The notes under the pieces were generated by a model. That model was not told the origin of the DNA and did not search any database. It saw only the letters and a list, made by a program, of their open reading frames with translations. Positions 1 through 53,111 of a stretch of 53,111 nt of DNA are shown in pieces (within the stretch, counting starts at the first letter, position 1; each line of letters starts with the position of its first letter). A program made the translations under genes and the position numbers. This stretch comes from an uncultured Candidatus Saccharibacteria bacterium (GTDB lineage Bacteria; Patescibacteriota; Minisyncoccia; Minisyncoccales; GWA2-38-27): NCBI GenBank assembly GCA_964479375.1, contig CAYZKD010000004.1, forward strand, positions 1 through 53,111. The letters are read 5' to 3'.

Positions 1-273
1 GGCCTGGCTCTGGTCGAGAAGGACGGAGAGCGGTTCCATATCCGTGCCGACGGCACCCCTGCCTACGAGCAGAGGTACGACCATGTCGGTCCCTTCTCCG
101 AAGGCCTGGCTCTGGTCGAAAAGGACGGAGAGCGGTTCCACATCCGTGCCGACGGCAGTCCTGCTTACGAGCAGAGGTACGACTATGCCGGTTCCTTCTC
201 AGAAGGCCTGGCTCTGGTCGAAAAGGACGGAAAGTGGTTCCACATCCGTCCCGACGGCACCAGGGTGGACTGA
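1..273 (+). CDS. WG-repeat (KWG-type) protein, C-terminal fragment; 5' end lies outside the window
   Basis: Frame 1 is open from nt 1 to TGA 271-273. It translates to GLALVEKDGERFHIRADGTPAYEQRYDHVGPFSE-type 34-aa units, 2.7 copies. It is absent from the ORF track because no start codon lies in the window. Confidence 0.6.
   Translation, partial: GLALVEKDGERFHIRADGTPAYEQRYDHVGPFSEGLALVEKDGERFHIRADGSPAYEQRYDYAGSFSEGLALVEKDGKWFHIRPDGTRVD
1..273. repeat. 102-bp tandem coding repeat, 2.7 copies (1-102, 103-204, 205-273)
   Basis: Copies start with the identical GGCCTGGCTCTGGTCGA and differ at scattered positions. Confidence 0.85.
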
Positions 274-279
274 CACCAA

Positions 280-316
280 AGCCCTCTTAATCTGAAAGGT
301 TAGGAGGGCTCTTTTT
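280..316 (+). terminator. Rho-independent terminator
   Basis: AGCCCTC (280-286) pairs with GAGGGCT (304-310) and is followed by CTTTTT. Confidence 0.7.
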
Positions 317-333
317 ATGCCGAATAGGTTCTA

Positions 334-370
334 GCGTCGCCTGCTCCCACATTTTTTGGATACTATCGTA
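334..370. repeat. Partial copy of the GTGGGAGG-hairpin repeat core plus GGATACTATC flank
   Basis: GCGTCGCCTGCTCCCACATTTTTTGGATACTATCGTATA resembles 26530-26565 (CCCGTCCTCCCACATTTTTCCGGATACTATCATATG). Confidence 0.45.
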
Positions 371-503
371 TAAATTAGTACTTTGGCTTGACTCTGGGTT
401 ATAATGATGATGTAATAAGTTATTCTTTCAAGGTGGAAGAATCCCGGTCCTCGGGTAGAGGAAAAATTCGAATTTCGGGCTTTTAGCCTGAAAGGAGAAA
501 ATC

Positions 504-1406
504 ATGGGACGAGTAACGAGTAAGTACGCAGACTGGACAAGAGGACAGGTTGAGGCGCTCATTAACATCATAGGAGAAGAGGATGCAAGAAAGTTGCTGG
601 CCGGCGACATCTCGGCTGATTTCAAAAAGATCGCCCAGAATCTCTTTGACAAACACGGTCGCCGGATTCCCGAAGGCCTGCGGGCCGACGCTTGTGACGC
701 TAACCGGGGATTCCGGCCGTGTCAGCCCGTGCTGAAGACAAAAACAAACTTTGCCAACCGCATCTTGCGGTTGCATGAGTGTCTGAGCACTGACACTGAA
801 GTCACTGCCGAACAGTTAAGGACGGAAACCGAGCGTTTGCTGGTGATCATCGAGAGCAACCCCCAGATTGCTAACATCGCCAACAGCGTCTATCTGCCGG
901 TTGTTCTGCCCGAACTCGTCAACGATGATCTTGGAGCCGAGCTGGAGCTGTATCTGGCAGGCGTTGCCAAGAGTTACGCTAGGACTTTTGGTGATCGGAG
1001 ATTTTATAATCATTGCAAAGGCATCTTGGCGAATAAAGTTAGCATTGTTAACGGAAGCCGGCACGAGCGGCTTATCGCTCGGATGAAGAAGAGGCCTGTT
1101 ATCGGGCTTCACTTCCCGAATCCTCTGCAGGGCTTTTCCGTTAACGCCAGCAGGGAGCAGATGTCAACACTGCCGGAAGGATTTATCCTCTCCGGCATAG
1201 ATACCCTCGTCGCTATGGCGATGTATCCCGACGTCCTGGCACGCAACATGGAGACTCCGATTTTGGACTTAGCCGCTTTGCAATGGCAGTCCGTCGACTA
1301 TTCGTTCTCCTTCGGGACCAGCGACGTTTTGCTCTTCTTCGCCCACATGGCCGGCATGGGCGTCGCCCAAGGCTACCTCTCTGGCGGTCTCTTGTTCCTC
1401 GGGTAG
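504..1406 (+). CDS. Hypothetical protein (300 aa), no family recognised
   Basis: Long ORF in a visibly GC-richer segment. AAGGAG lies 7 nt upstream of the ATG and its own terminator follows downstream. Confidence 0.6.
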   Translation: MGRVTSKYADWTRGQVEALINIIGEEDARKLLAGDISADFKKIAQNLFDKHGRRIPEGLRADACDANRGFRPCQPVLKTKTNFANRILRLHECLSTDTEVTAEQLRTETERLLVIIESNPQIANIANSVYLPVVLPELVNDDLGAELELYLAGVAKSYARTFGDRRFYNHCKGILANKVSIVNGSRHERLIARMKKRPVIGLHFPNPLQGFSVNASREQMSTLPEGFILSGIDTLVAMAMYPDVLARNMETPILDLAALQWQSVDYSFSFGTSDVLLFFAHMAGMGVAQGYLSGGLLFLG

Positions 1407-1460
1407 TGCCGGGCTCTGGCTCTTTGCCTCCTTGCTCCCCAGCGAATTTTTCAAAATACC

Positions 1461-1491
1461 GAGGCGTAACAAATGTTGCGCCTCTTTTTTT
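1461..1491 (+). terminator. Rho-independent terminator
   Basis: GAGGCG...CGCCTC hairpin followed by a T7 run. Confidence 0.7.
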
Positions 1492-1569
1492 AATATGAAA
1501 AGAATAAGGGTTTTTCGTTTGAAAAAAGGGTTTTTAAGGGGTAAGGTGAAGTATAAGGAATAATTTTTA

Positions 1570-2697
1570 ATGGAACCTTTAGCCTCAAAAATTAGGCCCA
1601 AAACCTTGGAAGGTTTTGTGGGACAAGAGCATCTGGCAGGGAAAGGGAAACCTCTTAATGTTGCTATTGAGCAGAAACACTTGTTTTCTTTTATTCTCTG
1701 GGGTCCTCCCGGATCCGGAAAGACCACTTTGGCTAAGATATACGCCAGCGGTTTGGATGCTGAATTATACGAGCTGTCTGCGGTTTCTGCCGGGAAGTCA
1801 GACATCAAGAAAATATTAAATGAAGACACAGAAGGGTCTCCTAAAATCTTGTTCTTGGACGAAATTCACCGCTTTAACAAGTCCCAGCAGGACTTTCTGC
1901 TCCCTTACGTGGAGAAGGGGGATATAACGCTGATCGGGGCTACAACGGAAAACCCGAGTTTTGAAGTAATCTCGCCCCTGCTTTCCAGGTGCAGGGTTTT
2001 TGTTCTGAACGAACTTTCAGAAGAAAACATGAGAGACATTGTTAAAAGAACCGGCTTTAAAATGGACGAGGAGGCAGAGGGCTGGCTCGTTAACATGGCA
2101 AACGGGGACGCCAGGCAGGCGATCACAATGCTTGAGAATACAAGCAAGCTTTACAAAAAGATAACAGTGGAGAATTTGAAGAACACTCTCCAATCAAAGT
2201 TTTTAAGATACGACAAGGCAGGGGAGGAGCACTACAACATTATCTCAGCTTTCATTAAAAGCATGAGAGCAAGCCAGGCAGACGCCGCCCTTTATTATCT
2301 GGCCAGAATGATTGAGGCAGGTGAAGACCCCAAGTTTATAGCCAGAAGAATGGTTATTTTCGCTTCAGAGGATATAGGGCTGGCCCATCCTACGGCCCTA
2401 GTAGTGGCCAATGACGTATTCCGGGCAGTGGAAACAATAGGGCTGCCAGAGTGCGGGATTAATCTGGCCCACGGGGTTGCTTATTTGTGCGGTTGCAAAA
2501 AAGACAGAAGGGCTTACGAGGCGTATATGAAGGCCGCAGAGGATGCAAAAAAGCACGGGAACCTTCCCGTACCCTTAAAATTAAGAAACCCGGAGACAAA
2601 ACTTATGAGAGAAATGGATTACGGCAAAGGATACGAGAAATATTCCAAAGAGTCCTTTTTGCCCAAAGAACTAAAGAACAAAAAATATCTTAAATAA
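1570..2697 (+). CDS. rarA: Replication-associated recombination protein A (AAA+ ATPase, RarA/MgsA family)
   Basis: N-terminus LASKIRPKTLEGFVGQEHL, Walker A GPPGSGKTT, and FLDEIHRFNK. Confidence 0.9.
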   Translation: MEPLASKIRPKTLEGFVGQEHLAGKGKPLNVAIEQKHLFSFILWGPPGSGKTTLAKIYASGLDAELYELSAVSAGKSDIKKILNEDTEGSPKILFLDEIHRFNKSQQDFLLPYVEKGDITLIGATTENPSFEVISPLLSRCRVFVLNELSEENMRDIVKRTGFKMDEEAEGWLVNMANGDARQAITMLENTSKLYKKITVENLKNTLQSKFLRYDKAGEEHYNIISAFIKSMRASQADAALYYLARMIEAGEDPKFIARRMVIFASEDIGLAHPTALVVANDVFRAVETIGLPECGINLAHGVAYLCGCKKDRRAYEAYMKAAEDAKKHGNLPVPLKLRNPETKLMREMDYGKGYEKYSKESFLPKELKNKKYLK

Positions 2698-2722
2698 AGG
2701 CCGTTTTAATCAATAGAAAAAT

Positions 2723-2917
2723 ATGAAATTTTCTCTTAACTCGAAAATTCAAAAAATGGACTGGCTGGACATGGGGCTGGTTAAGTTCAGCTGCATAGTT
2801 TTTGGGATTATTCTTGCCGCATTGCTTCCGGAACTGCGAGAGATAAATCTTTGGTGGTTGCTATTGGCAGTTCTTGTTTTGGCGATAAGGCCTCTTTACA
2901 GAGTTTATCTCCGATAG
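2723..2917 (+). CDS. Small membrane protein, hypothetical
   Basis: 64-aa ORF with two hydrophobic segments. Confidence 0.4.
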   Translation: MKFSLNSKIQKMDWLDMGLVKFSCIVFGIILAALLPELREINLWWLLLAVLVLAIRPLYRVYLR

Positions 2918-3097
2918 GGTTGATTTTTCTTTGGCTTTTCTTTTTCTAGAAAAAGAGTTGGTCTGGGAACAGGCCCTTGAGAATCAGAGAGAAGAGAGTG
3001 ACAGAGAACCCAGAAGACGCTGATTTTGCGGTGGCTTTCGTTTTCGGCATCAGTCTGCCATTTTATTGCTGGCTAAACTGAAAAAGATAGGAGAAAA

Positions 3098-3235
3098 ATG
3101 AGAATAAAAAAGATATTCTCAATTGGAAAAAGAGCGTGCTTTGACGTTTTTCTTGCTATTTTAGGAATTATTATCCCGGCAATCTTTTTTGTGAGTCTTG
3201 TCGTCGGCTTAATCGACGGGTGTCAGGGACAATAA
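3098..3235 (+). CDS. Small hydrophobic protein (45 aa), hypothetical
   Basis: ATG is preceded by AGGAG. It reads MRIKKIFSIGKRACFDVFLAILGIIIPAIFFVSLVVGLIDGCQGQ and a hairpin plus T-run follows. It is too short for the ORF track. Confidence 0.3.
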   Translation: MRIKKIFSIGKRACFDVFLAILGIIIPAIFFVSLVVGLIDGCQGQ

Positions 3236-3295
3236 AAAAGCCCTTTTTAAAAGAAAGGCTTTTTTATTCTTTTAAGATGTTATAGAATCTTAATA

Positions 3296-4087
3296 ATGGC
3301 AGAATATATTATTTCCGGGATTATTCAGGGAATTACAGAGTGGCTTCCCGTGAGCTCTGAGGGAATGCTTGTTTTAATTAAGGCAAACTTTTTTAATAAA
3401 AATTTTGAGATAGGAGAGGCAATTCAGTACGCCCTTTTCCTGCATCTGGGGACTTTCTTTTCAGCCCTTATTTACTTCAGGAAAGAAGTAATAAGGATTA
3501 TCAAGGATATTTTTAGGTATAAAAATATTTCCAAAGATAAGAAAAACCTTATCTGGTTTTATCTCCTTGTTACTGTATTCAGCGGAATAGTCGCCCTTTC
3601 TATCTTAAAAGTTTTAGAAGTGGCACTGGGAAATTTTAAGGTTACAGGAAAACTTGTTACTTTGGGCATCGGAGTTCTTTTGATTTTGACGGCGCTTATC
3701 CAGTTCAAGAAAAGAGTCGGGCTTAGAACAGAAAAAGAGATTACCAAAAAAGACGGGGTTTTACTGGGAATAATACAGGGGTTTTCTATTCTGCCCGGAT
3801 TGTCCAGATCAGGGCTTACTGTGGCAGGACTTCTTCTTAGAAGGTTTCAAGATACAGACGCTTTAAAATTAAGCTTTATTATGAGTTTGCCCGTGGTGCT
3901 GGGGGGTAACATAGTTCTTAATCTGGACCGAATGGTGTTTGATTTTAATTCTTTGATGGGTTTTTCTGTTTCCTTTTTTCTTGGCATTATTACAATTCAT
4001 TTTTTGATGAAACTGACAAAGAAAGTAAATTTTGCATGGTTTGTTTTGCTTTTTGCCCTAATAACTATAATTTCAGTTTTTATTTAA
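3296..4087 (+). CDS. uppP: Undecaprenyl-diphosphate phosphatase
   Basis: GIIQGITEWLPVSSEGML N-terminus, polytopic membrane protein, and LPGLSRSG motif. Confidence 0.9.
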   Translation: MAEYIISGIIQGITEWLPVSSEGMLVLIKANFFNKNFEIGEAIQYALFLHLGTFFSALIYFRKEVIRIIKDIFRYKNISKDKKNLIWFYLLVTVFSGIVALSILKVLEVALGNFKVTGKLVTLGIGVLLILTALIQFKKRVGLRTEKEITKKDGVLLGIIQGFSILPGLSRSGLTVAGLLLRRFQDTDALKLSFIMSLPVVLGGNIVLNLDRMVFDFNSLMGFSVSFFLGIITIHFLMKLTKKVNFAWFVLLFALITIISVFI

Positions 4088-4148
4088 TTGACAAAACTAA
4101 TTTAGGGATTAAGATGCCGTTGTACCTTAAAAAGAAAGGAAAAAGAGA

Positions 4149-4562
4149 ATGGACAGACAGCAAAGGATGGAAGAGGTTTCTTCAAGAGAGCATTTTCACT
4201 GCTTTGCTTGCGGGGACTCAGGACAGGGGTTGGATCTTAAATTTCAGGCTCTAGAGAACGGCGGCGTGGAAGCGGTTTTTAACTGCTCCAGCGCTTATCA
4301 GGGTTATGACGGAATAATCCAGGGCGGAATAGTGGTCTGCCTTATGGATGCTGCTATGGCAAACTGCCTCTTTTCCTATAACCACCGCGTTCTCACAGGA
4401 AAACTGAAGGTTCGCTTTAAGCGCCCTCTTTTAATACGGAGAAAAGCCGTAGTGGGAGCTGAGATAAAAAAGAAGCGGCCTCCTTTGTTTGTGGTAAAAG
4501 CCTGGATTATCCAGGATGATGTTGTTAAAGCCCAAGCCGAGGGCGAGTTCTTAGAGAAATAA
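4149..4562 (+). CDS. PaaI-family hotdog-fold thioesterase
   Basis: HCFACG...GLDLKF N-terminal signature and GGIVVCLMDAAM core. Confidence 0.75.
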   Translation: MDRQQRMEEVSSREHFHCFACGDSGQGLDLKFQALENGGVEAVFNCSSAYQGYDGIIQGGIVVCLMDAAMANCLFSYNHRVLTGKLKVRFKRPLLIRRKAVVGAEIKKKRPPLFVVKAWIIQDDVVKAQAEGEFLEK

Positions 4563-4587
4563 AGCCCGCATTATGCGGGCTTTTTTT
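4561..4587 (+). terminator. Rho-independent terminator
   Basis: AAAGCCCGCATTATGCGGGCTTTTTTT. Confidence 0.85.
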
Positions 4588-4591
4588 GTTC

Positions 4592-4767
4592 AAGCCATGA
4601 AATATAATAGATAGCTGATTAATTGTCTTTTTTCTTAAATACTCTTGCCATTTTTCAGTAAAATGTGGGAGGACGGGCCTCCCACAATCTGACTGATTTT
4701 AGCCAATCATTAACTGATTCATTTTGCAATATAATTCAATGATTTATACTGTAAAGCGTGCCATGGG
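4592..4767. repeat. Intergenic repeat family R1, copy A (~175 bp)
   Basis: Roughly 85-90% identical by eye to 9707-9879. It contains the hairpin GTGGGAGG-acggg-CCTCCCAC (4665-4685). Confidence 0.85.
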
Positions 4768-4820
4768 GATGCTTTTTATTTGTAAATAAATGCTTTTTTT
4801 GTAAACTAAAGAGTAAAGAT

Positions 4821-5198
4821 ATGACTATTGAAGAATTTGAAAAAGTAGTGGCCAAAGCGGTTGAGAGTATCCCGGAGAGATTTTTGAAGAAATTGGAAAA
4901 TGTAGAGATTTGTGTTGAGGAAAATCCTACTTCGGAGCAACAGAGGAATCTGGGAAAAAACTCTTTAATATTCGGTCTCTACCAAGGAGTGCCCAAGACC
5001 AAAAGATGGCATTACGGACAGGTTCTTCCTGACAAGATAACTGTCTTCAAAGAACCCATTGAAAGGATTTGCCTTACCAGAAAGGAAGTGGAAGAAAAAA
5101 TAAAAAATGTTGTTTGGCACGAAATAGCCCATCATTTTGGCATGGGAGAGGACAGGGTGAGGAAAGCTGAAAAGAGAAGGGTTGACGAGAGTTGCTAA
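4821..5198 (+). CDS. Small zinc metallopeptidase-like protein (HExxH; Zincin_1/DUF1025-like)
   Basis: Contains VWHEIAHHFGMGED. I chose the ATG at 4821 because the GTG start at 4758 would lie inside repeat R1. Confidence 0.7.
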   Translation: MTIEEFEKVVAKAVESIPERFLKKLENVEICVEENPTSEQQRNLGKNSLIFGLYQGVPKTKRWHYGQVLPDKITVFKEPIERICLTRKEVEEKIKNVVWHEIAHHFGMGEDRVRKAEKRRVDESC

Positions 5199-5260
5199 AT
5201 ATGCCATCATTTTAATAGTGTTAATCTTGCTTTGTCCTTTCTAAACTTAGGAGAAGAAGA

Positions 5261-5560
5261 ATGTCCAGACAATCTAGCAGGTTCCAGGCCGTGAACAGCG
5301 GGCGGGGTCCGCGGTGCGCCATTGACGGACAGTGCTTTGACGCAGGCGGCATCTGCAATCGCGGCCACGGACAGGGAGAGATCTATTCGATCCCTATTAC
5401 CGTAGTTGAGAAAACAGATGTTCCCGAAAAAGTGGAGGTCGTCTGCGAGCCCTTTGCGAATCGCTGCAGCCTCTGCGGCGCTTTCTTCGACGAAGATGGT
5501 GATGTTTGCGGAGGACCGGCTCGGCACATTATCGGGCAGAAGTATTCAGTCCGGGGTTGA
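5261..5560 (+). CDS. Cys-rich small protein (99 aa), hypothetical
   Basis: GC-rich islet with AGGAG upstream of the ATG and a terminator directly downstream. CxxC...C...H pattern near the C-terminus. Confidence 0.5.
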   Translation: MSRQSSRFQAVNSGRGPRCAIDGQCFDAGGICNRGHGQGEIYSIPITVVEKTDVPEKVEVVCEPFANRCSLCGAFFDEDGDVCGGPARHIIGQKYSVRG

Positions 5561-5569
5561 TCTTTCCCA

Positions 5570-5602
5570 AGCCCTCCCGTAAATCTAAGGGGGGCTTTTT
5601 TT
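5570..5602 (+). terminator. Rho-independent terminator
   Basis: AGCCCTCC...GGGGGGCT followed by T7. It resembles the terminator at 280-316, including the trailing ATGCYGAA. Confidence 0.75.
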
Positions 5603-5663
5603 ATGCTGAAACCATTTGCGTTTGCAAAAACTATGGGTTAGAATATAAGATAAATTAAGAAAT

Positions 5664-6944
5664 ATGGTTAAAAAGAAGAAAACTACTCAGAAAAAGAAAA
5701 GGGTTCCCGGAAAAACGGAAGACAATGTTCCCAAGCCCAAGATTAAAATCATTGGAATCGGCGGCGGCGGGGGAACAATTGTTTCGGAGATTGCTTCCAG
5801 AGTAAAAAAGGCAAACTTTGTAGTAGCCAATACAGACACCCAGTCTCTTAAAAGGGCGAGCAGGAAAGCGAAGAAGTTTCCTTTCGGCAAAGAGTTGACT
5901 CAGGGCTTGGGGACGGGTATGGATATTGAGGTTGCTTCAGCCGCAGCAGAGAATTCCAAAGAGAAGATAAAAAAGATGATGGAGGGGCAGGATCTGTGTA
6001 TTCTTGTTGCTTCTTTGGGCGGGGGGACAGGATCTGGAGCAAGCCCCTTGTTTGCCAAGATTTCCAGGAGTTTAGGCAATCTTACCTACGGCATTTTTAC
6101 TCTTCCTTTCGAATTTGAGGGAAAGAAAAAGGCGGAAATTGCCAAGGAAGCACTAAAGAAGATAACGCCCAATGTCAATGCCTATACCGTCTTTCCCAAC
6201 GAAAGAATTTTTCAGATTATTGATAAGAATAACCCCTTGAGCGCGGCTCTTTCTGCTATTAACGAGAAGATGGGAAACAACCTAGAGGGCCTGATCGAAA
6301 TGATTTATCTGCCTGCTCTGATAAATATCGATTTTGCGGATCTTAGAACTATTTTTAAGGGCAGGGGAAGGCTGGCTTATTTAAATACAGTAGATATTGA
6401 GGGGCCCGAAAAAGAGGAAGTGGTCAGGAAAATAGTTTCCAGCCCGCTTTATCCCTATACTATCAGGGGAGCAAAAAGCATTTTATACAATATTTCGGGA
6501 AGCAAGGAACTTCAGTTAGATCAGGTGGCCCACCTTTCCAAAATAATTAACGAAGCAGTAAACAGAAAAGCAAAGATTATTTTTGGGGTAAGCCAGAATA
6601 ATAAACTAAGAAGCGATATCAGATTGACCCTGCTTGCCCTGGGCTGTTCTGCTAAAGAGTTTCTTCCTGTTGATAAAGATGTGGAGCAGCCTAAAATCGT
6701 AAAGAAAAAGAAAACAGTCCCTGTCAATAAAAAAAAGAAGGCTCCCAATTCTCCCAAACTAAAAAAGACAGCAATCCAAAAAAAGAAATTAATTAAGGAA
6801 ACGGGGGAAGAGCTGAAGAAGAAAAAAAGAAAGACCGGGGTCCAGGTAAAAAAAGAGGAAGAGAAGGCAGAAAAAGAGCTTTTACAGAGAGAAGAAATAT
6901 GGGAGGTTCCTGCTATTTTAAGAAAAAGGGATAAAAACCTTTAA
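5664..6944 (+). CDS. ftsZ: Cell division protein FtsZ with Lys-rich N- and C-terminal extensions
   Basis: IGIGGGGG, NTDTQSL and GGGTGSGASP tubulin signature. Confidence 0.9.
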   Translation: MVKKKKTTQKKKRVPGKTEDNVPKPKIKIIGIGGGGGTIVSEIASRVKKANFVVANTDTQSLKRASRKAKKFPFGKELTQGLGTGMDIEVASAAAENSKEKIKKMMEGQDLCILVASLGGGTGSGASPLFAKISRSLGNLTYGIFTLPFEFEGKKKAEIAKEALKKITPNVNAYTVFPNERIFQIIDKNNPLSAALSAINEKMGNNLEGLIEMIYLPALINIDFADLRTIFKGRGRLAYLNTVDIEGPEKEEVVRKIVSSPLYPYTIRGAKSILYNISGSKELQLDQVAHLSKIINEAVNRKAKIIFGVSQNNKLRSDIRLTLLALGCSAKEFLPVDKDVEQPKIVKKKKTVPVNKKKKAPNSPKLKKTAIQKKKLIKETGEELKKKKRKTGVQVKKEEEKAEKELLQREEIWEVPAILRKRDKNL

Positions 6945-6950
6945 TAATTT

Positions 6951-7823
6951 ATGGAGATCAAAAAAGCAATTATTCCTTTAGCCGGCATGGGAACCCGCTT
7001 TCTTCCTTTGTCAAAAGTAGTCCCCAAAGAGTTATGGCCTCTGGCCGGCAGGCCGGTAGTGGAGAGAATTATCAGAGAGGCCAAAGACTCGGGCATAAGC
7101 CAAATAATTTTTGTAGTAAGTCCGGAAAATAAAAAAATACTCGAATACTTAAAGCCTTCTGCCAAAATAGAAGGGATCTTGAGAGAGAAGAAGAGAGAAA
7201 AACTTTTAAAAGAATACAAAGAATTCGAGCAATTCGTTAAAGATCTTTCTTTTTCTTATGTTATTCAGAAGACCCCAAAAGGAGACGGGCATGCCATTTT
7301 ACAGGCAGCGAAAGAGGCGGGAAAAGAACCCGTGGCCTGCCTTTTTGCAGATGATATTGTAGACTCGAAGACTCCTTGTCTTGCTCAGTTGAAGAAGACA
7401 TTTAGTACTTGCCAAAAGCCCGTACTCTCCCTCTATTCTGTCTCAGGGCAGAGGATTTCTTCTTACGGTGCGGTCGGGGTGGAAAAAATAGCCAATCGAT
7501 ACTATAAGATAAAAGAGATCGTTGAAAAACCCTCCCCTGAAGAGGCTCCTTCTAATTTTGCCACGATCGGAAAGTATATTCTGACTCCGGAGGTTTTTAA
7601 ATACCTTAAGGAAACAAAGCCCAATGCCAAAAAAGAAATAATTTTGGCTGAGGCTCTTTCTGCTATGTTAAAAGACGGCAAGATGATTTATGGATATGAA
7701 ATAGAGGGCAGATGGCTGGAGTGCGGAGATAAAGCATCCTGGATGAAATCAAACCTCTATTTTTCTTTAAGGGATCCGGAATTGGGCCCTGAGATGAAGG
7801 AGTTTTTAAAAGATATCAAATGA
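6951..7823 (+). CDS. galU: UTP--glucose-1-phosphate uridylyltransferase
   Basis: KAIIPLAGMGTRFLPLSKVVPKEL and a VEKP motif. Confidence 0.85.
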   Translation: MEIKKAIIPLAGMGTRFLPLSKVVPKELWPLAGRPVVERIIREAKDSGISQIIFVVSPENKKILEYLKPSAKIEGILREKKREKLLKEYKEFEQFVKDLSFSYVIQKTPKGDGHAILQAAKEAGKEPVACLFADDIVDSKTPCLAQLKKTFSTCQKPVLSLYSVSGQRISSYGAVGVEKIANRYYKIKEIVEKPSPEEAPSNFATIGKYILTPEVFKYLKETKPNAKKEIILAEALSAMLKDGKMIYGYEIEGRWLECGDKASWMKSNLYFSLRDPELGPEMKEFLKDIK

Positions 7824-8683
7824 AGAAGACAGACAAGAAGATTCTAAAGAAAATCTATAAACCCAAGCCCAAAACTGCCAGGAAGTATGACGCGGGATTT
7901 TTGCTTGTTATCGGCGGGTCTGAATTTTACAGCGGTCCTCCCGCCCTTTCTGCTCTGGCAGCGTTCAGATCAGGGGTGGATATGGTTAATATTGTGGCTC
8001 CGGAGAGAGCTGCCAATATTATTGCTTCTTTTGCTCCGGATTTAGCAGTCTATCCTCTTATTGGAAAGCACCTTGTAAAGAAACATTTAAGCACCTTGTT
8101 TTCTATGAGCAAGTCGGCCGAGGCTGTGGCAGAAAACAGGGTTGCCATAGTAGTAGGAGGGGGCATGGGGAGATCTAAAGAAACGCAACAAGTAATATTG
8201 GATTTTCTGGCAGAGACTGCTTTGCCTGCCGTTATTGATGCCGATGCTATTCATGCTGTGTCAAAGAATAAAGAGGTTATTTACAGAAAGCCCTTTCTGA
8301 TTACTCCTCATTCTCATGAATTTTATATTCTTACAGGAAGAGAGGTTGAGGGTTTTTCTGATAAAGAAAGAGAGAGTGTCGTTAAAGAGGAGGCCCAGAA
8401 ACTTAAGACCACCATTCTTTTAAAAGGAGATACAGATATAATATCAGACGGGAAAGAGACATGCTTTTCAAAAGCGGGGTCTTCCTGTATGACGGTGGGA
8501 GGAACGGGAGATGTGTTGGCGGGAATAGCCGGCGCTCTTCTGGCTCGCGGCTTGAGTCCCCTGGAGGCTGGCAGGGCTGCTGCCTTGATAAACGGACTGG
8601 CAGGAAAAATAGGAGAAAAAACATTCGGAGAGTCTTTAATGTCTAGCGATCTTTTAGATATTATTCCTCGGGTTATAAAATAA
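7820..8683 (+). CDS. nnrD: NAD(P)H-hydrate dehydratase (YjeF C-terminal-type carbohydrate kinase fold)
   Basis: GGSEFYSGPPALSALAA and GGTGDVLAGIAGALLA. ATGA overlap with galU. Confidence 0.8.
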   Translation: MKKTDKKILKKIYKPKPKTARKYDAGFLLVIGGSEFYSGPPALSALAAFRSGVDMVNIVAPERAANIIASFAPDLAVYPLIGKHLVKKHLSTLFSMSKSAEAVAENRVAIVVGGGMGRSKETQQVILDFLAETALPAVIDADAIHAVSKNKEVIYRKPFLITPHSHEFYILTGREVEGFSDKERESVVKEEAQKLKTTILLKGDTDIISDGKETCFSKAGSSCMTVGGTGDVLAGIAGALLARGLSPLEAGRAAALINGLAGKIGEKTFGESLMSSDLLDIIPRVIK

Positions 8684-8717
8684 CAGCCAATCAAGGAAAA
8701 AATACTTGGCTGGCAGG

Positions 8718-9485
8718 ATGCTTATGACACAATTAAAAGATAAAGTTGCAGTTGTCACGGGTGCCAGAAGGGGCATGGGCAGAACCCATGCTTTAGCCTT
8801 GGCTGAGGCCGGCGCCAAGGTTATAGTCTCAGACATCAGCGAAGAAGACTGCCAGAAAGTAGTCGAGGAGATTAAAGAGAAAGGAGGGGAGGCTAAAGCA
8901 GTAAAATGCGACGTTACTAAAAAAAATGAGGTGGATAACCTGGTTGAGGCGGCAACCTCGGAGTGGGGGAGGCTGGATATTTTAGTTAATAATGCAGGGA
9001 TAGCAGACTTCAAAAAGTTTCTTGAAATGACAGAAGAAGACTGGGACAAAACCATTGATATTAATTTAAAAGGATATTTTTTATGCAGTCAGGCTGCAGC
9101 AAAAGTGATGGCAGACCAAAAATCGGGTGCCATAGTCAATATTGCTTCCGTGGCTATGGGCCAAGTAGGGGTAGGGTTTGCCAACCTCGCTCATTACTGC
9201 GCCAGTAAAGGAGGAATTGTGGCTATGACAGAGGAATTAGCGGGGGAGTTGGCAGAGTATAATATCCGAGTTAACGCTATTTCCCCGGGCGTTATTGAAA
9301 CGCCCATGATAGATCCTATCAAAGAAGATCCCGAACAGCAAAAAGCAATTTTGGCGAGGGTACCCATGCACAGAGAGGGAAAACCGGAAGAAGTTTCCAA
9401 AGCAGTGCTGTTTTTGGCCTCAGATGACTCTTCTTATGTTACAGGATCTACTCTAGTGGTTGATGGAGGATGGCTTTCTGTTTAA
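8718..9485 (+). CDS. SDR-family oxidoreductase (FabG-like)
   Basis: KVAVVTGARRGMG, NNAG and YCASKGG motifs. The start is ambiguous (TTG 8706, ATG 8718 or 8724). Confidence 0.85.
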   Translation: MLMTQLKDKVAVVTGARRGMGRTHALALAEAGAKVIVSDISEEDCQKVVEEIKEKGGEAKAVKCDVTKKNEVDNLVEAATSEWGRLDILVNNAGIADFKKFLEMTEEDWDKTIDINLKGYFLCSQAAAKVMADQKSGAIVNIASVAMGQVGVGFANLAHYCASKGGIVAMTEELAGELAEYNIRVNAISPGVIETPMIDPIKEDPEQQKAILARVPMHREGKPEEVSKAVLFLASDDSSYVTGSTLVVDGGWLSV

Positions 9486-9499
9486 GGGCGCAGGATTTG

Positions 9500-9546
9500 A
9501 AATATCATTTTCTGATTTCTCAGAGAGATGAGTAGTCAGAACCCTG
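9500..9546. repeat. Short repeat R3, copy 1
   Basis: Shares an exact 20-mer TTCTCAGAGAGATGAGTAGT (9517-9536) plus AACCCTG with the reverse complement of 53063-53111. Confidence 0.7.
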
Positions 9547-9570
9547 TACTCTAAGGGTTCGGAGAATAAA

Positions 9571-9606
9571 AAAGTCCTGTCTTTTGGGCGGGACTTTGAG
9601 TTTTTT
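9571..9606 (+). terminator. Rho-independent terminator
   Basis: AAAGTCC...GGACTTT followed by GAGTTTTTT. Confidence 0.65.
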
Positions 9607-9706
9607 AGATCTTTTTTCGAAAGGCTTGGATTCTCTAGCCTATTGTGGCTACGGTTATAATGAGGCGGTTTAGCGTGAAATGCGTGTATCTGAGGCATTA
9701 TTATTT

Positions 9707-9879
9707 AAGCCATGAAATATGTTGACAGTTAAAATCGTCTGCTTCCTTAAATACTCTTGCCACTTTTCAGTAAAATGTGGGAGGACGGGCCTCCCACAAT
9801 CTGACTAATTTCAGCCAATCATTAACTGATTTATTTTGCAACATGATTTAATGATTTATACTGTAAAGTGTGCCATAGG
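9707..9879. repeat. Intergenic repeat family R1, copy B
   Basis: Aligns end to end with 4592-4767. Hairpin at 9777-9797. Confidence 0.85.
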
Positions 9880-9892
9880 AGAATGAATATTA

Positions 9893-9921
9893 TTGTTTCT
9901 TCGTTTTTAAAGATGTATAAT
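9893..9921 (+). promoter_or_regulatory. Sigma70-like promoter of trxB (TTGTTT-17-TATAAT), 8 nt before the ATG
   Basis: Hexamers read directly. The spacing implies a leaderless or near-leaderless mRNA. Confidence 0.5.
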
Positions 9922-9929
9922 AAAGAAAT

Positions 9930-10850
9930 ATGATTTACGACTTAATTATTATAGGAGGAGGTCCTGCCGGCATGACAGCCGGCATATACGCCGGAAGGCA
10001 GGGAATGAATATTCTTCTCATAACTAAAGGTTTTGGCGGGCACATGGCGGTGAAGGCGGTAGATATTGAAAACTATCCTGGCTTTAAGAGTATTCCAGGA
10101 CAGGATTTGGTTGAGAATTTTAAAGAGCATATGGAGGTTCAAGATATTGAACAAAAAAAGGGAGAGGTTGTGAATGTAGAAAAGGAAGGAAAAGAATTTA
10201 TAGTCACTACCGCCGATAAAGAGAAATTTAAGTCCTATTCTGTAATTGTGGCTTCAGGATCTGACCCTCGTCCTCTGGAGGCGCAAGGGGAGAAGGAATT
10301 TGTTGGCAAGGGGGTAAGTTATTGTGCGATATGTGACGGTCCCATGTTCCGGGACAAGGATGTGGCTGTTGTTGGAGGAGGGAACTCCGGATTTGAGACC
10401 GCAATCTTTTTAGCCAACTATGTTAATAAGATATATGTTTTAGAATATAGCGGGAAAGCCAAGGCAGACAAGGACAACCAAGAGAGGGTGTCTAAAACAG
10501 GAAAATGCGAATTAATAACTAATGCCCAGTTGAAAAAGATAGAAGGGAAGGACTTTGTAGAATCTATTACTTACCAAGATACAAAAACCAAAGAAGAAAA
10601 AGAGATTCCTGTTAAAGGGGTGTTTGTAGAAATTGGATATCAGCCGGCAACCTCTTTTGTTAAGGGGCTTGTCGAGTTCGACGAAAGGGACGAAATCAAG
10701 GTGGAATATGAGACCTGCCGGACCAAGACCCCGGGGCTTTATGCTGTGGGAGACGCCAACTCCGGCAAGTTCAAGCAAATAGTAACTGCAGCAGGCGAGG
10801 GAGCCAAGGCAGCCCTGTCTTCCTATAACTATTTACAGGATATAAAATAA
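9930..10850 (+). CDS. trxB: Thioredoxin-disulfide reductase
   Basis: IIIGGGPAG, redox CAICDG, and GGGNSGFE. Confidence 0.9.
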   Translation: MIYDLIIIGGGPAGMTAGIYAGRQGMNILLITKGFGGHMAVKAVDIENYPGFKSIPGQDLVENFKEHMEVQDIEQKKGEVVNVEKEGKEFIVTTADKEKFKSYSVIVASGSDPRPLEAQGEKEFVGKGVSYCAICDGPMFRDKDVAVVGGGNSGFETAIFLANYVNKIYVLEYSGKAKADKDNQERVSKTGKCELITNAQLKKIEGKDFVESITYQDTKTKEEKEIPVKGVFVEIGYQPATSFVKGLVEFDERDEIKVEYETCRTKTPGLYAVGDANSGKFKQIVTAAGEGAKAALSSYNYLQDIK

Positions 10851-10851
10851 G

Positions 10852-10939
10852 GGCAATTACCCTGACACCCCTGGCTTTAAGAAACCTCTCGGTTTCTTAC
10901 GTCGCTCCCGCTCCTATTTTCCAACACAGGGTAATTGCC
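10852..10939. repeat. Perfect 13-bp inverted repeat GGCAATTACCCTG / CAGGGTAATTGCC enclosing 62 nt
   Basis: Arms at 10852-10864 and 10927-10939. The right arm is part of motif R2. Confidence 0.8.
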
Positions 10940-10947
10940 ATAATTAA
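10924..10947 (+). promoter_or_regulatory. Motif R2 (ACACAGGGTAATTGCCATAATTAA), 6 nt upstream of the eno ATG
   Basis: The same 24-mer (23/24 or better) occurs upstream of pduL and pyrG. Confidence 0.6.
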
Positions 10948-10953
10948 CAAATT

Positions 10954-12147
10954 ATGAAAATGGGGGACAAGATTCAGAAAATTACAGCCCAAGAGGTATT
11001 AAATTCTAGGGGGAGAACAACCGTTAAGGTCAGTTTGGAAACAGAAAGAGGGGTTTTTGCGGCCTCCTCGCCCTCCGGTGCTTCTACCGGAAAGCATGAG
11101 GCAGTAGAAGTTAAAACCCAAACTGCTATTTTTAATATTGAAGAAAAAATTGCTCCTGAGTTGAAGGGAAAAGACGTTGAAGACCAAAAAGGCATAGACG
11201 AATTGTTAATAGGGCTGGATGGATTAGGAGACAAGTCAAACTTGGGAGCGAACGCTATTCTGCCTGTTTCTTTTGCTGTCTGCCGGGCAGGAGCTGCTTC
11301 GGAGAGGAAACCCCTTTACAACTATATAAAAGAGAGCTTTCAGGAAGAGGCTAATCTTAACATCAGTCCCGCTTTCAATATTATTAACGGAGGAGTTCAT
11401 GCGGGGGGCGACTTGGAAATCCAAGAGTTTATGGTGGTTCCCGAAGGAGAAAGCGTTTCAGAAAAAATCAAGACAGGCTCTGCCATATACCAGAATCTAA
11501 AGCAGTTGTTAAAAGAAGCCTACGGGACAAGGGCTGTGAACATTGGAGACGAAGGAGGATTTGTTCCTCCTGTTGCCTCTTCGCAAGAGGCCCTTGATGT
11601 TATCGTGTCTTCTATTAAGAGAACAGGTGCTAAGGCTGCCGTAGCCCTAGACTGCGCGGCCAGCCAGTTTTACAAAAAAGGGAAATACTATTTGCAAGGG
11701 ACGGTTTTTACCAAAGAAGGGCTGCTTTCTTTTTACCAAGAACTTTTAGACAATTATCCTATTATCTCTTTGGAAGACCCCTTTGCAGAGGACGACTGGG
11801 AAGGGTGGCAGATGTTAAAAGATAAAATAGGGGATAGTTGCCTTGTTATAGGGGACGACTTAACCGTTACCAATACAGAGAGGATTAAAAAAGCCAAAGA
11901 CTGTTGTTCGGGCCTTCTTTTAAAGCCCAACCAAATAGGAACCTTGTCTGAGGCAATAGAGGCTTTTGACTTGGCAAAATCTTACAACTGGAGGGTTATG
12001 GTTTCTCATAGATCCGGAGAGACCTGCGATGACTTTATTTCTGATTTGGCTGTGGGAGTAGGGGCAGATTTTATTAAATCAGGAGCCCCAGCCGGAGGAG
12101 AAAGGGTTGCCAAGTATAATCGGTTATTGGAAATAGACAGCCTATGA
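10954..12147 (+). CDS. eno: Enolase (compact, 397 aa)
   Basis: EVLNSRGRTTV and SGASTGKHEA, SHRSGET. Confidence 0.9.
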   Translation: MKMGDKIQKITAQEVLNSRGRTTVKVSLETERGVFAASSPSGASTGKHEAVEVKTQTAIFNIEEKIAPELKGKDVEDQKGIDELLIGLDGLGDKSNLGANAILPVSFAVCRAGAASERKPLYNYIKESFQEEANLNISPAFNIINGGVHAGGDLEIQEFMVVPEGESVSEKIKTGSAIYQNLKQLLKEAYGTRAVNIGDEGGFVPPVASSQEALDVIVSSIKRTGAKAAVALDCAASQFYKKGKYYLQGTVFTKEGLLSFYQELLDNYPIISLEDPFAEDDWEGWQMLKDKIGDSCLVIGDDLTVTNTERIKKAKDCCSGLLLKPNQIGTLSEAIEAFDLAKSYNWRVMVSHRSGETCDDFISDLAVGVGADFIKSGAPAGGERVAKYNRLLEIDSL

Positions 12148-13325
12148 AGAAGATCGTTCTTATGGTGATAGACGGAATGGGGGACAGGCCCGTTTTTTCT
12201 TTGGGAGATAAAACGCCCCTGGGGGCAGCCAATACCCCCAACCTGGATAAGTGGGTCCAAAAGGGAAGTTGCGGCCTGGTAGATACTTTCCAGTTTCCTT
12301 TTGAAAAAAAACCTACCTCAGAGGGCACTCATATTGCTCTTTTGGGACTGAAAGAAAATTTTTTGGGAAGGGGGCCTTATGAGGCAGCGGGATGCGGTAT
12401 GGAATTGAAAGAAGGAGACCTCGCCCTTAGAGCGAACTTTGCCACAGTTGATCAGGATCTGGTTATAAAAGACAGAAGAGCCGGAAGAATTAAAGGAAAA
12501 AAGCCCTTAGTTGAAGCTCTTTCTGGGATTGAAATCGACGGAGTTCAGTTTTTAATCAAAGGCTCTGTCAGCCACAGGGCGGCTCTTGTAATGAGAGGGA
12601 AGGGCCTCTCGGACAAAGTTAAAAAAAACGATCCTAAGCGGCCGGGAGTTAAAGTTGAGGAAGTTAAGCCGACTTCAGAAGAAGGAGAGTTTACTGCCCA
12701 GGCCTTGAATAAGTTTATCGGAAAAGCCCATCAGATTTTAAAAGAGCATTCTTTTAATAAAGAAAGAGAATTTCCTGCCAATTATCTTTTGATCAGAGGC
12801 GCCGGACTCTATAAAAAAGTGAGAGGTTTTAGGGATAAATATGGACTTGGGGGATGCTGTATCGCAGGAGGAGGATTATATAAAGGAGTGGCCAAATTAG
12901 CGGGCATGGATTTAATTGAAGTTAAGGGGGCTACGGGAAGAACCGATACTAATCTCGGGGCCAAATTTAAATCTCTGAACGAGTGCTTAGAGGACTATGA
13001 TTTTATTTTCTGTCACATAAAAGGGACGGATATTTTTGGTCATGACGGAGATTGTGAGGGCAAAAAAGATTTTATAGAAAAAATTGATAAAAACCTTTCT
13101 ATTTTCTCAAAAAATAATAATGTCCTTTGGGCGGTAACCGCAGACCATTCTACTCCTTGTGAACTGAAAGACCATTCGCAGGATCCGACTCCGCTTCTTG
13201 TTTCAGGAAGCATTGTTGATAAGACTTCTTTCTTTTCTGAAAAAGAGTGCGCCAGAGGGGGGCTGGGGGTTATGGGGCAAGAGAGGGTAATGGACAAAAT
13301 TATGCAACTTGCAAAAAAACAATGA
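12144..13325 (+). CDS. apgM: Cofactor-independent phosphoglycerate mutase, archaeal type
   Basis: VLMVIDGMGDRP, TADHSTP, about 390 aa. ATGA overlap with eno. Confidence 0.85.
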   Translation: MKKIVLMVIDGMGDRPVFSLGDKTPLGAANTPNLDKWVQKGSCGLVDTFQFPFEKKPTSEGTHIALLGLKENFLGRGPYEAAGCGMELKEGDLALRANFATVDQDLVIKDRRAGRIKGKKPLVEALSGIEIDGVQFLIKGSVSHRAALVMRGKGLSDKVKKNDPKRPGVKVEEVKPTSEEGEFTAQALNKFIGKAHQILKEHSFNKEREFPANYLLIRGAGLYKKVRGFRDKYGLGGCCIAGGGLYKGVAKLAGMDLIEVKGATGRTDTNLGAKFKSLNECLEDYDFIFCHIKGTDIFGHDGDCEGKKDFIEKIDKNLSIFSKNNNVLWAVTADHSTPCELKDHSQDPTPLLVSGSIVDKTSFFSEKECARGGLGVMGQERVMDKIMQLAKKQ

Positions 13326-13368
13326 TTTGCTAAAATGCCAATCAGTTAAAAAAATAATAAAAAGCACA

Positions 13369-14103
13369 ATGTTCAATAAAAAAATAATTCCAGTAGCCAT
13401 TATTATAGCGGGTGTTCTTGTGGGGGGCGCCTTGGTTTATGCTCAGGCCACAGAATGCAAGGTCGAGGAAGGCCAAGCCAACTATATCTCTGCTGAAGAG
13501 GCAGGGGCTACTATAATAAACTTTGTTAATCAGAATATCTTAGGGGGGCAGACAGAGGCCTCTTTAACGGAAATCACAGAGGATAAGGGGCTTTATAGGA
13601 TGAAGATTACAGTTCAGGGCCGGGAGGTCACCTCTTATGCTACGAGAGATGGCAGCCTGTTTTTCCCTGATTTTTTTGATGTGGCTAACACCCCGCTGGC
13701 GGCCAAAAGCGAAGGGACTACTATTGGCCAGTTCTCTGTATCAGAAGATAGCGTCTGTAAAGAAAACGGGGCGCCCATGGTCTACTTTTTCGGTTCAGAG
13801 AGTTGTCCCCACTGCAGTTGGGAGCATCCCGTTGTTAGAGAAGTGGCAGAGAGTTTCGGAGATGAAATTTCTTTTCATGACAACATGGACGACCAGGAAA
13901 CAGATTTAGAGGTTTTCCAGAGGTATAGTTCCGGAGGAGTGCCTACTTTGGTGGTGGGGTGTAAGTATTACAGGGTGGGCTCCGGAGAAAATGGTGGAGA
14001 AGAGCAGGAAAAAGACAATTTAACAGCCCTTCTTTGTAGTTTAACGGATAACAAGCCTGGTAACGTCTGCGATCAGGTGAAAGACCTGATTGATCAGATA
14101 TAA
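13369..14103 (+). CDS. Membrane-anchored thioredoxin-fold protein (CPHC)
   Basis: N-terminal TM helix and FFGSESCPHCSWEHP. I prefer the start at 13369 because it avoids overlap with apgM. Confidence 0.6.
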   Translation: MFNKKIIPVAIIIAGVLVGGALVYAQATECKVEEGQANYISAEEAGATIINFVNQNILGGQTEASLTEITEDKGLYRMKITVQGREVTSYATRDGSLFFPDFFDVANTPLAAKSEGTTIGQFSVSEDSVCKENGAPMVYFFGSESCPHCSWEHPVVREVAESFGDEISFHDNMDDQETDLEVFQRYSSGGVPTLVVGCKYYRVGSGENGGEEQEKDNLTALLCSLTDNKPGNVCDQVKDLIDQI

Positions 14104-14106
14104 AAT

Positions 14107-14340
14107 ATGATTAAAATTTATTCTACGCCTTCCTGTCCCTACTGTGAGACATTAAAAGAATACTTAACAGAAAAGGGAATAAAATTTGAAGCAGTAGACG
14201 TCTCCCAAGACCCTAAGGCCCTAGAAGAGATGAAAGAGAAGTCCGGTCAGATGGGGGTGCCGGTGGCAGACATCAACGGAGAGATTGTAATAGGCTTTAA
14301 TAAGGGAAAAATCAAAGAATTATTAAATATTCAAGATTAA
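14107..14340 (+). CDS. Glutaredoxin-like protein (CPYC)
   Basis: IKIYSTPSCPYCETLKEYL, 77 aa. Confidence 0.75.
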   Translation: MIKIYSTPSCPYCETLKEYLTEKGIKFEAVDVSQDPKALEEMKEKSGQMGVPVADINGEIVIGFNKGKIKELLNIQD

Positions 14341-14343
14341 TTT

Positions 14344-15348
14344 ATGGTTAAAATTGCAATCAATGGGTTGGGCAGAATAGGCCGCTCTACCTTCAGGCGC
14401 CTAATTGAAGACCCCGAAGTAGAGGTGGCGGCCATTAACGACCTTACAGACAACGAAACCTTGGCCCATTTATTAAAATACGATTCTGTATACGGACGCT
14501 ACGGGAAAGAGATTGAGGCCGACCGAGAGAGTATTGCTGTTGACGGGAAGAAGTTTAAGGTGCTCTCTGAAAAAGATCCTGAAAAACTCCCCTGGAAAGA
14601 TCTGGGAATAGACGTTGTTTTAGAGTGCACAGGCGTCTTCCGGAAGATAGAGGGTGCCAAAAAACATATTACAGCCGGGGCCAAGAAAGTAGTTATTTCA
14701 GCCCCTGGTAAATCAGAAGGAATTCCAAGTTATGTTTTGGGGGTAAATGCAGACAAGTTTGATGCTAAAAAAGATGAAGTTGTGGATATGGGCTCTTGCA
14801 CCACCAATTGTCTGGCTCCCGTGGTCAAGATATTGAACGACAACTTCGGCATAGAAGCCGGCTTTATGACCACTATTCACAGCTATACCACCGATCAAAA
14901 CATATTAGACCTTCCTCATAAAGATTTAAGGCGGGCTAGAGCCGCTGCTCTAAATATGGTACCCACTACTACCGGGGCTGCTAAAGCCATAGGCCAAGTT
15001 ATTCCGGAGGTGGAAGGAAAATTAGGCGGAATTGCAGTAAGGGTTCCTACTCCCACCGTTTCTCTGCTTGATCTGGCAGCAACTCTTAGGAAACCGGTTT
15101 CGGCAGAAGAGATAAATAATTCTTTTACAGAGGCGGCAAAATCCGATAATTTCAAAGGCATATTTCGAGTAGAAGAAGACCCTCTTGTTTCCCAAGATTA
15201 TGTAGGAGATTCTTATTCCTCTGTTGTGGATCTTCCTCAGACAAAAGCAAAAGGAAATCTAGTTAAAGTAGTGGCCTGGTATGATAATGAATTCGGCTAT
15301 TCCTGCAGGTTAGCAGAATTTGTTTCTTATATAGCCCAGAGACTGTAA
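14344..15348 (+). CDS. gap: Type I glyceraldehyde-3-phosphate dehydrogenase
   Basis: INGLGRIGR and the SCTTNCLAP active site. Confidence 0.92.
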   Translation: MVKIAINGLGRIGRSTFRRLIEDPEVEVAAINDLTDNETLAHLLKYDSVYGRYGKEIEADRESIAVDGKKFKVLSEKDPEKLPWKDLGIDVVLECTGVFRKIEGAKKHITAGAKKVVISAPGKSEGIPSYVLGVNADKFDAKKDEVVDMGSCTTNCLAPVVKILNDNFGIEAGFMTTIHSYTTDQNILDLPHKDLRRARAAALNMVPTTTGAAKAIGQVIPEVEGKLGGIAVRVPTPTVSLLDLAATLRKPVSAEEINNSFTEAAKSDNFKGIFRVEEDPLVSQDYVGDSYSSVVDLPQTKAKGNLVKVVAWYDNEFGYSCRLAEFVSYIAQRL

Positions 15349-15361
15349 ATATTTCTTCTAT

Positions 15362-15393
15362 AAAAAACCCCGTAGATTTTTCCACGGGGTTTT
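15362..15393. terminator. Bidirectional terminator hairpin (A-run / CCCCGT...ACGGGG / T-run)
   Basis: It serves gap on the + strand and sits 1 nt after the 3' end of the minus-strand ncRNA. Confidence 0.75.
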
Positions 15394-15737
15394 GTCATTG
15401 GCGGTAGCCTAGCCAGACCCTCGGGATCGGGGAATTCAGCCCTTGTCTCCCGTTCATAGCGGGACTAGAGGTTTTCCCATCAGATCTCTTTGCCGGGGAT
15501 CTTTGTCTGCCCAGGAGACGAGGGGCGGCTACTCCCGGCTACTCCGATAAGATTTCCAGTCAGCCGACACTGACCGTAAGCGCCTTAGGCAGGAAAACCT
15601 CAGGCTGCAGACTGCTGGCAGTTGGGCAACGCACCCATGGACTGCCTGACATTTAGCAGAGCTGCCTTTGCTAGGAGGGGCGAAGGGAATTGTCCCGATA
15701 TTCCTACTTCTGCCACCAATGACACAAAGAGCTACTT
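15394..15737 (-). ncRNA. rnpB: Structured ~330-nt RNA, best guess RNase P RNA
   Basis: GC-rich non-coding block closed by an 11-bp terminal helix. On the minus strand this reads GTCATTGGTGG/CCGCCAATGAC with a G:U that would be a C:A mismatch on the plus strand. There is a P4-like pairing CAG(U)CC / GGCUG with a bulged U, and an ACAAGGGCUGAAU 3' element. A minus-strand TTGACA-16-TAAAAT promoter lies upstream and a terminator downstream. Confidence 0.45.
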
Positions 15738-15743
15738 TTATTT

Positions 15744-15771
15744 ATTTTACAAATCTTTATTTTTTTGTCAA
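15744..15771 (-). promoter_or_regulatory. Near-consensus sigma70 promoter (TTGACA-16-TAAAAT) on the minus strand driving the ncRNA
   Basis: The plus strand shows ATTTTA (15744-15749) and TGTCAA (15766-15771). Confidence 0.6.
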
Positions 15772-15826
15772 ATTCTCTTTATTATTTCTTCCAAAAGAGT
15801 TATAATAAGGAAAGTTAAACTTTCCT

Positions 15827-15850
15827 ACACAGGGTAATCGCCATAATTAA
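15827..15850 (+). promoter_or_regulatory. Motif R2 copy (ACACAGGGTAATCGCCATAATTAA), 9 nt upstream of the pduL ATG
   Basis: 23/24 identical to the eno copy. Confidence 0.6.
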
Positions 15851-15859
15851 GAAATAATT

Positions 15860-16429
15860 ATGAAAAAAGTTTTAGTCGAAGTCTCTGCTAGGCACATCCA
15901 TTTATCCCAAGATCATTTAGAGAAACTCTTCGGGGAAGGGTATGAATTAACAAAACTAAAAGATCTTAGCCAGCCCCATGACTTTGCTGCGAAAGAAACA
16001 GTAGAGATAAAGGTGGGCTCTTGCGTTTTTTCTGAAGTAAGGATAGTGGGCCCGGTAAGAGAGAGAACTCAGGCGGAGTTTTCCACTACAGATATTATCA
16101 GTTGCGGGGTGAAGCCGGAAATAAGAGAATCGGGGAGATTGGAGGGCTCTTGTAGCGCCGTGTTAAAAGGGCCCGCCGGAGAGGTAAGCCTTAAAGAAGG
16201 GGTAATTGTGCCCCAAAGACACCTTCACGCAAGCCCCGAAGAGGCAAGGGGATGGGGCCTGAAAGACGGAGACCTTGTTTCTTTGAGGGTAGAGGGCAAG
16301 AGAGGCCTTACTTTTTATAATGTGAAAGTGAGGGTTGATAAAGATTACAGAATGGCGGCTCAAATAGACACAGACGAGGGCAATGCAGCAGGGATTAGTA
16401 AAAAAGGAGAAGGAAAAATTGAAATATGA
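15860..16429 (+). CDS. pduL: PduL-type phosphate acyltransferase (phosphotransacetylase function inferred)
   Basis: VEVSARHIHLSQDHLEKLFG, VRIVGPVR, and a second RHLH repeat. Confidence 0.8.
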   Translation: MKKVLVEVSARHIHLSQDHLEKLFGEGYELTKLKDLSQPHDFAAKETVEIKVGSCVFSEVRIVGPVRERTQAEFSTTDIISCGVKPEIRESGRLEGSCSAVLKGPAGEVSLKEGVIVPQRHLHASPEEARGWGLKDGDLVSLRVEGKRGLTFYNVKVRVDKDYRMAAQIDTDEGNAAGISKKGEGKIEI

Positions 16430-17424
16430 TATTAGTCCTGAACTGCGGAAGCCAATCAATAAAATGGGCTCTTTACGATAAAGGGTTAAAGCGGATAAAA
16501 GGCGGAGAGAGAAAGGTTTCTGGTGCCAGCCAGTATAAGGAATTTTTAATAAAAGAACTTTCTAAATTAAAAGACTATAGGGGAAAGATTGAAAAAGTGG
16601 GACATAGGTTTGTCCACGGGGGAGGGAATTTCAGAAAGCCTCTGGAAATTAATTCCCAGAGAATAAAAAAATTAGAGAGACTTAATCACTTGGCTCCGAT
16701 TCATAACCCCTATAACCTTTTGGGAATTAGGGCGAGCCAGAAAATGTTTTTTGAAGCCAAACAATTTGTAGTTTTTGACACCGGATTTTACAAAGATCTT
16801 TTAAAAGTTAGCAGAACTTATCCCTTGCCTCAAAGTTTTGGCTTTCAGAAATTTGGTTTTCATGGAATTTCCCACGAGTATGCAGCTCAAAAAGCAGCCG
16901 GCAGAGAACTTAATAAGTTAAAAATAATAACCTGCCATCTGGGCGGAGGATCCAGCGTTGCCGCAATTGATAAAGGAAAAGCAATTGATACTTCTATGGG
17001 GCTTACTCCTCTAGGAGGAGTAGTGATGATGACTAGGCCCGGAGATCTAGACCCCGGGTTGGTTCTGGAAATGGTTAGAACCAAAGGCCTAAAAAGGGCA
17101 AAGGAAATACTTAACAATCATTCAGGAATAAAAGGAGTTTGCGGAGAAAGAGATATGCTTAAGGTTTTGAAAAAGATAAAAAAAGGAGACAAAAAAGCAA
17201 AATTGGCTTTGGATGTCTTTGTTTATTCTATCCAAAAATATATAGGATCTTTCTGTGCTCTTTTAGACAGATGCGATCTTTTGGTTTTTACGGGCACCAT
17301 TGGCTGGGGATCTGCCAAAATCAGACAAAGAATATCTAATATTAGCATATTGGCGAACACAAAGGTCTTAAAAGTAAAGCCCGAAGAGGAACGGGCTATT
17401 GCTGATAAAATTAAAAATACATAA
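16426..17424 (+). CDS. ackA: Acetate kinase (compact, 332 aa)
   Basis: ILVLNCGSQSIKWALY, HRFVHGG, GFHGISH, and CHLGGGSSV. Confidence 0.85.
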   Translation: MILVLNCGSQSIKWALYDKGLKRIKGGERKVSGASQYKEFLIKELSKLKDYRGKIEKVGHRFVHGGGNFRKPLEINSQRIKKLERLNHLAPIHNPYNLLGIRASQKMFFEAKQFVVFDTGFYKDLLKVSRTYPLPQSFGFQKFGFHGISHEYAAQKAAGRELNKLKIITCHLGGGSSVAAIDKGKAIDTSMGLTPLGGVVMMTRPGDLDPGLVLEMVRTKGLKRAKEILNNHSGIKGVCGERDMLKVLKKIKKGDKKAKLALDVFVYSIQKYIGSFCALLDRCDLLVFTGTIGWGSAKIRQRISNISILANTKVLKVKPEEERAIADKIKNT

Positions 17425-17993
17425 TGGCCGAAGAAAATAAAATACTAATCGCCATTGATAATGATTTCATTCGCGAGGCCTATTACGAGGTGCTAACAAA
17501 AGAGAATTTTTCAGTTCTGGAAACAAAAAACGGCAAAGAAGCCCTTAATCTTGTTAAAAAAGAAAAGCCAGATGTAGTGATGTTGGATGTTTTGCTTTCT
17601 GAGATGGGGGGGTTTGAAGTAATGAAAGCCATAAGGAAGAGCAAGGAGCTTTCCAGAACTCCTATTATAATTTTTACCCAACTGGAGAGGCGAGAAGACA
17701 AACTGAAAGCCATGGAGCTGGAGGCCAAAGACTTTGTTTCCGCGGCTAATGTTTCTCCAGTAGAAGTTATCAGGAGAATAAAGATTCTCCTCGGGGCCCA
17801 GAAGAGCTACACTATAGAGCCCAAGGAGACAGGGGGCCTGAAAGAACTAATAAAAGACTTAGGAAGGGGATCTCAACTGAAATGTCCCAAATGCGGAAGC
17901 AGCAAAAGGATTCATTTAATAAGGGATCTTTCTCGCGGGCGCAACGAGTTTATTCTCTCTTTTGTTTGCCCAAAGTGTGATTTAAAAAAGTAA
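17424..17993 (+). CDS. Orphan response regulator: receiver domain plus C-terminal CPKC...CPKC zinc ribbon
   Basis: DVVMLDV (phospho-Asp), IIIFTQ and EAKDFV. TAATG overlap with ackA. Confidence 0.75.
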   Translation: MAEENKILIAIDNDFIREAYYEVLTKENFSVLETKNGKEALNLVKKEKPDVVMLDVLLSEMGGFEVMKAIRKSKELSRTPIIIFTQLERREDKLKAMELEAKDFVSAANVSPVEVIRRIKILLGAQKSYTIEPKETGGLKELIKDLGRGSQLKCPKCGSSKRIHLIRDLSRGRNEFILSFVCPKCDLKK

Positions 17994-18026
17994 AGGTTAT
18001 TTAGAAAAGATTAAAGATGATTACCT

Positions 18027-20405
18027 ATGAGCAATTATATACTTTGGCTTAAAGAAGTTAATTTCGAGAGTGTTCCTGAGGTGGGCGGGAAAAACGCCTC
18101 TTTAGGTGAGATGTACGGAGCGCTTTCTAAGAAAGGGGTTAACGTTCCAGAAGGCTTTGCTTTAACCACTAAGGCCTATTGGCATTTCTTAAAAGAAAAT
18201 AATCTGGATAGAAAGTTAAGGGATCTTTTCAAAGAGTACAATCCCAAAAGCATAAAAAGCCTTCAGGAAACAGGCAAGAAGACAAGGAAATTGATACTTA
18301 ACTCCCACTTTCCCAAGGATTTAGAAAAAGAGATTATTGCAGCTTATAAGGAATTGAGCAAAAGATATGGAAAGAGTCCTGACGTAGCAGTAAGGTCCTC
18401 CGGGGTAGTTGAGGATATGCCAGATGCCTCCTTTGCCGGACAGTTTGAAACCTTTTTGAATGTAAAAGGCGAGGAAAAATTATTAAAGACTATCAGGGAG
18501 TGTTTTGCCTCCACCTTTAACGACAGGGTTATTTCTTATCGGGATGGAAAAGGGATAGACCATTTGAAGTTTGCTCTTTCTGTCGGTATTTTAAAAATGG
18601 TCAGGTCAGACCTCGCTTCTTCTGGGATAATGTTTACTCTGGACACAGAAACCGGATTTCCCAATGTCATCTTGATAAACTCTATCTGGGGGATAGGGGA
18701 AATGATAGTCCAGGGAAAGATCACTCCTGATGAATTCTATGTATTCAAACCTACCTTAGAGAAAAACTTCAAGCCTATAATTGTTAAAAACCTAGGCAGG
18801 AAAAACCGGATGTATGAGTATGCTTCCAAGGGAGGACTTAAAGAAACCAAAGTAAAAGAAGCAAAGCGATTAAAATTCTCTTTAACAGACGAAGAAATTT
18901 TAACATTGGCCCGCTGGGCGAAATTGATCGAAGATCATTATTCCAAGAAGTTTAATAAGTGGATGCCCCAGGACATAGAATGGGCCAAAGATGGAAAAAC
19001 CGGAGAACTCTTTATCGTTCAATCCAGGCCTGAGACAGTTCACGCCGCTCTTAAGAAAAACACTTACAGAGAGTATACTATTAAAGCTCCCCAAAAGCCT
19101 GTTTTGAATGGGATAGCGGTAGGGGATAAAATCGCCACGGGAAAAGTGAGAATTATCCCCGGCGTTCCCCAGATGAGCAAATTCAAGAAAGGAGAGGTGC
19201 TGGTTACTCAGATGACAGATCCTGACTGGGTACCCATAATGAGAAAATCTTCAGCCATTATCACAGATGAAGGAGGAAAGACTTGCCACGCCTCTATTGT
19301 AGCCAGAGAATTGGGTATTCCTGCTATTGTAGGCACAGGTAAGGCTACGCAGGATTTGAAAACAGGGGATGTAGTAACAGTTGACTGCACCCAGGGTAGA
19401 AGCGGGAGAATTTTTAAGGGAAGGGTGCCCTTTAAGGTGAAAGAGCATAACCTTAAAAAAGTTCCAGATCTAAAGACCAAGATAATGATGAACGTAGGGG
19501 CTCCTGAGGCCGCTTTTAGATTTGCCTCCCTTCCCGTAGAGGGAGTCGGTTTGGCCAGAGAAGAATTCATAATCGCAGAAAAGATCAAAGTTCATCCCTT
19601 GGCTCTCTACCATTTTGATAATTTAAAAGACAAGAGAGTCAAAAAAAGGATAAGGGACGAGACCATAGAGCATAAAGACAAGAGAAAATTCTTTGTCAAA
19701 GAATTAGCAGAAGGCGTAGCTCAAATCGCCTCCTCTGTTTACCCCAAAGAGGCTATAGTAAGATTTTCGGACTTTAAGAGCAACGAATACAAAAATCTCA
19801 TCGGAGGAGAATTGTTTGAAAAAGAAGAAACGAATCCCATGCTCGGATTTAGAGGCGCCTCCCGTTACATCAGTGAAGAATTCAGACCTGCTTTTGAAAT
19901 GGAATGCCGGGCAATAAAACGAGCAAGGGAGATATTTGGATTAAAAAACATCAATGTGATGGTGCCTTTCTGCAGAACCACGGAAGAAGGAGAGAAGACC
20001 TTAAAGATAATGAAGAAGCAGGGACTGCCAAGGGGAAAGGATTTGAATGTTTATGTTATGTGCGAGATTCCCTCCAATGTTATCTTAATAGACGAGTTTT
20101 TGAAAATATTTGACGGAGTAAGCATAGGATCTAATGACCTAACCCAGCTTGCCTTGGGTTTGGACAGAGACAATGGAAGAATATCTTATGTTGGAGACGA
20201 AAGAGATCCTGCAGTCAAGAAAATGATAAGCAAAACAATCAGTTTCTGCAACTCAAAGGGAAAGTATTGCGGTATCTGTGGAGACGCTCCCTCTTCTCTG
20301 CCTTCTTTTGCCAGGTTCTTGGTGAAAGAGGGGATTCCTTCTATGTCCTTATCTCCTGACGCTGTCATGAAAACAATTCTAATTTTGAGCAACAAAAATG
20401 TTTGA
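18027..20405 (+). CDS. ppsA: Phosphoenolpyruvate synthase (pyruvate, water dikinase)
   Basis: GGKNASLGEM, GGKTCHASIVARELGIPA, 792 aa. Confidence 0.9.
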   Translation: MSNYILWLKEVNFESVPEVGGKNASLGEMYGALSKKGVNVPEGFALTTKAYWHFLKENNLDRKLRDLFKEYNPKSIKSLQETGKKTRKLILNSHFPKDLEKEIIAAYKELSKRYGKSPDVAVRSSGVVEDMPDASFAGQFETFLNVKGEEKLLKTIRECFASTFNDRVISYRDGKGIDHLKFALSVGILKMVRSDLASSGIMFTLDTETGFPNVILINSIWGIGEMIVQGKITPDEFYVFKPTLEKNFKPIIVKNLGRKNRMYEYASKGGLKETKVKEAKRLKFSLTDEEILTLARWAKLIEDHYSKKFNKWMPQDIEWAKDGKTGELFIVQSRPETVHAALKKNTYREYTIKAPQKPVLNGIAVGDKIATGKVRIIPGVPQMSKFKKGEVLVTQMTDPDWVPIMRKSSAIITDEGGKTCHASIVARELGIPAIVGTGKATQDLKTGDVVTVDCTQGRSGRIFKGRVPFKVKEHNLKKVPDLKTKIMMNVGAPEAAFRFASLPVEGVGLAREEFIIAEKIKVHPLALYHFDNLKDKRVKKRIRDETIEHKDKRKFFVKELAEGVAQIASSVYPKEAIVRFSDFKSNEYKNLIGGELFEKEETNPMLGFRGASRYISEEFRPAFEMECRAIKRAREIFGLKNINVMVPFCRTTEEGEKTLKIMKKQGLPRGKDLNVYVMCEIPSNVILIDEFLKIFDGVSIGSNDLTQLALGLDRDNGRISYVGDERDPAVKKMISKTISFCNSKGKYCGICGDAPSSLPSFARFLVKEGIPSMSLSPDAVMKTILILSNKNV

Positions 20406-21381
20406 TGTAATTACCTTTGGTTCTGTCGCTTGGGATATATTTCTGACGCCGGAAAAGTTTGAGATCTTGAAGGACAAAAAATTCTCCACCAAAAAGGGGC
20501 TTTGTTTTGACTTCGCCTCTAAAGTGGAAGCCGGAGATATCTCTTTCGCCTCGGGCGGAGGAGGATCTAATTCCGCTGTTACTTTTTCCAAGCAAGGATT
20601 TAAAGTTGCCTATTGCGGCAGGATAGGAAGAGACAAGGCCGGTCAGGAGATTATAGAAGAGATAGAAAAAATGGGGGTCAATTGCCAGTTTGTTTTAAAA
20701 ACCAAAAAGGCGCCCACTAATCACTCTGTTATTTTAAATGTTCCCGGGAAAGACAGAACAATTATTGTTTACAGAGGCGCCTCAGGATTTTTGTCAAAAG
20801 AGGATCTTCCTTGGGCTAAACTAAAAGCAAGCTGGTTTTACCTTGCTCCGTTTTCCGGAGAGTTGGCTAAGATGAGCAGGATACTAGTAGATTTTGCCAG
20901 AGAAAGCGGCATTAAAGTTCTCTTGAATCCGAGTCGCACTCAGCTTTCTATGAGAAAGTTACTCTTAAAGAAGATTATAGCAAAAAGCGATATTCTTCTG
21001 TTAAACCAAGCAGAGGCCTCAGAGCTGACTAAAATACCTTATGAAAAGGAGGAGAAGATATTCAGAAAACTGGACAAGGTGTGTCCCGGGATCGTCATAA
21101 TGACAAAAGGAAAGAGGGGGGTGTCAGTTTCTGACGGAAATAATTTCTACGGGGCAGGATCCATCAAAACCAAAGTTGTTGATAAAACCGGAGCAGGAGA
21201 TGCTTTCGGATCCGGTTTTCTCTCGGGCTTTATTAAATCCGAGGGGAGTATTGAATATGCTATCCAATCAGGCACAGCCAATGCTTCAAGGTGCCTGAAA
21301 GAAAAAGGGGCCAAGTATGGCCTGCTGGCCAGAGGAGAGAACTTCGAAAAGGTTAAGGTTAAAAAGAAAAAACTAAAATGA
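20398..21381 (+). CDS. PfkB-family sugar/sugar-phosphate kinase
   Basis: GGGGSNSA and DKTGAGDAFGSGF. Confidence 0.8.
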   Translation: MFDVITFGSVAWDIFLTPEKFEILKDKKFSTKKGLCFDFASKVEAGDISFASGGGGSNSAVTFSKQGFKVAYCGRIGRDKAGQEIIEEIEKMGVNCQFVLKTKKAPTNHSVILNVPGKDRTIIVYRGASGFLSKEDLPWAKLKASWFYLAPFSGELAKMSRILVDFARESGIKVLLNPSRTQLSMRKLLLKKIIAKSDILLLNQAEASELTKIPYEKEEKIFRKLDKVCPGIVIMTKGKRGVSVSDGNNFYGAGSIKTKVVDKTGAGDAFGSGFLSGFIKSEGSIEYAIQSGTANASRCLKEKGAKYGLLARGENFEKVKVKKKKLK

Positions 21382-22223
21382 CATTAAAAAGTTACCTTAA
21401 AAAAGCCCAGAGAGAAGAATGGGCCATAGGCCAGTTTAATTTTTGTACTCTGGAACAGTTGAGAGGAATACTGACTGCAGCCAAGAAAATGAAAAGCCCT
21501 GTGATTTTGGGCACCTCGGAGGGGGAAAGCAGATACATGGGCCTCAAGGAGGTGGTGGCCTTGACAGAGATTTCCAAAATGAAATACGGGGTAGAGGCCT
21601 TTTTAAATATTGATCATGGTACCGAATCGTCTTGGCTTAGAGAAGCCATAAAATTGGGATATTCTGCTGTCCATTATGATGGTTCATCCCTTTCTTTTAA
21701 GAAGAACAAAGAGAACGCTAAAAAGATAGTATCTTTTGCTCACAAAAAAAGGGTTTTAGTGGAGGGGGAAATAAGCGCCTTTGGAGGAGATTCCTCTTTT
21801 AAGAAGAAAAAAATCGAGATTAAAGAAAAAGACCTAACATCTCCTGAGGAGGCGGCTTCTTTTGTCAAAGAAACAGGAGTGGACAGTTTAGCTCCCGTCA
21901 TTGGCAATGTGCACGGAGTTTACAAGCAAATGCCTAAACTTGATTTACTCCGTTTGGCGAGAATAAATAAGTTAACCGATTGTTTCCTGGTTTTGCATGG
22001 AGGATCCGGTCTTTCCAAAAAAGAACTGCAGAATGCAATAAAAAAAGGAGTGGTGAAGGTTAATTTCAACACAGAACTGAGAAGGGCTTGGAAAACAGCA
22101 ATATCGGAAGAGATAAAAGCGAAGACCTTAAAGCCCTACAGTATTCTTCCCGCAGTCCAAGAGGCTGTACAGAAAAAGGTCGAAGAAAAAATAAAGACAC
22201 TTGGCAGTTTTAATAAAATATAG
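21378..22223 (+). CDS. fba: Class II fructose-bisphosphate aldolase
   Basis: WAIGQFN, LNIDHG and LVLHGGSG. Confidence 0.85.
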   Translation: MTLKSYLKKAQREEWAIGQFNFCTLEQLRGILTAAKKMKSPVILGTSEGESRYMGLKEVVALTEISKMKYGVEAFLNIDHGTESSWLREAIKLGYSAVHYDGSSLSFKKNKENAKKIVSFAHKKRVLVEGEISAFGGDSSFKKKKIEIKEKDLTSPEEAASFVKETGVDSLAPVIGNVHGVYKQMPKLDLLRLARINKLTDCFLVLHGGSGLSKKELQNAIKKGVVKVNFNTELRRAWKTAISEEIKAKTLKPYSILPAVQEAVQKKVEEKIKTLGSFNKI

Positions 22224-22240
22224 TATATTGATTTAAGAAA

Positions 22241-22696
22241 ATGGCTTCTCAAAAATCCACCATATTATTTGCTCTCGTCCTGGTAGGACTTATTGTGTTG
22301 ATATTAGTCCTTGGCATGAGCAAAGAAAACTCTGTTTCAGAGGAGATAGATGTGAAAGTTGTTACGGACAAAGAAGAGTATGTGGGCGGGAAGGATATAC
22401 TGAAGGTCAAGATAGAGAATATCTCTCAGGAGAGGATTTGTTTTTCTTCCTGCATACCCTTTTATTTAAAAAAGAAAGATGACGGGTATAAAGGGTTTGA
22501 TTATAATGAGTGTTCTCGGGAGGATATAGCGGAGAAGTGTATTGATCCCGCGGAGGTTAAGGCCTTTGCAATAGATCTTCCTTCTGAAGTAAGAGGAGAA
22601 TATCTTTTAGCAATTCCGGCCTGTGTAGGATGCAATATTCGGCAGATCTTTAGGGAGGATCAGAAAATTTATTCTAACGAGTTTGTAATAAAGTAA
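22241..22696 (+). CDS. Membrane-anchored hypothetical protein
   Basis: N-terminal TM helix and Cys-containing ectodomain. No family recognised. Confidence 0.5.
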   Translation: MASQKSTILFALVLVGLIVLILVLGMSKENSVSEEIDVKVVTDKEEYVGGKDILKVKIENISQERICFSSCIPFYLKKKDDGYKGFDYNECSREDIAEKCIDPAEVKAFAIDLPSEVRGEYLLAIPACVGCNIRQIFREDQKIYSNEFVIK

Positions 22697-22748
22697 AAGA
22701 GCGATGTTGATTAATAATTGATTTGCATTTGCGAATTAATTTTGTAAT

Positions 22749-22967
22749 ATGAAAATTATTCAAGAACATGACAAATGTATTAGTTGCGGCGCCTGTACGA
22801 TTGCCTGCCCCTCTGGATGGGAAATAGGAGAGGGCGGCAAGGCTTACCCCAAAGGAGCAAAGTATAATTCAGAGAAAAAGGTTTATGAAAAGGAGGTTGG
22901 CGAAGCAGGCTGCAACGAGGCAGCAGCAGATAGTTGCCCGATAGATATTATTCATATAAAAGAATAA
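22749..22967 (+). CDS. Small 4Fe-4S ferredoxin
   Basis: CISCGACTIACP ... a distal Cys followed by Pro (SCP). Confidence 0.7.
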   Translation: MKIIQEHDKCISCGACTIACPSGWEIGEGGKAYPKGAKYNSEKKVYEKEVGEAGCNEAAADSCPIDIIHIKE

Positions 22968-22969
22968 AA

Positions 22970-23656
22970 ATGTTAACTCTGACAGCGAGAAAAAGAGAAA
23001 AAGGAAATCCTGACAGTCTTCGTAATAAAGGCGTGCTTCCCGCTGTAATATACGGACCAAAAGTGAAACCCCAGCCCATTCAGGTTGATTTCAAGAATTT
23101 TTTAGAGGTCTATGAAAAGGCCGGGGAGAGTACTCTTATCTCCCTGGACTTGGAGGGAGAGAAACACACTGTTTTGTTTTATGACATAAGCAAAGATTCC
23201 TTAAGCGGTAATCCTATACATGCTGACTTTTACCAGCCAATTTTGACAGAAAAGGTAGAAGCCACTGTTCCCGTGGTCTTTGAGGGCGAAGCCCCGGCTG
23301 TAAAAGATTTGGGAGGAACTCTTGTCGAGGAGATTCAGGAAGTCGAAGTTAAGGCGCTGCCTCAGAATCTGCCCCATGAGATAAAAGTGGATGTTAGTGC
23401 CCTGAGGACAATTGATGATGAAATATTGGTAAAGGATCTGAATATTTCTCAGGGCGTAGAAATCTTAAAAGAACCGGACGAGATTGTGGTTAATGTTCTT
23501 CCTCCTCAAGACGTTGAGAAGGAGTTGGAGCAACCAGTAGAAGAAGGAAAAGTTGAAGAGGTTGAGAAGGTTGGTGAAGAAGAGGGGGAAGAAGAATCTT
23601 CAGAGGAAACGCCGGGAGAAGAGCGGCCAGCAGAATCTGAAGAAGAGAAGAAATAA
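22970..23656 (+). CDS. rplY: 50S ribosomal protein L25/Ctc with acidic tail
   Basis: RNKGVLPAVIYG...PIHADFYQ. The ATG at 22970 is preferred over the upstream start, which overlaps the ferredoxin gene. Confidence 0.85.
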   Translation: MLTLTARKREKGNPDSLRNKGVLPAVIYGPKVKPQPIQVDFKNFLEVYEKAGESTLISLDLEGEKHTVLFYDISKDSLSGNPIHADFYQPILTEKVEATVPVVFEGEAPAVKDLGGTLVEEIQEVEVKALPQNLPHEIKVDVSALRTIDDEILVKDLNISQGVEILKEPDEIVVNVLPPQDVEKELEQPVEEGKVEEVEKVGEEEGEEESSEETPGEERPAESEEEKK

Positions 23657-23658
23657 TT

Positions 23659-25071
23659 ATGTCCGGCCGCGCTTTTGCATACATTGCGTCCCTGATTGTT
23701 TTGCCGGCTTTGTTATTGCCGGCTTTTGTTTTAAGCGAAAGTCTTTCTGAGACATGCCAGTTGGAAAAAATTGATAAAGAGTGCGAAGCCCTTTCTAAGG
23801 AAAAGTGCAGAGAATTATTGGAAAAGTGTGAAAAGTATTATCAACAGCAGAGCGCGGAAATAGAAGAAGATTTGGGAAGGACTAGCCAGGAGAAGAAAAA
23901 TCTTGAGAATGCAATCTACTCTTTAAGGCAGAAAATAAACAGCCTTGATTACCAAATTTACCAGAACAACCTCATTATCAAAGATTTGGGGATTCAGATT
24001 GGAGATACTACAGAATCGATAAAGAAAACCACTCAGGAAATTGCCAAGAAAAAAGAACAATTGGGCAATATTTTGAGATCTATTCATTACCAAAACAAAA
24101 AGTCTTCTATAGAGATTTTGTTAGCGGAAGAAAATCTCTCTAATTTTTTCGATGATCTTGTTTCTCTGGAGATGCTAAATAAGAAGAATAAAGAACTGTT
24201 GGACAGCATTAAAAATTTAAAATTTAGCCTTGAGGACAAAAAGGAAGAGTTGAATACAGAGAGAGGCGACTTGGAGAGGATGGTTCAGCTACAGCAGATA
24301 AAAAAGACAGAAAGCGCTGGAGCAAAGAGGCAGCAAGAACATTATCTAGCCATTACACAGCAAGAGTACCAGCAGCAGTTACGCGAGAAACAAGAAGTAC
24401 AGCAGAAAGCCTCAGAGATCAGGAACAGAATCTTTGAAATGGTCGGCGTACCCGAAGCCCCTACTTTCGGGGAGGCATATGAGATAGCCAAGCAGGTAGA
24501 AAACAGAACCGGCGTTAGGGCAGAACTTGTCCTTGCGGTGCTTACCCAAGAGTCAAATATCGGGAAAAACGTGGGCCAGTGCTATCTAAAAAATGAAATT
24601 ACAGGCAGCGGGGTCGTTGCTTATAACGGAAAGACGGTTGCTCGGGTGATGAAGCCCTCAAGAGATGTTGCTCCCTTTCTTTCCATTACTCGGGAATTGG
24701 GAAGAAATCCCTATGAAACCCCGGTTTCCTGTCCCATGAGTTACGGATACGGGGGCGCTATGGGTCCCGCTCAGTTTATCCCCTCTACTTGGATAGGGTA
24801 TAAAAGCAGAATCCAGTATCTGATTGGCAGACCGCCCGACCCTTGGAACATAAGGGATGCTTTTATGGCAGCTGCGGTTTATCTTTCAGATTCGGGAGCC
24901 ACCAACCACAGCTACAATAGCGAGTTTGGCGCCGTGTTGTCTTATTTCGCAGGCCCTAATTGGTACAACTCTTCTTATAAAGAAATCTACAAGAGAGATT
25001 ACGGCTATCCGGTAATGAGCATTGTAGACAGATATGAGTCAGATATCGCCCGTTTAGAGAGAGCGGGTTAG
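23659..25071 (+). CDS. Secreted coiled-coil protein with a C-terminal lytic-transglycosylase-like domain
   Basis: Signal/TM segment, about 230 aa of heptad-rich sequence, then LAVLTQESNIG...GAMGPAQF. Confidence 0.55.
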   Translation: MSGRAFAYIASLIVLPALLLPAFVLSESLSETCQLEKIDKECEALSKEKCRELLEKCEKYYQQQSAEIEEDLGRTSQEKKNLENAIYSLRQKINSLDYQIYQNNLIIKDLGIQIGDTTESIKKTTQEIAKKKEQLGNILRSIHYQNKKSSIEILLAEENLSNFFDDLVSLEMLNKKNKELLDSIKNLKFSLEDKKEELNTERGDLERMVQLQQIKKTESAGAKRQQEHYLAITQQEYQQQLREKQEVQQKASEIRNRIFEMVGVPEAPTFGEAYEIAKQVENRTGVRAELVLAVLTQESNIGKNVGQCYLKNEITGSGVVAYNGKTVARVMKPSRDVAPFLSITRELGRNPYETPVSCPMSYGYGGAMGPAQFIPSTWIGYKSRIQYLIGRPPDPWNIRDAFMAAAVYLSDSGATNHSYNSEFGAVLSYFAGPNWYNSSYKEIYKRDYGYPVMSIVDRYESDIARLERAG

Positions 25072-26120
25072 TCCTTTTGGAGACTCTTTTGAAGAGATGT
25101 TATTATGGGATCTAATCCGCCTTCCATTATCTGTTCTATGTTATGGAAGGTTTTTTGTATTCTGTGGTCTGTGATTCGGTCTTGGGAGAAATTATAAGTC
25201 CTAATTTTTTCTGATCTGCCAGCGCTTCCAATTTGGGCTTTTCTTTTTCCTCCTGTCTTTGATTCTGCCTCCCTTTTCTTTTTTTCGAGAATACGAGCGG
25301 ATAATATAGCCAGGGCACTCTCTTTATTTTGGAGTTGGTTCCTTTCTGTTTGAGAGCTCACTACAATTCCTGAGGGCAGGTGGGTAATTCTAATGGCGGT
25401 CTCTCTTTTGTTTACATTCTGTCCGCCGGGGCCCGAGGCCTTGTAGTGGCCTACTTCTATTTCATCTGGCCTAATGGTTACTTCCTGTGACTTGGCCTTT
25501 GGGAGCACCGCCACGCTGGCAGTAGAAGTGTGGACTCTGCCCGACTTTTCAGTTTCAGGCACTCTTTGGACCCTGTGGACTCCTCCTTCATATTTCATCT
25601 TGGGAAAAGCCCCTTTATCTTTTATTTCGAGAACTACTTCTTTGTATCCCCCCAGTTCTGTGGGCGTAGCATTTAATACTTTTTGGGTCCATCCCTGGTT
25701 TTCTGCATATCGGGTATACATTCTAAAAAGATTTCCCACGAACAGGGCCGCTTCGTCTCCTCCTGCTCCTGCTCTTATTTCCACAATAATAGCATCGGGA
25801 CTTGAGGCACTCCCTCCTTTTTCTTTTAAAACAGAGTGAATTTTATTCTTTAGTGATTTTTCCTTTTCTCCGAGAGCCGTTAGTTCTTCTTCGGCTAAAG
25901 ATACAATATCTGAGGATTCTTTTGAATTAATAATTTTCTGGGTTTCTTCTATTTGTTTCTGGACTTGTTCTAAGTTTCTTATCTTTTCAATTATGGGAGT
26001 TAGATCTTTCTGTTTTTTTGCTAATTCCTCTAGTTTTTTCCTATCTGAAATCACCTCTGGCTGGCTGAGTTTTTCTATAACCCGGCCATACTCTCGCTTG
26101 ATAAGTTCCAAATTAACCAT
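25068..26120 (-). CDS. prfA: Peptide chain release factor 1
   Basis: PxT-type motif (RVPETE), GGQ (SGPGGQNVNK). Confidence 0.9.
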   Translation of the reverse strand: MVNLELIKREYGRVIEKLSQPEVISDRKKLEELAKKQKDLTPIIEKIRNLEQVQKQIEETQKIINSKESSDIVSLAEEELTALGEKEKSLKNKIHSVLKEKGGSASSPDAIIVEIRAGAGGDEAALFVGNLFRMYTRYAENQGWTQKVLNATPTELGGYKEVVLEIKDKGAFPKMKYEGGVHRVQRVPETEKSGRVHTSTASVAVLPKAKSQEVTIRPDEIEVGHYKASGPGGQNVNKRETAIRITHLPSGIVVSSQTERNQLQNKESALAILSARILEKKKREAESKTGGKRKAQIGSAGRSEKIRTYNFSQDRITDHRIQKTFHNIEQIMEGGLDPIITSLQKSLQKD

Positions 26121-26164
26121 AACTAAAACTCAGTTACTTTTTGTGAACTGGGATTAAAAACAAG

Positions 26165-26377
26165 TTACTTTTTTCGGGCCTTTTTCATCCTTTCTTTGAA
26201 TTTTTCTACTCTTCCCATGGTATCAATAATTTTCTTTTTTCCCGTATAGAAAGGATGACACTTGGAACAGATTTCTGTTTCCGTAAATTCTTTAGTGGAG
26301 CCTACCGTGAAAGAATTTCCGCAAGCGCATTGAACTTTGCCTTTTTTGTAGTATTTGGGGTGTATATCTTTTTTCAT
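26165..26377 (-). CDS. rpmE: 50S ribosomal protein L31
   Basis: [10 protein letters not shown]...[11 protein letters not shown]. Confidence 0.9.
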
Positions 26378-26493
26378 ATTCTTGTATTTGATGATACAGA
26401 TGTTATAATATCATCTTTCACAAAATAATCAAGGAGCCCCTGTCCAGATTCAGAAACATTATGATACATCTAAAATCTTGTAAAATGTTTTCC

Positions 26494-26548
26494 GCGGAGT
26501 CCCGTCCTCCGCCAGATTATTGTGGGAGGCCCGTCCTCCCACATTTTT
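26494..26548. repeat. R1 core in inverted orientation: two tandem hairpins
   Basis: GCGGAG-tcccgtc-CTCCGC, then GTGGGAGG-cccgt-CCTCCCAC followed by ATTTTT. 26519-26547 is the reverse complement of the A/B core. Confidence 0.7.
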
Positions 26549-26624
26549 CCGGATACTATCATATGAACCAGCGCAACCCCTTGATTGTCTCAGTTAAAAA
26601 TGTTATATTCTATACTATAGAAAT

Positions 26625-27344
26625 ATGACAACAACCAAAAAAGATACCAAAAAAGATACTGAAAAAAATGTCTTAGAAGAAATGGCCGAGGCTGGCTTGC
26701 ACTTGGGCCACAAAACTTCAAAAGTTCATCCTAACATGAAGCCCTACATCTATGGGATGAGAAACTACATTCATATCATTGACTTGGAAAAAACCCAGGA
26801 GAAAATGGAGGAAGCCCTGAGTTTTATCAAAAAGGTAGTGGCAGAAGGAGGGAAGATTCTTTTTGTGGGCACTAAATTTCAGTTAAAAAACATTGTCAAG
26901 GAGACAGCCCGAGAATGCGAATCCCCGCACATTACAGAGAGATGGCTCGGGGGGACTTTTACAAACTTTTCTACTATTAAAAAGAGAATAGATTATTTTA
27001 AGGATTTGAGAGAGAAGAGAAAGAAAGGGGAGCTGGAGAAGTATACAAAAAAAGAAAGAGCGGACATTGATAAAGAAATAGCAGATTTGGAGATAAAGTT
27101 TGGGGGACTGATTGATCTAGAGGGTCTTCCTTCTGCTGTTTTTGTGGCAGATACTGCCAACAATCTTTCTGCAGTGAAAGAGGCTAAAAAGAAAGGGGTG
27201 AAAGTGGTAGCAATCATAGATACCAACACAGATCCTACCCTTGTTGACTATCCTATACCCGCTAATGACGACGCTATAAGTTCTGTAAAATATATTTCAG
27301 AAAAGATTAAAAATGCAATTCTTAAGTCAAAATCTAAAAAGTAA
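26625..27344 (+). CDS. rpsB: 30S ribosomal protein S2
   Basis: AGLHLGHKTSKVHPNM and ITERWLGGTFTN. Confidence 0.92.
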   Translation: MTTTKKDTKKDTEKNVLEEMAEAGLHLGHKTSKVHPNMKPYIYGMRNYIHIIDLEKTQEKMEEALSFIKKVVAEGGKILFVGTKFQLKNIVKETARECESPHITERWLGGTFTNFSTIKKRIDYFKDLREKRKKGELEKYTKKERADIDKEIADLEIKFGGLIDLEGLPSAVFVADTANNLSAVKEAKKKGVKVVAIIDTNTDPTLVDYPIPANDDAISSVKYISEKIKNAILKSKSKK

Positions 27345-27345
27345 T

Positions 27346-27930
27346 ATGATTTCTATAGATCAAGTAAAAAAATTAAGAGAAGAGACCGGGGTTTCTATAT
27401 CAGACTGCAAGAAGGCGCTTGAAGAAACCGACGGAGATATGGAGAGGGCAAAAAGAGTGTTAAGAGAATGGGGGCAGGAACTGGCAGGCAAGAAAGCAGA
27501 AAGAGAGGCTGCCCAGGGGATAATCGATAGCTATATCCATCCCGATCAGAAAGTCGGGGTTTTGTTAAAGATAAGGTGTGAATCAGATTTTGTCGCCATG
27601 TCTAAAGAGTTTCAGAACTTGGCTCACGAGATTTGTCTTCAGATTGCAGCAATGAACCCTCTGTTTTTAAAAAAAGAGGATATCCCGGAGAAATTCTTGG
27701 ACGGGGAGAAAAGGATCTACCAAGAACAAATGAAAGAATCTGGAAAACCAGATGAAATTGTTAATCAGGTTATAGAAGGAAAACTGGAAAAATACAAGGG
27801 GAGGGTTTCTTTGCTCTCTCAGTCCTGGATTAAAGATGAGAGCAAGACCATACAGCAGTTAATAGAGGAGAATATAGCCAAGATTGGAGAGAATGTTTTT
27901 GTAGAAGAGTTTACTAGGTATAACATATAA
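27346..27930 (+). CDS. tsf: Elongation factor Ts (short form)
   Basis: VKKLREETGVSISDCKKALEETDGDMERA. The ATG at 27346 follows the rpsB stop. Confidence 0.88.
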   Translation: MISIDQVKKLREETGVSISDCKKALEETDGDMERAKRVLREWGQELAGKKAEREAAQGIIDSYIHPDQKVGVLLKIRCESDFVAMSKEFQNLAHEICLQIAAMNPLFLKKEDIPEKFLDGEKRIYQEQMKESGKPDEIVNQVIEGKLEKYKGRVSLLSQSWIKDESKTIQQLIEENIAKIGENVFVEEFTRYNI

Positions 27931-28229
27931 TGCTTCATCTTTTAACAACAGCCATTCTTTTTACCAGTCTTTTGGGCATTTCAGGCATTGTTATAAAAAA
28001 AATGTCTGTTTTGACCACTTTCCCTGAAGCAGAAAAAAGAGAAGAGCCGTTTTTTCAGGAGAAGATAAAAAAAGGGAAAGAGGGAGTTGGGCTTCTGCTA
28101 TCTGAGAGCGGAAGACGAGCTAAGATAACTTTTGCAAATTTAAGAGACAGAAGAAAGAATTGTCCCAAAAAGACAGAAGAAGAAAGAAGTTTTAGAGAAG
28201 ATTTTTGGAAGAATCTGAGAGAGGATTAG
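27930..28229 (+). CDS. Membrane-anchored hypothetical protein
   Basis: 99-aa ORF, TM at the N-terminus, charged tail. Its stop abuts tRNA-Thr. Confidence 0.45.
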   Translation: MLHLLTTAILFTSLLGISGIVIKKMSVLTTFPEAEKREEPFFQEKIKKGKEGVGLLLSESGRRAKITFANLRDRRKNCPKKTEEERSFREDFWKNLRED

Positions 28230-28301
28230 GCCTGAGTAGCTCAGTGGCAGAGCAACTGTTTTGTAAACAGTAGGTCGTCGGTTCAAATCCGACCTCAGGC
28301 T
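28230..28301 (+). tRNA. tRNA-Thr (anticodon TGT)
   Basis: Cloverleaf folded by hand: acceptor GCCTGAG/CTCAGGC, anticodon loop TTTGTAA, T-loop TTCAAAT. No encoded CCA. Confidence 0.9.
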
Positions 28302-28302
28302 C

Positions 28303-28331
28303 TTGACAATTGATCTCTTCAAGATTAAAAT
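28303..28331 (+). promoter_or_regulatory. Consensus-like promoter TTGACA-17-TAAAAT
   Basis: Read directly. It lies between tRNA-Thr and the 16S gene. Confidence 0.5.
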
Positions 28332-28379
28332 AACATAGAGTACATAAATTATATGTAGCAATAAAAGGAGACATCAAAA

Positions 28380-28430
28380 ATAACCGTGAAGGTTTCGAAT
28401 ATTATTGGATGTCTTCACGGTTATTTTTTT
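28380..28430 (+). terminator. Strong hairpin plus T-run
   Basis: ATAACCGTGAAG...CTTCACGGTTAT followed by T6. Confidence 0.7.
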
Positions 28431-28529
28431 GCTCTTTGAAAATTCTGTTAATTATTTAACAGGACATATTATAGAATTTGGTTTTTTAAAGTTGTTCTGG
28501 ATATTCCGAGATTTAATTCTCATTATTTT

Positions 28530-28560
<31 letters not shown>

Positions 28561-28833
28561 TGCGACGTGGATAAGGCATGCAAGTCGAATGTCCGTTTTG
28601 CGGACATGGCAAATGGGTTAGTAACACGTAGATACACGCCATTCGCATGGGAATAACCCCGAGAAATCGGGGCTAATACCCAATGGTCCCGTCTCTGACG
28701 GGTAAAGGCATTGAGCAATCAATGCCGGCGAGTGAGGGGTCTGCGTCCCATCAGCTTGTTGGTAGGGTAATGGCCTACCAAGGCTCTGACGGGTAGGGGG
28801 TGTGAGAGCATGATCCCCAACAATGGCACTGAG

Positions 28834-28865
<32 letters not shown>

Positions 28866-29385
28866 CGAGAATCTTCGACAATGGGCGAAAGCCTGATCGA
28901 GCGACGTCGCGTGCCCGAAGAAGCTCTTCGGAGTGTAAAGGGCTTTTCTAGAGGAAGAATCCGCCATTGGCGGATGACGGTACTCTAGGAATAAGGAGGT
29001 GCTAATCACGTGCCAGCAGCCGCGGTAATACGTGGTCTCCAAGCGTTATCCGGATTAATTGGGCGTAAAGAGTCCGTAGGCGTCTCGAAAAGTTTTTTGT
29101 TAAAGTTTCAGGGCTCAACCCTGAGAAGGCAAAGAAAACTGGCGAGATAGAGGGCGCTAGGGGCTGGGGGAACGGTCGGTGTAGGGGTGAAATCCGTTGA
29201 TATCGACCGGAACACCAAAAGCGAAGGCACCCAGCTGGGGCGACCCTGACGCTGAGGGACGAAAGCGTAGGTAGCGAAGAGGATTAGATACCCTCCTAGT
29301 CTACGCCGTAAACTATGGACACTGGCTATTTGAAGTGTCGACCCTTCAAGTGGCGAAGCTAACGCGTTAAGTGTCCCGCCTGGGA

Positions 29386-29417
<32 letters not shown>

Positions 29418-29884
29418 AGACGGGGCCTTACACAAGCGGTGGATCATGTGGCTTAATTCGACACTAAGCGAGGAACCTTACCAGGACTTGAAATTCTGCT
29501 GACATCCTGCTGAAAGGCGGGTTTCCTTCGGGACAGCAGGACAGGTGCTGCATGGTTGTCGTCAGCATGTGTCGTGAGACGCGCTCTTAAATGAGGTAAC
29601 ATGCGCAACCCTCATCCTATGTTTTAAGTGTCATAGGAAACTGCCCGGGATAACCGGGAGGAAGGTGAGGATGACGCCAAATCAGCATGGCCCTTTGACG
29701 TCCTGGGCTGCACACATGATACAATGGAACCGACAATGGGCGAAGCCGTAAGGTAGAGGTAATCCCATCAAACGGTTTCTTAGTCCGGACTGGGGTCTGC
29801 AATTCGACCCCACGAAGCTGGAATCGCTAGTAATCGCCAATCAGCCATGTGGCGATGAATATGTTTCTAAGGCTTGTACTCACC

Positions 29885-30289
29885 AAATAGATGCGCCTGG
29901 CAGATATATAGACCAGGGAGTTAAAATCTCCCTTTAATAGTCGAGGAATAGTCATTTATCGTGAGATAAGTGGCAGAGGATTCTAAGACAAATGGCAGCC
30001 CGAAGTATTTAACGAGGACCGATCCATGATTGGGTGGTGAGCATGGAGAAGGTAGCTACCATTACTCTAATTCGGGATGCCGGGAATGGCCCATATATCG
30101 ACCCAGGGAGATCTGACGTAGTATAACGAAACTAACGCTGCGTCAGAAGTCAGCTAGATCGTAGTACTTGGTATTATCAGTTAATACTGAGGAAGGATCT
30201 TCTCTAATGCTATGGCGTTAGAGCTCGCCGTATGCGGGAAATCTGCACGTACGGTGGGAACGTCACTGCTAAGTTTCTAGTAAACATTC
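29885..30289 (+). other. ORF-less 405-nt insertion in the 16S decoding-centre region, class unresolved
   Basis: Exon sequence CTTGTACTCACC | ... | GCCCGTCAC matches the conserved GTACACACCGCCCGTCAC only if 29885-30289 is removed. Confidence 0.7.
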
Positions 30290-30374
30290 GCCCGTCACGT
30301 CAAGCGAGCTGGGAATACCCGAAATCCCATCCTAGATGGGCTGAAGGTAGGCTCAGTGAGAGGGACGAAGTCGT

Positions 30375-31156
30375 TGGTGCAAACTGCACGTTGCGACCCT
30401 TGAGAGTAATTTCAAGGAAAAACTCGGCTATATGCTGGAAAAACTGAGAATTTAGGGTTACTTATGCTATAATAATAGAAAATGGAAAGTATAAGTAAAA
30501 ATACCACTAATGCAGTCAATCAGCAGGGAAGTTTTCTTGATTTTCCAGAAAACCCCTCAGAGACTACACGCCGAGCTCCTCTTTATCCAAAGGCAATCAA
30601 GGCTTATCTCCTTGGATGCTTACACGATGGGACCTATAGCTCTAATAAAAGATACCGGTTTTCCCAAAAGGGAACAAGGTGGCTTAAGGTCTTACGTAAT
30701 CTCTTTAAGAAGCTGGGTTATAATTCTTGGATATATTGTGAAAGGAAAGAGAGAGGTTTATGTTCTAGAAACGCTTGCTAAGTTTTTAGACATTTATTTC
30801 GATCCCCTGGAGTTAAGAAGTCGAGAAGAGAAAAAAGATTATATTAGGGGCTTCTTTGACGCCGAAGGCGGAATTCCTAAGGCGAAGGAAGATAGATTCT
30901 ATATCCAATTAACCCAAAGCGACAAAGAAAAGTTAAGCAAGATAAAAGATCTTCTCGTTCATTTAGGAATCGAGACAGGAAAGATCCATAATCCCAGCAA
31001 GAAGGTAGATCCTCATTACTGGAGGATTTACGTTCTGTCTGCTTCTCAGAAACGTTTTGTTAAAGAGATCGGATCTTGGCATCCGAGAAAAATAAGGACT
31101 TTGGAGAAGAGGATGGTGATATAGTCCATGCTCTATAGCGATATGGAGGTAACATG
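30375..31156 (+). mobile_element. Group I intron (782 nt) in the 16S 3' minor domain, splitting GAAGTCGT|AACAAGG
   Basis: The 5' exon ends in U and the intron ends in G. P1 forms between exon GUCGU and the intron guide GCGAC (30393-30397) with a U:G at the splice site. GATATAGTCC core motif at 31118-31127. Confidence 0.75.
30482..31124 (+). pseudogene. Double-motif LAGLIDADG homing endonuclease, frameshifted
   Basis: Motif 1 (YLLGCLHDGT) is in the frame of ORF 30482-30781. Motif 2 (IRGFFDAEGG) is in the frame of ORF 30510-31124. The frames switch near 30734-30738 (TGGATATATTGTG). Confidence 0.7.
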
Positions 31157-31323
31157 AACAAGGCACGGGTAGGGGAACCTGCTCGTGGATCATTTCAAAA
31201 AAAATTGTTTGGTTGACTGGGATTAATTTGTAAGAATTCTCAAATTAATCTCAAGGACGTTGGTCGATAGTCCACACTTTCGACCTATTCAGAACAACTT
31301 TAAGAAACCAAATTTTCAAAACT

Positions 31324-31347
31324 CCGCAGGCTTTCTGTGGTTTTTTT
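31324..31347 (+). terminator. Hairpin plus T7 downstream of 16S
   Basis: CCGCAG gctttc CTGTGG TTTTTTT. Confidence 0.6.
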
Positions 31348-31349
31348 GA

Positions 31350-31378
31350 TTGACCAGTGAACTTTTTTTTGCTAAAAT
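31350..31378 (+). promoter_or_regulatory. Promoter TTGACC-17-TAAAAT, 9 nt before the ATG at 31388
   Basis: Hexamers and spacing read directly. Confidence 0.6.
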
Positions 31379-31387
31379 TTTTAAAGT

Positions 31388-31891
31388 ATGGCAGTACCGA
31401 AAAAGATTACAAGCTTTTTGGATAAAAATAAGGTCAAGTATGGTTTAATAGAGCATAAGAAAGTTTTTACAGCTCAAGATAAGGCTGCGACTTTGAAGAT
31501 AAAGCCTGCCAAGGTGGCTAAAACCTTGGTGGTGAAGCTGGACAAGGAAGTGGTTTTGGCGGTCGTTCCGGCTCATAGGAACCTAGATAAGAATAAGTTT
31601 AAGAAGGTAGCCAGTAAATGGAGAAAAGGGCAGGATAAAAAAGCAGTAAAGAAGGTTTCCTTTGGGACAGAAAGGTGGATTAAGAATAATTTAACGGGAG
31701 CGAAGGCAGGGGTGGTTCCTCCTTTGGGGATTGTTTGGAGGTTGCCCACATTTGTTGACAATTCATTAATGAGAAATCCTAAAATTCTGATTAATTCCGG
31801 AGATTATAAAGTATCAGTTGAGATAACGCCGAATAACTTTAAAAAAGCGGTTCCGGAGATTGTAACAGGCTCTTTTAGCAAGGTAAAATAG
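31388..31891 (+). CDS. YbaK/EbsC-type aminoacyl-tRNA editing (deacylase) domain protein
   Basis: Has the overall YbaK-like pattern (FLDKNKVKYGLIEH..., VVPPLG). It lies inside the rRNA operon spacer. Confidence 0.65.
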   Translation: MAVPKKITSFLDKNKVKYGLIEHKKVFTAQDKAATLKIKPAKVAKTLVVKLDKEVVLAVVPAHRNLDKNKFKKVASKWRKGQDKKAVKKVSFGTERWIKNNLTGAKAGVVPPLGIVWRLPTFVDNSLMRNPKILINSGDYKVSVEITPNNFKKAVPEIVTGSFSKVK

Positions 31892-31896
31892 AGGAA

Positions 31897-31973
31897 GGGC
31901 GTGTAGCTCAGGCGGCAAGAGCGCGTCTCTGATAAAGACGAGGTCCCAGGTTCGAGTCCTGGCACGCCCACCA
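31897..31973 (+). tRNA. tRNA-Ile (anticodon GAT), CCA encoded
   Basis: Acceptor GGGCGTG/CACGCCC, anticodon loop CTGATAA, T-loop TTCGAGT. Confidence 0.92.
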
Positions 31974-32088
31974 GAAAAACTAGACCGGGTCTAGTTTTCA
32001 CAAAGGAGGTCGGGGAGATTGGGTATCTCCCTGTGTAGGAAATTATTCAAAACCGAGGGTTTTGAAGGAGCGAGTTTCTGCGAGCGAC

Positions 32089-32161
32089 GGGCCCGTAGTT
32101 CAGCGGCCAGAACGCCTCATTTGCAATGAGGAGGTCGTGGGTTCAATTCCCACCGGGTCCA
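32089..32161 (+). tRNA. tRNA-Ala (anticodon TGC), G3:U70 present
   Basis: Acceptor GGGCCCG/CGGGTCC, anticodon loop TTTGCAA, T-loop TTCAATT. Confidence 0.9.
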
Positions 32162-32264
32162 CTACGTTGAAGATATTAGAACCTTCTTTAAGCAGAATCC
32201 AGAGTTGGCTGGCGCAAATTTGTGTTGCTTTTGCGAATCGTCTAAAGAGCCTACATCTCATTTA

Positions 32265-33080
32265 TTATAATGGACTTTTAATATTTTTAAGATTGGGATT
32301 TGTTACTTGGGTATAGATTTGTGTCGTTCGAATGTTTTGATGGCCCAAAAGCTCTTGCACATACCTGACACTAACGCCGTTCTCTAATAAATGTGTCGCA
32401 AAGCTATGTCTTAAAGAATGGAAAGTAGCACCTTTTTTGATATTTGTCTTCCGGATCGCGTTTTCAAAAGCTTTTTGAACCGCTCTTTCTGTTAGTTTTC
32501 CGCCTCGTTCGCTTTCAAAAAAGTAGTCGCTTGGATTTTTGCCAGCGATTAAATTTTTAAGACCGGTTTTTATTTTATCCGGAAAGATAGTGATTCTTTC
32601 CTTTTTGCCTTTGGCATTCTTAAGATGGATAGTTAGTTCCTTTAAATTAACATCTTTTATTTTCAAATTGACAACCTCGCCGATCCTTAAACCGGCGCCG
32701 TAAGCCAAAGAGATTATCAATTTATGTTTTGAGTTCTTGATTACATCGATAATATTTTTGATTTCTTCTCTCGATAAAACAATTGGCAATTTTTTACTCC
32801 GTTTGGCGAATTTTAGGTTTATCTTTCGGGAAGTTTTCAATACTTCGCGGTAAAAAAACTTTATTGCGCCTAAGTAAAGGTTTACTGTTTGTGAAGAGTA
32901 ATTTTTGCGATGTTTATTTAATAAAAACTGCCCTATGTTTTCCTCGTCTATTTTTTCTAGATTAAACTTTTTAAAATCAAAATACTCTTTTAAACAGCCG
33001 AGATAAGCTTTTATAGTTTTGGAGCTATAATTCCTTAATTTTAATGCCTGTTCTGTTTGTTTTAAATATTCTTGTTTCAT
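32265..33080 (-). CDS. Tyrosine recombinase (271 aa), IntI/Xer-like but lacking the IntI-specific insertion
   Basis: N-terminal SAM-like domain (YSSKTIKAYLGCLKEYF), AYGAGLRIGEV, HSLRHSFATHLL, LLGHQNIRTTQIYTQV, and a C-terminal NIKSPL. Confidence 0.85.
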   Translation of the reverse strand: MKQEYLKQTEQALKLRNYSSKTIKAYLGCLKEYFDFKKFNLEKIDEENIGQFLLNKHRKNYSSQTVNLYLGAIKFFYREVLKTSRKINLKFAKRSKKLPIVLSREEIKNIIDVIKNSKHKLIISLAYGAGLRIGEVVNLKIKDVNLKELTIHLKNAKGKKERITIFPDKIKTGLKNLIAGKNPSDYFFESERGGKLTERAVQKAFENAIRKTNIKKGATFHSLRHSFATHLLENGVSVRYVQELLGHQNIRTTQIYTQVTNPNLKNIKSPL

Positions 33081-33136
33081 AATTTTACAAAGAATGGTAA
33101 GCTAAAACTGTTAATAATTGGTTACTAGGGCCTCTA

Positions 33137-33165
33137 TCAACAATTGTACATTGAGTTCGTATAAT
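33137..33165 (+). promoter_or_regulatory. Promoter-like TCAACA-17-TATAAT pointing into the cassette array
   Basis: Read directly. It lies between the recombinase start and the attI-like junction. Confidence 0.35.
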
Positions 33166-33219
33166 ATGCAACAAAGGACCGGCTGCTTACATTCAATTCG
33201 CATAGAAACGAGTTAAGTG
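33166..33219. other. attI-like junction: collapsed repeat (ATGCAAC-aaa-GGA...CTTACATTCAATTCG) followed by GTTAAGTG
   Basis: Resembles repeat B with its L''-L' core deleted. GTTAAGTG is the reverse complement of the R'' box of repeat A. Confidence 0.45.
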
Positions 33220-33279
33220 AAATTGCCCAAAGCCCTTACATGTGATTAAATTTATATAATATCAAATAATTTTCTTATT

Positions 33280-33972
33280 ATGATGGCAGAAAAAATTAAC
33301 AGACCTTTTGTTTTCCTTTGTACGGGAATGTCTTTAGATGGTAAACTCGCAACATCTGAAAGGAAACAAACCGAAATAGCAACCAATGATGACAAAGAAA
33401 TGATGTATGAATGCAGAATAAAAGCTGATGCAGTCATGGTTGGCGGAAGAACTTTGTTTTTGGATGATCCTGGGCTTACTGTAAAAACAAAAGAAAGACA
33501 AAACCAAAGATTGAAACTTGGCAAAACCAAAAATCCTTTCAAGGTTGCGATTGTTTCTGATGTCGCAAATTTAAAACCAACAGGGGATTTCTTTCATAGA
33601 GGAGATACAAAGAAAATAATTTTTACAACTGAAAAATCACCTGAATCAAAAATCAATGAGTTAAAATATTTTTGCGAAATTTATGTTTACGGAAAACAAA
33701 AGGTAGATTTAAAACAAGCATTATCGAAACTTTATGAATTGGGTGTGAAATCATTAATGGTTGAAGGTGGTGGAGAGTTAATTTTTTCGTTATTGAAAGA
33801 TAATTTAGTTGATGAAATCAATCTTAAAGTTGGAAATTTAATTATTGGAGGAAGAAATTCTCCAACCTTTTGTGATGGCGATGGTTTTCTGCAAGATACT
33901 GCTAAAAAAGTTAAATTGATTGATTTAATCAAAAAAGAAAATTATTTGATTCTAAAGTATAAAGTCGAATAA
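33280..33972 (+). CDS. RibD C-terminal-domain / dihydrofolate-reductase-like reductase (cassette 1)
   Basis: GMSLDGKLAT, ADAVMVGGRT and LMVEGGGEL. Confidence 0.75.
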   Translation: MMAEKINRPFVFLCTGMSLDGKLATSERKQTEIATNDDKEMMYECRIKADAVMVGGRTLFLDDPGLTVKTKERQNQRLKLGKTKNPFKVAIVSDVANLKPTGDFFHRGDTKKIIFTTEKSPESKINELKYFCEIYVYGKQKVDLKQALSKLYELGVKSLMVEGGGELIFSLLKDNLVDEINLKVGNLIIGGRNSPTFCDGDGFLQDTAKKVKLIDLIKKENYLILKYKVE

Positions 33973-34046
33973 ACGGGCTTTGGGCAACTTGCTCACTATC
34001 GTTCGCGCCTCGCTGCGCTCTCACTCCATTTCATTCCGTTCGGGTC

Positions 34047-34142
34047 ACTTAACAAGGATTATGAGAGAAATGCCTCAGCTCGGCATTTCTCCAAATTTGC
34101 TCCACTTCGTTCCGCAAACTTCTCATAATCCTAACGTTATAT
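34047..34142. repeat. attC-like palindrome A (96 nt)
   Basis: ACTTAAC-aa-GGATTATGAG ... CTCATAATCC-taac-GTTATAT, with inner hairpin AAATGCC/GGCATTT. Confidence 0.6.
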
Positions 34143-34202
34143 TCAATATTATTCTTGCCCCTTAACGATAAATTTATAATCATTCAAATTTAACTAATAC
34201 TT

Positions 34203-34718
34203 ATGACATCAAAAGCCCTTATACTTGTAGATTTCGAAAAAGAATGGACTGATAAAAATTCAGATTATTTTGTTGGAGATGTTTCCGAGTTAATCGAAAA
34301 AACCAACAAACTTATTGATTTTTGTAGAAAAAATAATTACAAAATAATCTTCACTACGCACATCGAAAAAGATTCTAATAAAGCGTTTGTTGAAAACTCC
34401 GAAAATGTGGAAATTATCGATAAAATCAATAAACAAGATTCCGATGTGCTAATAAAGAAAAATAAAATCAGTCCATTCTTTAAAACAGATTTGGATAAGC
34501 ATCTTGAAGGAATTGATGAAATTGTCATCGCTGGAATTTTGACTAATTTGTGTGTTAGAAGCTTGGCTCAAGATGCTTATGATAGAGATTTTGAAATCAA
34601 ACTTATCAAAGATTGTTGTCAGGCTTTTGACAAAGAAACTCACAATTTCACAATCAAAGATTTGAAAGCTACAAGAGAAGAAATTGAATTCTTAAATTTG
34701 AATGAGTTTATTAAATAG
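34203..34718 (+). CDS. Isochorismatase-family cysteine hydrolase (cassette 2)
   Basis: ALILVDFEKEW and IAGILTNLCVRSLAQDAYDRDF. Confidence 0.8.
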   Translation: MTSKALILVDFEKEWTDKNSDYFVGDVSELIEKTNKLIDFCRKNNYKIIFTTHIEKDSNKAFVENSENVEIIDKINKQDSDVLIKKNKISPFFKTDLDKHLEGIDEIVIAGILTNLCVRSLAQDAYDRDFEIKLIKDCCQAFDKETHNFTIKDLKATREEIEFLNLNEFIK

Positions 34719-34721
34719 AAC

Positions 34722-34880
34722 GGGGCAAAAATAATACTCTGAAATTTCCCTTCGGGACGTTGCACTAAATTTCAGCCCTTCGAGGAATGTAACAAAGGAT
34801 ATGAGGTTACGAAGTCTTGCAGACTTCTCCACCCAAATTGCTCCCTGCGGTCGCAACTTCTCATATCCCCGATGTTATAT
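34722..34880. repeat. Repeat B: outer arm, CTGAAATTT/AAATTTCAG hairpin and attC-like palindrome (34787-34880)
   Basis: ATGTAAC-aaa-GGATATGAG ... CTCATATCC-ccgat-GTTATAT. Roughly 90% identical to repeat C. Confidence 0.65.
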
Positions 34881-34955
34881 TCAATTCCGCTCCCTCTCTC
34901 AAATGCTTATGTAATTCAATGATTTTATAAAATCCTACAATCTTATATAATTATA

Positions 34956-35771
34956 ATGATGAAAATAAAAGAAATTCAAGCATCCTCAATAATCACTAAA
35001 TCAAATTTGCCCGATGCAGATTATGTCATAAATCCTTATATTGGCTGTATGCATTCTTGTTTGTATTGCTATGCAAGATTTATGAAAAGATTTACTGGGC
35101 ACACAGAAGAATGGGGCAAATTTATAGATGTAAAAGTAAATGCGCCCGATTTAATTCCTGCCAAAACTTCAAAATATAAAGGAAAATCAATTTTTCTCGC
35201 TTCTGTAACTGACGCATATTTACCTCTTGAAAGAAAATACCAACTTACTCGCAAAATTTTAGAAAAACTTATTCCTCTACAATCAAACTTAGGGGTTCAA
35301 ACAAAATCGGATTTGGTTGTGCGAGATATTGATTTGCTCAAGCAATTCAAAAATTGCGAAGTTGGTTTTACTATTACTACTTTGGATGATAATTTGCGTA
35401 AAGAAATTGGGCCATTTACTTCGTCAGTTCAAAATAGAATTAAAGCGCTCGAAAAATTGAAAGAAGCAGGAATTAAATCTTATGTCTTTATTGGTCCCAT
35501 ATTGCCATTTTTGACAGATTGGAAAAAGATAATTCTTGAAACAAAACATTGCTCTGATTTATACATGTTTGAAAATTTGAATGTTAGAGGCAATATTTGG
35601 GACTCTGTCAAAAAATGGCTCAATGAAAAACATCCAAAATTATTAGAAGATTATGAGCGCATTTACTTTTCTAAAAGTGATTATTGGGATAAAGCTGAGG
35701 AAGAAATAAAACAATTCTGCAAAGAGCAAAGGGTAGAATATAGAATTTATTTTCATCATGGAAAGAAGTAG
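34956..35771 (+). CDS. Radical SAM protein (SplB/DNA-photolyase-like family, COG1533-like) (cassette 3)
   Basis: CMHSCLYC (CxxxCxxC), about 270 aa. Confidence 0.75.
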   Translation: MMKIKEIQASSIITKSNLPDADYVINPYIGCMHSCLYCYARFMKRFTGHTEEWGKFIDVKVNAPDLIPAKTSKYKGKSIFLASVTDAYLPLERKYQLTRKILEKLIPLQSNLGVQTKSDLVVRDIDLLKQFKNCEVGFTITTLDDNLRKEIGPFTSSVQNRIKALEKLKEAGIKSYVFIGPILPFLTDWKKIILETKHCSDLYMFENLNVRGNIWDSVKKWLNEKHPKLLEDYERIYFSKSDYWDKAEEEIKQFCKEQRVEYRIYFHHGKK

Positions 35772-35773
35772 TC

Positions 35774-35933
35774 GAGGGAGGGGGCGGAACTCTGAAATTT
35801 CCCTTAGGGACGTTGCACTAAATTTCAGCCCTTCGGGGAATATAACGAGGGATATGAGGTTACGAAGTCTTGCAGACTTCTCCACCCAAATTGCCCCCTT
35901 CGGTCGCAACTTCGTTAAATTCCGATGTTGTAC
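35774..35933. repeat. Repeat C: as B, but with a decayed L' arm (attC-like part 35840-35933)
   Basis: ATATAAC-gag-GGATATGAG ... CGTTAAATTCC-gat-GTTGTAC. Confidence 0.6.
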
Positions 35934-36116
35934 GCAATTCAAAAAATATTTTTCTTAATGTAAGATAAAGATAGTCTTTCAAAGGGGAATAAATTTGATT
36001 TTTTCTAAAAAACAGAGGGGGGTAATAATGTGTTTTCTCCACTCCGTTACGAAAACAATTATTTAAAAACACAAAATTTATAAATTATGCATAATATTTA
36101 CTTTTTATAAAAAAAT

Positions 36117-37100
36117 ATGGCAACAAAGAACACAACAAGCAATAATCCAAAAATATATTTTCTTGAAGTTGAGGCAGAAGATAAAAAACTAGTGAAAGAA
36201 GAATTTCCTCAAGCAAGAATATTTAATAAAATTTTATCTGAAAAAGAGATTATTAAACAATGCAAAGAAGCAGAGGTTATTTGTCCTTTTATCTATAGCA
36301 AGATCACCCGCAAGGTTATTGAATCTTTGTCTAATTTGAAGCTTATTATTACCAGAAGCGTAGGATATGATCACATAGACTTGATGGCTGCAAAGGAAAA
36401 AGATATTGTTGTTTGTAATGTCCCTGATTATGGATCCCATGTTATAGCTGAACATGTTTTTGCCTTACTTCTTTCTGGTTTAAGGCATATTATTGAAGGC
36501 GATGAAAGAGTTGAACGAGATAAAAAATTTTATTTTTCGGGCCTAAGAGGAATAGCGCTCAAGGGAAAAAATTTAGGTATTATCGGAACCGGCAAAATTG
36601 GCAAGAATGTTGCGCGTATAGCAAGCTCTGGATTTTTAATGAATGTTTTTGCTTACGACCCCAATCTCAACAAGAATCTTGCTCTAGAAAATCATTTTTC
36701 TTATACTGATTTGAAAACTATTTGGAAGGAATCCGATGTTATTACATTACATTGCCCCCTTCTTGAGAATACAAAACATTTAATAAATAAAAAAAGTATT
36801 TCTGCCATGAAAGAGGGAGTTGTAATAGTCAACACTTCAAGGGGAGGGGTAATTGATACAGGCGCTTTAATCCAAGGCTTAAAATCTAAAAAGATTTCTT
36901 ATGCACTTTTAGATGTTTTAGAGCATGAAAATAATATTAAAGAGAATAAAGAACTTTTAGAACTCCCAAATGTGATTGTTACGCCACATATTGCTTTTTA
37001 TGCTGACGATTCTATGGGGAAGATGTATAGCGAAGCCTTTGCCACTATAAATTCATTTATACAGAAAAAGGATATAGTAAATCAAATCAAAGGAGTATAA
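36117..37100 (+). CDS. D-isomer-specific 2-hydroxyacid dehydrogenase (D-lactate dehydrogenase-like)
   Basis: GIIGTGKIGKNVA, and the NTSRGG...TPHIAFY pattern. Confidence 0.8.
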   Translation: MATKNTTSNNPKIYFLEVEAEDKKLVKEEFPQARIFNKILSEKEIIKQCKEAEVICPFIYSKITRKVIESLSNLKLIITRSVGYDHIDLMAAKEKDIVVCNVPDYGSHVIAEHVFALLLSGLRHIIEGDERVERDKKFYFSGLRGIALKGKNLGIIGTGKIGKNVARIASSGFLMNVFAYDPNLNKNLALENHFSYTDLKTIWKESDVITLHCPLLENTKHLINKKSISAMKEGVVIVNTSRGGVIDTGALIQGLKSKKISYALLDVLEHENNIKENKELLELPNVIVTPHIAFYADDSMGKMYSEAFATINSFIQKKDIVNQIKGV

Positions 37101-37320
37101 TAAAGAGTTCTGAAAAATGAAATTCATCCCTAACCCCTCTTTTATTTTTCAAATAGAAAAAGTCAAATTTATAAGAATAAAGGAAAAATTGGAAAGGCTA
37201 AAGAAGAGAAAAATCTTTCAAGCAGATACTGCCAGAAGAAGAATCTTGAGTTTTCCACAGCCCCCCTTTTTTTGTGATTTTGTTAATGATATACTTAAAT
37301 AATAATTAAAGGTCGGCTTA

Positions 37321-38022
37321 ATGCTAAACTTTATTAAAAATATGTTATTAGACTGGTACGAAATTACAATTTCAGCCCTCAAGGATCTTTATGTGGGCCT
37401 TATTGACTTTACACCCAAGTTGATAGGCGCGTTAGTGATTTTCCTGATTGGTTGGATTGTTTCCGTCGGACTGGGTAAGTTGATCGCTGAGATCTTGAGG
37501 CGCGCAAAATTTAATCGCCTTTTTGAAAGAGAAGGAATGAAATCAGCCCTGGAAAAAGCAGATTTTAAAGTTGACGCAGCAGGATTCATTGGCGCTGTAT
37601 TTAAATGGGTCTTGGTGATCGTTTTCTTGATGGTTGCAGTAGAGATACTTGGATTCCAGCAGTTTGCTGCCTTTCTGTCCGACGTTCTCTCTTACCTACC
37701 CAACGTAGTAGTGGCTGCGTTAATCTTTGTGGTGGCTGTGATTATTGCCGATCTTCTGGAAAAAGTGGTTAGGGCTGCAGTAGAAAGTACCAAGGTAGGC
37801 TATGGCCACATAACCGGAATAATCGTCAAGTGGTCCATTTGGATTTTTGCGATTCTAGCTATTCTGTTTCAATTAAGGATAGCACCGGAATTAATTCAAA
37901 CTCTGCTAACCGGTGTTGTCGGTTTAATTGTATTAGCAGGAGGTCTTGCCTTTGGACTTGGTGGAAGGGATATAGCGGCTGAGATTCTTCGCGATGTAAG
38001 AAATAAGTTCAGGGGAGAATAG
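37321..38022 (+). CDS. Polytopic membrane protein with repeated TM-helix units (mechanosensitive-channel-associated TM_helix-like)
   Basis: About six hydrophobic helices. No catalytic motif recognised. Confidence 0.5.
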   Translation: MLNFIKNMLLDWYEITISALKDLYVGLIDFTPKLIGALVIFLIGWIVSVGLGKLIAEILRRAKFNRLFEREGMKSALEKADFKVDAAGFIGAVFKWVLVIVFLMVAVEILGFQQFAAFLSDVLSYLPNVVVAALIFVVAVIIADLLEKVVRAAVESTKVGYGHITGIIVKWSIWIFAILAILFQLRIAPELIQTLLTGVVGLIVLAGGLAFGLGGRDIAAEILRDVRNKFRGE

Positions 38023-38049
38023 GAAAAAATAGATCTATCTTAGAAATTC

Positions 38050-38089
38050 AAACAGACCAAGAATCTTATTTCTTGGTCTGTTTGTTTTT
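38050..38089 (+). terminator. Rho-independent terminator
   Basis: 13-bp stem AAACAGACCAAGA/TCTTGGTCTGTTT followed by GTTTTT. Confidence 0.8.
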
Positions 38090-38352
38090 ACGGGGTAGTG
38101 AAAAGGAAACGATAATTTCAGGACAGAGGGAAATAGAAATTTCAGGGTGGAGAAGACTCACAATTAATTCAAGGCCTGACATTTCTACTTTGCTCTACCC
38201 TGACAATATCGCGTTGGGCTAACAGTACAAGACTGAGGCTTGACAGGTCTCTGTGTTTTGTTAACATAGGGAATAGTTATGAACAGGAAGAATGAATGTC
38301 AAAAAACACAAAGCGGTTAACTCCACTCTGTATTTGATAATAACCAAAGGAG

Positions 38353-38374
38353 AACCGCTTTAGAGCGGTTTTTT
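38353..38374 (+). terminator. Terminator-like hairpin with an alternative upstream partner
   Basis: AACCGCTT tag AGCGGTT TTTT. The 5' arm can also pair with AAAGCGGTT at 38310-38318. Confidence 0.45.
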
Positions 38375-40872
38375 GATAAAAAGAAAGAAGGATGTACCTT
38401 GAAAATTAAAGACAGACAATCTAGCTTATTAAAAAGCCAAACTTTCTTATCGTTTTGTAGAAGAAGTTTTTAAAAGCAGATGGTGGATGCCTTGGGATAT
38501 CGAGGCGATGAAGGACGTGGCGTGACTGCGATAATCCTCGGGAAGGTGTCATGCAACCTTTGATCCGGGGGTTTCCAAATGGGGAAACCCGTTCCGCCTC
38601 AAAGCGGAACATCTCACATTTATTGTGAGAGGCGAACCTGCTGAAGTGAAACATCTCAGTAAGCAGAGGAAAAGAGAACGAACTAGTCCGCATTTTATTT
38701 CTATTCATTTGAAGAAAAATAAAGTGTGGCGTTATTCCCTTAGTAGCGGCGAGCGAAAAGGGATCAAGCCCAAACCCTGTTTTATACAGGGGGTTGTAGG
38801 AGGATAGCGTCGGGAGTGTTCCGCAAATCATTTATTTGAAATGCGGAATCTTCACCGAGGGAGAGCACTTAGGTAGAGCAATTAGACGAAGCTTCCTGGA
38901 AAGGAGCACCACAGAAAGTGAAAGTCTTGTAGTTTAAAGTTGCTTTACGCTCCTTGCTATCTGCCGCTTTTGCGGCAACCTGAGTACCATGAGTAAAGAT
39001 AACCTTGTGGGAAACATCCCGGACTAACCGGGAAAGGCTAAATACTCGATATCACCGATAGTGAACCAGTACCGTGAGGGAAAGGTGAAAAGTAGGGGGG
39101 TAACCCCGGTGAAATAGAACCTGAAACCATCTTGCTTACAAGGACTAGGAACCCCGTTTTTACGGGGCGACTGGGTGCCTATTGAAGAATGAGCCAACGA
39201 GTCTGAGTATTTAGTTTTGTCTAAGGGGTTCTGCCCCGAAGGCACAGCGAAAGCGAGTGTTAATAGCGCGTCCTTTTACTGAATACTCAGGACCCGAAGC
39301 CAGGCGAGCTTGCCATGGCCAGGGTGAATTCCACAGAAATGTGGAAGGAGGCCCGAACCTTTAGATGCTGCAACATCTTAGGATGAGCTGTGGTAAGAAG
39401 TAAAAAGCTAATCGAGCCTGGGAATAGCTGGTTCTCCCCGAAATAGCTTTAGGGCTAGCGGCATGTATAGATTTTGGAGGTAGAGCACTGGATGGAATTA
39501 CGTGGGCTTTGCCCAGTCTTTCCAACCAAACTCCGAATGCCGAAATTTTAAGCATGTTAGTCAGACTGCGGGGGCTAAGCTCCGTGGTCGAAAGGGAAAC
39601 AGCCCAGATCCTTATCTAAGGTCCCTAAACTTTTCTCTTTATGAGGAACCTCGCTTCGGCGGGGGGACTAAGTGTACTTAAGGAAGTGAATTTCCTAAGA
39701 TAGTTAGGAGGTTAGCTTAGAAGCAGCTATCCTTTAAAAAATGCGTAACAGCTTACTAATTAAGGAGATTCGCGCTAAAGATTCACGGGACTAAGTCCAG
39801 TACCGAAGATAGGATTAAATACTCAATCCGTTGAGTATTTAAGGTAGGGGAGCGCCCTTTATTCGCTGAAGGTTCGCTGAAAGGCGGGCTGGAGAGTAAA
39901 GGGGTGAGAATGTTGGCATGAGTAACCGCAATCCCGTTGAGAACACGGGACACCGAAATCCTAAGGTTTCCTTGGCAATGGCAATCAGCCAAGGGTTAGG
40001 CGGGCCTAATTTCGTCAACCGAAAGGTGGCGAGAGATGGACAGTCGGTTAATATTCCGACCCTCCGCTGGATTTTTTCTCAAAGAGACGGAGACTTGTAT
40101 TATATGCGGATTATTGGATTTCCGTCCTTGCCCTGAGATTTCTCAAGGGGTGAGGGGCAGCCTTGCTTCGGCTTGGTGAACATATAAGAGCAGTCTTCCC
40201 AGAAAATCTTTGAGAAAGCCAAATCTAGTTGGATCCGTACCGCAAACCGACACAGGTAGGATGGCGCTAGTACGCTAAGGTGAACGAGTGAAAGCTCCTG
40301 AAGGAATTCGGCAAAACAGCAGGCGTAACTTCGGAATAAGCCTTTCCCGCCTTAAGGCGGGACGCAGCAAAAGACCCCTGGCGACTGTTTATCAAAAACA
40401 CAGGTCCCTGCCAACTCGTAAGAGGATGTATAGGGGCTGAGGCCTGACCAGTGCTGGAACGTTAAGGCCGTCGGTTTCTGCTTTTTGTAGAAGCTGAATG
40501 GTTGAAGCGCCAGTGAACGTCGGCAGTAACTATAACTGTCCAAAGGTAGCGTAATCCCTTGCCGGGTAAGTTCCGGCCCGCATGAAAGGCTTAACGACCA
40601 GGGGACTGTCTCCAGGAGCAGCTCGGTGAAAATGCAATACCGGTAAAGATGCCGGTTACCCGCGGCTAGACGGAAAGACCCCGGGAGCTTTACTGAAGCT
40701 AGACATTGGATTTTGGTGTTAGATGCGCAGTGTAGGTGGGAGATTTTGATCCCTGTTTCTCGGAACAGGGGGAGTCGCCAATGAGACACCACTCTTTTAA
40801 CGCCTCAATTCTAACCCTCCGTTTAACGGGGGAAACATTGTTTAGCGGTCAGTTTAAGTGGGGCACTTGCCT

Positions 40873-41365
40873 TAAAGATTGGCTTCCTCCAAGTCAATCA
40901 GGGGGCCTTCGCAATGTGAATTGCGAAGCAAACTTGGCTATATGCTGGAACATCCGTGGTATCCGACGCTACTTTGCTTATGGCAGAGTAAAAATGCGTT
41001 CGGTGCGGACAATCAGCAGGGAAGAAAATTAACACATAGTGATTTTCCCCTCAGAGACTATACGCCAAGCCATTAGTAAATAATGGGTGGAATGATAAAA
41101 TCAAATTAGCCAACCCTTTTTCTAATGTGATGATATAGTCCGAACTTCTGGGCGACCAGAAGCATCGCTCAAGTGATGAATGAGCGAGACCTAAAATTAT
41201 GTACTCAAAAAAGATTTCAGCGAGAAATAGTTGTTGGAACCTTGTTGAAAAGGTATTTATTGGAGAATATACGTTTTATCGGAACCGACTGAAAAATTTG
41301 CTGAAATGATAAAACCAATAATCAATCAAATACCTTCGATGAGTTATAAACTAGGGAACGAATTG
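40873..41365 (+). mobile_element. Group I intron 1 of 23S (493 nt), just 3' of the P-loop GGGGC sequence
   Basis: Joined exons give GGGGCACTTGCCT|CCTAAAAGGTAATGGAGG, the same length as the conserved GGGGCGGTCTCCT|CCTAAAGAGTAACGGAGG. The 5' exon ends in U and the intron ends in G. GATATAGTCC at 41132-41141. Confidence 0.7.
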
Positions 41366-41607
41366 CCTAAAAGGTAATGGAGGCGTTTAAAGGTCGGCTA
41401 TTCCGCGATGGAAATGCGGAAGATAGGATAAAGCCATAAGCCGGCTTTACAGCGAGCAGGATATTGCGAGCTGTTGGGAAACCAGAACTTAGTGAACCGA
41501 CGGATTTTAGTAGAAAATCCGGAGATCATCAGCTAAAAGTTACCCCGGGGATAACAGGCTAGTAGGGCCCGAGAGTTCACATCAACGGCCCTGTTCGGCA
41601 CCTCGAT

Positions 41608-42014
41608 AGAATAGCCGATTGTCGAGGCAATAAACCAACTCATAACGGAGGAAGCCATATATAAAGACCCAGCAAACATGTTAGGACAAATATATATGGT
41701 CAACACCGTGGGAAGTTGCGAAAATAAGTATTGACACAAGAAATGGATTCCAATTAAAAAATCACTTTTGCTTACAAAGATGCAAAGAGGTTTAATTTTT
41801 GGATCGGATTTTGGAGAAAGTTAGTCAATGTAATTAGTCCGCACATTATCCTTTCGATAATGTGTAAAATAGGTTTTCGCAACCCCGTAACGACTGGATT
41901 CCTGCAAAAAGCAGGATGAAGATAGTTTTTTAAACAAAACTATAAAACGTTGGTATGCAGAAGGACATCTGCATAAAGGTATAGTCTACGCTATTAGTAA
42001 TAATAGGATTAGTG
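41608..42014 (+). mobile_element. Group I intron 2 of 23S (407 nt) in CACCTCGAT|GTCGGCTC (peptidyl-transferase region)
   Basis: P1 forms between exon CUCGAU and intron GUCGAG (41621-41626) with U:G. The intron ends in G. GGTATAGTCT at 41978-41987. Confidence 0.75.
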
Positions 42015-42071
42015 GTCGGCTCACCACATCCTGGGGGTGGAGCAGCTCCCAAGGGTTTGGCTGTTCGCCAA

Positions 42072-42347
<276 letters not shown>

Positions 42348-42692
42348 CGTGAGACAGGTTGGTCCCTATCTACCGTGGGCGCAGAGTCTTGAGGGAAGTT
42401 GGTCCTAGTACGAGAGGACTGGACTGAACTGACCTCTGGTGTACCAGTTGTCCTGCCAAGGGCACTGCTGGGTAGCTAAGTCAGGCAGGGATAAGCGCTG
42501 AAGGCATATAAGCGCGAAGCCCCTCCCAAGATAAGGACTCTTAGATTCCTCGAAGACGACGAGGTTGATAGGCTGCAGGTGTAAGCACTGCGAAGTGTTG
42601 AGCCAAGCAGTACTAATAAATCATTACTTATTTTTGCAAAACATTTAAGAAAGGTTGGCCTTTTAATGGACTAGATTGTCACTATAGAGATT

Positions 42693-42820
42693 GTGGCTAC
42701 TATAAGGGAGCCAGACTGGAAGTGCTCCACCCGATCCCATACCGAACTCGGAAGTGAAATCTTCCAAGGCCGATGATAGTCCTTATGGGCGAAAGTAGGT
42801 AGCTCCCTTATAGTGTCCAC
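42693..42820 (+). rRNA. rrf: 5S rRNA
   Basis: Helix I ACTATAAGGGAG/CTCCCTTATAGT, CCCATACCGAACTCGGAAGTGAAA, and GCCGATGATAGT. The ends are approximate. Confidence 0.85.
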
Positions 42821-42835
42821 AGATTTCTGGTTTTT

Positions 42836-42867
42836 GGCGGTGCATTACTAGTTTGGACCGCTTTTTG
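42836..42867 (+). terminator. Terminator after 5S
   Basis: GCGGT...ACCGC followed by TTTTT. Confidence 0.6.
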
Positions 42868-42871
42868 GTTC

Positions 42872-42900
42872 TTGTTATCCCTCTTTTAAAAAGGTAAAAT
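42872..42900 (+). promoter_or_regulatory. Promoter TTGTTA-17-TAAAAT, 6-9 nt before the mreC ATGs
   Basis: Read directly. Confidence 0.5.
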
Positions 42901-42906
42901 GGTTAA

Positions 42907-43713
42907 ATGATGAAAAGTCATTTTCGAAAAAAGGATAACCCCGAACGATCATTTTTAATCTTGCTGATCCTTCTTCTGATTGTCTTTTTGCTTAATCTTT
43001 TTCCCGGGAGAATCAGGCCGGTTTTTTATTCTTTTTCTTCATCAGTCCAGGAAGTGTTCTGGCAATGGGGGGACGATTGCTCTGACCTTTTTTTTGGCCT
43101 CTTTCAGGGAACAGAACTAAAAAAAGATAAAGAAAACCTTAAAATAGAAAATCAAAGATTAGTGGCAGAAATAATAAGACTTAGATCTTTAGAGGAAGAG
43201 AATAAAACTTTGAGAAAAGCCCTTGAGACGGGCCTGAAGGAAGAGATTGATACAGTATTTGTTCATATTATCAGTAAAGAATTTTCAAAAAACATTCTAC
43301 TAATAAACAAAGGAGAAGAGGAGGGGATTAAAAAAGGGATGCCGGTTATAACTCCGGAGAAGGTACTGGCAGGAAGGGTGACAAGGGTTTTCAATGGATT
43401 TTCAAAAGTAGAAACCGTTTCAAGCGAGAACTTTGTTTTTGATGTTAAGATTTTGGATAAGGAGATAACAGCGCTTGCTAGGGGTCAAGGAGGATCTGAG
43501 GTTTTCTTGGATTTAATACCCAAAAGAAGCGATATAGTAGTGGGGGATACCATAATAACCGCCGGGTTGGAAGAATCAATTCCCCGCAACCTTGTAGTGG
43601 GAAGAGTGGGAGAGATTCATAGAGACGATGTCGAAAGCATGCAAAGGGCAACGATTGAAGCGGGTTTTAGTCTAGATAGAAATTTTTATCTTTTTGTTGT
43701 TAAATCTAAATGA
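42907..43713 (+). CDS. mreC: Rod shape-determining protein MreC
   Basis: N-terminal TM, coiled coil ENQRLVAEIIRLRSLEEENKTLR, and a beta-rich C-terminal domain. In an operon with mreD and PBP2. Confidence 0.8.
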   Translation: MMKSHFRKKDNPERSFLILLILLLIVFLLNLFPGRIRPVFYSFSSSVQEVFWQWGDDCSDLFFGLFQGTELKKDKENLKIENQRLVAEIIRLRSLEEENKTLRKALETGLKEEIDTVFVHIISKEFSKNILLINKGEEEGIKKGMPVITPEKVLAGRVTRVFNGFSKVETVSSENFVFDVKILDKEITALARGQGGSEVFLDLIPKRSDIVVGDTIITAGLEESIPRNLVVGRVGEIHRDDVESMQRATIEAGFSLDRNFYLFVVKSK

Positions 43714-44024
43714 AGCACAAAATCTTTTTTTCATCTCTAATAATCATTTATTTCTTGGTCCTGTTTCAAACTAGTTTTCTTTCTCATTTCCTTGTTTGGG
43801 GCTACACTCCTAATTTGGTTTTAATTGTTGTCTTCTTGTGGAATATTTTGGAAAGCGAGAAAGACCACACTGGTCTTTTTGTGGCCTTGGCTTCAGGTTT
43901 TTTTCTAGATATTTTTTCTTCTCGTTTTATAGGATTTAATGTTTTGATTTTGCTATTTTTTGCTTTATTAATAAAATTCTTTATAAAAAAACATGCTAGA
44001 ATCTCTATTTCGCAGAAAACTTAA
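43710..44024 (+). CDS. mreD: Rod shape-determining protein MreD (short, 104 aa)
   Basis: Polytopic hydrophobic protein positioned between mreC and PBP2. Confidence 0.6.
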   Translation: MKHKIFFSSLIIIYFLVLFQTSFLSHFLVWGYTPNLVLIVVFLWNILESEKDHTGLFVALASGFFLDIFSSRFIGFNVLILLFFALLIKFFIKKHARISISQKT

Positions 44025-45933
44025 AAAGGGAAAATCTAAAAGCGAAAAAAACATTGAGCCCAACGAGATCTTCCTGGACCAATTGAGTGAAAAAAGGGAG
44101 GGGGTGGGGGCTGACAGAAAAATAGAGCGGCCTGTCTCCCAAGGTACGTTTCGCCTCCTTCTTTTTTTCTGCTTTTCCCTTTTTTTTGCCCTATTTATCA
44201 GAACGTTTCAAATCCAGGTCTTTCAGTTTGACGAAATGTCTGCTTTGGCAGAGAAAAACAAGTTTGTTAACCATTCTCTTGCAGCAGCGCGAGGCGTAAT
44301 TTACGATCAAAAAGGACGCCAGCTTGCTTTCAATAAGCCTAGCTTTGATTTGATTGTTGAAAAAGACGTTCCACAAGAGACAATCAAGAAAATTTCCAAA
44401 ATATTGGGGAAGGATGCAGAGGAATTAAATCGGGTTGTAAAAGAAAGCAGGGGAGGGAAAGCGGTTATCATTAAGGGCTTAGAGCATCAGCCCCTAGTTT
44501 TATTAAAAACAAAGACTCAAGAACTCCCCGGCACTGAAATAAAGGACAACTCTACCAGGGAATATCTAGATGCTGAAGCCTTCTCACATGTTTTAGGATA
44601 CACGGGACGAGTGGGGCCCGAGGACATAAAGAAAAACCCCGGAGTTTATTCTGGCTTGGACTATGTGGGTCGAGCGGGCATAGAGAAATTTTACGAGAAT
44701 TATTTAAGGAAGAACTCGGGTAATGTTAAGATTGAAAAAAATGCCTCAGGAGAGATAATTTCCAAAAAAGTTGAGGAAATGCCAGAACCAGGAAAGAGTC
44801 TAGTATTGTGGCTTGACCACGATCTTCAAATGAGGGCCAAAGAATCTCTGGAAAAGAAACTGGAAGAGGTAGGATCTGAAAAAGCAGTAGCCCTTGCCCT
44901 AAATCCCAGCAACGGTGCTGTTTTGGCTATGGTCAGCGTACCGGGCTATGATAACAACCTTTTCAGCAGGGACAGCGACGAAGAAGCCCTTCATAAGATT
45001 TTGTCTGACGATAATAATTCGCTGTTTAACCGAGCCACATCCGGAAGATATCCTACCGGTTCGGTTATAAAACCATTGGTGGCTACGGCTGCTTTGGAAG
45101 AAAATTTGGTTTCTCCTGAAAAAAAGATAAACTGCCAGGGATCAATCGTCATAGAGCATCGGTATGATCCAGAAATAGTTTATGAGTACGAGGATTGGGC
45201 TGTTCATGGACCAACAGATATTAGAAAAGCAATAGCAGAGTCCTGTAATGTTTATTTTTACACTATCGGAGGAGGATACGGAAACCAACAAGGATTAGGA
45301 CCTTCGAAGATTAGACATTATTTGGAGTTGTTCGGCTGGGGGCATAAAACTGGCATTGACCTGCCCTCAGAGTACTCGGGGCTTATCCCTTCTCCAGAAT
45401 GGAAAAAAGAGCACAAGAAAGAAAACTGGTGGGACGGAGATACCTATAATCTTTCCATAGGCCAGGGAGATATCCTTATCCCGCCTCTTCAGGTGGCCGC
45501 TTCTTTTGCAGCCATTGCTAATGGTGGCACTCTTTACAGCCCCCGGCTAGCAAAGGAGATAGTAGATAACAAGGGAAATGTATTAGAGGAAGTTAGCCCT
45601 TTTGTTATAAGAAAGGATTTAGTAAATTCTGAAAACCTGAAGATAGTCAAAGAAGGGATGAGGCGGGCAGTAACCGGAGAAAACGCTCCACAGGCATCCT
45701 CAGTCTTGCTTAACTCTCTCCCTGTTGAAGCTGCCGCCAAGACAGGAACCGCCCAAACTTGGCACGAGGATAAATATCACAACTGGGTCACGGTATTTGC
45801 CCCCTACAATGATCCAGAAATAGTATTAACCGTAATGGTCGAGGAAGTAAAAGGAGTTCGTTCCGTTACTCTTCCTGTAGCAAAAGAAATATTAAACTGG
45901 TACTTTAATAATGACAAAAAAATACATAACTAA
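43993..45933 (+). CDS. mrdA: Penicillin-binding protein 2 (elongasome transpeptidase)
   Basis: TM anchor, SxxK (GSVIKP), and KTGTAQ. Confidence 0.88.
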   Translation: MLESLFRRKLKKGKSKSEKNIEPNEIFLDQLSEKREGVGADRKIERPVSQGTFRLLLFFCFSLFFALFIRTFQIQVFQFDEMSALAEKNKFVNHSLAAARGVIYDQKGRQLAFNKPSFDLIVEKDVPQETIKKISKILGKDAEELNRVVKESRGGKAVIIKGLEHQPLVLLKTKTQELPGTEIKDNSTREYLDAEAFSHVLGYTGRVGPEDIKKNPGVYSGLDYVGRAGIEKFYENYLRKNSGNVKIEKNASGEIISKKVEEMPEPGKSLVLWLDHDLQMRAKESLEKKLEEVGSEKAVALALNPSNGAVLAMVSVPGYDNNLFSRDSDEEALHKILSDDNNSLFNRATSGRYPTGSVIKPLVATAALEENLVSPEKKINCQGSIVIEHRYDPEIVYEYEDWAVHGPTDIRKAIAESCNVYFYTIGGGYGNQQGLGPSKIRHYLELFGWGHKTGIDLPSEYSGLIPSPEWKKEHKKENWWDGDTYNLSIGQGDILIPPLQVAASFAAIANGGTLYSPRLAKEIVDNKGNVLEEVSPFVIRKDLVNSENLKIVKEGMRRAVTGENAPQASSVLLNSLPVEAAAKTGTAQTWHEDKYHNWVTVFAPYNDPEIVLTVMVEEVKGVRSVTLPVAKEILNWYFNNDKKIHN

Positions 45934-46366
45934 AGAAGGATTAGAGAAGATCAAAGAGGAATTAAAATATCTGGAGAGACAAAAAAGAAAAGAGGTTGCA
46001 GAAAAATTAAGGCATGCAGTTTCCTTTGGCGACCTTTCGGAAAACGCTGCCTACGAAGAGGCGAAAGAGGAGCAAGAGTTTGTTGAGCGAAAAATATCAG
46101 AAATAAAAAAGACGATAAAAGAATCTGTTGTAGCGGAAAAGCAGGATACTAATGAAGTTCAATTCGGCAGCAAAGTTACTATTTCCTCTGAGGAAGGGGA
46201 AGAATTTTACTCTATTGTCAGCGCCAATGAAACAGATCTCTTAGAAGGAAAGATTTCTGGTGATTCTCCTATGGCAAAAGCCATGATGGGGCTAAGGAAG
46301 GGCGAAGTTTTTAAAATAGACACCCTTGGAGGAAAAAAAGAATATAAAGTAACAAATATTGAATAG
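45911..46366 (+). CDS. greA: Transcription elongation factor GreA
   Basis: ITKEGLEKIKEELKYL...GDLSENAAYEEAKEEQ. Confidence 0.88.
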   Translation: MTKKYITKEGLEKIKEELKYLERQKRKEVAEKLRHAVSFGDLSENAAYEEAKEEQEFVERKISEIKKTIKESVVAEKQDTNEVQFGSKVTISSEEGEEFYSIVSANETDLLEGKISGDSPMAKAMMGLRKGEVFKIDTLGGKKEYKVTNIE

Positions 46367-46392
46367 AAAAGGTTTCATATTATCTTTAAGGC

Positions 46393-47949
46393 ATGGAAAA
46401 GAAAAATAAAAAAATTAGAACAAGATTTGCTCCCTCGCCAACTGGTTTCCTTCATGTAGGGGGCGTAAGAACCGCGCTTTTTAATTTTCTTTTTGCCCGA
46501 AAAAACCAAGGCCAGTTTGTCCTTAGAATAGAAGATACGGATCAAGAAAGATCAGAATACAAGTATGAAAAAGATATTATTGAGGGATTAAAATGGCTTG
46601 GCCTCAATTGGGAGGAAGGGCCAGATTCTGGTGGCAGATATTCGCCTTACCGTCAAAGCGAAAGGAAAAACATTTACAAAAAATATCTTGAAAAGCTCCT
46701 GGAGCAGGGGAGGGCCTATTATTGTTTCTGCACAGAAGAAGAACTGGAAGAGAAAAGGCAGTATCAAATGAGCCAGGGAATACCTCCTCATTATAATGGA
46801 AAATGCTCCAATCTTTCTGAATCTGAAGTAGAAGAAAATCTCAAAGAGGGGAGGAGTCATGTAATAAGGTTTAAAGTTCCAGAAAAGAAGATAACGGTTA
46901 AGGATTTAATAAGAGGGAGGGTTGATTTTAATACAAAAACAGCAGGAGACTTTATTATCGCCAAGGACATAGACAACCCCTTGTATAACTTTGCTGTAAT
47001 CATTGATGACTATGAAATGGATATTACTCATGTAATAAGAGGAGAAGAACATCTGCCTAACACGCCAAAACAGATTTTAATCCAGGAAGCACTTGGTTTT
47101 TCTCACCCCGAATACGCCCACCTTCCTCTGATTTTAGGCCCTGACAAGAGAAAATTAAGTAAGCGCCATGGGGCTTGCTCTTTGATTAAATACCGAGAGG
47201 ACGGTTATCTTCCAGAGTCTTTAGTAAACTTTTTGGCCTTCTTGGGATGGAATCCTGGCGACGAAAGAGAAGCCTTTTCTTTAGATGAATTAATAAAAGA
47301 GTTTTCTATAGAAAGAGTTCATAAGCCAGCAGCCATATTTAATATAGATAAGTTGGATTATCTCAACGGCTTCTATGTCCGCCAAAAACCCATTGAAGAA
47401 CTCACCCAGCTCTGTATCCCTTATCTGAAAAAGGCGGGGCTGATAGCCTCTGCGAAAGAAGGAGAAGAAAAGGACATGGAAGAGTTTTTTTCAAAGCATT
47501 ATCTGATCAAAGACACTAATAAAAAAATAAAGGTGGAGTACGTCCAGAAGGCAGTTTCTCTTTACCGGGAAAGGTTAAAGAAGCTCTCTGAGATCTCAGA
47601 TTTAGTTGATTTCTTTTTCTTAAAAGAACCGGAGTATGATAAGGATTTGCTTAAATGGAAAGGGATGACAGAAAAGCAACTCATTTTCTCTCTTGACAAA
47701 ACAAAGAAAGCATTGTTAGATATAGAGAAATGGGATCAGGAATATATCAAAGAAAAACTGATTCCATTAGCAGACGAAGTGGCCTCAGAAATAGACCATC
47801 CTAATAATAAGGGATATCTTCTTTGGCCCCTAAGGGTTGCCCTTACGGGCAAAAGGTCTTCTGCCGGCCCCTTTGAGGTGGCAGAGGTTCTGGGGAAAGA
47901 GGTATCTATAAATAGGGTGGGGGAGGCAATTAAAAAGATTCGACTATGA
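46393..47949 (+). CDS. gltX: Glutamate--tRNA ligase
   Basis: RTRFAPSPTGFLHVGG (HIGH) and KLSKRHG (KMSKS). Confidence 0.9.
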   Translation: MEKKNKKIRTRFAPSPTGFLHVGGVRTALFNFLFARKNQGQFVLRIEDTDQERSEYKYEKDIIEGLKWLGLNWEEGPDSGGRYSPYRQSERKNIYKKYLEKLLEQGRAYYCFCTEEELEEKRQYQMSQGIPPHYNGKCSNLSESEVEENLKEGRSHVIRFKVPEKKITVKDLIRGRVDFNTKTAGDFIIAKDIDNPLYNFAVIIDDYEMDITHVIRGEEHLPNTPKQILIQEALGFSHPEYAHLPLILGPDKRKLSKRHGACSLIKYREDGYLPESLVNFLAFLGWNPGDEREAFSLDELIKEFSIERVHKPAAIFNIDKLDYLNGFYVRQKPIEELTQLCIPYLKKAGLIASAKEGEEKDMEEFFSKHYLIKDTNKKIKVEYVQKAVSLYRERLKKLSEISDLVDFFFLKEPEYDKDLLKWKGMTEKQLIFSLDKTKKALLDIEKWDQEYIKEKLIPLADEVASEIDHPNNKGYLLWPLRVALTGKRSSAGPFEVAEVLGKEVSINRVGEAIKKIRL

Positions 47950-48353
47950 AAAAAACCATAATTTTATCAATGCTCTTGGGGTTATTTCTATTAACTCCTC
48001 TTTATGTTTCTTCAGACAAAGAAAGCGGGATGAGCATACCCGGGAGCATCGAAGAGATAAAGCTGTTAGGGAAGTCAGCAATAAAGGCTTTTCCGAACGC
48101 CCTAAAGGAAGCCGGACAGGAGACTCTGACAATTATGAAAAATATCTGGGGATACATAGAGGGTTTTGTTATAAAATATATAGAGCCTGTCATTTTCCGA
48201 ACCATTAACTGGCTGAAAGATCTTTTTGGAAAAGAAGTGGAGCAAAGAAAACCTGAAATTAAGAAAGAATTGCAAAGAGAAGCAAAGGAAGTCAAAGAGA
48301 AACTGCCTACTGGCAGGGGTCTCTGGGAACGATTTAAATCCCTTTTCCGCTAA
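47946..48353 (+). CDS. Secreted/membrane-anchored hypothetical protein
   Basis: Signal-like N-terminus, charged C-terminus. ATGA overlap with gltX. Confidence 0.5.
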   Translation: MKKTIILSMLLGLFLLTPLYVSSDKESGMSIPGSIEEIKLLGKSAIKAFPNALKEAGQETLTIMKNIWGYIEGFVIKYIEPVIFRTINWLKDLFGKEVEQRKPEIKKELQREAKEVKEKLPTGRGLWERFKSLFR

Positions 48354-48368
48354 TATTTTATTTTCCAC

Positions 48369-48397
48369 TTGACACCCCCGGGGAGGGGTATTATTAT
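48369..48397 (+). promoter_or_regulatory. Promoter-like TTGACA-17-TATTAT with a CCCCCGGGGAGGGG spacer
   Basis: Read directly. It lies about 300 nt upstream of the next ATG. Confidence 0.4.
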
Positions 48398-48703
48398 AGA
48401 ATAAAGTAACTGAGTATAATAACCCTTACACTCGATAACTATTGGGGAGAAATCCCAAGAGGTAGCAATAAAGCATATTCCCGCTTTTTAAGATATTGCA
48501 AAAAAAACTTTCTAATAGTATCTTAAAAAAATATCAGAGATATCTGGCAAAACAAATGGCCCGAGGCACTAGGAAGAAAAATATAAAGCTCCGCGACTAA
48601 CTGTGCTTGATATCATGATGAATCTGAGCTATTTTTCGGACACGCACAATAATCCTTCCCGGTATAGATAATAGATAAATAATAAGGTTTAGCCACAGGA
48701 TTT

Positions 48704-49645
48704 ATGAAGAACAATGGTTTACCAAACTTAGACGACTTTCTTCTTCATCTTCAATCTGACAACTATTCAGAAGAAACTCTTTATAATTATGAACGGGATT
48801 TGGAGGTATTCCAAAGTTTTCTAGAAGAATCCGGGATTAAGTTTTCTAATGTGAGCAAAAAGACAATTCTTAATTATAAGGCATATCTAATATCTAGAGA
48901 TCGCAGAACGGTTAAATCGAAAAAAAGAGGGAGGAAACTGGGTGGCTTTTCTGTAAATCGCATGCTCTCAGCCCTGCGCTCTTATCTTATGTTCTTGGGA
49001 GATATGGACTACGTAGCGCCTATTTCTCCCACAAGTGTAGAATTAGTAAAAACCATTAAGAAGCATCCCCGCGTCTCTGAATTCGAAGAGATAGTAAAGT
49101 TAATCGAGTCACCCACCAAGATTGAAAAAAACAAAAAAGTCGCTATCAGGAACCGAGCAATGCTGGAAGTATTGTTTTCTACGGGGATGAGGATTTCAGA
49201 GCTGGTAGGCCTTAGGAAAGATGCCATTGACAAACAAGGAAGAATATTTATCCGGGGGAAAGGAAAAAAAGAAAGATTTGTCTATCTTACCCCTCGCGCT
49301 CAGAAACATATAAAAAAATATCTAGGGGTAAGAGAGAGCTCTAGTTCTTATTTATTTGTCCCTCTCAAAGGAAGAAATGCAAGAAAAAGAGACAAGAAGG
49401 TTTCGACTAATTGTCTGCAAGAGAGAGTTAAAAAATATCGAGAACTGTCAGGCATCAACCTTCCTCTCTCTTGCCATTCTATTAGACACGCTTTTGCGAC
49501 CTATTTGGCTGAAAAGGGTGCAAATCCCGCTGCTATCCAAATACTTTTAGGCCATGAATCTTTAGACACTACTACCAGATATGTAAACCCCTCTGATAGA
49601 TACGCAGAAAAGACGCACCATAAATATCATCCGCTGAAAGATTAG
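48704..49645 (+). CDS. Tyrosine recombinase, XerC/XerD-like
   Basis: STGMRISEL, HSIRHAFATYL and LLGHESLDTTTRYV. Confidence 0.85.
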   Translation: MKNNGLPNLDDFLLHLQSDNYSEETLYNYERDLEVFQSFLEESGIKFSNVSKKTILNYKAYLISRDRRTVKSKKRGRKLGGFSVNRMLSALRSYLMFLGDMDYVAPISPTSVELVKTIKKHPRVSEFEEIVKLIESPTKIEKNKKVAIRNRAMLEVLFSTGMRISELVGLRKDAIDKQGRIFIRGKGKKERFVYLTPRAQKHIKKYLGVRESSSSYLFVPLKGRNARKRDKKVSTNCLQERVKKYRELSGINLPLSCHSIRHAFATYLAEKGANPAAIQILLGHESLDTTTRYVNPSDRYAEKTHHKYHPLKD

Positions 49646-49969
49646 TTATTAAATAAAAGGTGTTGCTTTTCGCTTAAACAAGATCGCAGCGAATCTCTAT
49701 TATCACTTCGTAGAAATTCCCCCTCCCCTACTCGCTTTCGCTAGGAGACCTATTAAATTGGAATTCTTATGGCATGCGAGGGTCTGCTATTACTGGGAAG
49801 CCCTCTCTTGAGACATTTAAGGCGAACACGACAAGCCACTCTTTAACAGTATAAGACAGCCCCTCCCCTTTTCTTAAAAAGTATGGACTTTTTACTTTGC
49901 CCACCATTGTTTGTTTTTTTACCTTTCAGGTTCTTGCCCAGATTTTTTTCTGCAAAACAGTGTTTGATT

Positions 49970-50932
49970 TCATCGTTTAATCAGAAAGTCAGATTCTAGC
50001 GTCCATTTTTTAGGCAACATCCAGGGAATATGGAATCCTAAAAAACGAAAAGCGAAATCTGCTATTTTCCCTATTTTTATTCTCCAGGAAAAAAGACTTT
50101 CAACCTTTGCTTTATATCTAAAAAAGTTGGGGAAGCTTTCTGTTAAGAAATGAGCCGCCGTCAGAGACCAGACTACTCCTCCTCCGGTCCAAGGCTTGGT
50201 CAGCCCGGCAGCCTCTCCGCACAGCGTTATATTCCTTTCTGAAGGAAGGGCCAGCCCCTGAGAGATTACTCTGGCAGAAAGATTGGTTAATTCTATATCC
50301 CTTTCTTTTAAGAAATTATTAAGAATGATCTTTGCTTCTTTGGGGTCGGCTATTATTCCGTATTCTATCATTTTTCCGCTTCCTCTGGGAATTTTCCATA
50401 TAAATCCTTTGTGGCAGGGCCATACCTCGGCAAAATTTTTGGAAGATGGCTTTTTAGCAAAGCCCAGGATTCCCAACCTGTAACTAGACGAAGGAAGACC
50501 CAATGTTTCCCTGGTAAATGAATGAGCGCCCTCGCATCCTATCACTTTGTCAAAGTCGCCAGAAGTTTTGGGACAATTGATAAAGTAAGGAGAGCTTATC
50601 TTGTTATTAAATCTAATCTCGGCCCCTTGTTTTTTTGCCTTTTCATACATTAAAAGATCCAATTTGGAATGGTCCATCACCAAAAATTCGTCCTTAAAAT
50701 TGATTCTGATGGTCTTTTTTGGAAAGTGAACCAGCGTATAGTTAATCTTGTTTTTTATTAGAGACTTGCTTTCTGGAATAAAGCTCAATATTCTTTTTGA
50801 AAAAAGGCCAGAACACACCTTTTCTCCTAGGCTTTCTTCTTTTTCGTAAACAATTACACTGTGGTTTTTTTTGGTTAAGTCGTAGGCTAAGTATAGTCCG
50901 GTGATGCCTGCTCCGATTATTGCTATTCTCAT
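49970..50932 (-). CDS. FAD-dependent oxidoreductase, geranylgeranyl-reductase-like
   Basis: MRIAIIGAGITGLYLAYDL...EKE dinucleotide-binding N-terminus. Confidence 0.75.
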   Translation of the reverse strand: MRIAIIGAGITGLYLAYDLTKKNHSVIVYEKEESLGEKVCSGLFSKRILSFIPESKSLIKNKINYTLVHFPKKTIRINFKDEFLVMDHSKLDLLMYEKAKKQGAEIRFNNKISSPYFINCPKTSGDFDKVIGCEGAHSFTRETLGLPSSSYRLGILGFAKKPSSKNFAEVWPCHKGFIWKIPRGSGKMIEYGIIADPKEAKIILNNFLKERDIELTNLSARVISQGLALPSERNITLCGEAAGLTKPWTGGGVVWSLTAAHFLTESFPNFFRYKAKVESLFSWRIKIGKIADFAFRFLGFHIPWMLPKKWTLESDFLIKR

Positions 50933-50934
50933 TG

Positions 50935-51090
50935 TTATTTTTGCTGATTAATTGTTACTTGTTCTTGTTGATGAGACTCTGAGGCGATATATCCGGCCGC
51001 AAAAGAAAAAAAAGAGATTAGAATCACTCCTATAAAAAGAACTATTTCTTCTTGGTGTTGTTTGACAAATGAAAGAAATTTTGATAACAT
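50935..51090 (-). CDS. Small membrane protein (51 aa), hypothetical
   Basis: An internal ATG in the 115-aa track ORF is used, because the upstream part overlaps rpmA on the other strand. One TM helix. Confidence 0.35.
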   Translation of the reverse strand: MLSKFLSFVKQHQEEIVLFIGVILISFFSFAAGYIASESHQQEQVTINQQK

Positions 51091-51133
51091 TTGTTTATTA
51101 TAACAGAAATTAATCAGTTTTTTAATAATATTT

Positions 51134-51406
51134 ATGTCTAAAACAAAAGCCACGGGTGCTACCAAACTGGGCAGAGATTCCCGTCCGAAGTATTTAGGTG
51201 TCAAGGTGTTCGCAGGCCAGAAAGTGAAGTCCGGTGGCATAATCGTTAAGCAGAAAGGTACTAAATTCATTCCCGGAAACAATGTTAGACGCGGTTCTGA
51301 CGATACGCTTTATTCTGTCAAGGACGGGACAGTTTCTTTTACTGCAAAGAAAAAGAGGGGCTTTGACGGATCCGCTAAGAAAAAGAAGGTTGTTAGTGTT
51401 GTTTAG
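51134..51406 (+). CDS. rpmA: 50S ribosomal protein L27
   Basis: GRDSRPKYLGVKVFAGQKVKSGGIIVKQKGTKFIPGNNV. Confidence 0.9.
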   Translation: MSKTKATGATKLGRDSRPKYLGVKVFAGQKVKSGGIIVKQKGTKFIPGNNVRRGSDDTLYSVKDGTVSFTAKKKRGFDGSAKKKKVVSVV

Positions 51407-53018
51407 AGATTGAAGCCCCCACAAAGGCGTGGAATAAGGGATGAGGATCCAGAGGGCGAGACTTAAATTCCGGATGGAACTGAGTAGCAAGGAAAAAGGG
51501 GTGGTCTCTTAGCTCAATAATCTCAACAAGGTTTCTCTGGGGGTTGATGCCTGCTATGGTCAATCCCTTTTTGTTTAGTTCTTCTCGGTAATCGTTGTTC
51601 ACTTCATAGCGATGTCTATGTCTTTCTGATATTTCCGTTTTTCGATAAGCGCGCTTGCTGATAGTGCCCGGAACCAACTGGCAGTCATAAGCGCCCAGCC
51701 TCATTGTTCCTCCGTAATTATTCTCTTTTATTAATGATTTTTGGTCTGGCATCACATCTATTATTGGGTTTTTGCATTTTTTTCTTACTTCAGTAGAACA
51801 AGCATCTCTAATTTTGCATACATTACGAGCAAACTCTACTACAGCAAGCTGGAGTCCGAGGCAAAGGCCAAAGAAAGGAATCTTCTTTTCCCTACAGTAT
51901 TTAATGGTTTTTATTTTTCCTTCCACTCCCCTATTCCCGAAACCGCCGGGAATAATTATGCCGTCGTATTTATTTAATTCTCTAACAGCAGAAGGGGTCT
52001 TCTCGTATTTTTCTGCAGAAAGCCAGGTGATTTCAGGTTTTCTTTTGCGGTGATAACAGGAGTGCTTTATCGCTTCGATAACAGAAATATAAGAGTCCAT
52101 CAGAGTGAACTTGCCTGTTTCAAAGTATTTCCCCACAATACCTATTTTTACGGGTTTTTCTGAATTATTTATCTTTTTGACAAAACTTTTCCATTTCTTA
52201 AGACCATTTTTTTTGGGTCCTAGGTCAAACTTCTTTAAAATTCTGTTTCCAAGATTCTCTTTTTCAAAATTAATAGGCACCTCGTATATTGATTTAATGT
52301 CGGGGGCTGAGATTATATCCTCCTCTGCAATATTGCAGAAAGTAGATATTTTTTTCTTCCTAGGACGGTCTAAGGCCACTCTCGCTCTTGCCAAAATGAG
52401 GTCTGGCTGAATTCCTGCCTCATTAAGGGTTCTCACCGCGTGCTGAGTTGGTTTTGTTTTCATCTCACCGATCATTCTGGGCACAGGCAGAAAAGTTACA
52501 AACACAAAAACTACGCTTTTTGGGTTTTTTAAATGCATCATCCTAGCAGCTTCCAGAAAAAGCATATTCTGATATTCTCCTACCGTTCCTCCGACCTCTA
52601 TTAGCACAAAGTCAGCATTAGCTTTTTTGCCTGCTTTTTTGATGGTAGAGATTACCTCGTTGGGAATGTCGGGAACAACCTCTACGCACCTTCCTCCATA
52701 CTCCAGGTTTCTCTCTTTGCTTATTACTCTTTGGTAAACCCTTCCTGTGGTAATATAGTTTGTGCCATAAATGTTTTCATTCAAAAATCTTTCATAATTT
52801 CCTACGTCTTGGTCGCATTCCACTCCGTCCTCTGTTACAAAAACCTCCCCGTGTTCTACGGGATTCATGGTACCGGCGTCAACATTGATATAGGGATCGA
52901 TTTTAATGGCGGTTACTTTATACCCCTTGGCTTTTAGTATTCTGCCTATAGAGGCTGTGGCTACTCCTTTCCCTATGCCGGACATTACACCGCCTGCAAC
53001 AAAAATATATCTTGTCAT
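51393..53018 (-). CDS. pyrG: CTP synthase
   Basis: YIFVAGGVMSGIGKG, and the glutaminase domain GLCLGLQ...HRHRYEVN. Confidence 0.93.
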   Translation of the reverse strand: MTRYIFVAGGVMSGIGKGVATASIGRILKAKGYKVTAIKIDPYINVDAGTMNPVEHGEVFVTEDGVECDQDVGNYERFLNENIYGTNYITTGRVYQRVISKERNLEYGGRCVEVVPDIPNEVISTIKKAGKKANADFVLIEVGGTVGEYQNMLFLEAARMMHLKNPKSVVFVFVTFLPVPRMIGEMKTKPTQHAVRTLNEAGIQPDLILARARVALDRPRKKKISTFCNIAEEDIISAPDIKSIYEVPINFEKENLGNRILKKFDLGPKKNGLKKWKSFVKKINNSEKPVKIGIVGKYFETGKFTLMDSYISVIEAIKHSCYHRKRKPEITWLSAEKYEKTPSAVRELNKYDGIIIPGGFGNRGVEGKIKTIKYCREKKIPFFGLCLGLQLAVVEFARNVCKIRDACSTEVRKKCKNPIIDVMPDQKSLIKENNYGGTMRLGAYDCQLVPGTISKRAYRKTEISERHRHRYEVNNDYREELNKKGLTIAGINPQRNLVEIIELRDHPFFLATQFHPEFKSRPLDPHPLFHAFVGASISKQH

Positions 53019-53024
53019 AATTTC

Positions 53025-53048
53025 TTAATTATGGCAATTACCCTGTGT
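53025..53048 (-). promoter_or_regulatory. Motif R2 copy, 6 nt upstream of the pyrG ATG
   Basis: The minus strand reads ACACAGGGTAATTGCCATAATTAA, identical to the eno copy. Confidence 0.6.
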
Positions 53049-53062
53049 CAGAATAAAGAGCG

Positions 53063-53111
53063 CAGGGTTGGAACTACTCATCTCTCTGAGAAGCCAGAGA
53101 ATGGGTGATTT
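53063..53111. repeat. Short repeat R3, copy 2 (inverted, cut by the window end)
   Basis: 53073-53092 is the exact reverse complement of 9517-9536. Confidence 0.7.

Follow-up and report, generated by a model that had tools for sequence, protein, structure and literature searches.

A 16S rRNA without the CCUCC anti-Shine-Dalgarno core in a Nealsonbacteria-like parcubacterium, and its relation to start regions and the rpsU Shine-Dalgarno sequence in the class

The window analysed here is a stretch of 53,111 nucleotides, which is contig C4 of a genome (hereafter G000) of 686,684 bp in 34 contigs. The nearest uS2 relatives of this genome are named Candidatus Nealsonbacteria, Paceibacterota or Minisyncoccales, and its source, with a genome of 0.69 Mb, is a parcubacterium (Paceibacteria, CPR) resembling Candidatus Nealsonbacteria. 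Only one 16S gene is found in this 96.5%-complete, 34-contig genome, and it lies in the window. The Rfam model SSU_rRNA_bacteria matches it at 28524-29934 with 1266.9 bits; the end at 29934 was rejected as an alignment artefact of insertions, as blastn against the congener G001 shows the exon continuing from 31157. The 16S of G001 is uninterrupted, and its flanking genes share about 75% identity with those of G000. In this alignment, window positions 29884 and 30289 fall on the same G001 base, and positions 30374 and 31157 fall on adjacent G001 bases; the sequence after GTACTCACC (29884) is thus insertion, while that from 31157 onward is again 16S. The features of the locus are as follows.

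28524 to 29884, plus strand: 16S exon 1 (Rfam, boundary by blastn against G001), reaching E. coli position ~1400
29885 to 30288, plus strand: insertion 1, 404 nt, without an ORF, in the decoding-centre region of the 16S; absent from G001
30289 to 30374, plus strand: 16S exon 2, helix 44 region, ending GAAGUCGU; 97.7% identity to G001 29320-29405
30375 to 31156, plus strand: group I intron with a LAGLIDADG homing-endonuclease ORF (30510-31124); precisely absent from G001
31157 to 31197, plus strand: 16S exon 3 (AACAAGG, helix 45, GGAUCA, UUUCA), continuous with the 16S in G001; 3' end predicted from DNA
31193 to 31197, plus strand: position of the anti-SD core, UUUCA for CCUCC (sequence read and tails of relatives)
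31235 to 31300, plus strand: 3' strand of a long-range pre-16S processing stem, pairing with 28488-28535 (RNAduplex, -30.3 kcal/mol)

The first insertion displays only weak Rfam group II matches, at 30117-30198 (E 0.0057) and 30223-30285 (E 0.0062), and a similar insertion occupies the same 16S site in four relatives (L012, L014, L015 and L016). The second insertion is matched by Rfam Intron_gpI at 30363-30676 with 48.1 bits (E 2e-10), slightly below the gathering score of 50. A U closes its 5' exon, its last base is G, and its ORF is assigned to Pfam LAGLIDADG_3 (E 4e-13). It behaves as a group I intron, showing the features of that class, with the Rfam score alone lying just under the threshold. 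Beyond the 16S, the rRNA operon is split over window positions 31199-38460: the 16S is followed by a YbaK-like gene with its own promoter, tRNA-Ile, tRNA-Ala, then others, and the 23S begins at 38460. A tyrosine-recombinase-like ORF (32265-33080, minus strand) and several AT-rich cassettes lie between tRNA-Ala and the 23S, which itself holds at least two Rfam group I introns, at 40876-41162 and 42093-42339.

Exon 3 carries, in order, AACAAGG, helix 45, GGAUCA and then UUUCAAAAAAAA. Helix 45 is intact and perfect (CACGGGTAGG / GGAA / CCTGCTCGTG). The window reads TGGATCATTTCAAA at 31186-31199, with GGATCA at 31187-31192 followed by TTTCA at 31193-31197, in the position expected for CCTCC. The strand of the processing stem at 31235 bounds the possible 3' end of the 16S, and CCUCC is absent before it; the first CCTCC downstream of the tail occurs at 31718, within the tRNA_edit/YbaK-like ORF. 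The 16S of G001 ends GGATCATTTCAAAAAAA, with the same UUUCA tail, and since that gene is uninterrupted, no CCUCC is hidden by the insertions. The absence of the CCUCC core from the 16S of G000 is thereby confirmed, and DNA evidence, within its limits, excludes a hidden anti-SD. A reading of the window from its letters only (the sequence-only reading) had claimed a tail without CCUCC at 31186-31199 and no CCTCC in the next 200 nt, and had asked whether removal of a further insertion might reveal one; the tail, the three-exon structure and the tail of G001 bear out the first claim and the position of the nearest CCTCC the second, and after removal of the insertions the tail is still UUUCA.

Comparison of 16S tails shows that this is not peculiar to one genome. 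Within the same order, 17 of 17 genomes with a readable tail (about 11 families) lack CCUCC, and their tails are degenerate and differ from one another, reading UUUCA, UUUCU, UUUAA, UCUCA, CUUCA, CUCAA, CUACA, UAACA, UUAAA and AAAUU. The one GGATCACCTCCTT match in the order, in G043, was rejected as a 16S end, as no helix 45 lies ahead of it. Across the class, 79 tails could be read: CCUCC is kept in 30, nine differ from it by one mismatch (mostly UCUCC), and 40 differ by two or more, so that the tails form a series from CCUCC through UCUCC, CUUCU and UUUCU to unrelated sequences. Mixed tail states occur within each of two families (f68 and f77), which argues that decay of the anti-SD has happened repeatedly. 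On these sequences UUUCA looks like a product of C-to-U decay of CCUCC, in a tail that appears to vary freely among relatives. The loss of the anti-SD is a lineage trait and not a defect of one gene.

The loss itself has already been published for this clade, of which G000 is one more example. Tsurumaki, Saito, Tomita and Kanai (2022, RNA 28:1041, PMC9297842) described a subgroup of Parcubacteria without the anti-SD, overlapping a group without uL1; the motif was detected in only 48% of Parcubacteria, and bS21 was reported as frequently absent there. G000 belongs to the same clade and resembles this subgroup in having no CCUCCU after helix 45, in missing uL1, in its rRNA insertions, and in a short bS1 with four S1 domains. 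It differs from that report in possessing bS21. The paper gives the missing motif only; it covers neither the mRNA side nor the connection with the SD of rpsU, both described below. No uL1 was found in the 96.5%-complete G000 by Pfam PF00687 or by tblastn with an in-class uL1, and the neighbours of that gene, secE, nusG and rplK, are present (C1:51426-52575). Among 80 genomes of the class, uL1 is found in eight, and all eight keep CCUCC.

The mRNA side was analysed on 638 genes called with a simple home-made codon-usage caller, which misplaces some starts; measured from the in-frame stop upstream, the first start codon lies at a median of 12 nt, so that most starts are constrained. When GGAG, GAGG or AGGA was sought 4-10 nt upstream of starts, it was present in 12% of G000 genes; a control offset gave 8%, and the same script applied to 50 kb of E. 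coli gave 61%. The frequency of G at positions -20 to -1 in G000 is 0.06-0.20 against a background of 0.21, a depletion with no enrichment, as compared to 0.44-0.52 at -11 to -8 in the E. coli control. Duplex scans of G000 revealed no SD-type positional energy minimum upstream of genes with either the canonical or the real tail, and a motif compensating for the real tail, considered as a candidate, was not found by the scans with that tail. The claim that most native genes lack a purine-rich SD thus holds genome-wide, and the enrichment analysis that had been proposed as its check yields no SD signal in the 638 genes. Our search of the literature for leaderless or SD-poor mRNAs in CPR returned nothing specific.

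Low SD use is also recorded in CPR genomes that keep CCUCC: the 4-mer occurs in 10% of genes in G224, 8% in G050, 2% in G186, 4% in G284 (same phylum) and 27% in the GC-rich G271, as compared to 6% in G043 of the same order, the 16S tail of which could not be read. G224, which is of the same class and keeps CCUCC, had been planned as the positive control and turned out to be SD-poor itself, and E. coli was used instead. As SD use is low even where CCUCC is kept, loss of SD use preceded loss of the anti-SD. The prfB frameshift was considered as an independent signal of a working anti-SD; prfB is a single open frame in all four genomes inspected (G000, G001, G050 and G106), and is therefore uninformative on this point.

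In place of an SD, the start regions of G000 display other features. Adenine reaches 0.50-0.57 at positions -3, -4, -8 and -11 (0.57 at -3 and 0.56 at -4), T reaches 0.54 at -1, and 40-nt windows fold with a mean energy of -2.8 kcal/mol at the start, as compared to -4.8 upstream and -5.4 downstream. Spacing between same-strand genes peaks at -4 (49 pairs), -1 (13 pairs) and 0 to +5 (107 pairs), and 88% of neighbouring genes are co-directional, many of them tightly packed, which places most genes inside operons. From these statistics it would appear that ribosomes of the class already start translation without SD pairing, at sites probably marked by A-rich, G-poor and weakly folded RNA, with A at -3 and -4 and T at -1. 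Operon-internal genes, most of which lie a few bases from the upstream stop, may be served by re-initiation. Initiation guided by structure and adenines, with re-initiation within operons, would fit the start regions, by analogy with what is described for Bacteroidia.

SD-like boxes persist in about 70-76 genes of G000 (~12%), with a positional peak at 6-8 nt. At this distance AGGA/GGAG boxes, often as GAAAGGA, exceed background by about 48 genes, mainly first in their transcription units. The three ORFs at 504, 5262 and 3099 before which the sequence-only reading had noted SD-like sites do carry them; its further statement that the clear sites it found precede those three is too narrow, given the number of genes found with a box. 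An alternative worth weighing is that the tail has co-evolved into a new and weaker docking pair, in which UUUC(A) would bind GAAAGGA/GGAG boxes, partly through G-U wobble, in about a tenth of the genes. U pairs with A or with G, the AGGA/GGAG boxes peak at 6-8 nt, GAAAGGA at -20 to -3 is seen 17 times against 1.6 expected (about 10-fold enrichment), and GGAUCAUUUC is found again in six genomes of the order and in two from other parts of the class. Against this, pairing computed with the real tail reaches no energy minimum close to starts, where it is weaker than further upstream, and the tails of close relatives differ widely (UUUAA, UAACA, CUCAA, AAAUU). Moreover, a match of -8 kcal/mol or stronger to the canonical tail is as frequent among the genes of G000 (12%) as in the CCUCC-keeping G050 (10%) and G224 (14%), the boxes are shared in four and unshared in 13 orthologous pairs between G000 and G001, and box-bearing genes are GC-richer (0.438 vs 0.407, p=6e-9). 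A new docking pair is accordingly improbable; the residual boxes are read as probable imports or fossils, which would fit these observations better.

A composite motif, CYTTAA(A/C) followed after about 5 nt by AAAGGA(A/G), ends 6-8 nt before about 15 mostly first-in-unit and slightly GC-richer genes; its sites include window 4125-4148 and, elsewhere in G000, C1:53147, C7:8455, C28:4253, C16:11154, C21:4361 and C2:55171, among others. Its halves could form a small CCUU/AAGG hairpin. Three roles were weighed for the motif, namely hairpin, -35 element and 5' end of a transcript, and none was convincing.

Promoters lying close to start codons raise the question of leaderless transcripts. Four -10 hexamers had been pointed out 6-9 nt before the ATG of uppP, trxB, a ybaK-like gene and mreC; all four stand where the sequence-only reading placed them, and the genes are confirmed by Pfam.

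3283 to 3288, plus strand: TAGAAT, 7 nt before the ATG (3296) of uppP (Pfam BacA)
9916 to 9921, plus strand: TATAAT, 8 nt before the ATG (9930) of a trxB-like gene
31373 to 31378, plus strand: TAAAAT, 9 nt before the ATG (31388) of the tRNA_edit/YbaK-like gene (Pfam tRNA_edit)
42895 to 42900, plus strand: TAAAAT, 6 nt before the ATG (42907) of mreC; predicted transcription start on the A of the ATG

The promoter of the YbaK-like gene (31350-31378, plus strand) is of sigma-70 type, with TTGACC (31350-31355), a 17-nt spacer and TGcTAAAAT, and its score of 12.4 is the best in the window. The uppP hexamer has no good -35 element, and its promoter score is below the cut-off. Two of the flagged promoters, those of mreC and trxB, were compared with G001: the -10 box of mreC and its 6-nt spacing are conserved, with six differing bases in between, and the box of the trxB-like gene is not conserved at that spacing.

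Over the whole genome, TAnnnT and TAnAAT boxes are most frequent with 6 nt between the end of the box and the ATG. Of 237 first-in-unit genes, 34 (14%) have a best -35/-10 match that ends 5-9 nt from the start, with a sharp peak at 6 nt; the match ends at 10-19 nt in 13%, at 20-39 nt in 18%, at 40-79 nt in 30%, and further upstream in 20%. The promoter score is passed at 5-9 nt by 57 of 638 genes, as compared to 21 at an anchor shifted by 30 nt, a control that shows the extent to which the AT-rich composition inflates -10-like matches. ATG is the start codon in 54 of these 57 genes as compared to 81% of all genes. Judging from the spacing, the mRNAs of about 14% of transcription units would start on the AUG or no more than 3 nt from it and so be leaderless.

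Deinococcus, Mycobacterium and Streptomyces are rich in leaderless mRNAs, in which the -10 box ends 6-7 nt before the AUG and AUG is strongly preferred; they keep a normal anti-SD. The candidates of G000 resemble them in the box about 6 nt before the AUG and in the preference for ATG, and G000 differs from them in that the pattern, as deduced from sequence, covers about 14% of units and in that the anti-SD is lost. In its strong form, the sequence-only reading would have most mRNAs leaderless, replacing SD-led initiation. The sharp 6-nt peak, its recurrence in other CPR genomes and the ATG starts of 54 of the 57 candidates speak for it; it is nevertheless unlikely, as the best promoter match falls at 5-9 nt in just 14% of first-in-unit genes (at 10-79 nt in 61% and further away in 20%), the excess over the control is about 36 of 638 genes, and the predominance of co-directional, tightly packed neighbours makes most genes operon-internal. 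The claim of leaderless or near-leaderless transcripts therefore stands for a minority (34 of 237 first-in-unit genes) and falls for most units, in which the best match lies 10-160 nt upstream. Leaderless or near-leaderless transcripts are plausible, from promoter spacing, for a minority of units and not for most genes.

The weakest alternative, that the anti-SD is only seemingly missing because a CCUCC end is concealed by another intron, by a second rRNA operon or by an assembly error, has in its favour the two insertions near the 16S 3' end, the misplaced Rfam end and the fact that MAGs often miss rRNA copies, but it is close to refuted by the same tail in the uninterrupted 16S of G001, the lack of CCUCC between helix 45 and the processing-stem strand, the single 16S, the 16 other genomes of the order that also lack CCUCC, and the missing helix 45 before the G043 match.

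A possible reason for the loss involves ribosomal protein bS21. Pfam PF01165 (E<=0.001) gives no match in G000, though the gene is present: rpsU lies outside the window at C7:27030-27248 (minus strand), and by tblastn its product shares 69% identity with bS21 of G006, of the same family. The Pfam model missed 30 of 80 genomes of the class, and a profile built from 14 CPR bS21 sequences finds bS21 in 32 of 32 Pfam-negative class genomes tested. Loss of bS21 along with decay of the anti-SD, which had been considered, was ruled out by tblastn with the G006 protein and by the lineage profile; as the Pfam negatives are false, the idea of co-loss is withdrawn. The presence of bS21 in G000 although the Pfam model misses it is new here, and the reported absence of bS21 in Parcubacteria may be an artefact of profile sensitivity that deserves re-checking.

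The SD of rpsU was then compared with the tail across 60 class genomes; an SD counted as strong if its duplex energy was at least as strong as -13.8 kcal/mol, and 725 genes served as background. A strong rpsU SD is present in 25 of 29 genomes with CCUCC tails, in two of seven with one mismatch and in one of 24 with two or more, in an association that spans related, non-independent genomes. In CCUCC-keeping genomes this SD is long (AAGGAGGU, GGAGGUGAU) and lies 5-9 nt before the start, its pairing of -13.8 to -22 kcal/mol falls within the top 0.1-1.7% of the background genes, and rpsU is almost the sole gene with a strong SD. Both one-mismatch cases have UCUCC tails, with pairing kept through G-U. 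The one case with a degenerate tail (UUUAA) is a GGAGGTG 13 nt before rpsU in G008 (locus L298), of the same family as G000; this distance is too great for an ordinary SD, and the sequence resembles a relic of a lost circuit. By family, a strong rpsU SD is found in 13 of 16 with CCUCC and in 0 of 16 others (Fisher p ~2e-6, calculated by hand and overstated, since families are only partly independent); three CCUCC families (f78, f43 and f60) lack it. In G000, rpsU has no SD (-0.6 kcal/mol). That a very strong rpsU SD tracks retention of CCUCC in the class is a second new observation.

A similar arrangement is known from Bacteroidia, whose ribosomes are blind to SDs, whose rpsU (bS21) is autoregulated, and in which the anti-SD is kept and hidden under bS21, bS18 and bS6 (Jha 2021, PMC7797042; McNutt 2023, PMC9976891; NAR 2026, PMC13000453 and PMC13000457). 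These papers on bS21 in Bacteroidota do not mention CPR. Like Bacteroidia, G000 has core genes without an SD, upstream adenines and weak structure at starts, and the rpsU of its CCUCC-keeping relatives stands out with pairing of -13.8 to -22 kcal/mol, stronger than the < -13 kcal/mol used as the criterion for the autoregulatory loop in Bacteroidota (McNutt 2023, PMC9976891). Unlike Bacteroidia, in which the anti-SD is kept and hidden, G000 has lost it, along with the SD of rpsU. By this analogy, a strong rpsU SD together with CCUCC points to a signature of a Bacteroidota-like bS21 loop in an unrelated phylum, in which ribosomes without bS21 would make more bS21.

Taken together, the best explanation, to which we assign a probability of about 80%, is that the lineage has lost the anti-SD, initiates translation without SD pairing, probably uses leaderless transcripts in a minority of units, and would also have lost an rpsU circuit. 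In relatives that keep CCUCC, rpsU would be the last SD-dependent circuit, and G000, having neither an rpsU SD nor an anti-SD, may be read as the end state after that circuit was lost. More tentatively, and at somewhat less than even odds, SD-poor Parcubacteria may keep the anti-SD mainly for the rpsU loop, with repeated decay wherever the loop breaks and G000 as a natural end state.

Few bacterial RNA sequences are as strongly conserved as the anti-SD, and for this reason lineages without it show what else can select start codons. SD-independent initiation would be class-wide and partly phylum-wide, even where CCUCC is kept, and genomes that retain CCUCC tend to have one very strong SD, that of rpsU. 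If the reading of its retention through rpsU is true, the clade is a natural experiment on the reasons for the near-universal presence of the anti-SD elsewhere. For CPR genomes, neither gene finding nor the design of expression constructs should depend on SD motifs.

Two further elements were recorded directly before start codons. A conserved element of about 60 nt, ending ...TTCCAACACAGGGTAATCGCCATAATTAAAAAATT, stands directly before the ATG of about 16 genes, enolase, pduL-like and pyrG included; it lies at 10884-10953, 15790-15859 and 53019-53090 (minus strand) in the window, with about 13 more copies on other contigs of G000, and carries an ACACAGG core about 23 nt before the start (standard deviation 2.7 nt) and a CATAAT that ends 9 nt before the ATG. 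The approximately 35 nt at 22714-22748, directly before the small gene at 22749 (ATTTGCATTTGCGAATTAATTTTGTAAT), are near-identical in G001, where the flanking intergenic DNA has diverged, and may be a regulatory site.

Follow-up and report, generated by a model that had tools for sequence, protein, structure and literature searches.

The locus analysed here is very probably an integron-like platform of gene cassettes on the chromosome of a bacterium of the Patescibacteria (CPR). Within the window (the whole 53,111-nucleotide stretch of DNA, about 53 kb) the platform consists of a tyrosine recombinase, an attI-like site and a row of four co-oriented cassettes with one gene each, and the same system was found again in more than 100 environmental contigs related to the window. 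These other genomes were sampled up to 10 kb either side of the recombinase, or less where contigs ended. No published account of the CPR platform was found in the literature searched, and on sequence comparison it appears to be a new variant in which a known integron layout goes with a recombinase that is missing the defining part of integron integrases. The evidence consists of a conserved junction with alternative cassettes behind it, a cassette shared between loci with breakpoints at G|TT, complementarity between the two ends of the same cassette, sites that keep to one strand beside the recombinase, a covarying L stem and the absence of the IntI insertion from the recombinase. The first-pass annotation had proposed an integron-like platform at 32265-35933, and the distribution, hairpin and array-variation tests all favoured that reading.

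Table 1. Features of the cassette platform and its surroundings, in window coordinates
Feature	Position	Strand	Remarks
tRNA-Ala(TGC)	32089..32162	+	directly beyond 3' end of recombinase gene
Tyrosine recombinase, 271 aa, XerA/IntI-like	32265..33080	-	Pfam Phage_integrase and SAM-like N-terminal domains
attI-like region	33081..33223	+	conserved block including 22-mer 33154-33175; kept upstream of recombinase in nearly all related loci
Xer-type core (our own reading)	33196..33223		left arm 33196-33206 (ATTCGCATAGA); central region 33207-33212 (AACGAG); R arm 33213-33223 (TTAAGTGAAAT)
Cassette 1	33213..34136	+	RibD_C / archaeal-type riboflavin pyrimidine reductase, ORF 33280-33972
Cassette 1 own-end stems	33213-33221 with 34045-53; 33220-33235 with 33975-33990		
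attC-like site A	34042..34147	+	R'' 34045-34053, L'' 34056-34065, L' 34122-34131; G|TT at 34136; model R1 72 bits
Cassette 2	34137..34874	+	isochorismatase-family ORF 34203-34718
Cassette 2 outer stem	34147-34161 with 34722-34736		
attC-like site B	34782..34885	+	R'' 34785-34793, L'' 34797-34805, L' 34860-34868; G|TT at 34874; model R1 69 bits
Cassette 3	34875..35927	+	radical SAM ('mobile pair B'-like) ORF 34956-35771
Cassette 3 outer stem	34885-34900 with 35774-35789		
attC-like site C	35835..35938	+	89% identical to B, with changed L' block; G|TT at 35927; model R1 40.6 bits, E 6e-7
Cassette 4 remnant	35928..~37190	+	D-2-hydroxyacid dehydrogenase ORF 36117-37100; attC-like end lost
Second recombinase, more XerC/D-like	48704..49645		XerC 196 bits, integrase_gron 73 bits

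The layout was largely as first annotated. The minus-strand tyrosine recombinase and the three plus-strand ORFs for a RibD_C reductase, an isochorismatase and a radical SAM protein were recovered at the positions in Table 1, as were units of 924, 738 and 1053 bp (between G33212, G34136, G34874 and G35927) with ORFs starting shortly after the crossover, at 68, 67 and 82 nt past the G. The segment had also been described as more AT-rich than its surroundings, and its GC content was 0.31-0.34 at 33-37 kb against ~0.42 in the flanks. The array of three cassettes stood for cassettes 1-3 and was extended by the remnant of a fourth. Cassette 4 and the second cassette of a related locus (L001) have a homologous 5' leader (positions 1-184, 79%) and the first 74 nt of the 3' trailer (1186-1259, 89%) in common and carry different ORFs. 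Across the system the longest ORF pointed forward in 48 of 50 unique cassettes, with a median cassette length of 739 nt.

The attI-like site lies ~130 nt upstream of the recombinase start codon, with the crossover in the window after G33212 (G33212|TT). Its core in general reads as a left arm, a 6-7-nt central region and an R arm of TTAnnnnAAAT (11-6/7-11), preceded by ~70 nt of conserved sequence and a second TTCGTATA repeat; the central regions differ between attI and the attC-like sites. A set of 106 metagenomic contigs gave 76 unique junctions. These were conserved through AACGAG|TT and then continued into 70 distinct first-cassette 5' ends, the information content being high up to that point and zero beyond it except for the R-arm consensus. 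Up to 10 different cassettes were located behind identical 41-nt left halves. Variation in cassette content and order, which the first annotation had named as a test, was seen among relatives at this one conserved junction, and also in the relocation of an individual cassette. Cassette 2, second in the window, was the first cassette of the related locus L053 (91.8% identical over 703 nt), where it has different neighbours. Homology between the two copies begins exactly at G|TT. On either side the sequence around the cassette is different, again with G|TT as the breakpoint, and a compensated indel is present in the L box.

The attC-like sites were described by a covariance model of the palindrome (model R1), with site C outside its training set. 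Integron attC sites have the form R''(RYYYAAC)-L''...L'-R'(GTTRRRY) and measure 57-141 nt. The attC-like sites, about 95-100 nt in the window and 69-200 nt in relatives, agree with these in their AAC/GTT ends, box order and length and depart from them in spacing and inner architecture. The 3' end of a cassette is ordered R''-A-L''-[hairpin-CCAAAT-hairpin]-AACTTC-L'-spacer-G and its 5' end is the R arm of its own site. The interval from L'' to L' is structured, with two hairpins around a conserved CCAAAT and then a conserved AACTTC before L'. No match to the palindromes was found in Rfam. The L stem was 96% paired, with double changes at 8 of 12 pairs, figures that are inflated because the sites were chosen on having an L stem; independent support came from model matches outside the training set and from the comparison of attI starts with control starts given below.

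Palindromes A (34047-34142) and B (34787-34880) were borne out with the boxes first assigned to them, and as single-stranded DNA both folded far better than shuffled sequence, with z-scores for the top and bottom strands of -5.8 / -6.2 for A and -3.7 / -4.2 for B. The expectation of stable hairpins was therefore upheld for these two sites and less so for C, for which the scores were weak (-2.5 / -2.1). Site C had been read as attC-like with a decayed L' box. The assignment as a site stands, and the decay proved not to be random, as an 8-nt L' block, TCATATCC, has been swapped for GTTAAATT, which pairs with the R'' of C itself. Because site C and cassette 4 are both damaged, the window array may be partly fossil.

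In 18 of 21 cassettes, drawn from 11 genomes, the R'' box fitted the R' at the 5' end of its own cassette better than the neighbouring R', and the reverse was never seen (sign test 3.8e-6); this is the expected signature of passage via a circular form. In the window, the 5' end of a cassette is complementary to the R'' at its 3' end and also to another stretch of 13-16 nt that is specific to that cassette; of 49 cassettes, 37 had complementarity reaching past the R box. Circular-junction sequences folded 5-14 kcal/mol better than array junctions. An own-complementary R'' with an L stem was located within 3 kb of 37 of 70 attI starts compared with 1 of 455 control starts. The element was also not scattered. 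With filters off, model R1 recognised A, B and C and no other site in the 53 kb window. In 137 related loci it gave 155 matches, every one of them on the same strand as the cassettes; 152 were located on the side of attI where the cassettes are.

A mechanism can be proposed for the integron-like platform on this basis. One strand would fold, with R'' pairing to R' and L'' to L', to give a Xer-like core with two binding arms and a partly unpaired centre, and the recombinase, acting on the R arm, would exchange a single strand at G|TT. Replication would then resolve the product, as it does when attC recombines with attI in integrons and when CTX phage integrates at dif. Recombination between two attC-like sites would free a cassette as a circle. 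The site in this circle would be complete and lengthened by the cassette-specific outer stem, and recombination of attI with attC would put the circle beside the recombinase gene. Because the crossover is at G|TT, a cassette would carry the TT... part of its own R', and the predicted circular junction would read, for example, ...CTCATATCCCCGATG joined to TTATATTCAATATTATTC. We infer the catalyst to be the adjacent recombinase, which is tied to the sites by position only; single-strand folding, the choice of strand and the circular intermediates are likewise predictions, and paired arms would also be given by double-stranded recombination at inverted binding sites. Integron recombination acts on the folded bottom strand of attC, and for a comparable process here the stable folds, the covariation of the L stem and the differing central regions of attI and the attC-like sites are indirect evidence.

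In integrons the cassettes are transcribed from a Pc promoter located in attI/intI or close by. Here the best promoter-like match (33137-33165, plus strand) falls in the conserved attI block and is directed into the cassettes, which is only suggestive of a promoter, as promoter-like matches in the region were no commoner than in shuffled sequence. The platform is often located by a tRNA-Ala gene or within an rRNA operon spacer. Since its placement in the spacer is recurrent and co-oriented with the rRNA, it is possible, as a bolder addition, that cassettes are co-transcribed with pre-rRNA and that the flanking complementary stems double as processing stems.

The recombinase was assigned to Pfam Phage_integrase (7.7e-43), and among NCBIfam families it passed the cut-off of XerA_Arch (NF040815; 233 bits, cut-off 220) and fell below that of integrase_gron (TIGR02249; 215 bits, cut-off 265), the second-best family, which was matched in two pieces. 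Scores for XerC and XerD were 186 and 181 bits, and PRK15417 gave 128 against a cut-off of 435. The best PDB match was VchIntIA (2A3V, 320 aa compared with 271 aa here) in a two-piece alignment that skips IntI residues about 213-239, and the XerA structures 4A8E and 5HXY were as near as IntI. By sequence the protein is about equally like IntI and archaeal XerA, the nearest solved relatives, and lacks the IntI-specific insertion, the additional domain around patch III. The first annotation had judged that it was not a canonical IntI, and both the score below the integrase_gron cut-off and the VchIntIA alignment agree. The motifs aligning with the XerD catalytic residues (GLRIGE, HSLRHSF, LLGH, QIYT) were all present.

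These affinities raise the alternative that the recombinase is a housekeeping Xer and the conserved site its dif, with the "cassettes" being IMEX-like small integrative elements piled up at dif. A dif of this kind would be a single core of 28-30 bp located at the replication terminus and serving the only Xer system of the cell. A xer gene beside its own site is familiar from XerS/difSL and XerH/difH, and membership of the XerA family above the cut-off, an attI-like site with what reads as the 11-6/7-11 pattern of a Xer core, and the high conservation of the recombinase (70-86% identity over many CPR contigs) are all in keeping with it. The R arm of relatives, TTATGTGAAAT, is presumably similar to the XerD arm in the dif site of E. 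coli and likewise to the E. coli cer arms. This alternative is nevertheless unlikely, as the window holds a second recombinase that is more like XerC/D, the site in one related locus (L004) is ~6 kb from dnaA and so gives no hint of a terminus, the second upstream repeat and its conserved surroundings exceed a plain dif, and uniform ORF orientation with compact single-gene units is typical of integrons. The two readings mostly differ in what other roles the enzyme has and not in cassette movement.

It is highly improbable that the region is a genomic island that entered at tRNA-Ala through an integrase of its own, with the palindromes as unrelated intergenic structures. Such an island would account for the low GC content, for the tRNA-Ala gene just past the 3' end of the recombinase gene in the window and at the equivalent place in 8 of 40 non-redundant related loci (anticodon TGC, GGC or CGC), and for a 48-nt direct repeat that flanks the recombinase and array in L001. 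However, a direct repeat of the tRNA-side flank was absent beyond the array in the window, where the 700 nt beyond the recombinase were compared with the 9 kb after attI, and among the other loci it was present in L001/L002 only. Variation among relatives starts at the attI G|TT and not at the tRNA, and the palindromes follow the own-end rule and mark exact breakpoints. A canonical integron with a divergent IntI is extremely unlikely. Layout, box order, G|TT crossover and cassette form agree with it, as does the second rank of integrase_gron, but the IntI-specific insertion is missing, the family score is under its cut-off, the R box exceeds 7 nt, the architecture between the L boxes is conserved and the stems run into cassette-specific sequence. 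The chance that the palindromes have no role in recombination and act as REP-like repeats, as transcription terminators or to stabilise RNA is negligible, although they are stable hairpins just downstream of ORFs, and a dispersed REP element or intrinsic terminator was rejected because they are confined to the array on one strand, lack a following T tract, gave an empty terminator scan at A, B and C, and show an own-end rule and precise junctions that RNA elements do not explain.

A wider proposal, about as likely as not, is that the window shows one member of a phylum-wide undescribed CPR/Patescibacteria class of integrons. In this class the recombinase would stand between archaeal-type Xer and IntI and be without the domain thought necessary for attC recombination, and the cassette sites would fold to imitate a Xer core site, having a three-way junction that is conserved and outer stems that are specific to the cassette. 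If true, the CPR class would be a living intermediate linking Xer/dif recombination with integrons.

Several known systems have parts of this organisation. The pdif modules of Acinetobacter, genes between inverted XerC/D sites, are likewise discrete gene modules with Xer-type borders that move between contexts, although pdif sites are plain 28-bp duplex plasmid sites without a long palindrome, a recombinase-adjacent attI or uniform orientation. Single-recombinase Xer systems (archaeal XerA/dif, XerS/difSL, XerH/difH) share the best-scoring family, XerA, and a site adjoining the recombinase gene, whereas their sites resolve chromosome dimers and have no arrays of exchangeable cassettes with hairpin sites. 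Integration of the CTX-phage type at dif by XerCD (IMEX, with a folded single-stranded attP) indicates how a Xer-family enzyme without the IntI domain could use a hairpin that mimics a Xer core with an unpaired centre; tandem stacking at one site is common to both, as would be the one-strand exchange resolved by replication proposed here. In contrast, the units inserted in CPR are single genes of ~0.4-1.7 kb and not phage genomes, the site lies beside a dedicated recombinase gene with a second XerC/D-like gene present, and the conserved attI has extra upstream repeats. Integrons, including sedentary chromosomal and archaeal ones, are similar in the divergent tyrosine recombinase beside attI, in co-oriented, compact, mostly single-ORF cassettes ending in an imperfect R''-L''...L'-R' palindrome, and in the G|TT crossover, the conserved unpaired bases beside L' and arrays that vary among relatives. 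The CPR platform differs from them in a recombinase under the integron-integrase cut-off that is without the IntI-specific additional domain, in an R box of 9-12 nt (GTTAnnnnAAAT) and an L box with a conserved ATA core, in a "variable" terminal structure that is a conserved two-hairpin junction with CCAAAT, in an asymmetric site centre of 1-3 nt compared with 3-6 nt, in cassette-specific outer stems that would lengthen the site in the circular form, and in its CPR host and frequent location by tRNA-Ala or in the rRNA operon spacer.

The open reading frames, boxes and distances listed in the first-pass annotation were all found in the window, and the segment was AT-richer than its flanks as had been supposed (GC content of 0.31-0.34 at 33-37 kb versus ~0.42 in the surroundings). 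Of the attC-like palindromes that close cassettes 1, 2 and 3 (sites A, B and C), two gave stable hairpins as single-stranded DNA, as A (z = -5.8 and -6.2 for the two strands) and B (z = -3.7 and -4.2) folded far better than shuffled sequence while C was weak (z = -2.5 and -2.1). Fold energies of the top and bottom strands showed no consistent preference, so that only the geometry indicates which strand would fold. Sites B and C were 89% identical over 152 nt, and in C an 8-nt L' block (TCATATCC) was swapped whole for GTTAAATT at positions 35906-35913. The L' box of C had been described as decayed. Since GTTAAATT is complementary to the R'' box of C itself, the site was rebuilt and not simply eroded, and the block swap suggests that an aberrant exchange, not point decay, produced it.

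An alignment of 32 sites from many genomes gave a common architecture of nnnnnTAAC, an A, L'' (nnGnATAnnnG), hairpin 1, CCAAAT, hairpin 2, AACTTC, L', a spacer of 3-5 nt and G|TTAnnnnAAT. The 12-bp L stem was 96% paired, a value biased upward by the choice of sites possessing an L stem, with double changes in 8 pairs, and shuffled or slid controls were far lower. Two checks were independent of this selection: 37 of 70 cassette starts at attI led, within 3 kb, to a site with an R'' complementary to that start and an L stem, compared with 1 of 455 control starts, and R1, a covariance model built for the site, recovered many sites beyond its training set. The L'-spacer-R' half was similar to the attI core (CGTATAGAA-ACGAG-TTA...), and both look like Xer core sites, with arms that we take to be like those of E. 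coli dif and ColE1 cer.

With filters off and both strands searched, R1 matched A (72 bits), B (69 bits) and C (40.6 bits, E 6e-7, outside the training set), and nothing else in the window exceeded 13 bits. In the 471 kb of 37 loci surrounding homologues of the recombinase there were 42 matches, every one on the strand and side of the cassettes, while the loci of non-CPR distant homologues (L030-L041) gave none. In 100 metagenomic loci (477 kb), 110 of 113 matches were on the cassette strand and side, the remaining three being on the same strand upstream of an attI-like block. In the window and the loci sampled, the element is tied to the array and not scattered. It also did not behave as a generic terminator, with no terminator-like site coinciding with A, B or C in a terminator scan, and Rfam at gathering and permissive thresholds held no match for the palindromes or cassette leaders. 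A simple R/L-box scanner was too unspecific (11 matches per strand versus ~3 on both strands of shuffled sequence) and was replaced by a k-mer-indexed scan, chain tracing and the covariance model. Direct-repeat searches in three related loci (L001, L004 and L005) missed the attC-like sites because site sequences differ among cassettes; other repeats turned up in L004.

A conserved block upstream of the recombinase gene, ending ...TTCGTATAGAAACGAG|TTAnnnnAAAT, was shared by relatives down to ~52% protein identity and was carried by contigs including those labelled Berkelbacteria, Shapirobacteria, Gracilibacteria, Moranbacteria and Liptonbacteria. A 22-mer of the attI block (window 33154-33175), searched for as an exact match, picked out 106 metagenomic contigs. 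Over 76 unique junctions the columns were conserved up to AACGAG|TT(A), low for four positions, up again at (G/C)AAAT and nil thereafter. These junctions led into 70 distinct first-cassette 5' ends, and identical 41-nt left halves were joined to up to 10 different cassettes. Many contigs began or ended within ~150 nt of the block, as expected of assemblers at a point where common sequence gives way to variable sequence.

Several loci departed from this layout. In L060, L086, L134 and L141 the attI block stopped straight after ...TATAATATGCAACAAAA and was followed by unrelated sequence, which was the same in L086 and L141, the latter also being without a recombinase on the other side; the break may mark another point of insertion, or else a larger element that makes use of the TTCGTATAA repeat upstream. 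Attachment sites of the attC-like type were located upstream of an attI-like block, at the expected place of the recombinase gene, in L085 (293-925) and L115 (1010-1129), which could mean that an array has captured a copy of attI or that the platform has been rearranged. The final ~90 nt of L146, directly past the attI junction, were Nextera adaptor (CTGTCTCTTATACACATCTGACGCTGCCGACGA), an artefact of the assembly as publicly deposited. Recombinase and attI contigs of the CPR type in MAGs labelled Actinomycetota, Gammaproteobacteria, Bdellovibrionales or Desulfotomaculum (L008, L016, L018, L022, L023 and L026) likely reflect mis-binning.

Cassette content varied not only behind attI but also between arrays. 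Cassette 2 (isochorismatase) was 91.8% identical over 703 nt to a copy in another array (L053, 117-819), where it occupied the first position behind a different attI left half and was followed by a different cassette. Homology started precisely at G|TT, and the L boxes of the two copies differed by a compensated indel (GGATATGAG/CTCATATCC versus GGATTATGAG/CTCATAATCC). In the window cassettes the sequence after G|TT was complementary to the R'' of the same cassette and not to the adjacent R'', with 9/9 pairs in cassette 1 (GTTAAGTGA/TCACTTAAC) and cassette 3 (GTTATATTC/GAATATAAC) and 8/9 in cassette 2. The pattern was general. In a set of 21 cassettes drawn from 11 genomes, the variable R'' core matched its own R' at a mean of 4.4/5 positions compared with 2.4/5 for the adjacent R', and the own R' was the better match in 18 and the poorer in no case (sign test 3.8e-6). 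As a sequence pattern, such own-end pairing is classically the mark of integron cassettes, and it puts the point of exchange at G|TT or right next to it.

In the window, pairing extended beyond the R box as cassette-specific outer stems of 13-16 nt between the 5' leader and sequence just past the stop codon. Among 49 unique cassettes, 37 had complementarity there above the 95th percentile for mismatched pairings (median score 13 versus 7, p 6e-21), which to our knowledge is not a feature of canonical attC sites. When the 3' end of a window cassette was joined to its own 5' end, the fold was 5-14 kcal/mol more stable than the array junction, and the predicted circular junctions are included in the table.

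The longest ORF pointed away from attI in 48 of 50 unique cassettes, which had medians of 739 nt for length, 68 nt for the leader and 51 nt for the gap from stop codon to R''; the longest arrays had at least seven sites (L037). A fourth unit in the window (35928 to ~37190, 2-hydroxyacid dehydrogenase) shared a 184-nt leader and a 74-nt trailer with cassette 2 of L001, with an unlike ORF, and its terminal site was lost. A leader motif, GAGGGG(G)TAnnnnGTGTTTTCTCCnCTCCGnTACGAAAAC, consisting of a Shine-Dalgarno-like run and a hairpin or short GTG-started ORF, preceded unrelated ORFs in seven cassettes (window 36018-36075; L001, L004, L010, L024, L068 and L104) and had no match in Rfam. A 48-nt direct repeat of 90% identity flanked the recombinase gene and four-cassette array of L001 (4769-4816 and 10878-10925), as if the platform had been inserted whole as one unit; border repeats of this kind, searched for across loci, were present only in L001/L002.

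The array recombinase consisted of an integrase catalytic domain and a SAM-like N-terminal domain, retained motifs aligning with the XerD catalytic residues, and had its nearest relatives all in Patescibacteria or Parcubacteria MAGs. Among NCBIfam models it scored above the cut-off for XerA_Arch (233 bits, cut-off 220), below it and in two pieces for integrase_gron (215 bits, cut-off 265), and 186 and 181 bits for XerC and XerD. Against solved structures VchIntIA (2A3V, 151 bits) and Pyrococcus XerA (4A8E, 148 bits) were about equal, with E. coli XerD far lower (79 bits). The IntI alignment was interrupted at the IntI-specific insertion, leaving ~30-40 IntI residues unmatched. The enzyme differs from integron integrases in two defining respects, lacking the IntI domain and scoring under the family cut-off, in line with its earlier description as not a canonical IntI. 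A second tyrosine recombinase in the window (XerC/D-like at 196/189 bits, only 73 bits for the integron model) means that the array recombinase is not the sole Xer-type enzyme of the genome. Cumulative GC skew across the window ceased to rise at ~49 kb, at this second gene, which could be a housekeeping Xer near a terminus. That the array recombinase is itself the housekeeping Xer and the conserved site its dif was downgraded, given this second gene and the proximity of dnaA to the site in L004.

The window is an entire 53-kb contig of a CPR/Patescibacteria-type genome. The platform lies inside an rRNA operon in the order 16S, tRNA-Ile, tRNA-Ala, recombinase, five plus-strand genes, 23S and 5S. 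Insertions such as the LAGLIDADG ORF and the group I introns are typical for rRNA operons of CPR bacteria.

Features of the platform and surrounding rRNA operon, with predicted circular junctions
Feature	Position or sequence	Strand	Remark
16S rRNA	28524-29934		
LAGLIDADG endonuclease ORF	30510-31124		between 16S and tRNAs
tRNA-editing-domain gene	31388-31891		adjoins LAGLIDADG ORF
tRNA-Ala	32089-32162		preceded by tRNA-Ile
Array recombinase	32265-33080	-	271 aa
Protein genes (n=5)	between recombinase and 23S rRNA	+	
23S rRNA	from 38460		two group I introns within; then 5S rRNA
Group I introns in 23S rRNA	40876-41162; 42093-42339		
Second tyrosine recombinase	48704-49645	+	313 aa
Predicted circular junction, cassette 1	...CTCATAATCCTAACG|TTAAGTGAAATTGCCC		
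Predicted circular junction, cassette 2	...CTCATATCCCCGATG|TTATATTCAATATTATTC		
Predicted circular junction, cassette 3	...AAATTCCGATG|TTATATTCAATTCCGC		

The rRNA operon spacer hosted the platform in the window (28524-42811) and in a Liptonbacteria MAG (L021, 1236-10886; tRNA-Ala, recombinase, cassettes, 23S, 5S), with the cassettes running in the direction of rRNA transcription, and 16S and tRNA genes were located a few kb from the attI block of L111. Of 40 non-redundant loci, 8 had a tRNA-Ala gene just past the 3' end of the recombinase gene, in constant orientation and with three kinds of anticodon (TGC, GGC and CGC). Loci with a tRNA-Ala beside the platform were the window, L001, L005, L009, L021, L054, L061, L067, L111 and L139, and in L054 and L111 the tRNA-Ala was directly against the attI block without a recombinase gene in between. 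The platform may itself target tRNA-Ala or travel with it.

These comparisons confirmed the observation made in the first-pass annotation and supported its integron-like interpretation. Site-specific cassette exchange at these sites is likely, and an integron mechanism would be its simplest reading from the sequence comparisons. The attI left arm and central AACGAG would remain fixed whichever cassette comes next, while L' and the spacer would move with the upstream cassette and the R arm with the downstream one. A fixed left arm and travelling R arm point to exchange at the boundary of central region and R arm, where in Xer-type sites the R-arm-bound monomer cuts the bottom strand. The central regions were unlike (AACGAG in attI; CTGACG, GAAACG and CCGATG, for example, in attC-like sites), which speaks for a single exchange that replication resolves and against complete exchange of both strands. 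Exchange would thus involve one strand with replicative resolution, as in integrons and CTX phage, and a folded single strand would be the substrate; these single-strand details are less certain than the exchange itself.

No description of an integron, attC site, Xer system or tyrosine recombinase of this kind in CPR/Patescibacteria was found in the literature covered, although most subscription journals were outside its scope and an earlier description is possible. The terms Patescibacteria, Parcubacteria, Saccharibacteria and CPR were absent from the IntegronFinder 2.0 paper, and Patescibacteria and CPR from the archaeal-integron paper.

The significance of the platform lies in a widespread cassette system with integron hallmarks, tested by sequence comparison, without the extra IntI domain. 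IntI defines integrons, its extra domain is held necessary for recombination of folded attC sites, and standard integron finders rely on it. If the reading is true, integron-style gene capture would be older, or would evolve more easily, than thought, the platform would be a concrete candidate step between Xer/dif recombination and integrons, and a large reservoir of mobile genes would have been overlooked by standard integron finders. CPR bacteria, with tiny genomes and host dependence, would have a dedicated route to gain or swap accessory genes, and the enzymes encoded by the window cassettes are metabolic ones, namely a riboflavin-type reductase, a hydrolase of the isochorismatase family, a radical SAM enzyme and a 2-hydroxyacid dehydrogenase. 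Because the junctions are known to the nucleotide, the idea is open to direct testing by read mapping and a recombination assay. The platform is integron-like with a non-IntI recombinase: it would work as an integron does, but its recombinase is without the IntI domain and under the family score cut-off. Its enzyme type brings it nearest to single-recombinase Xer systems, and its substrate logic brings it nearest to integrons and CTX-type hairpin integration.

Follow-up and report, generated by a model that had tools for sequence, protein, structure and literature searches.

Paired cassette ends in a probable integron-like gene array of a Patescibacteria-like bacterium

The locus described here raises the question of why consecutive gene units should each begin with a sequence complementary to their own 3' end. 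Three such units lie in a 53,111-nt contig assigned to an uncultured Candidatus Saccharibacteria bacterium (the window, meaning this whole stretch: contig CAYZKD010000004.1 of assembly GCA_964479375.1). A preliminary description had listed two complementarities per unit and had read the units as independent mobile modules whose ends meet, either in a circular intermediate recombining at G|TT or as terminal inverted repeats. Our analysis makes it probable that they are gene cassettes of the integron type, carried on an integron-like platform by a Patescibacteria-like bacterium, with attC hairpins that continue into long, cassette-specific stems.

The region 32265-37225 has the layout of an integron-like platform, comprising a recombinase, a conserved attI, three intact cassettes and one decayed cassette:

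32265..33080, minus strand: tyrosine recombinase of 271 aa, IntI/XerA-like, oriented away from the array, predicted to be without the IntI-specific additional domain
33137..33165, plus strand: candidate promoter TCAACA-17-TATAAT directed outward, into the array, a weak call from a consensus scan only
33190..33212, plus strand: attI, CATTCAATTCGCATAGAAACGAG, with the putative crossover after G33212
33213..34136, plus strand: cassette 1, with a RibD_C-type pyrimidine reductase ORF at 33280-33972
33223-33235 with 33975-33987, and 33261-33279 with 33932-33950: outer and inner arms of cassette 1
33988-34044 and 34045-34144: side region and attC core of cassette 1 (R'' 34045-34053, R' 34136-34144)
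34137..34874, plus strand: cassette 2, with an isochorismatase-family ORF at 34203-34718
34145-34161 with 34722-34738, and 34175-34193 with 34692-34710: outer and inner arms of cassette 2
34739-34784 and 34785-34882: side hairpin and attC core of cassette 2
34875..35927, plus strand: cassette 3, with a radical SAM 'mobile pair B'-like ORF at 34956-35771
34883-34896 with 35774-35791, and 34956-34969 with 35746-35759: outer and inner arms of cassette 3
35792-35837 and 35838-35935: side hairpin and attC core of cassette 3, the L' arm (about 35910-35926) being degenerate
35928..37225, plus strand: decayed fourth cassette that has lost its attC, with a 2-hydroxyacid dehydrogenase ORF at 36117-37100
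35938-35954, 35989-36020 with 37134-37172, and about 37205-37225: 5' arm, inner arms and 3' arm remnant of the fourth cassette

The number of promoter-like sites in the region was not above that of shuffled sequences. Downstream of the fourth cassette we have found neither an attC nor the sequence of its 3' arm.

All six complementarities of the preliminary description were found at their positions. In cassette 1 the R box pairing GTTAAGTG/CACTTAAC is 8/8 and the outer arm pairing TTGCCCAAAGCCC/GGGCTTTGGGCAA is 13/13. The corresponding values for cassette 2 are 8/9, the odd pair being T:G (GTTATATTC/GAATGTAAC), and 15/17 (AATATTATTCTTGCCCC/GGGGCAAAAATAATACT). Cassette 3 pairs at 9/9 in the R box (GTTATATTC/GAATATAAC) and at 11/12 in the outer arm when ungapped (TTCCGCTCCCTC/GAGGGGGCGGAA), or at 13/14 with the 4-nt bulge originally drawn. 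The extent of the pairing had been given too small, since the inner arms listed above (14/14 in cassette 3) pair as well, in the same order on both ends, and extend the stem, in each window cassette, as far as the start codon on one side and into the 3' end of the ORF on the other. The complementarity had also been said to exceed chance, and this was borne out: in a comparison with the arms of 30 cassettes from related arrays, the 5' arm of each window cassette had its own 3' arm as best partner (rank 1 of 30), and the junctions circularised in silico folded with z = -7.45 (cassette 1) and -5.43 (cassette 2) relative to dinucleotide-preserving shuffles.

We have then characterised the recombinase. 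The 271-aa protein matched Pfam PF00589 and PF13495 and scored 233 bits against NCBIfam NF040815 (XerA), above the cut-off of 220. Against TIGR02249 (IntI) it scored 215, under the cut-off of 265, with the match split into two stretches. The match to VchIntIA (PDB 2a3v) was also split and left about 30 chain residues unmatched, whereas the alignment with the XerA structures 4a8e and 5hxy ran end to end. In the alignment with IntI1 about 40 residues are missing, a gap common to four homologues. Judging from these alignments, the window recombinase is devoid of the IntI-specific additional domain, which Messier & Roy (2001; cited in PMC9668308) located around patch III.

Plain repeat finding beside the recombinase homologues gave no shared repeats, and an Rfam scan of the window returned no family for the attC sites, its only hits being rRNA, tRNA and group I introns. 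We have built a covariance model from the window attCs and run it on the loci of the recombinase homologues. In the window, the recombinase gene adjoins the cassette array and points away from it; in the related loci, 48 of 50 attC hits were upstream of the recombinase homologue and on the opposite strand. The attI motif (CATTCAATTCGYATARAAACGAG|TT or a close variant) recurred in about 17 of the 19 related loci that we inspected, where it lies 100-140 nt ahead of the recombinase start and has a different TTNNNNNNAAT after it each time. The attI and the attC arrays are consistently linked to this recombinase gene in related loci. A housekeeping Xer gene lying beside a coincidental array was considered as well and dropped once covariance models had revealed diverged attCs at almost every such locus.

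The boundaries of the mobile unit could be read from cassette 2, of which 16 copies occur in other metagenomes. These copies, in 16 other contigs, lie behind unrelated attCs or attI (the attI motif being ahead of the copy in L044, L046, L050 and L052), and are 93% identical from TT onward vs 29% upstream. The homology breaks exactly at G|TT in 16 loci on one side and in 12 on the other, the right-hand end also reading ...G|TT. From this comparison, the insertion/excision crossover is placed between the G and the TT of the R' box. With such a crossover, the last 8 nt of each R' belong to the next cassette and match its own R''. In related arrays the upstream R' matched the R'' of the next attC at 5.27 of 6 variable positions (3.41 for non-own pairs), and such matches form chains, as in L037 with four 9/9 matches in succession. 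The inner 8-9 nt pairing between R' and own R'' is a textbook property of integron cassettes and is not new.

The reading of the units as independent mobile modules has held. The comparative sequence data support the circular intermediate recombining at G|TT, and homologous cassettes were indeed found elsewhere, with boundaries at G|TT and paired arms that co-vary in orthologues. The option of terminal inverted repeats was not supported, as detailed below.

Alignment of 67 attC sites with the model R2 gave a more precise view of the hairpin. AAC and GTT are invariant in the R'' (RYYYAAC) and R' (GTTRRRY) boxes. Of the L-stem positions, 96.9% are paired; both sides have changed in 8 of 12 pairs, and the covariation score is 0.556 (slid controls ≤0.086; 0/500 shuffles reached the observed value). 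The aligned L stems show no conserved extrahelical base or bulge, and the asymmetry of the attC lies elsewhere, in R-L spacers of 1 nt vs 3-5 nt, an AA/CA loop and a side branch. Beyond the R box there is a conserved 2x2 mismatch (AA opposite CA), and then an outer stem that is specific to the cassette, measures 10-45 or more bp, and is often made up of several segments that extend to the ORF ends. About two-thirds of the sites have a side branch of 45-60 nt, which separates the 3' arm from R''.

Sequence comparison shows the outer arms to be real and general across related arrays. In the 30 related-array cassettes, own arms scored 23.9 vs 13.8 for non-own arms (permutation p < 5e-5) and the own arm ranked first in 21; in 9 cassettes no arm rose above background, some of which may hide attCs missed by the model. 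In a fixed-register test without alignment optimisation, the first 9 positions of own arms were 78-100% Watson-Crick paired, compared with about 20-45% at most variable positions for non-own pairs. Exact complementary runs of at least 10 nt numbered 1.48 per cassette for own and 0.137 for non-own pairs, and at least two separate runs were found in 13/27 own vs 12/702 non-own pairs. The 5' arm always starts 3 nt past the R' 9-mer, whereas its distance to the start codon and that of the 3' arm to the stop codon (about 0 to 60 nt) vary; thus, the arms are anchored on the attC and not on the ORF.

That the outer arms differ and still match their own partner, as had been noticed in the window, also applies to orthologous cassettes, which keep self-complementarity with different arm sequences. 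One ORF occurs with four self-complementary arm types, namely the window type and those of L060, L065/66 and L010. The 5' UTR of L010 is complementary to the 3' end of the coding sequence over 23/23 positions, and a further pairing in L010 is 15/15. Chimeric cassettes with non-matching arms also occur, for example in L059, which indicates that a cassette can persist in an array without such pairing.

We have compared the predicted folding of own junctions with that of the resident arrangement. The joined own junction was more stable in 24 of 27 cassettes (-44.5 vs -35.5 kcal/mol; Wilcoxon p = 2e-4). According to these folds, the arms can stack on the attC hairpin only when the cassette ends join, adding about 9 kcal/mol.

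These data show the attC palindrome of this lineage to run past the R box into a cassette-specific stem. As the crossover lies inside the long hairpin, insertion splits it, and its basal 3' half would then sit at the cassette start. The full stem would form only with the cassette ends joined, as in the excised circle, or by pairing across the ORF in single-stranded DNA. We infer from the folding model that the long stem may stabilise the attC of the free cassette in its folded, single-stranded form, and that it may offer duplex flanks to an Xer-like integrase that has no IntI domain for gripping extrahelical bases. Resident attCs, flanked by non-matching arms, would fold less well. Selection, hairpin-templated correction or the two together may maintain the complementarity, with the 5' UTR presumably following the more constrained 3' coding end.

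Alternatively, the arms could act in RNA. They would pair in the sense transcript and form a 5'-3' stem around each ORF, which could serve processing by double-strand-specific RNases, mRNA stability or the control of translation initiation. The arms and inner segments of the window do bracket the ORF, reaching the start codon and beginning 2-3 nt past the stop. Such a role would also agree with the orientation of the cassette ORFs, all of which run in the array direction (here also that of the surrounding rRNA operon), and with the top-strand folds of joined ends, which are stabilised too (-41.6 vs -33.5 kcal/mol). However, the arm register is fixed to the R box and not to the start and stop codons, the arm of class A sites (without side branch) simply prolongs the recombination hairpin, and the loop in a linear transcript would be 0.3-4.8 kb. 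Moreover, G:U-type mismatches are not in excess in the sense strand: the arms and R box had 13 G:T vs 23 A:C on the top strand, a difference that was not significant. With one conserved G.T pair set aside, the L-stem counts were 22 vs 21. The mismatch types in arms, R box and L stems gave no pointer to the folded strand, nor to RNA vs DNA. We regard a role in RNA as unlikely.

The arms could instead be a functionless relic of cassette genesis. In that case an attC module would have been placed in a hairpin already present behind a gene, or assembled upon it, and the arms would be the two slowly decaying halves of that hairpin. Some exchanges between cassettes fit such an origin. The same ORF is found with different attC-plus-arm sets, with breakpoints at the mirror stem-base positions GGGGC/GCCCC (L060 vs window type), and orthologues differ in whether they have the side branch. 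In addition, one arm/UTR "chassis" carries different cargo: the 5' 190 nt and the 3' UTR of the fourth window cassette are homologous to L002 cassette 0, whose genes differ. A systematic search for other pairs with the same chassis and different cargo returned only this one. Against decay, orthologues only 70% identical in DNA have perfectly paired arms (the 15/15 and 23/23 of L010), which argues for ongoing maintenance. Furthermore, the stems extend into coding sequence, and homologues outside cassettes have no attC. The terminator scan called no terminator at any attC or arm, its single site being inside the first ORF, and no T-tract follows the arms to complete the GC-rich hairpin and T-run of an intrinsic terminator. 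A relic origin of the arms seems improbable to us.

We consider it very unlikely that the units are transposon-like or MITE-like modules with the arms as terminal inverted repeats. Inverted repeats do lie close to both unit ends, but homology places both boundaries at G|TT, in direct orientation and common to attI and attC sites, and the arms are internal to these boundaries and differ in sequence between units. There is no target-site duplication and no transposase, and the 31 orthologous loci included no non-att insertion with target duplication. Chance complementarity in spacers of low complexity, in an AT-rich region with many weak inverted repeats, has a negligible probability given the permutation result, the separation of own from non-own arms in fixed register, the roughly tenfold excess of exact complementary runs in own pairs and the z values of the junctions (-5.4 and -7.5).

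The integron-type reading invites comparison with known systems. Classical IntI integrons (class 1; Vibrio VCRs) likewise have a recombinase facing away, an attI, same-direction and mostly single-ORF cassettes, R'' (RYYYAAC) and R' (GTTRRRY) boxes, co-varying L''/L', a G|TT crossover, and the same cassette at attI or behind various attCs. Unlike them, the window integrase appears to be without the IntI-specific domain, and the window-type L stem is without the conserved extrahelical base that marks strand selection in L''. In the canonical anatomy the R boxes are the attC boundaries (PMC2727003), whereas here pairing continues for 10-45 or more bp beyond them, after the AA/CA loop and often with a side branch of 45-60 nt. 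Our comparison with classical integrons covered four class 1 cassettes, which had only 7-11 nt paired (aac(6')-IIc, arr-3, aac(6')-Ib4 and ereA2). Archaeal integrons also represent an integron architecture outside classical bacterial hosts, in metagenome-assembled genomes; their IntIs carry the IntI-specific additional domain, which the recombinase here seems not to have, and the folding of their attCs resembles that in bacteria (Ghaly et al. 2022, PMC9668308).

The window platform also shares features with Xer systems. As for archaeal XerA/dif, the recombinase lies above the NCBIfam XerA cut-off and aligns to XerA structures. XerA is a chromosome-dimer resolvase acting at one conserved 28-bp dif site. 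At attP(+) of the CTX phage, XerCD acts on folded single-stranded DNA, and, as in the sites described here, the crossover is embedded in a long imperfect hairpin and not at its base. Unlike a single dif site or a phage genome, the platform here has arrays of many sequence-variable, pairing-conserved sites, a dedicated attI beside the gene and cassette cargo. The pdif modules of Acinetobacter plasmids are small gene modules as well and are likewise delimited by Xer-type sites, which are conserved, double-stranded, 28 bp long and in inverted orientation, unlike the direct-oriented G|TT boundaries and structured palindromes of variable sequence found here.

A broader reading, which we hold as possible though doubtful, is that Patescibacteria carry a widespread, undescribed integron lineage, with an Xer-sized integrase without IntI domain, a long-stem site in place of the R-box-terminated hairpin with extrahelical bases, and chassis and cargo exchanged at mirror stem positions. 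The literature searched, a limited collection, contained no description of integrons in CPR/Patescibacteria nor of attC pairing beyond the R boxes. Integrons are a model system for gene capture, and the IntI-specific domain and the attC hairpin based on the R box and marked by extrahelical bases are treated as defining. The lineage described here keeps the attI, the G|TT crossover and mobile single-gene cassettes, drops both defining features and adds a long cassette-specific stem. It offers a natural experiment on the minimal needs of structure-specific recombination, a possible intermediate between Xer and IntI recombinases, and a case of active gene-cassette exchange in ultra-small, genome-reduced bacteria. 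The chassis/cargo and arm-type exchanges give a handle on cassette origin, and under the broader reading the long-open question of how genes and attCs are joined would become directly testable.

The context of R'' (GGGGCACATAAC) is similar to GGTGCGCATAA, the XerC arm of E. coli dif.

Each of the three cassettes (33213-34136, 34137-34874 and 34875-35927) had been described as starting with a sequence complementary to its own 3' end, and all the complementarities listed in the preliminary description are present. The R' (core) box pairs with the R'' (inverse core) box of the same cassette over 8/8 positions in cassette 1, 8/9 in cassette 2 (the odd pair being T:G) and 9/9 in cassette 3. Beyond the R boxes, the outer arms pair over 13/13 and 15/17 positions in cassettes 1 and 2, and over 11/12 without gaps, or 13/14 allowing a 4-nt bulge, in cassette 3. 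The pairing runs further than had been reported. An inverted-repeat scan and local alignments revealed extra segments beyond the outer arm, in matching order along the two sides; being colinear with the arms, they lengthen the paired region, which begins at the R box, as far as the start codon and, opposite, into the last ORF codons. When circularised in silico, the junctions folded on either strand as a single long imperfect hairpin, with z-scores of -7.45 (cassette 1) and -5.43 (cassette 2) against dinucleotide-preserving shuffles.

Features of the region
28524-42811: rRNA operon with the integron-like platform inside, both in the same direction
30510-31124: LAGLIDADG ORF, between 16S and tRNA-Ile
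32089-32162: tRNA-Ala, on the 5' side of the platform
32265-33080, minus strand: tyrosine recombinase, 271 aa, between tRNA-Ala and 23S
33190-33212: attI, CATTCAATTCGYATARAAACGAG|TT, assigned by a motif conserved in related loci
33261-33279 with 33932-33950: further paired segments of cassette 1, 18/19
34175-34193 with 34692-34710: further paired segments of cassette 2, 17/19
34956-34969 with 35746-35759: further paired segments of cassette 3, 14/14
33988-34044, 34739-34784 and 35792-35837: side branches between 3' arm and R'', with a conserved ACGYTGCRCT motif
38460-42635: 23S, on the 3' side of the platform
40876-41162 and 42093-42339: group I introns in 23S

The rRNA operon comprises 16S, tRNA-Ile, tRNA-Ala, 23S with its two group I introns, and 5S. 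A tRNA-editing-domain ORF also lies between 16S and tRNA-Ile, and in related genomes the platform has neighbours other than an rRNA operon. Beside the recombinase stand three short co-directional ORFs, encoding a RibD_C reductase, an isochorismatase-family hydrolase and a radical SAM "mobile pair B"-like protein; a 2-hydroxyacid dehydrogenase gene and an MscS-like gene are also found between tRNA-Ala and 23S. A repeat of ~150 nt stands behind each of the three short ORFs. The repeats are mutually alignable; the inverse core (..TAAC) and the core GTTRNRYNN are present in each, together with a 10-12 bp palindrome and the conserved motifs CCCAAATT and AACTTC.

We have searched related contigs with two attC covariance models, R1, built on the three repeats of the window, and R2, a core model from 16 diverged sites. 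Sites were present in most contigs encoding a close recombinase homologue, and 48/50 attC matches lay upstream of that homologue on the opposite strand, which is the integron layout. The hairpin is conserved: the L stem, formed by the L'' and L' palindrome arms, was 96.9% paired over 16 sites, with both-side changes in 8/12 pairs, and its covariation score of 0.556 was reached by 0/500 shuffles (slid controls, ≤0.086). The attI motif recurred in ~17/19 related loci examined, 100-140 nt upstream of where the recombinase begins, and a different TTNNNNNNAAT followed it in each locus.

The recombinase resembled VchIntIA (PDB 2a3v; E = 3e-43, match split in two) and archaeal XerA (4a8e and 5hxy, each matched in a single stretch) to about the same degree, and it scored above the threshold of the NCBIfam XerA/integron-integrase model and below that of the IntI model. 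Alignment with IntI1 revealed that it and four homologues miss ~40 residues at the IntI-specific additional domain, while the catalytic residues (R, HxxR, H and Y) are retained, as is a C-terminal SPL motif like that of IntI. Its C-terminus (32265-32280) ends in ..KSPL, comparable to IntI1 (..RSPL..) and VchIntIA. To judge from the sequence, this hints that the enzyme is more closely related to IntI than to XerC/D, even though the domain is missing.

In related arrays, an attC has an R' 9-mer that fits the R'' 9-mer of the next attC and not its own. Own-cassette pairs agreed at 5.27 of 6 variable positions vs 3.41 for non-own pairs, and one array (L037) contains four consecutive 9/9 matches. 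A metagenome scan yielded 31 orthologues of the cassette 2 protein, and in 16/31 loci the cassette stands behind unrelated attCs or attI. At its left end, over the 30 nt that lie upstream of the G, pairwise identity among these 16 loci was 29%; starting with TT it was 93%, the base preceding TT being G or A. At the right end, homology stops at ...GACG|TT and the following six bases are locus-specific. No attC accompanied homologues lying outside cassettes. Because homology between loci breaks at G|TT, these comparisons identify the units as mobile cassettes exchanged at G|TT, which supported the earlier proposal of modules recombining there in circular form. The same boundaries excluded a transposon with terminal inverted repeats, the other option then offered. 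The inner 8-9 nt pairing is a known consequence of such exchange and thus ordinary integron biology.

The outer arms were compared in 30 cassettes lying between consecutive attCs, by aligning the 45 nt that follow the R' 9-mer with the reverse-complemented 110 nt that precede the R'' 9-mer. Own arms scored 23.9 on average and non-own arms 13.8 (95th percentile, 19). The own arm ranked first of 30 in 21/30 cassettes, and chance complementarity, already doubted in the preliminary description, was excluded by permutation (p < 5e-5). The start of the 5' arm is at +3 in nearly all cases, behind a conserved AA. In class A, the 3' arm ends 2 nt before R'' and a conserved CA faces the AA; in class B, it ends 40-65 nt before R'', with a side branch carrying the ACGYTGCRCT motif. 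Counted in fixed register, without alignment freedom, nine class A cassettes were 78-100% Watson-Crick paired at the first nine positions, vs about 20-45% at most variable positions in non-own pairs. Exact complementary runs of at least 10 nt (first 130 vs last 250 nt) numbered 1.48 per cassette for own and 0.137 for non-own ends, and at least two separate runs occurred in 13/27 own vs 12/702 non-own pairs. The predicted bottom-strand folding energy was -44.5 kcal/mol with own ends joined vs -35.5 kcal/mol in the resident arrangement, the own junction being more stable in 24/27 cassettes (Wilcoxon p = 2e-4).

The isochorismatase cassette in other loci confirmed that paired arms co-vary, with at least four arm sets, every one self-complementary:
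Window type: TATTATTTTTGCCCC / GGGGCAAAAATAATA, with one T-to-C mismatch in the window copy
L060: TCCGCCTCTGTGCCCC / GGGGTACTACGGGGA, R box and attC also different
L065 and L066: TCGTCCTCCGTGCCTA / TAGGCACTCCAGACGA
L010: TATTTTTCCGCAACC / GGTTGCGGAAAAATA, 15/15
In L010, the 5' UTR holds a 23/23 complement of the ORF 3' end despite only 70% ORF DNA identity to the window; the 5' UTR thus tracks the coding end. The L059 copy is chimeric (type 1 5' arm; type 2 3' arm and attC), so mismatched arms can persist in an array.

The arm register is fixed to the R box, whereas distances to start and stop codons vary, indicating that the arms extend the attC hairpin and are not ORF-anchored. This anchoring on attC disfavours a stem acting at the RNA level, as does the lack of excess of G:U-type mismatches (G:T vs A:C, 13 vs 23 in arms and R box). 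Neither these counts nor those of the L stems (22 vs 21) pointed to one strand as the folded one. The perfect arms of diverged orthologues contradict the view that the arms are a relic of cassette genesis with no function. A simple terminator had been thought unlikely, and a terminator scan called none at the attC and arm sites.

As an extension of the attC hairpin, the full stem would form in the excised, probably single-stranded, circle, where it would stabilise the folded site and could provide double-stranded flanks for a Xer-like enzyme that has no IntI domain. With foreign arms on either side, resident attCs would then be weaker substrates. Complementarity may be kept by selection, by hairpin-templated correction or by both; that stretches of 15-23 nt pair perfectly although the orthologues have diverged would point to a templated process of some kind.

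The system behaves as an integron, with the same layout, attI, attC and crossover, but it lacks the IntI domain and the extrahelical bases, both of them defining features. The canonical attC, whose anatomy and cleavage point have been described, is bounded by the R boxes (PMC2727003), whereas here pairing extends beyond them. In a classical comparison limited to four class 1 cassettes (two plasmids), pairing covered 7-11 nt only, with no outer arms. Archaeal integrons have been reported to carry the IntI domain (PMC9668308), unlike the window recombinase. Outer pairing and a domain-less integrase are what sets this system apart from the known integrons compared; in the literature searched, of limited coverage, neither integrons of CPR/Patescibacteria nor long attC stems specific to each cassette are described.

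No conserved extrahelical base was found in the L stem of the aligned attCs. Where the side branch is absent, the R box is set off from the outer stem by a conserved 2x2 mismatch, in which AA following the R' 9-mer faces CA preceding the R'' 9-mer (33220-33222 and the 34044 region; related loci); it may be a polarity mark replacing extrahelical bases. In A6, an alignment of 67 attCs, columns 25/225 mark the apical L-stem position; there, a top-strand G stands opposite T in 54/67 sites, and the bottom strand would carry a C.A mismatch. The GTTGCAC motif of the side branch recurs in apical loops of some attCs of other loci (L009, L011, L022).

Several sites are rearranged. The attC at 996-1089 of L056 has its apical part, between L'' and L', inverted compared with orthologous attCs, and the model recognises this site on either strand. 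Upstream of the cassette 2 copy in L054 lies a collapsed attC, GAATATAACAAGGA|TTATATTC; its R'' and L'' start are fused straight to the next cassette, so the remainder of the site was deleted. In the third attC of the window, CGTTAAATTCC replaces the L' arm (35910-35926), and the L stem of that hairpin can therefore no longer form. Together with the attC-less fourth unit, it marks the decaying distal end of the array. That unit (35928-37225) and L002 (reverse complement, 11575-13616) share a chassis, namely a 190-nt 5' UTR with arms plus the 3' UTR, around different cargo: the window unit carries the 2-hydroxyacid dehydrogenase, and L002 has three other genes there, a radical SAM gene among them. 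The reverse is seen for the isochorismatase ORF, which is combined with four different arm and attC sets whose breakpoints fall at mirror stem-base positions (GGGGC/GCCCC).
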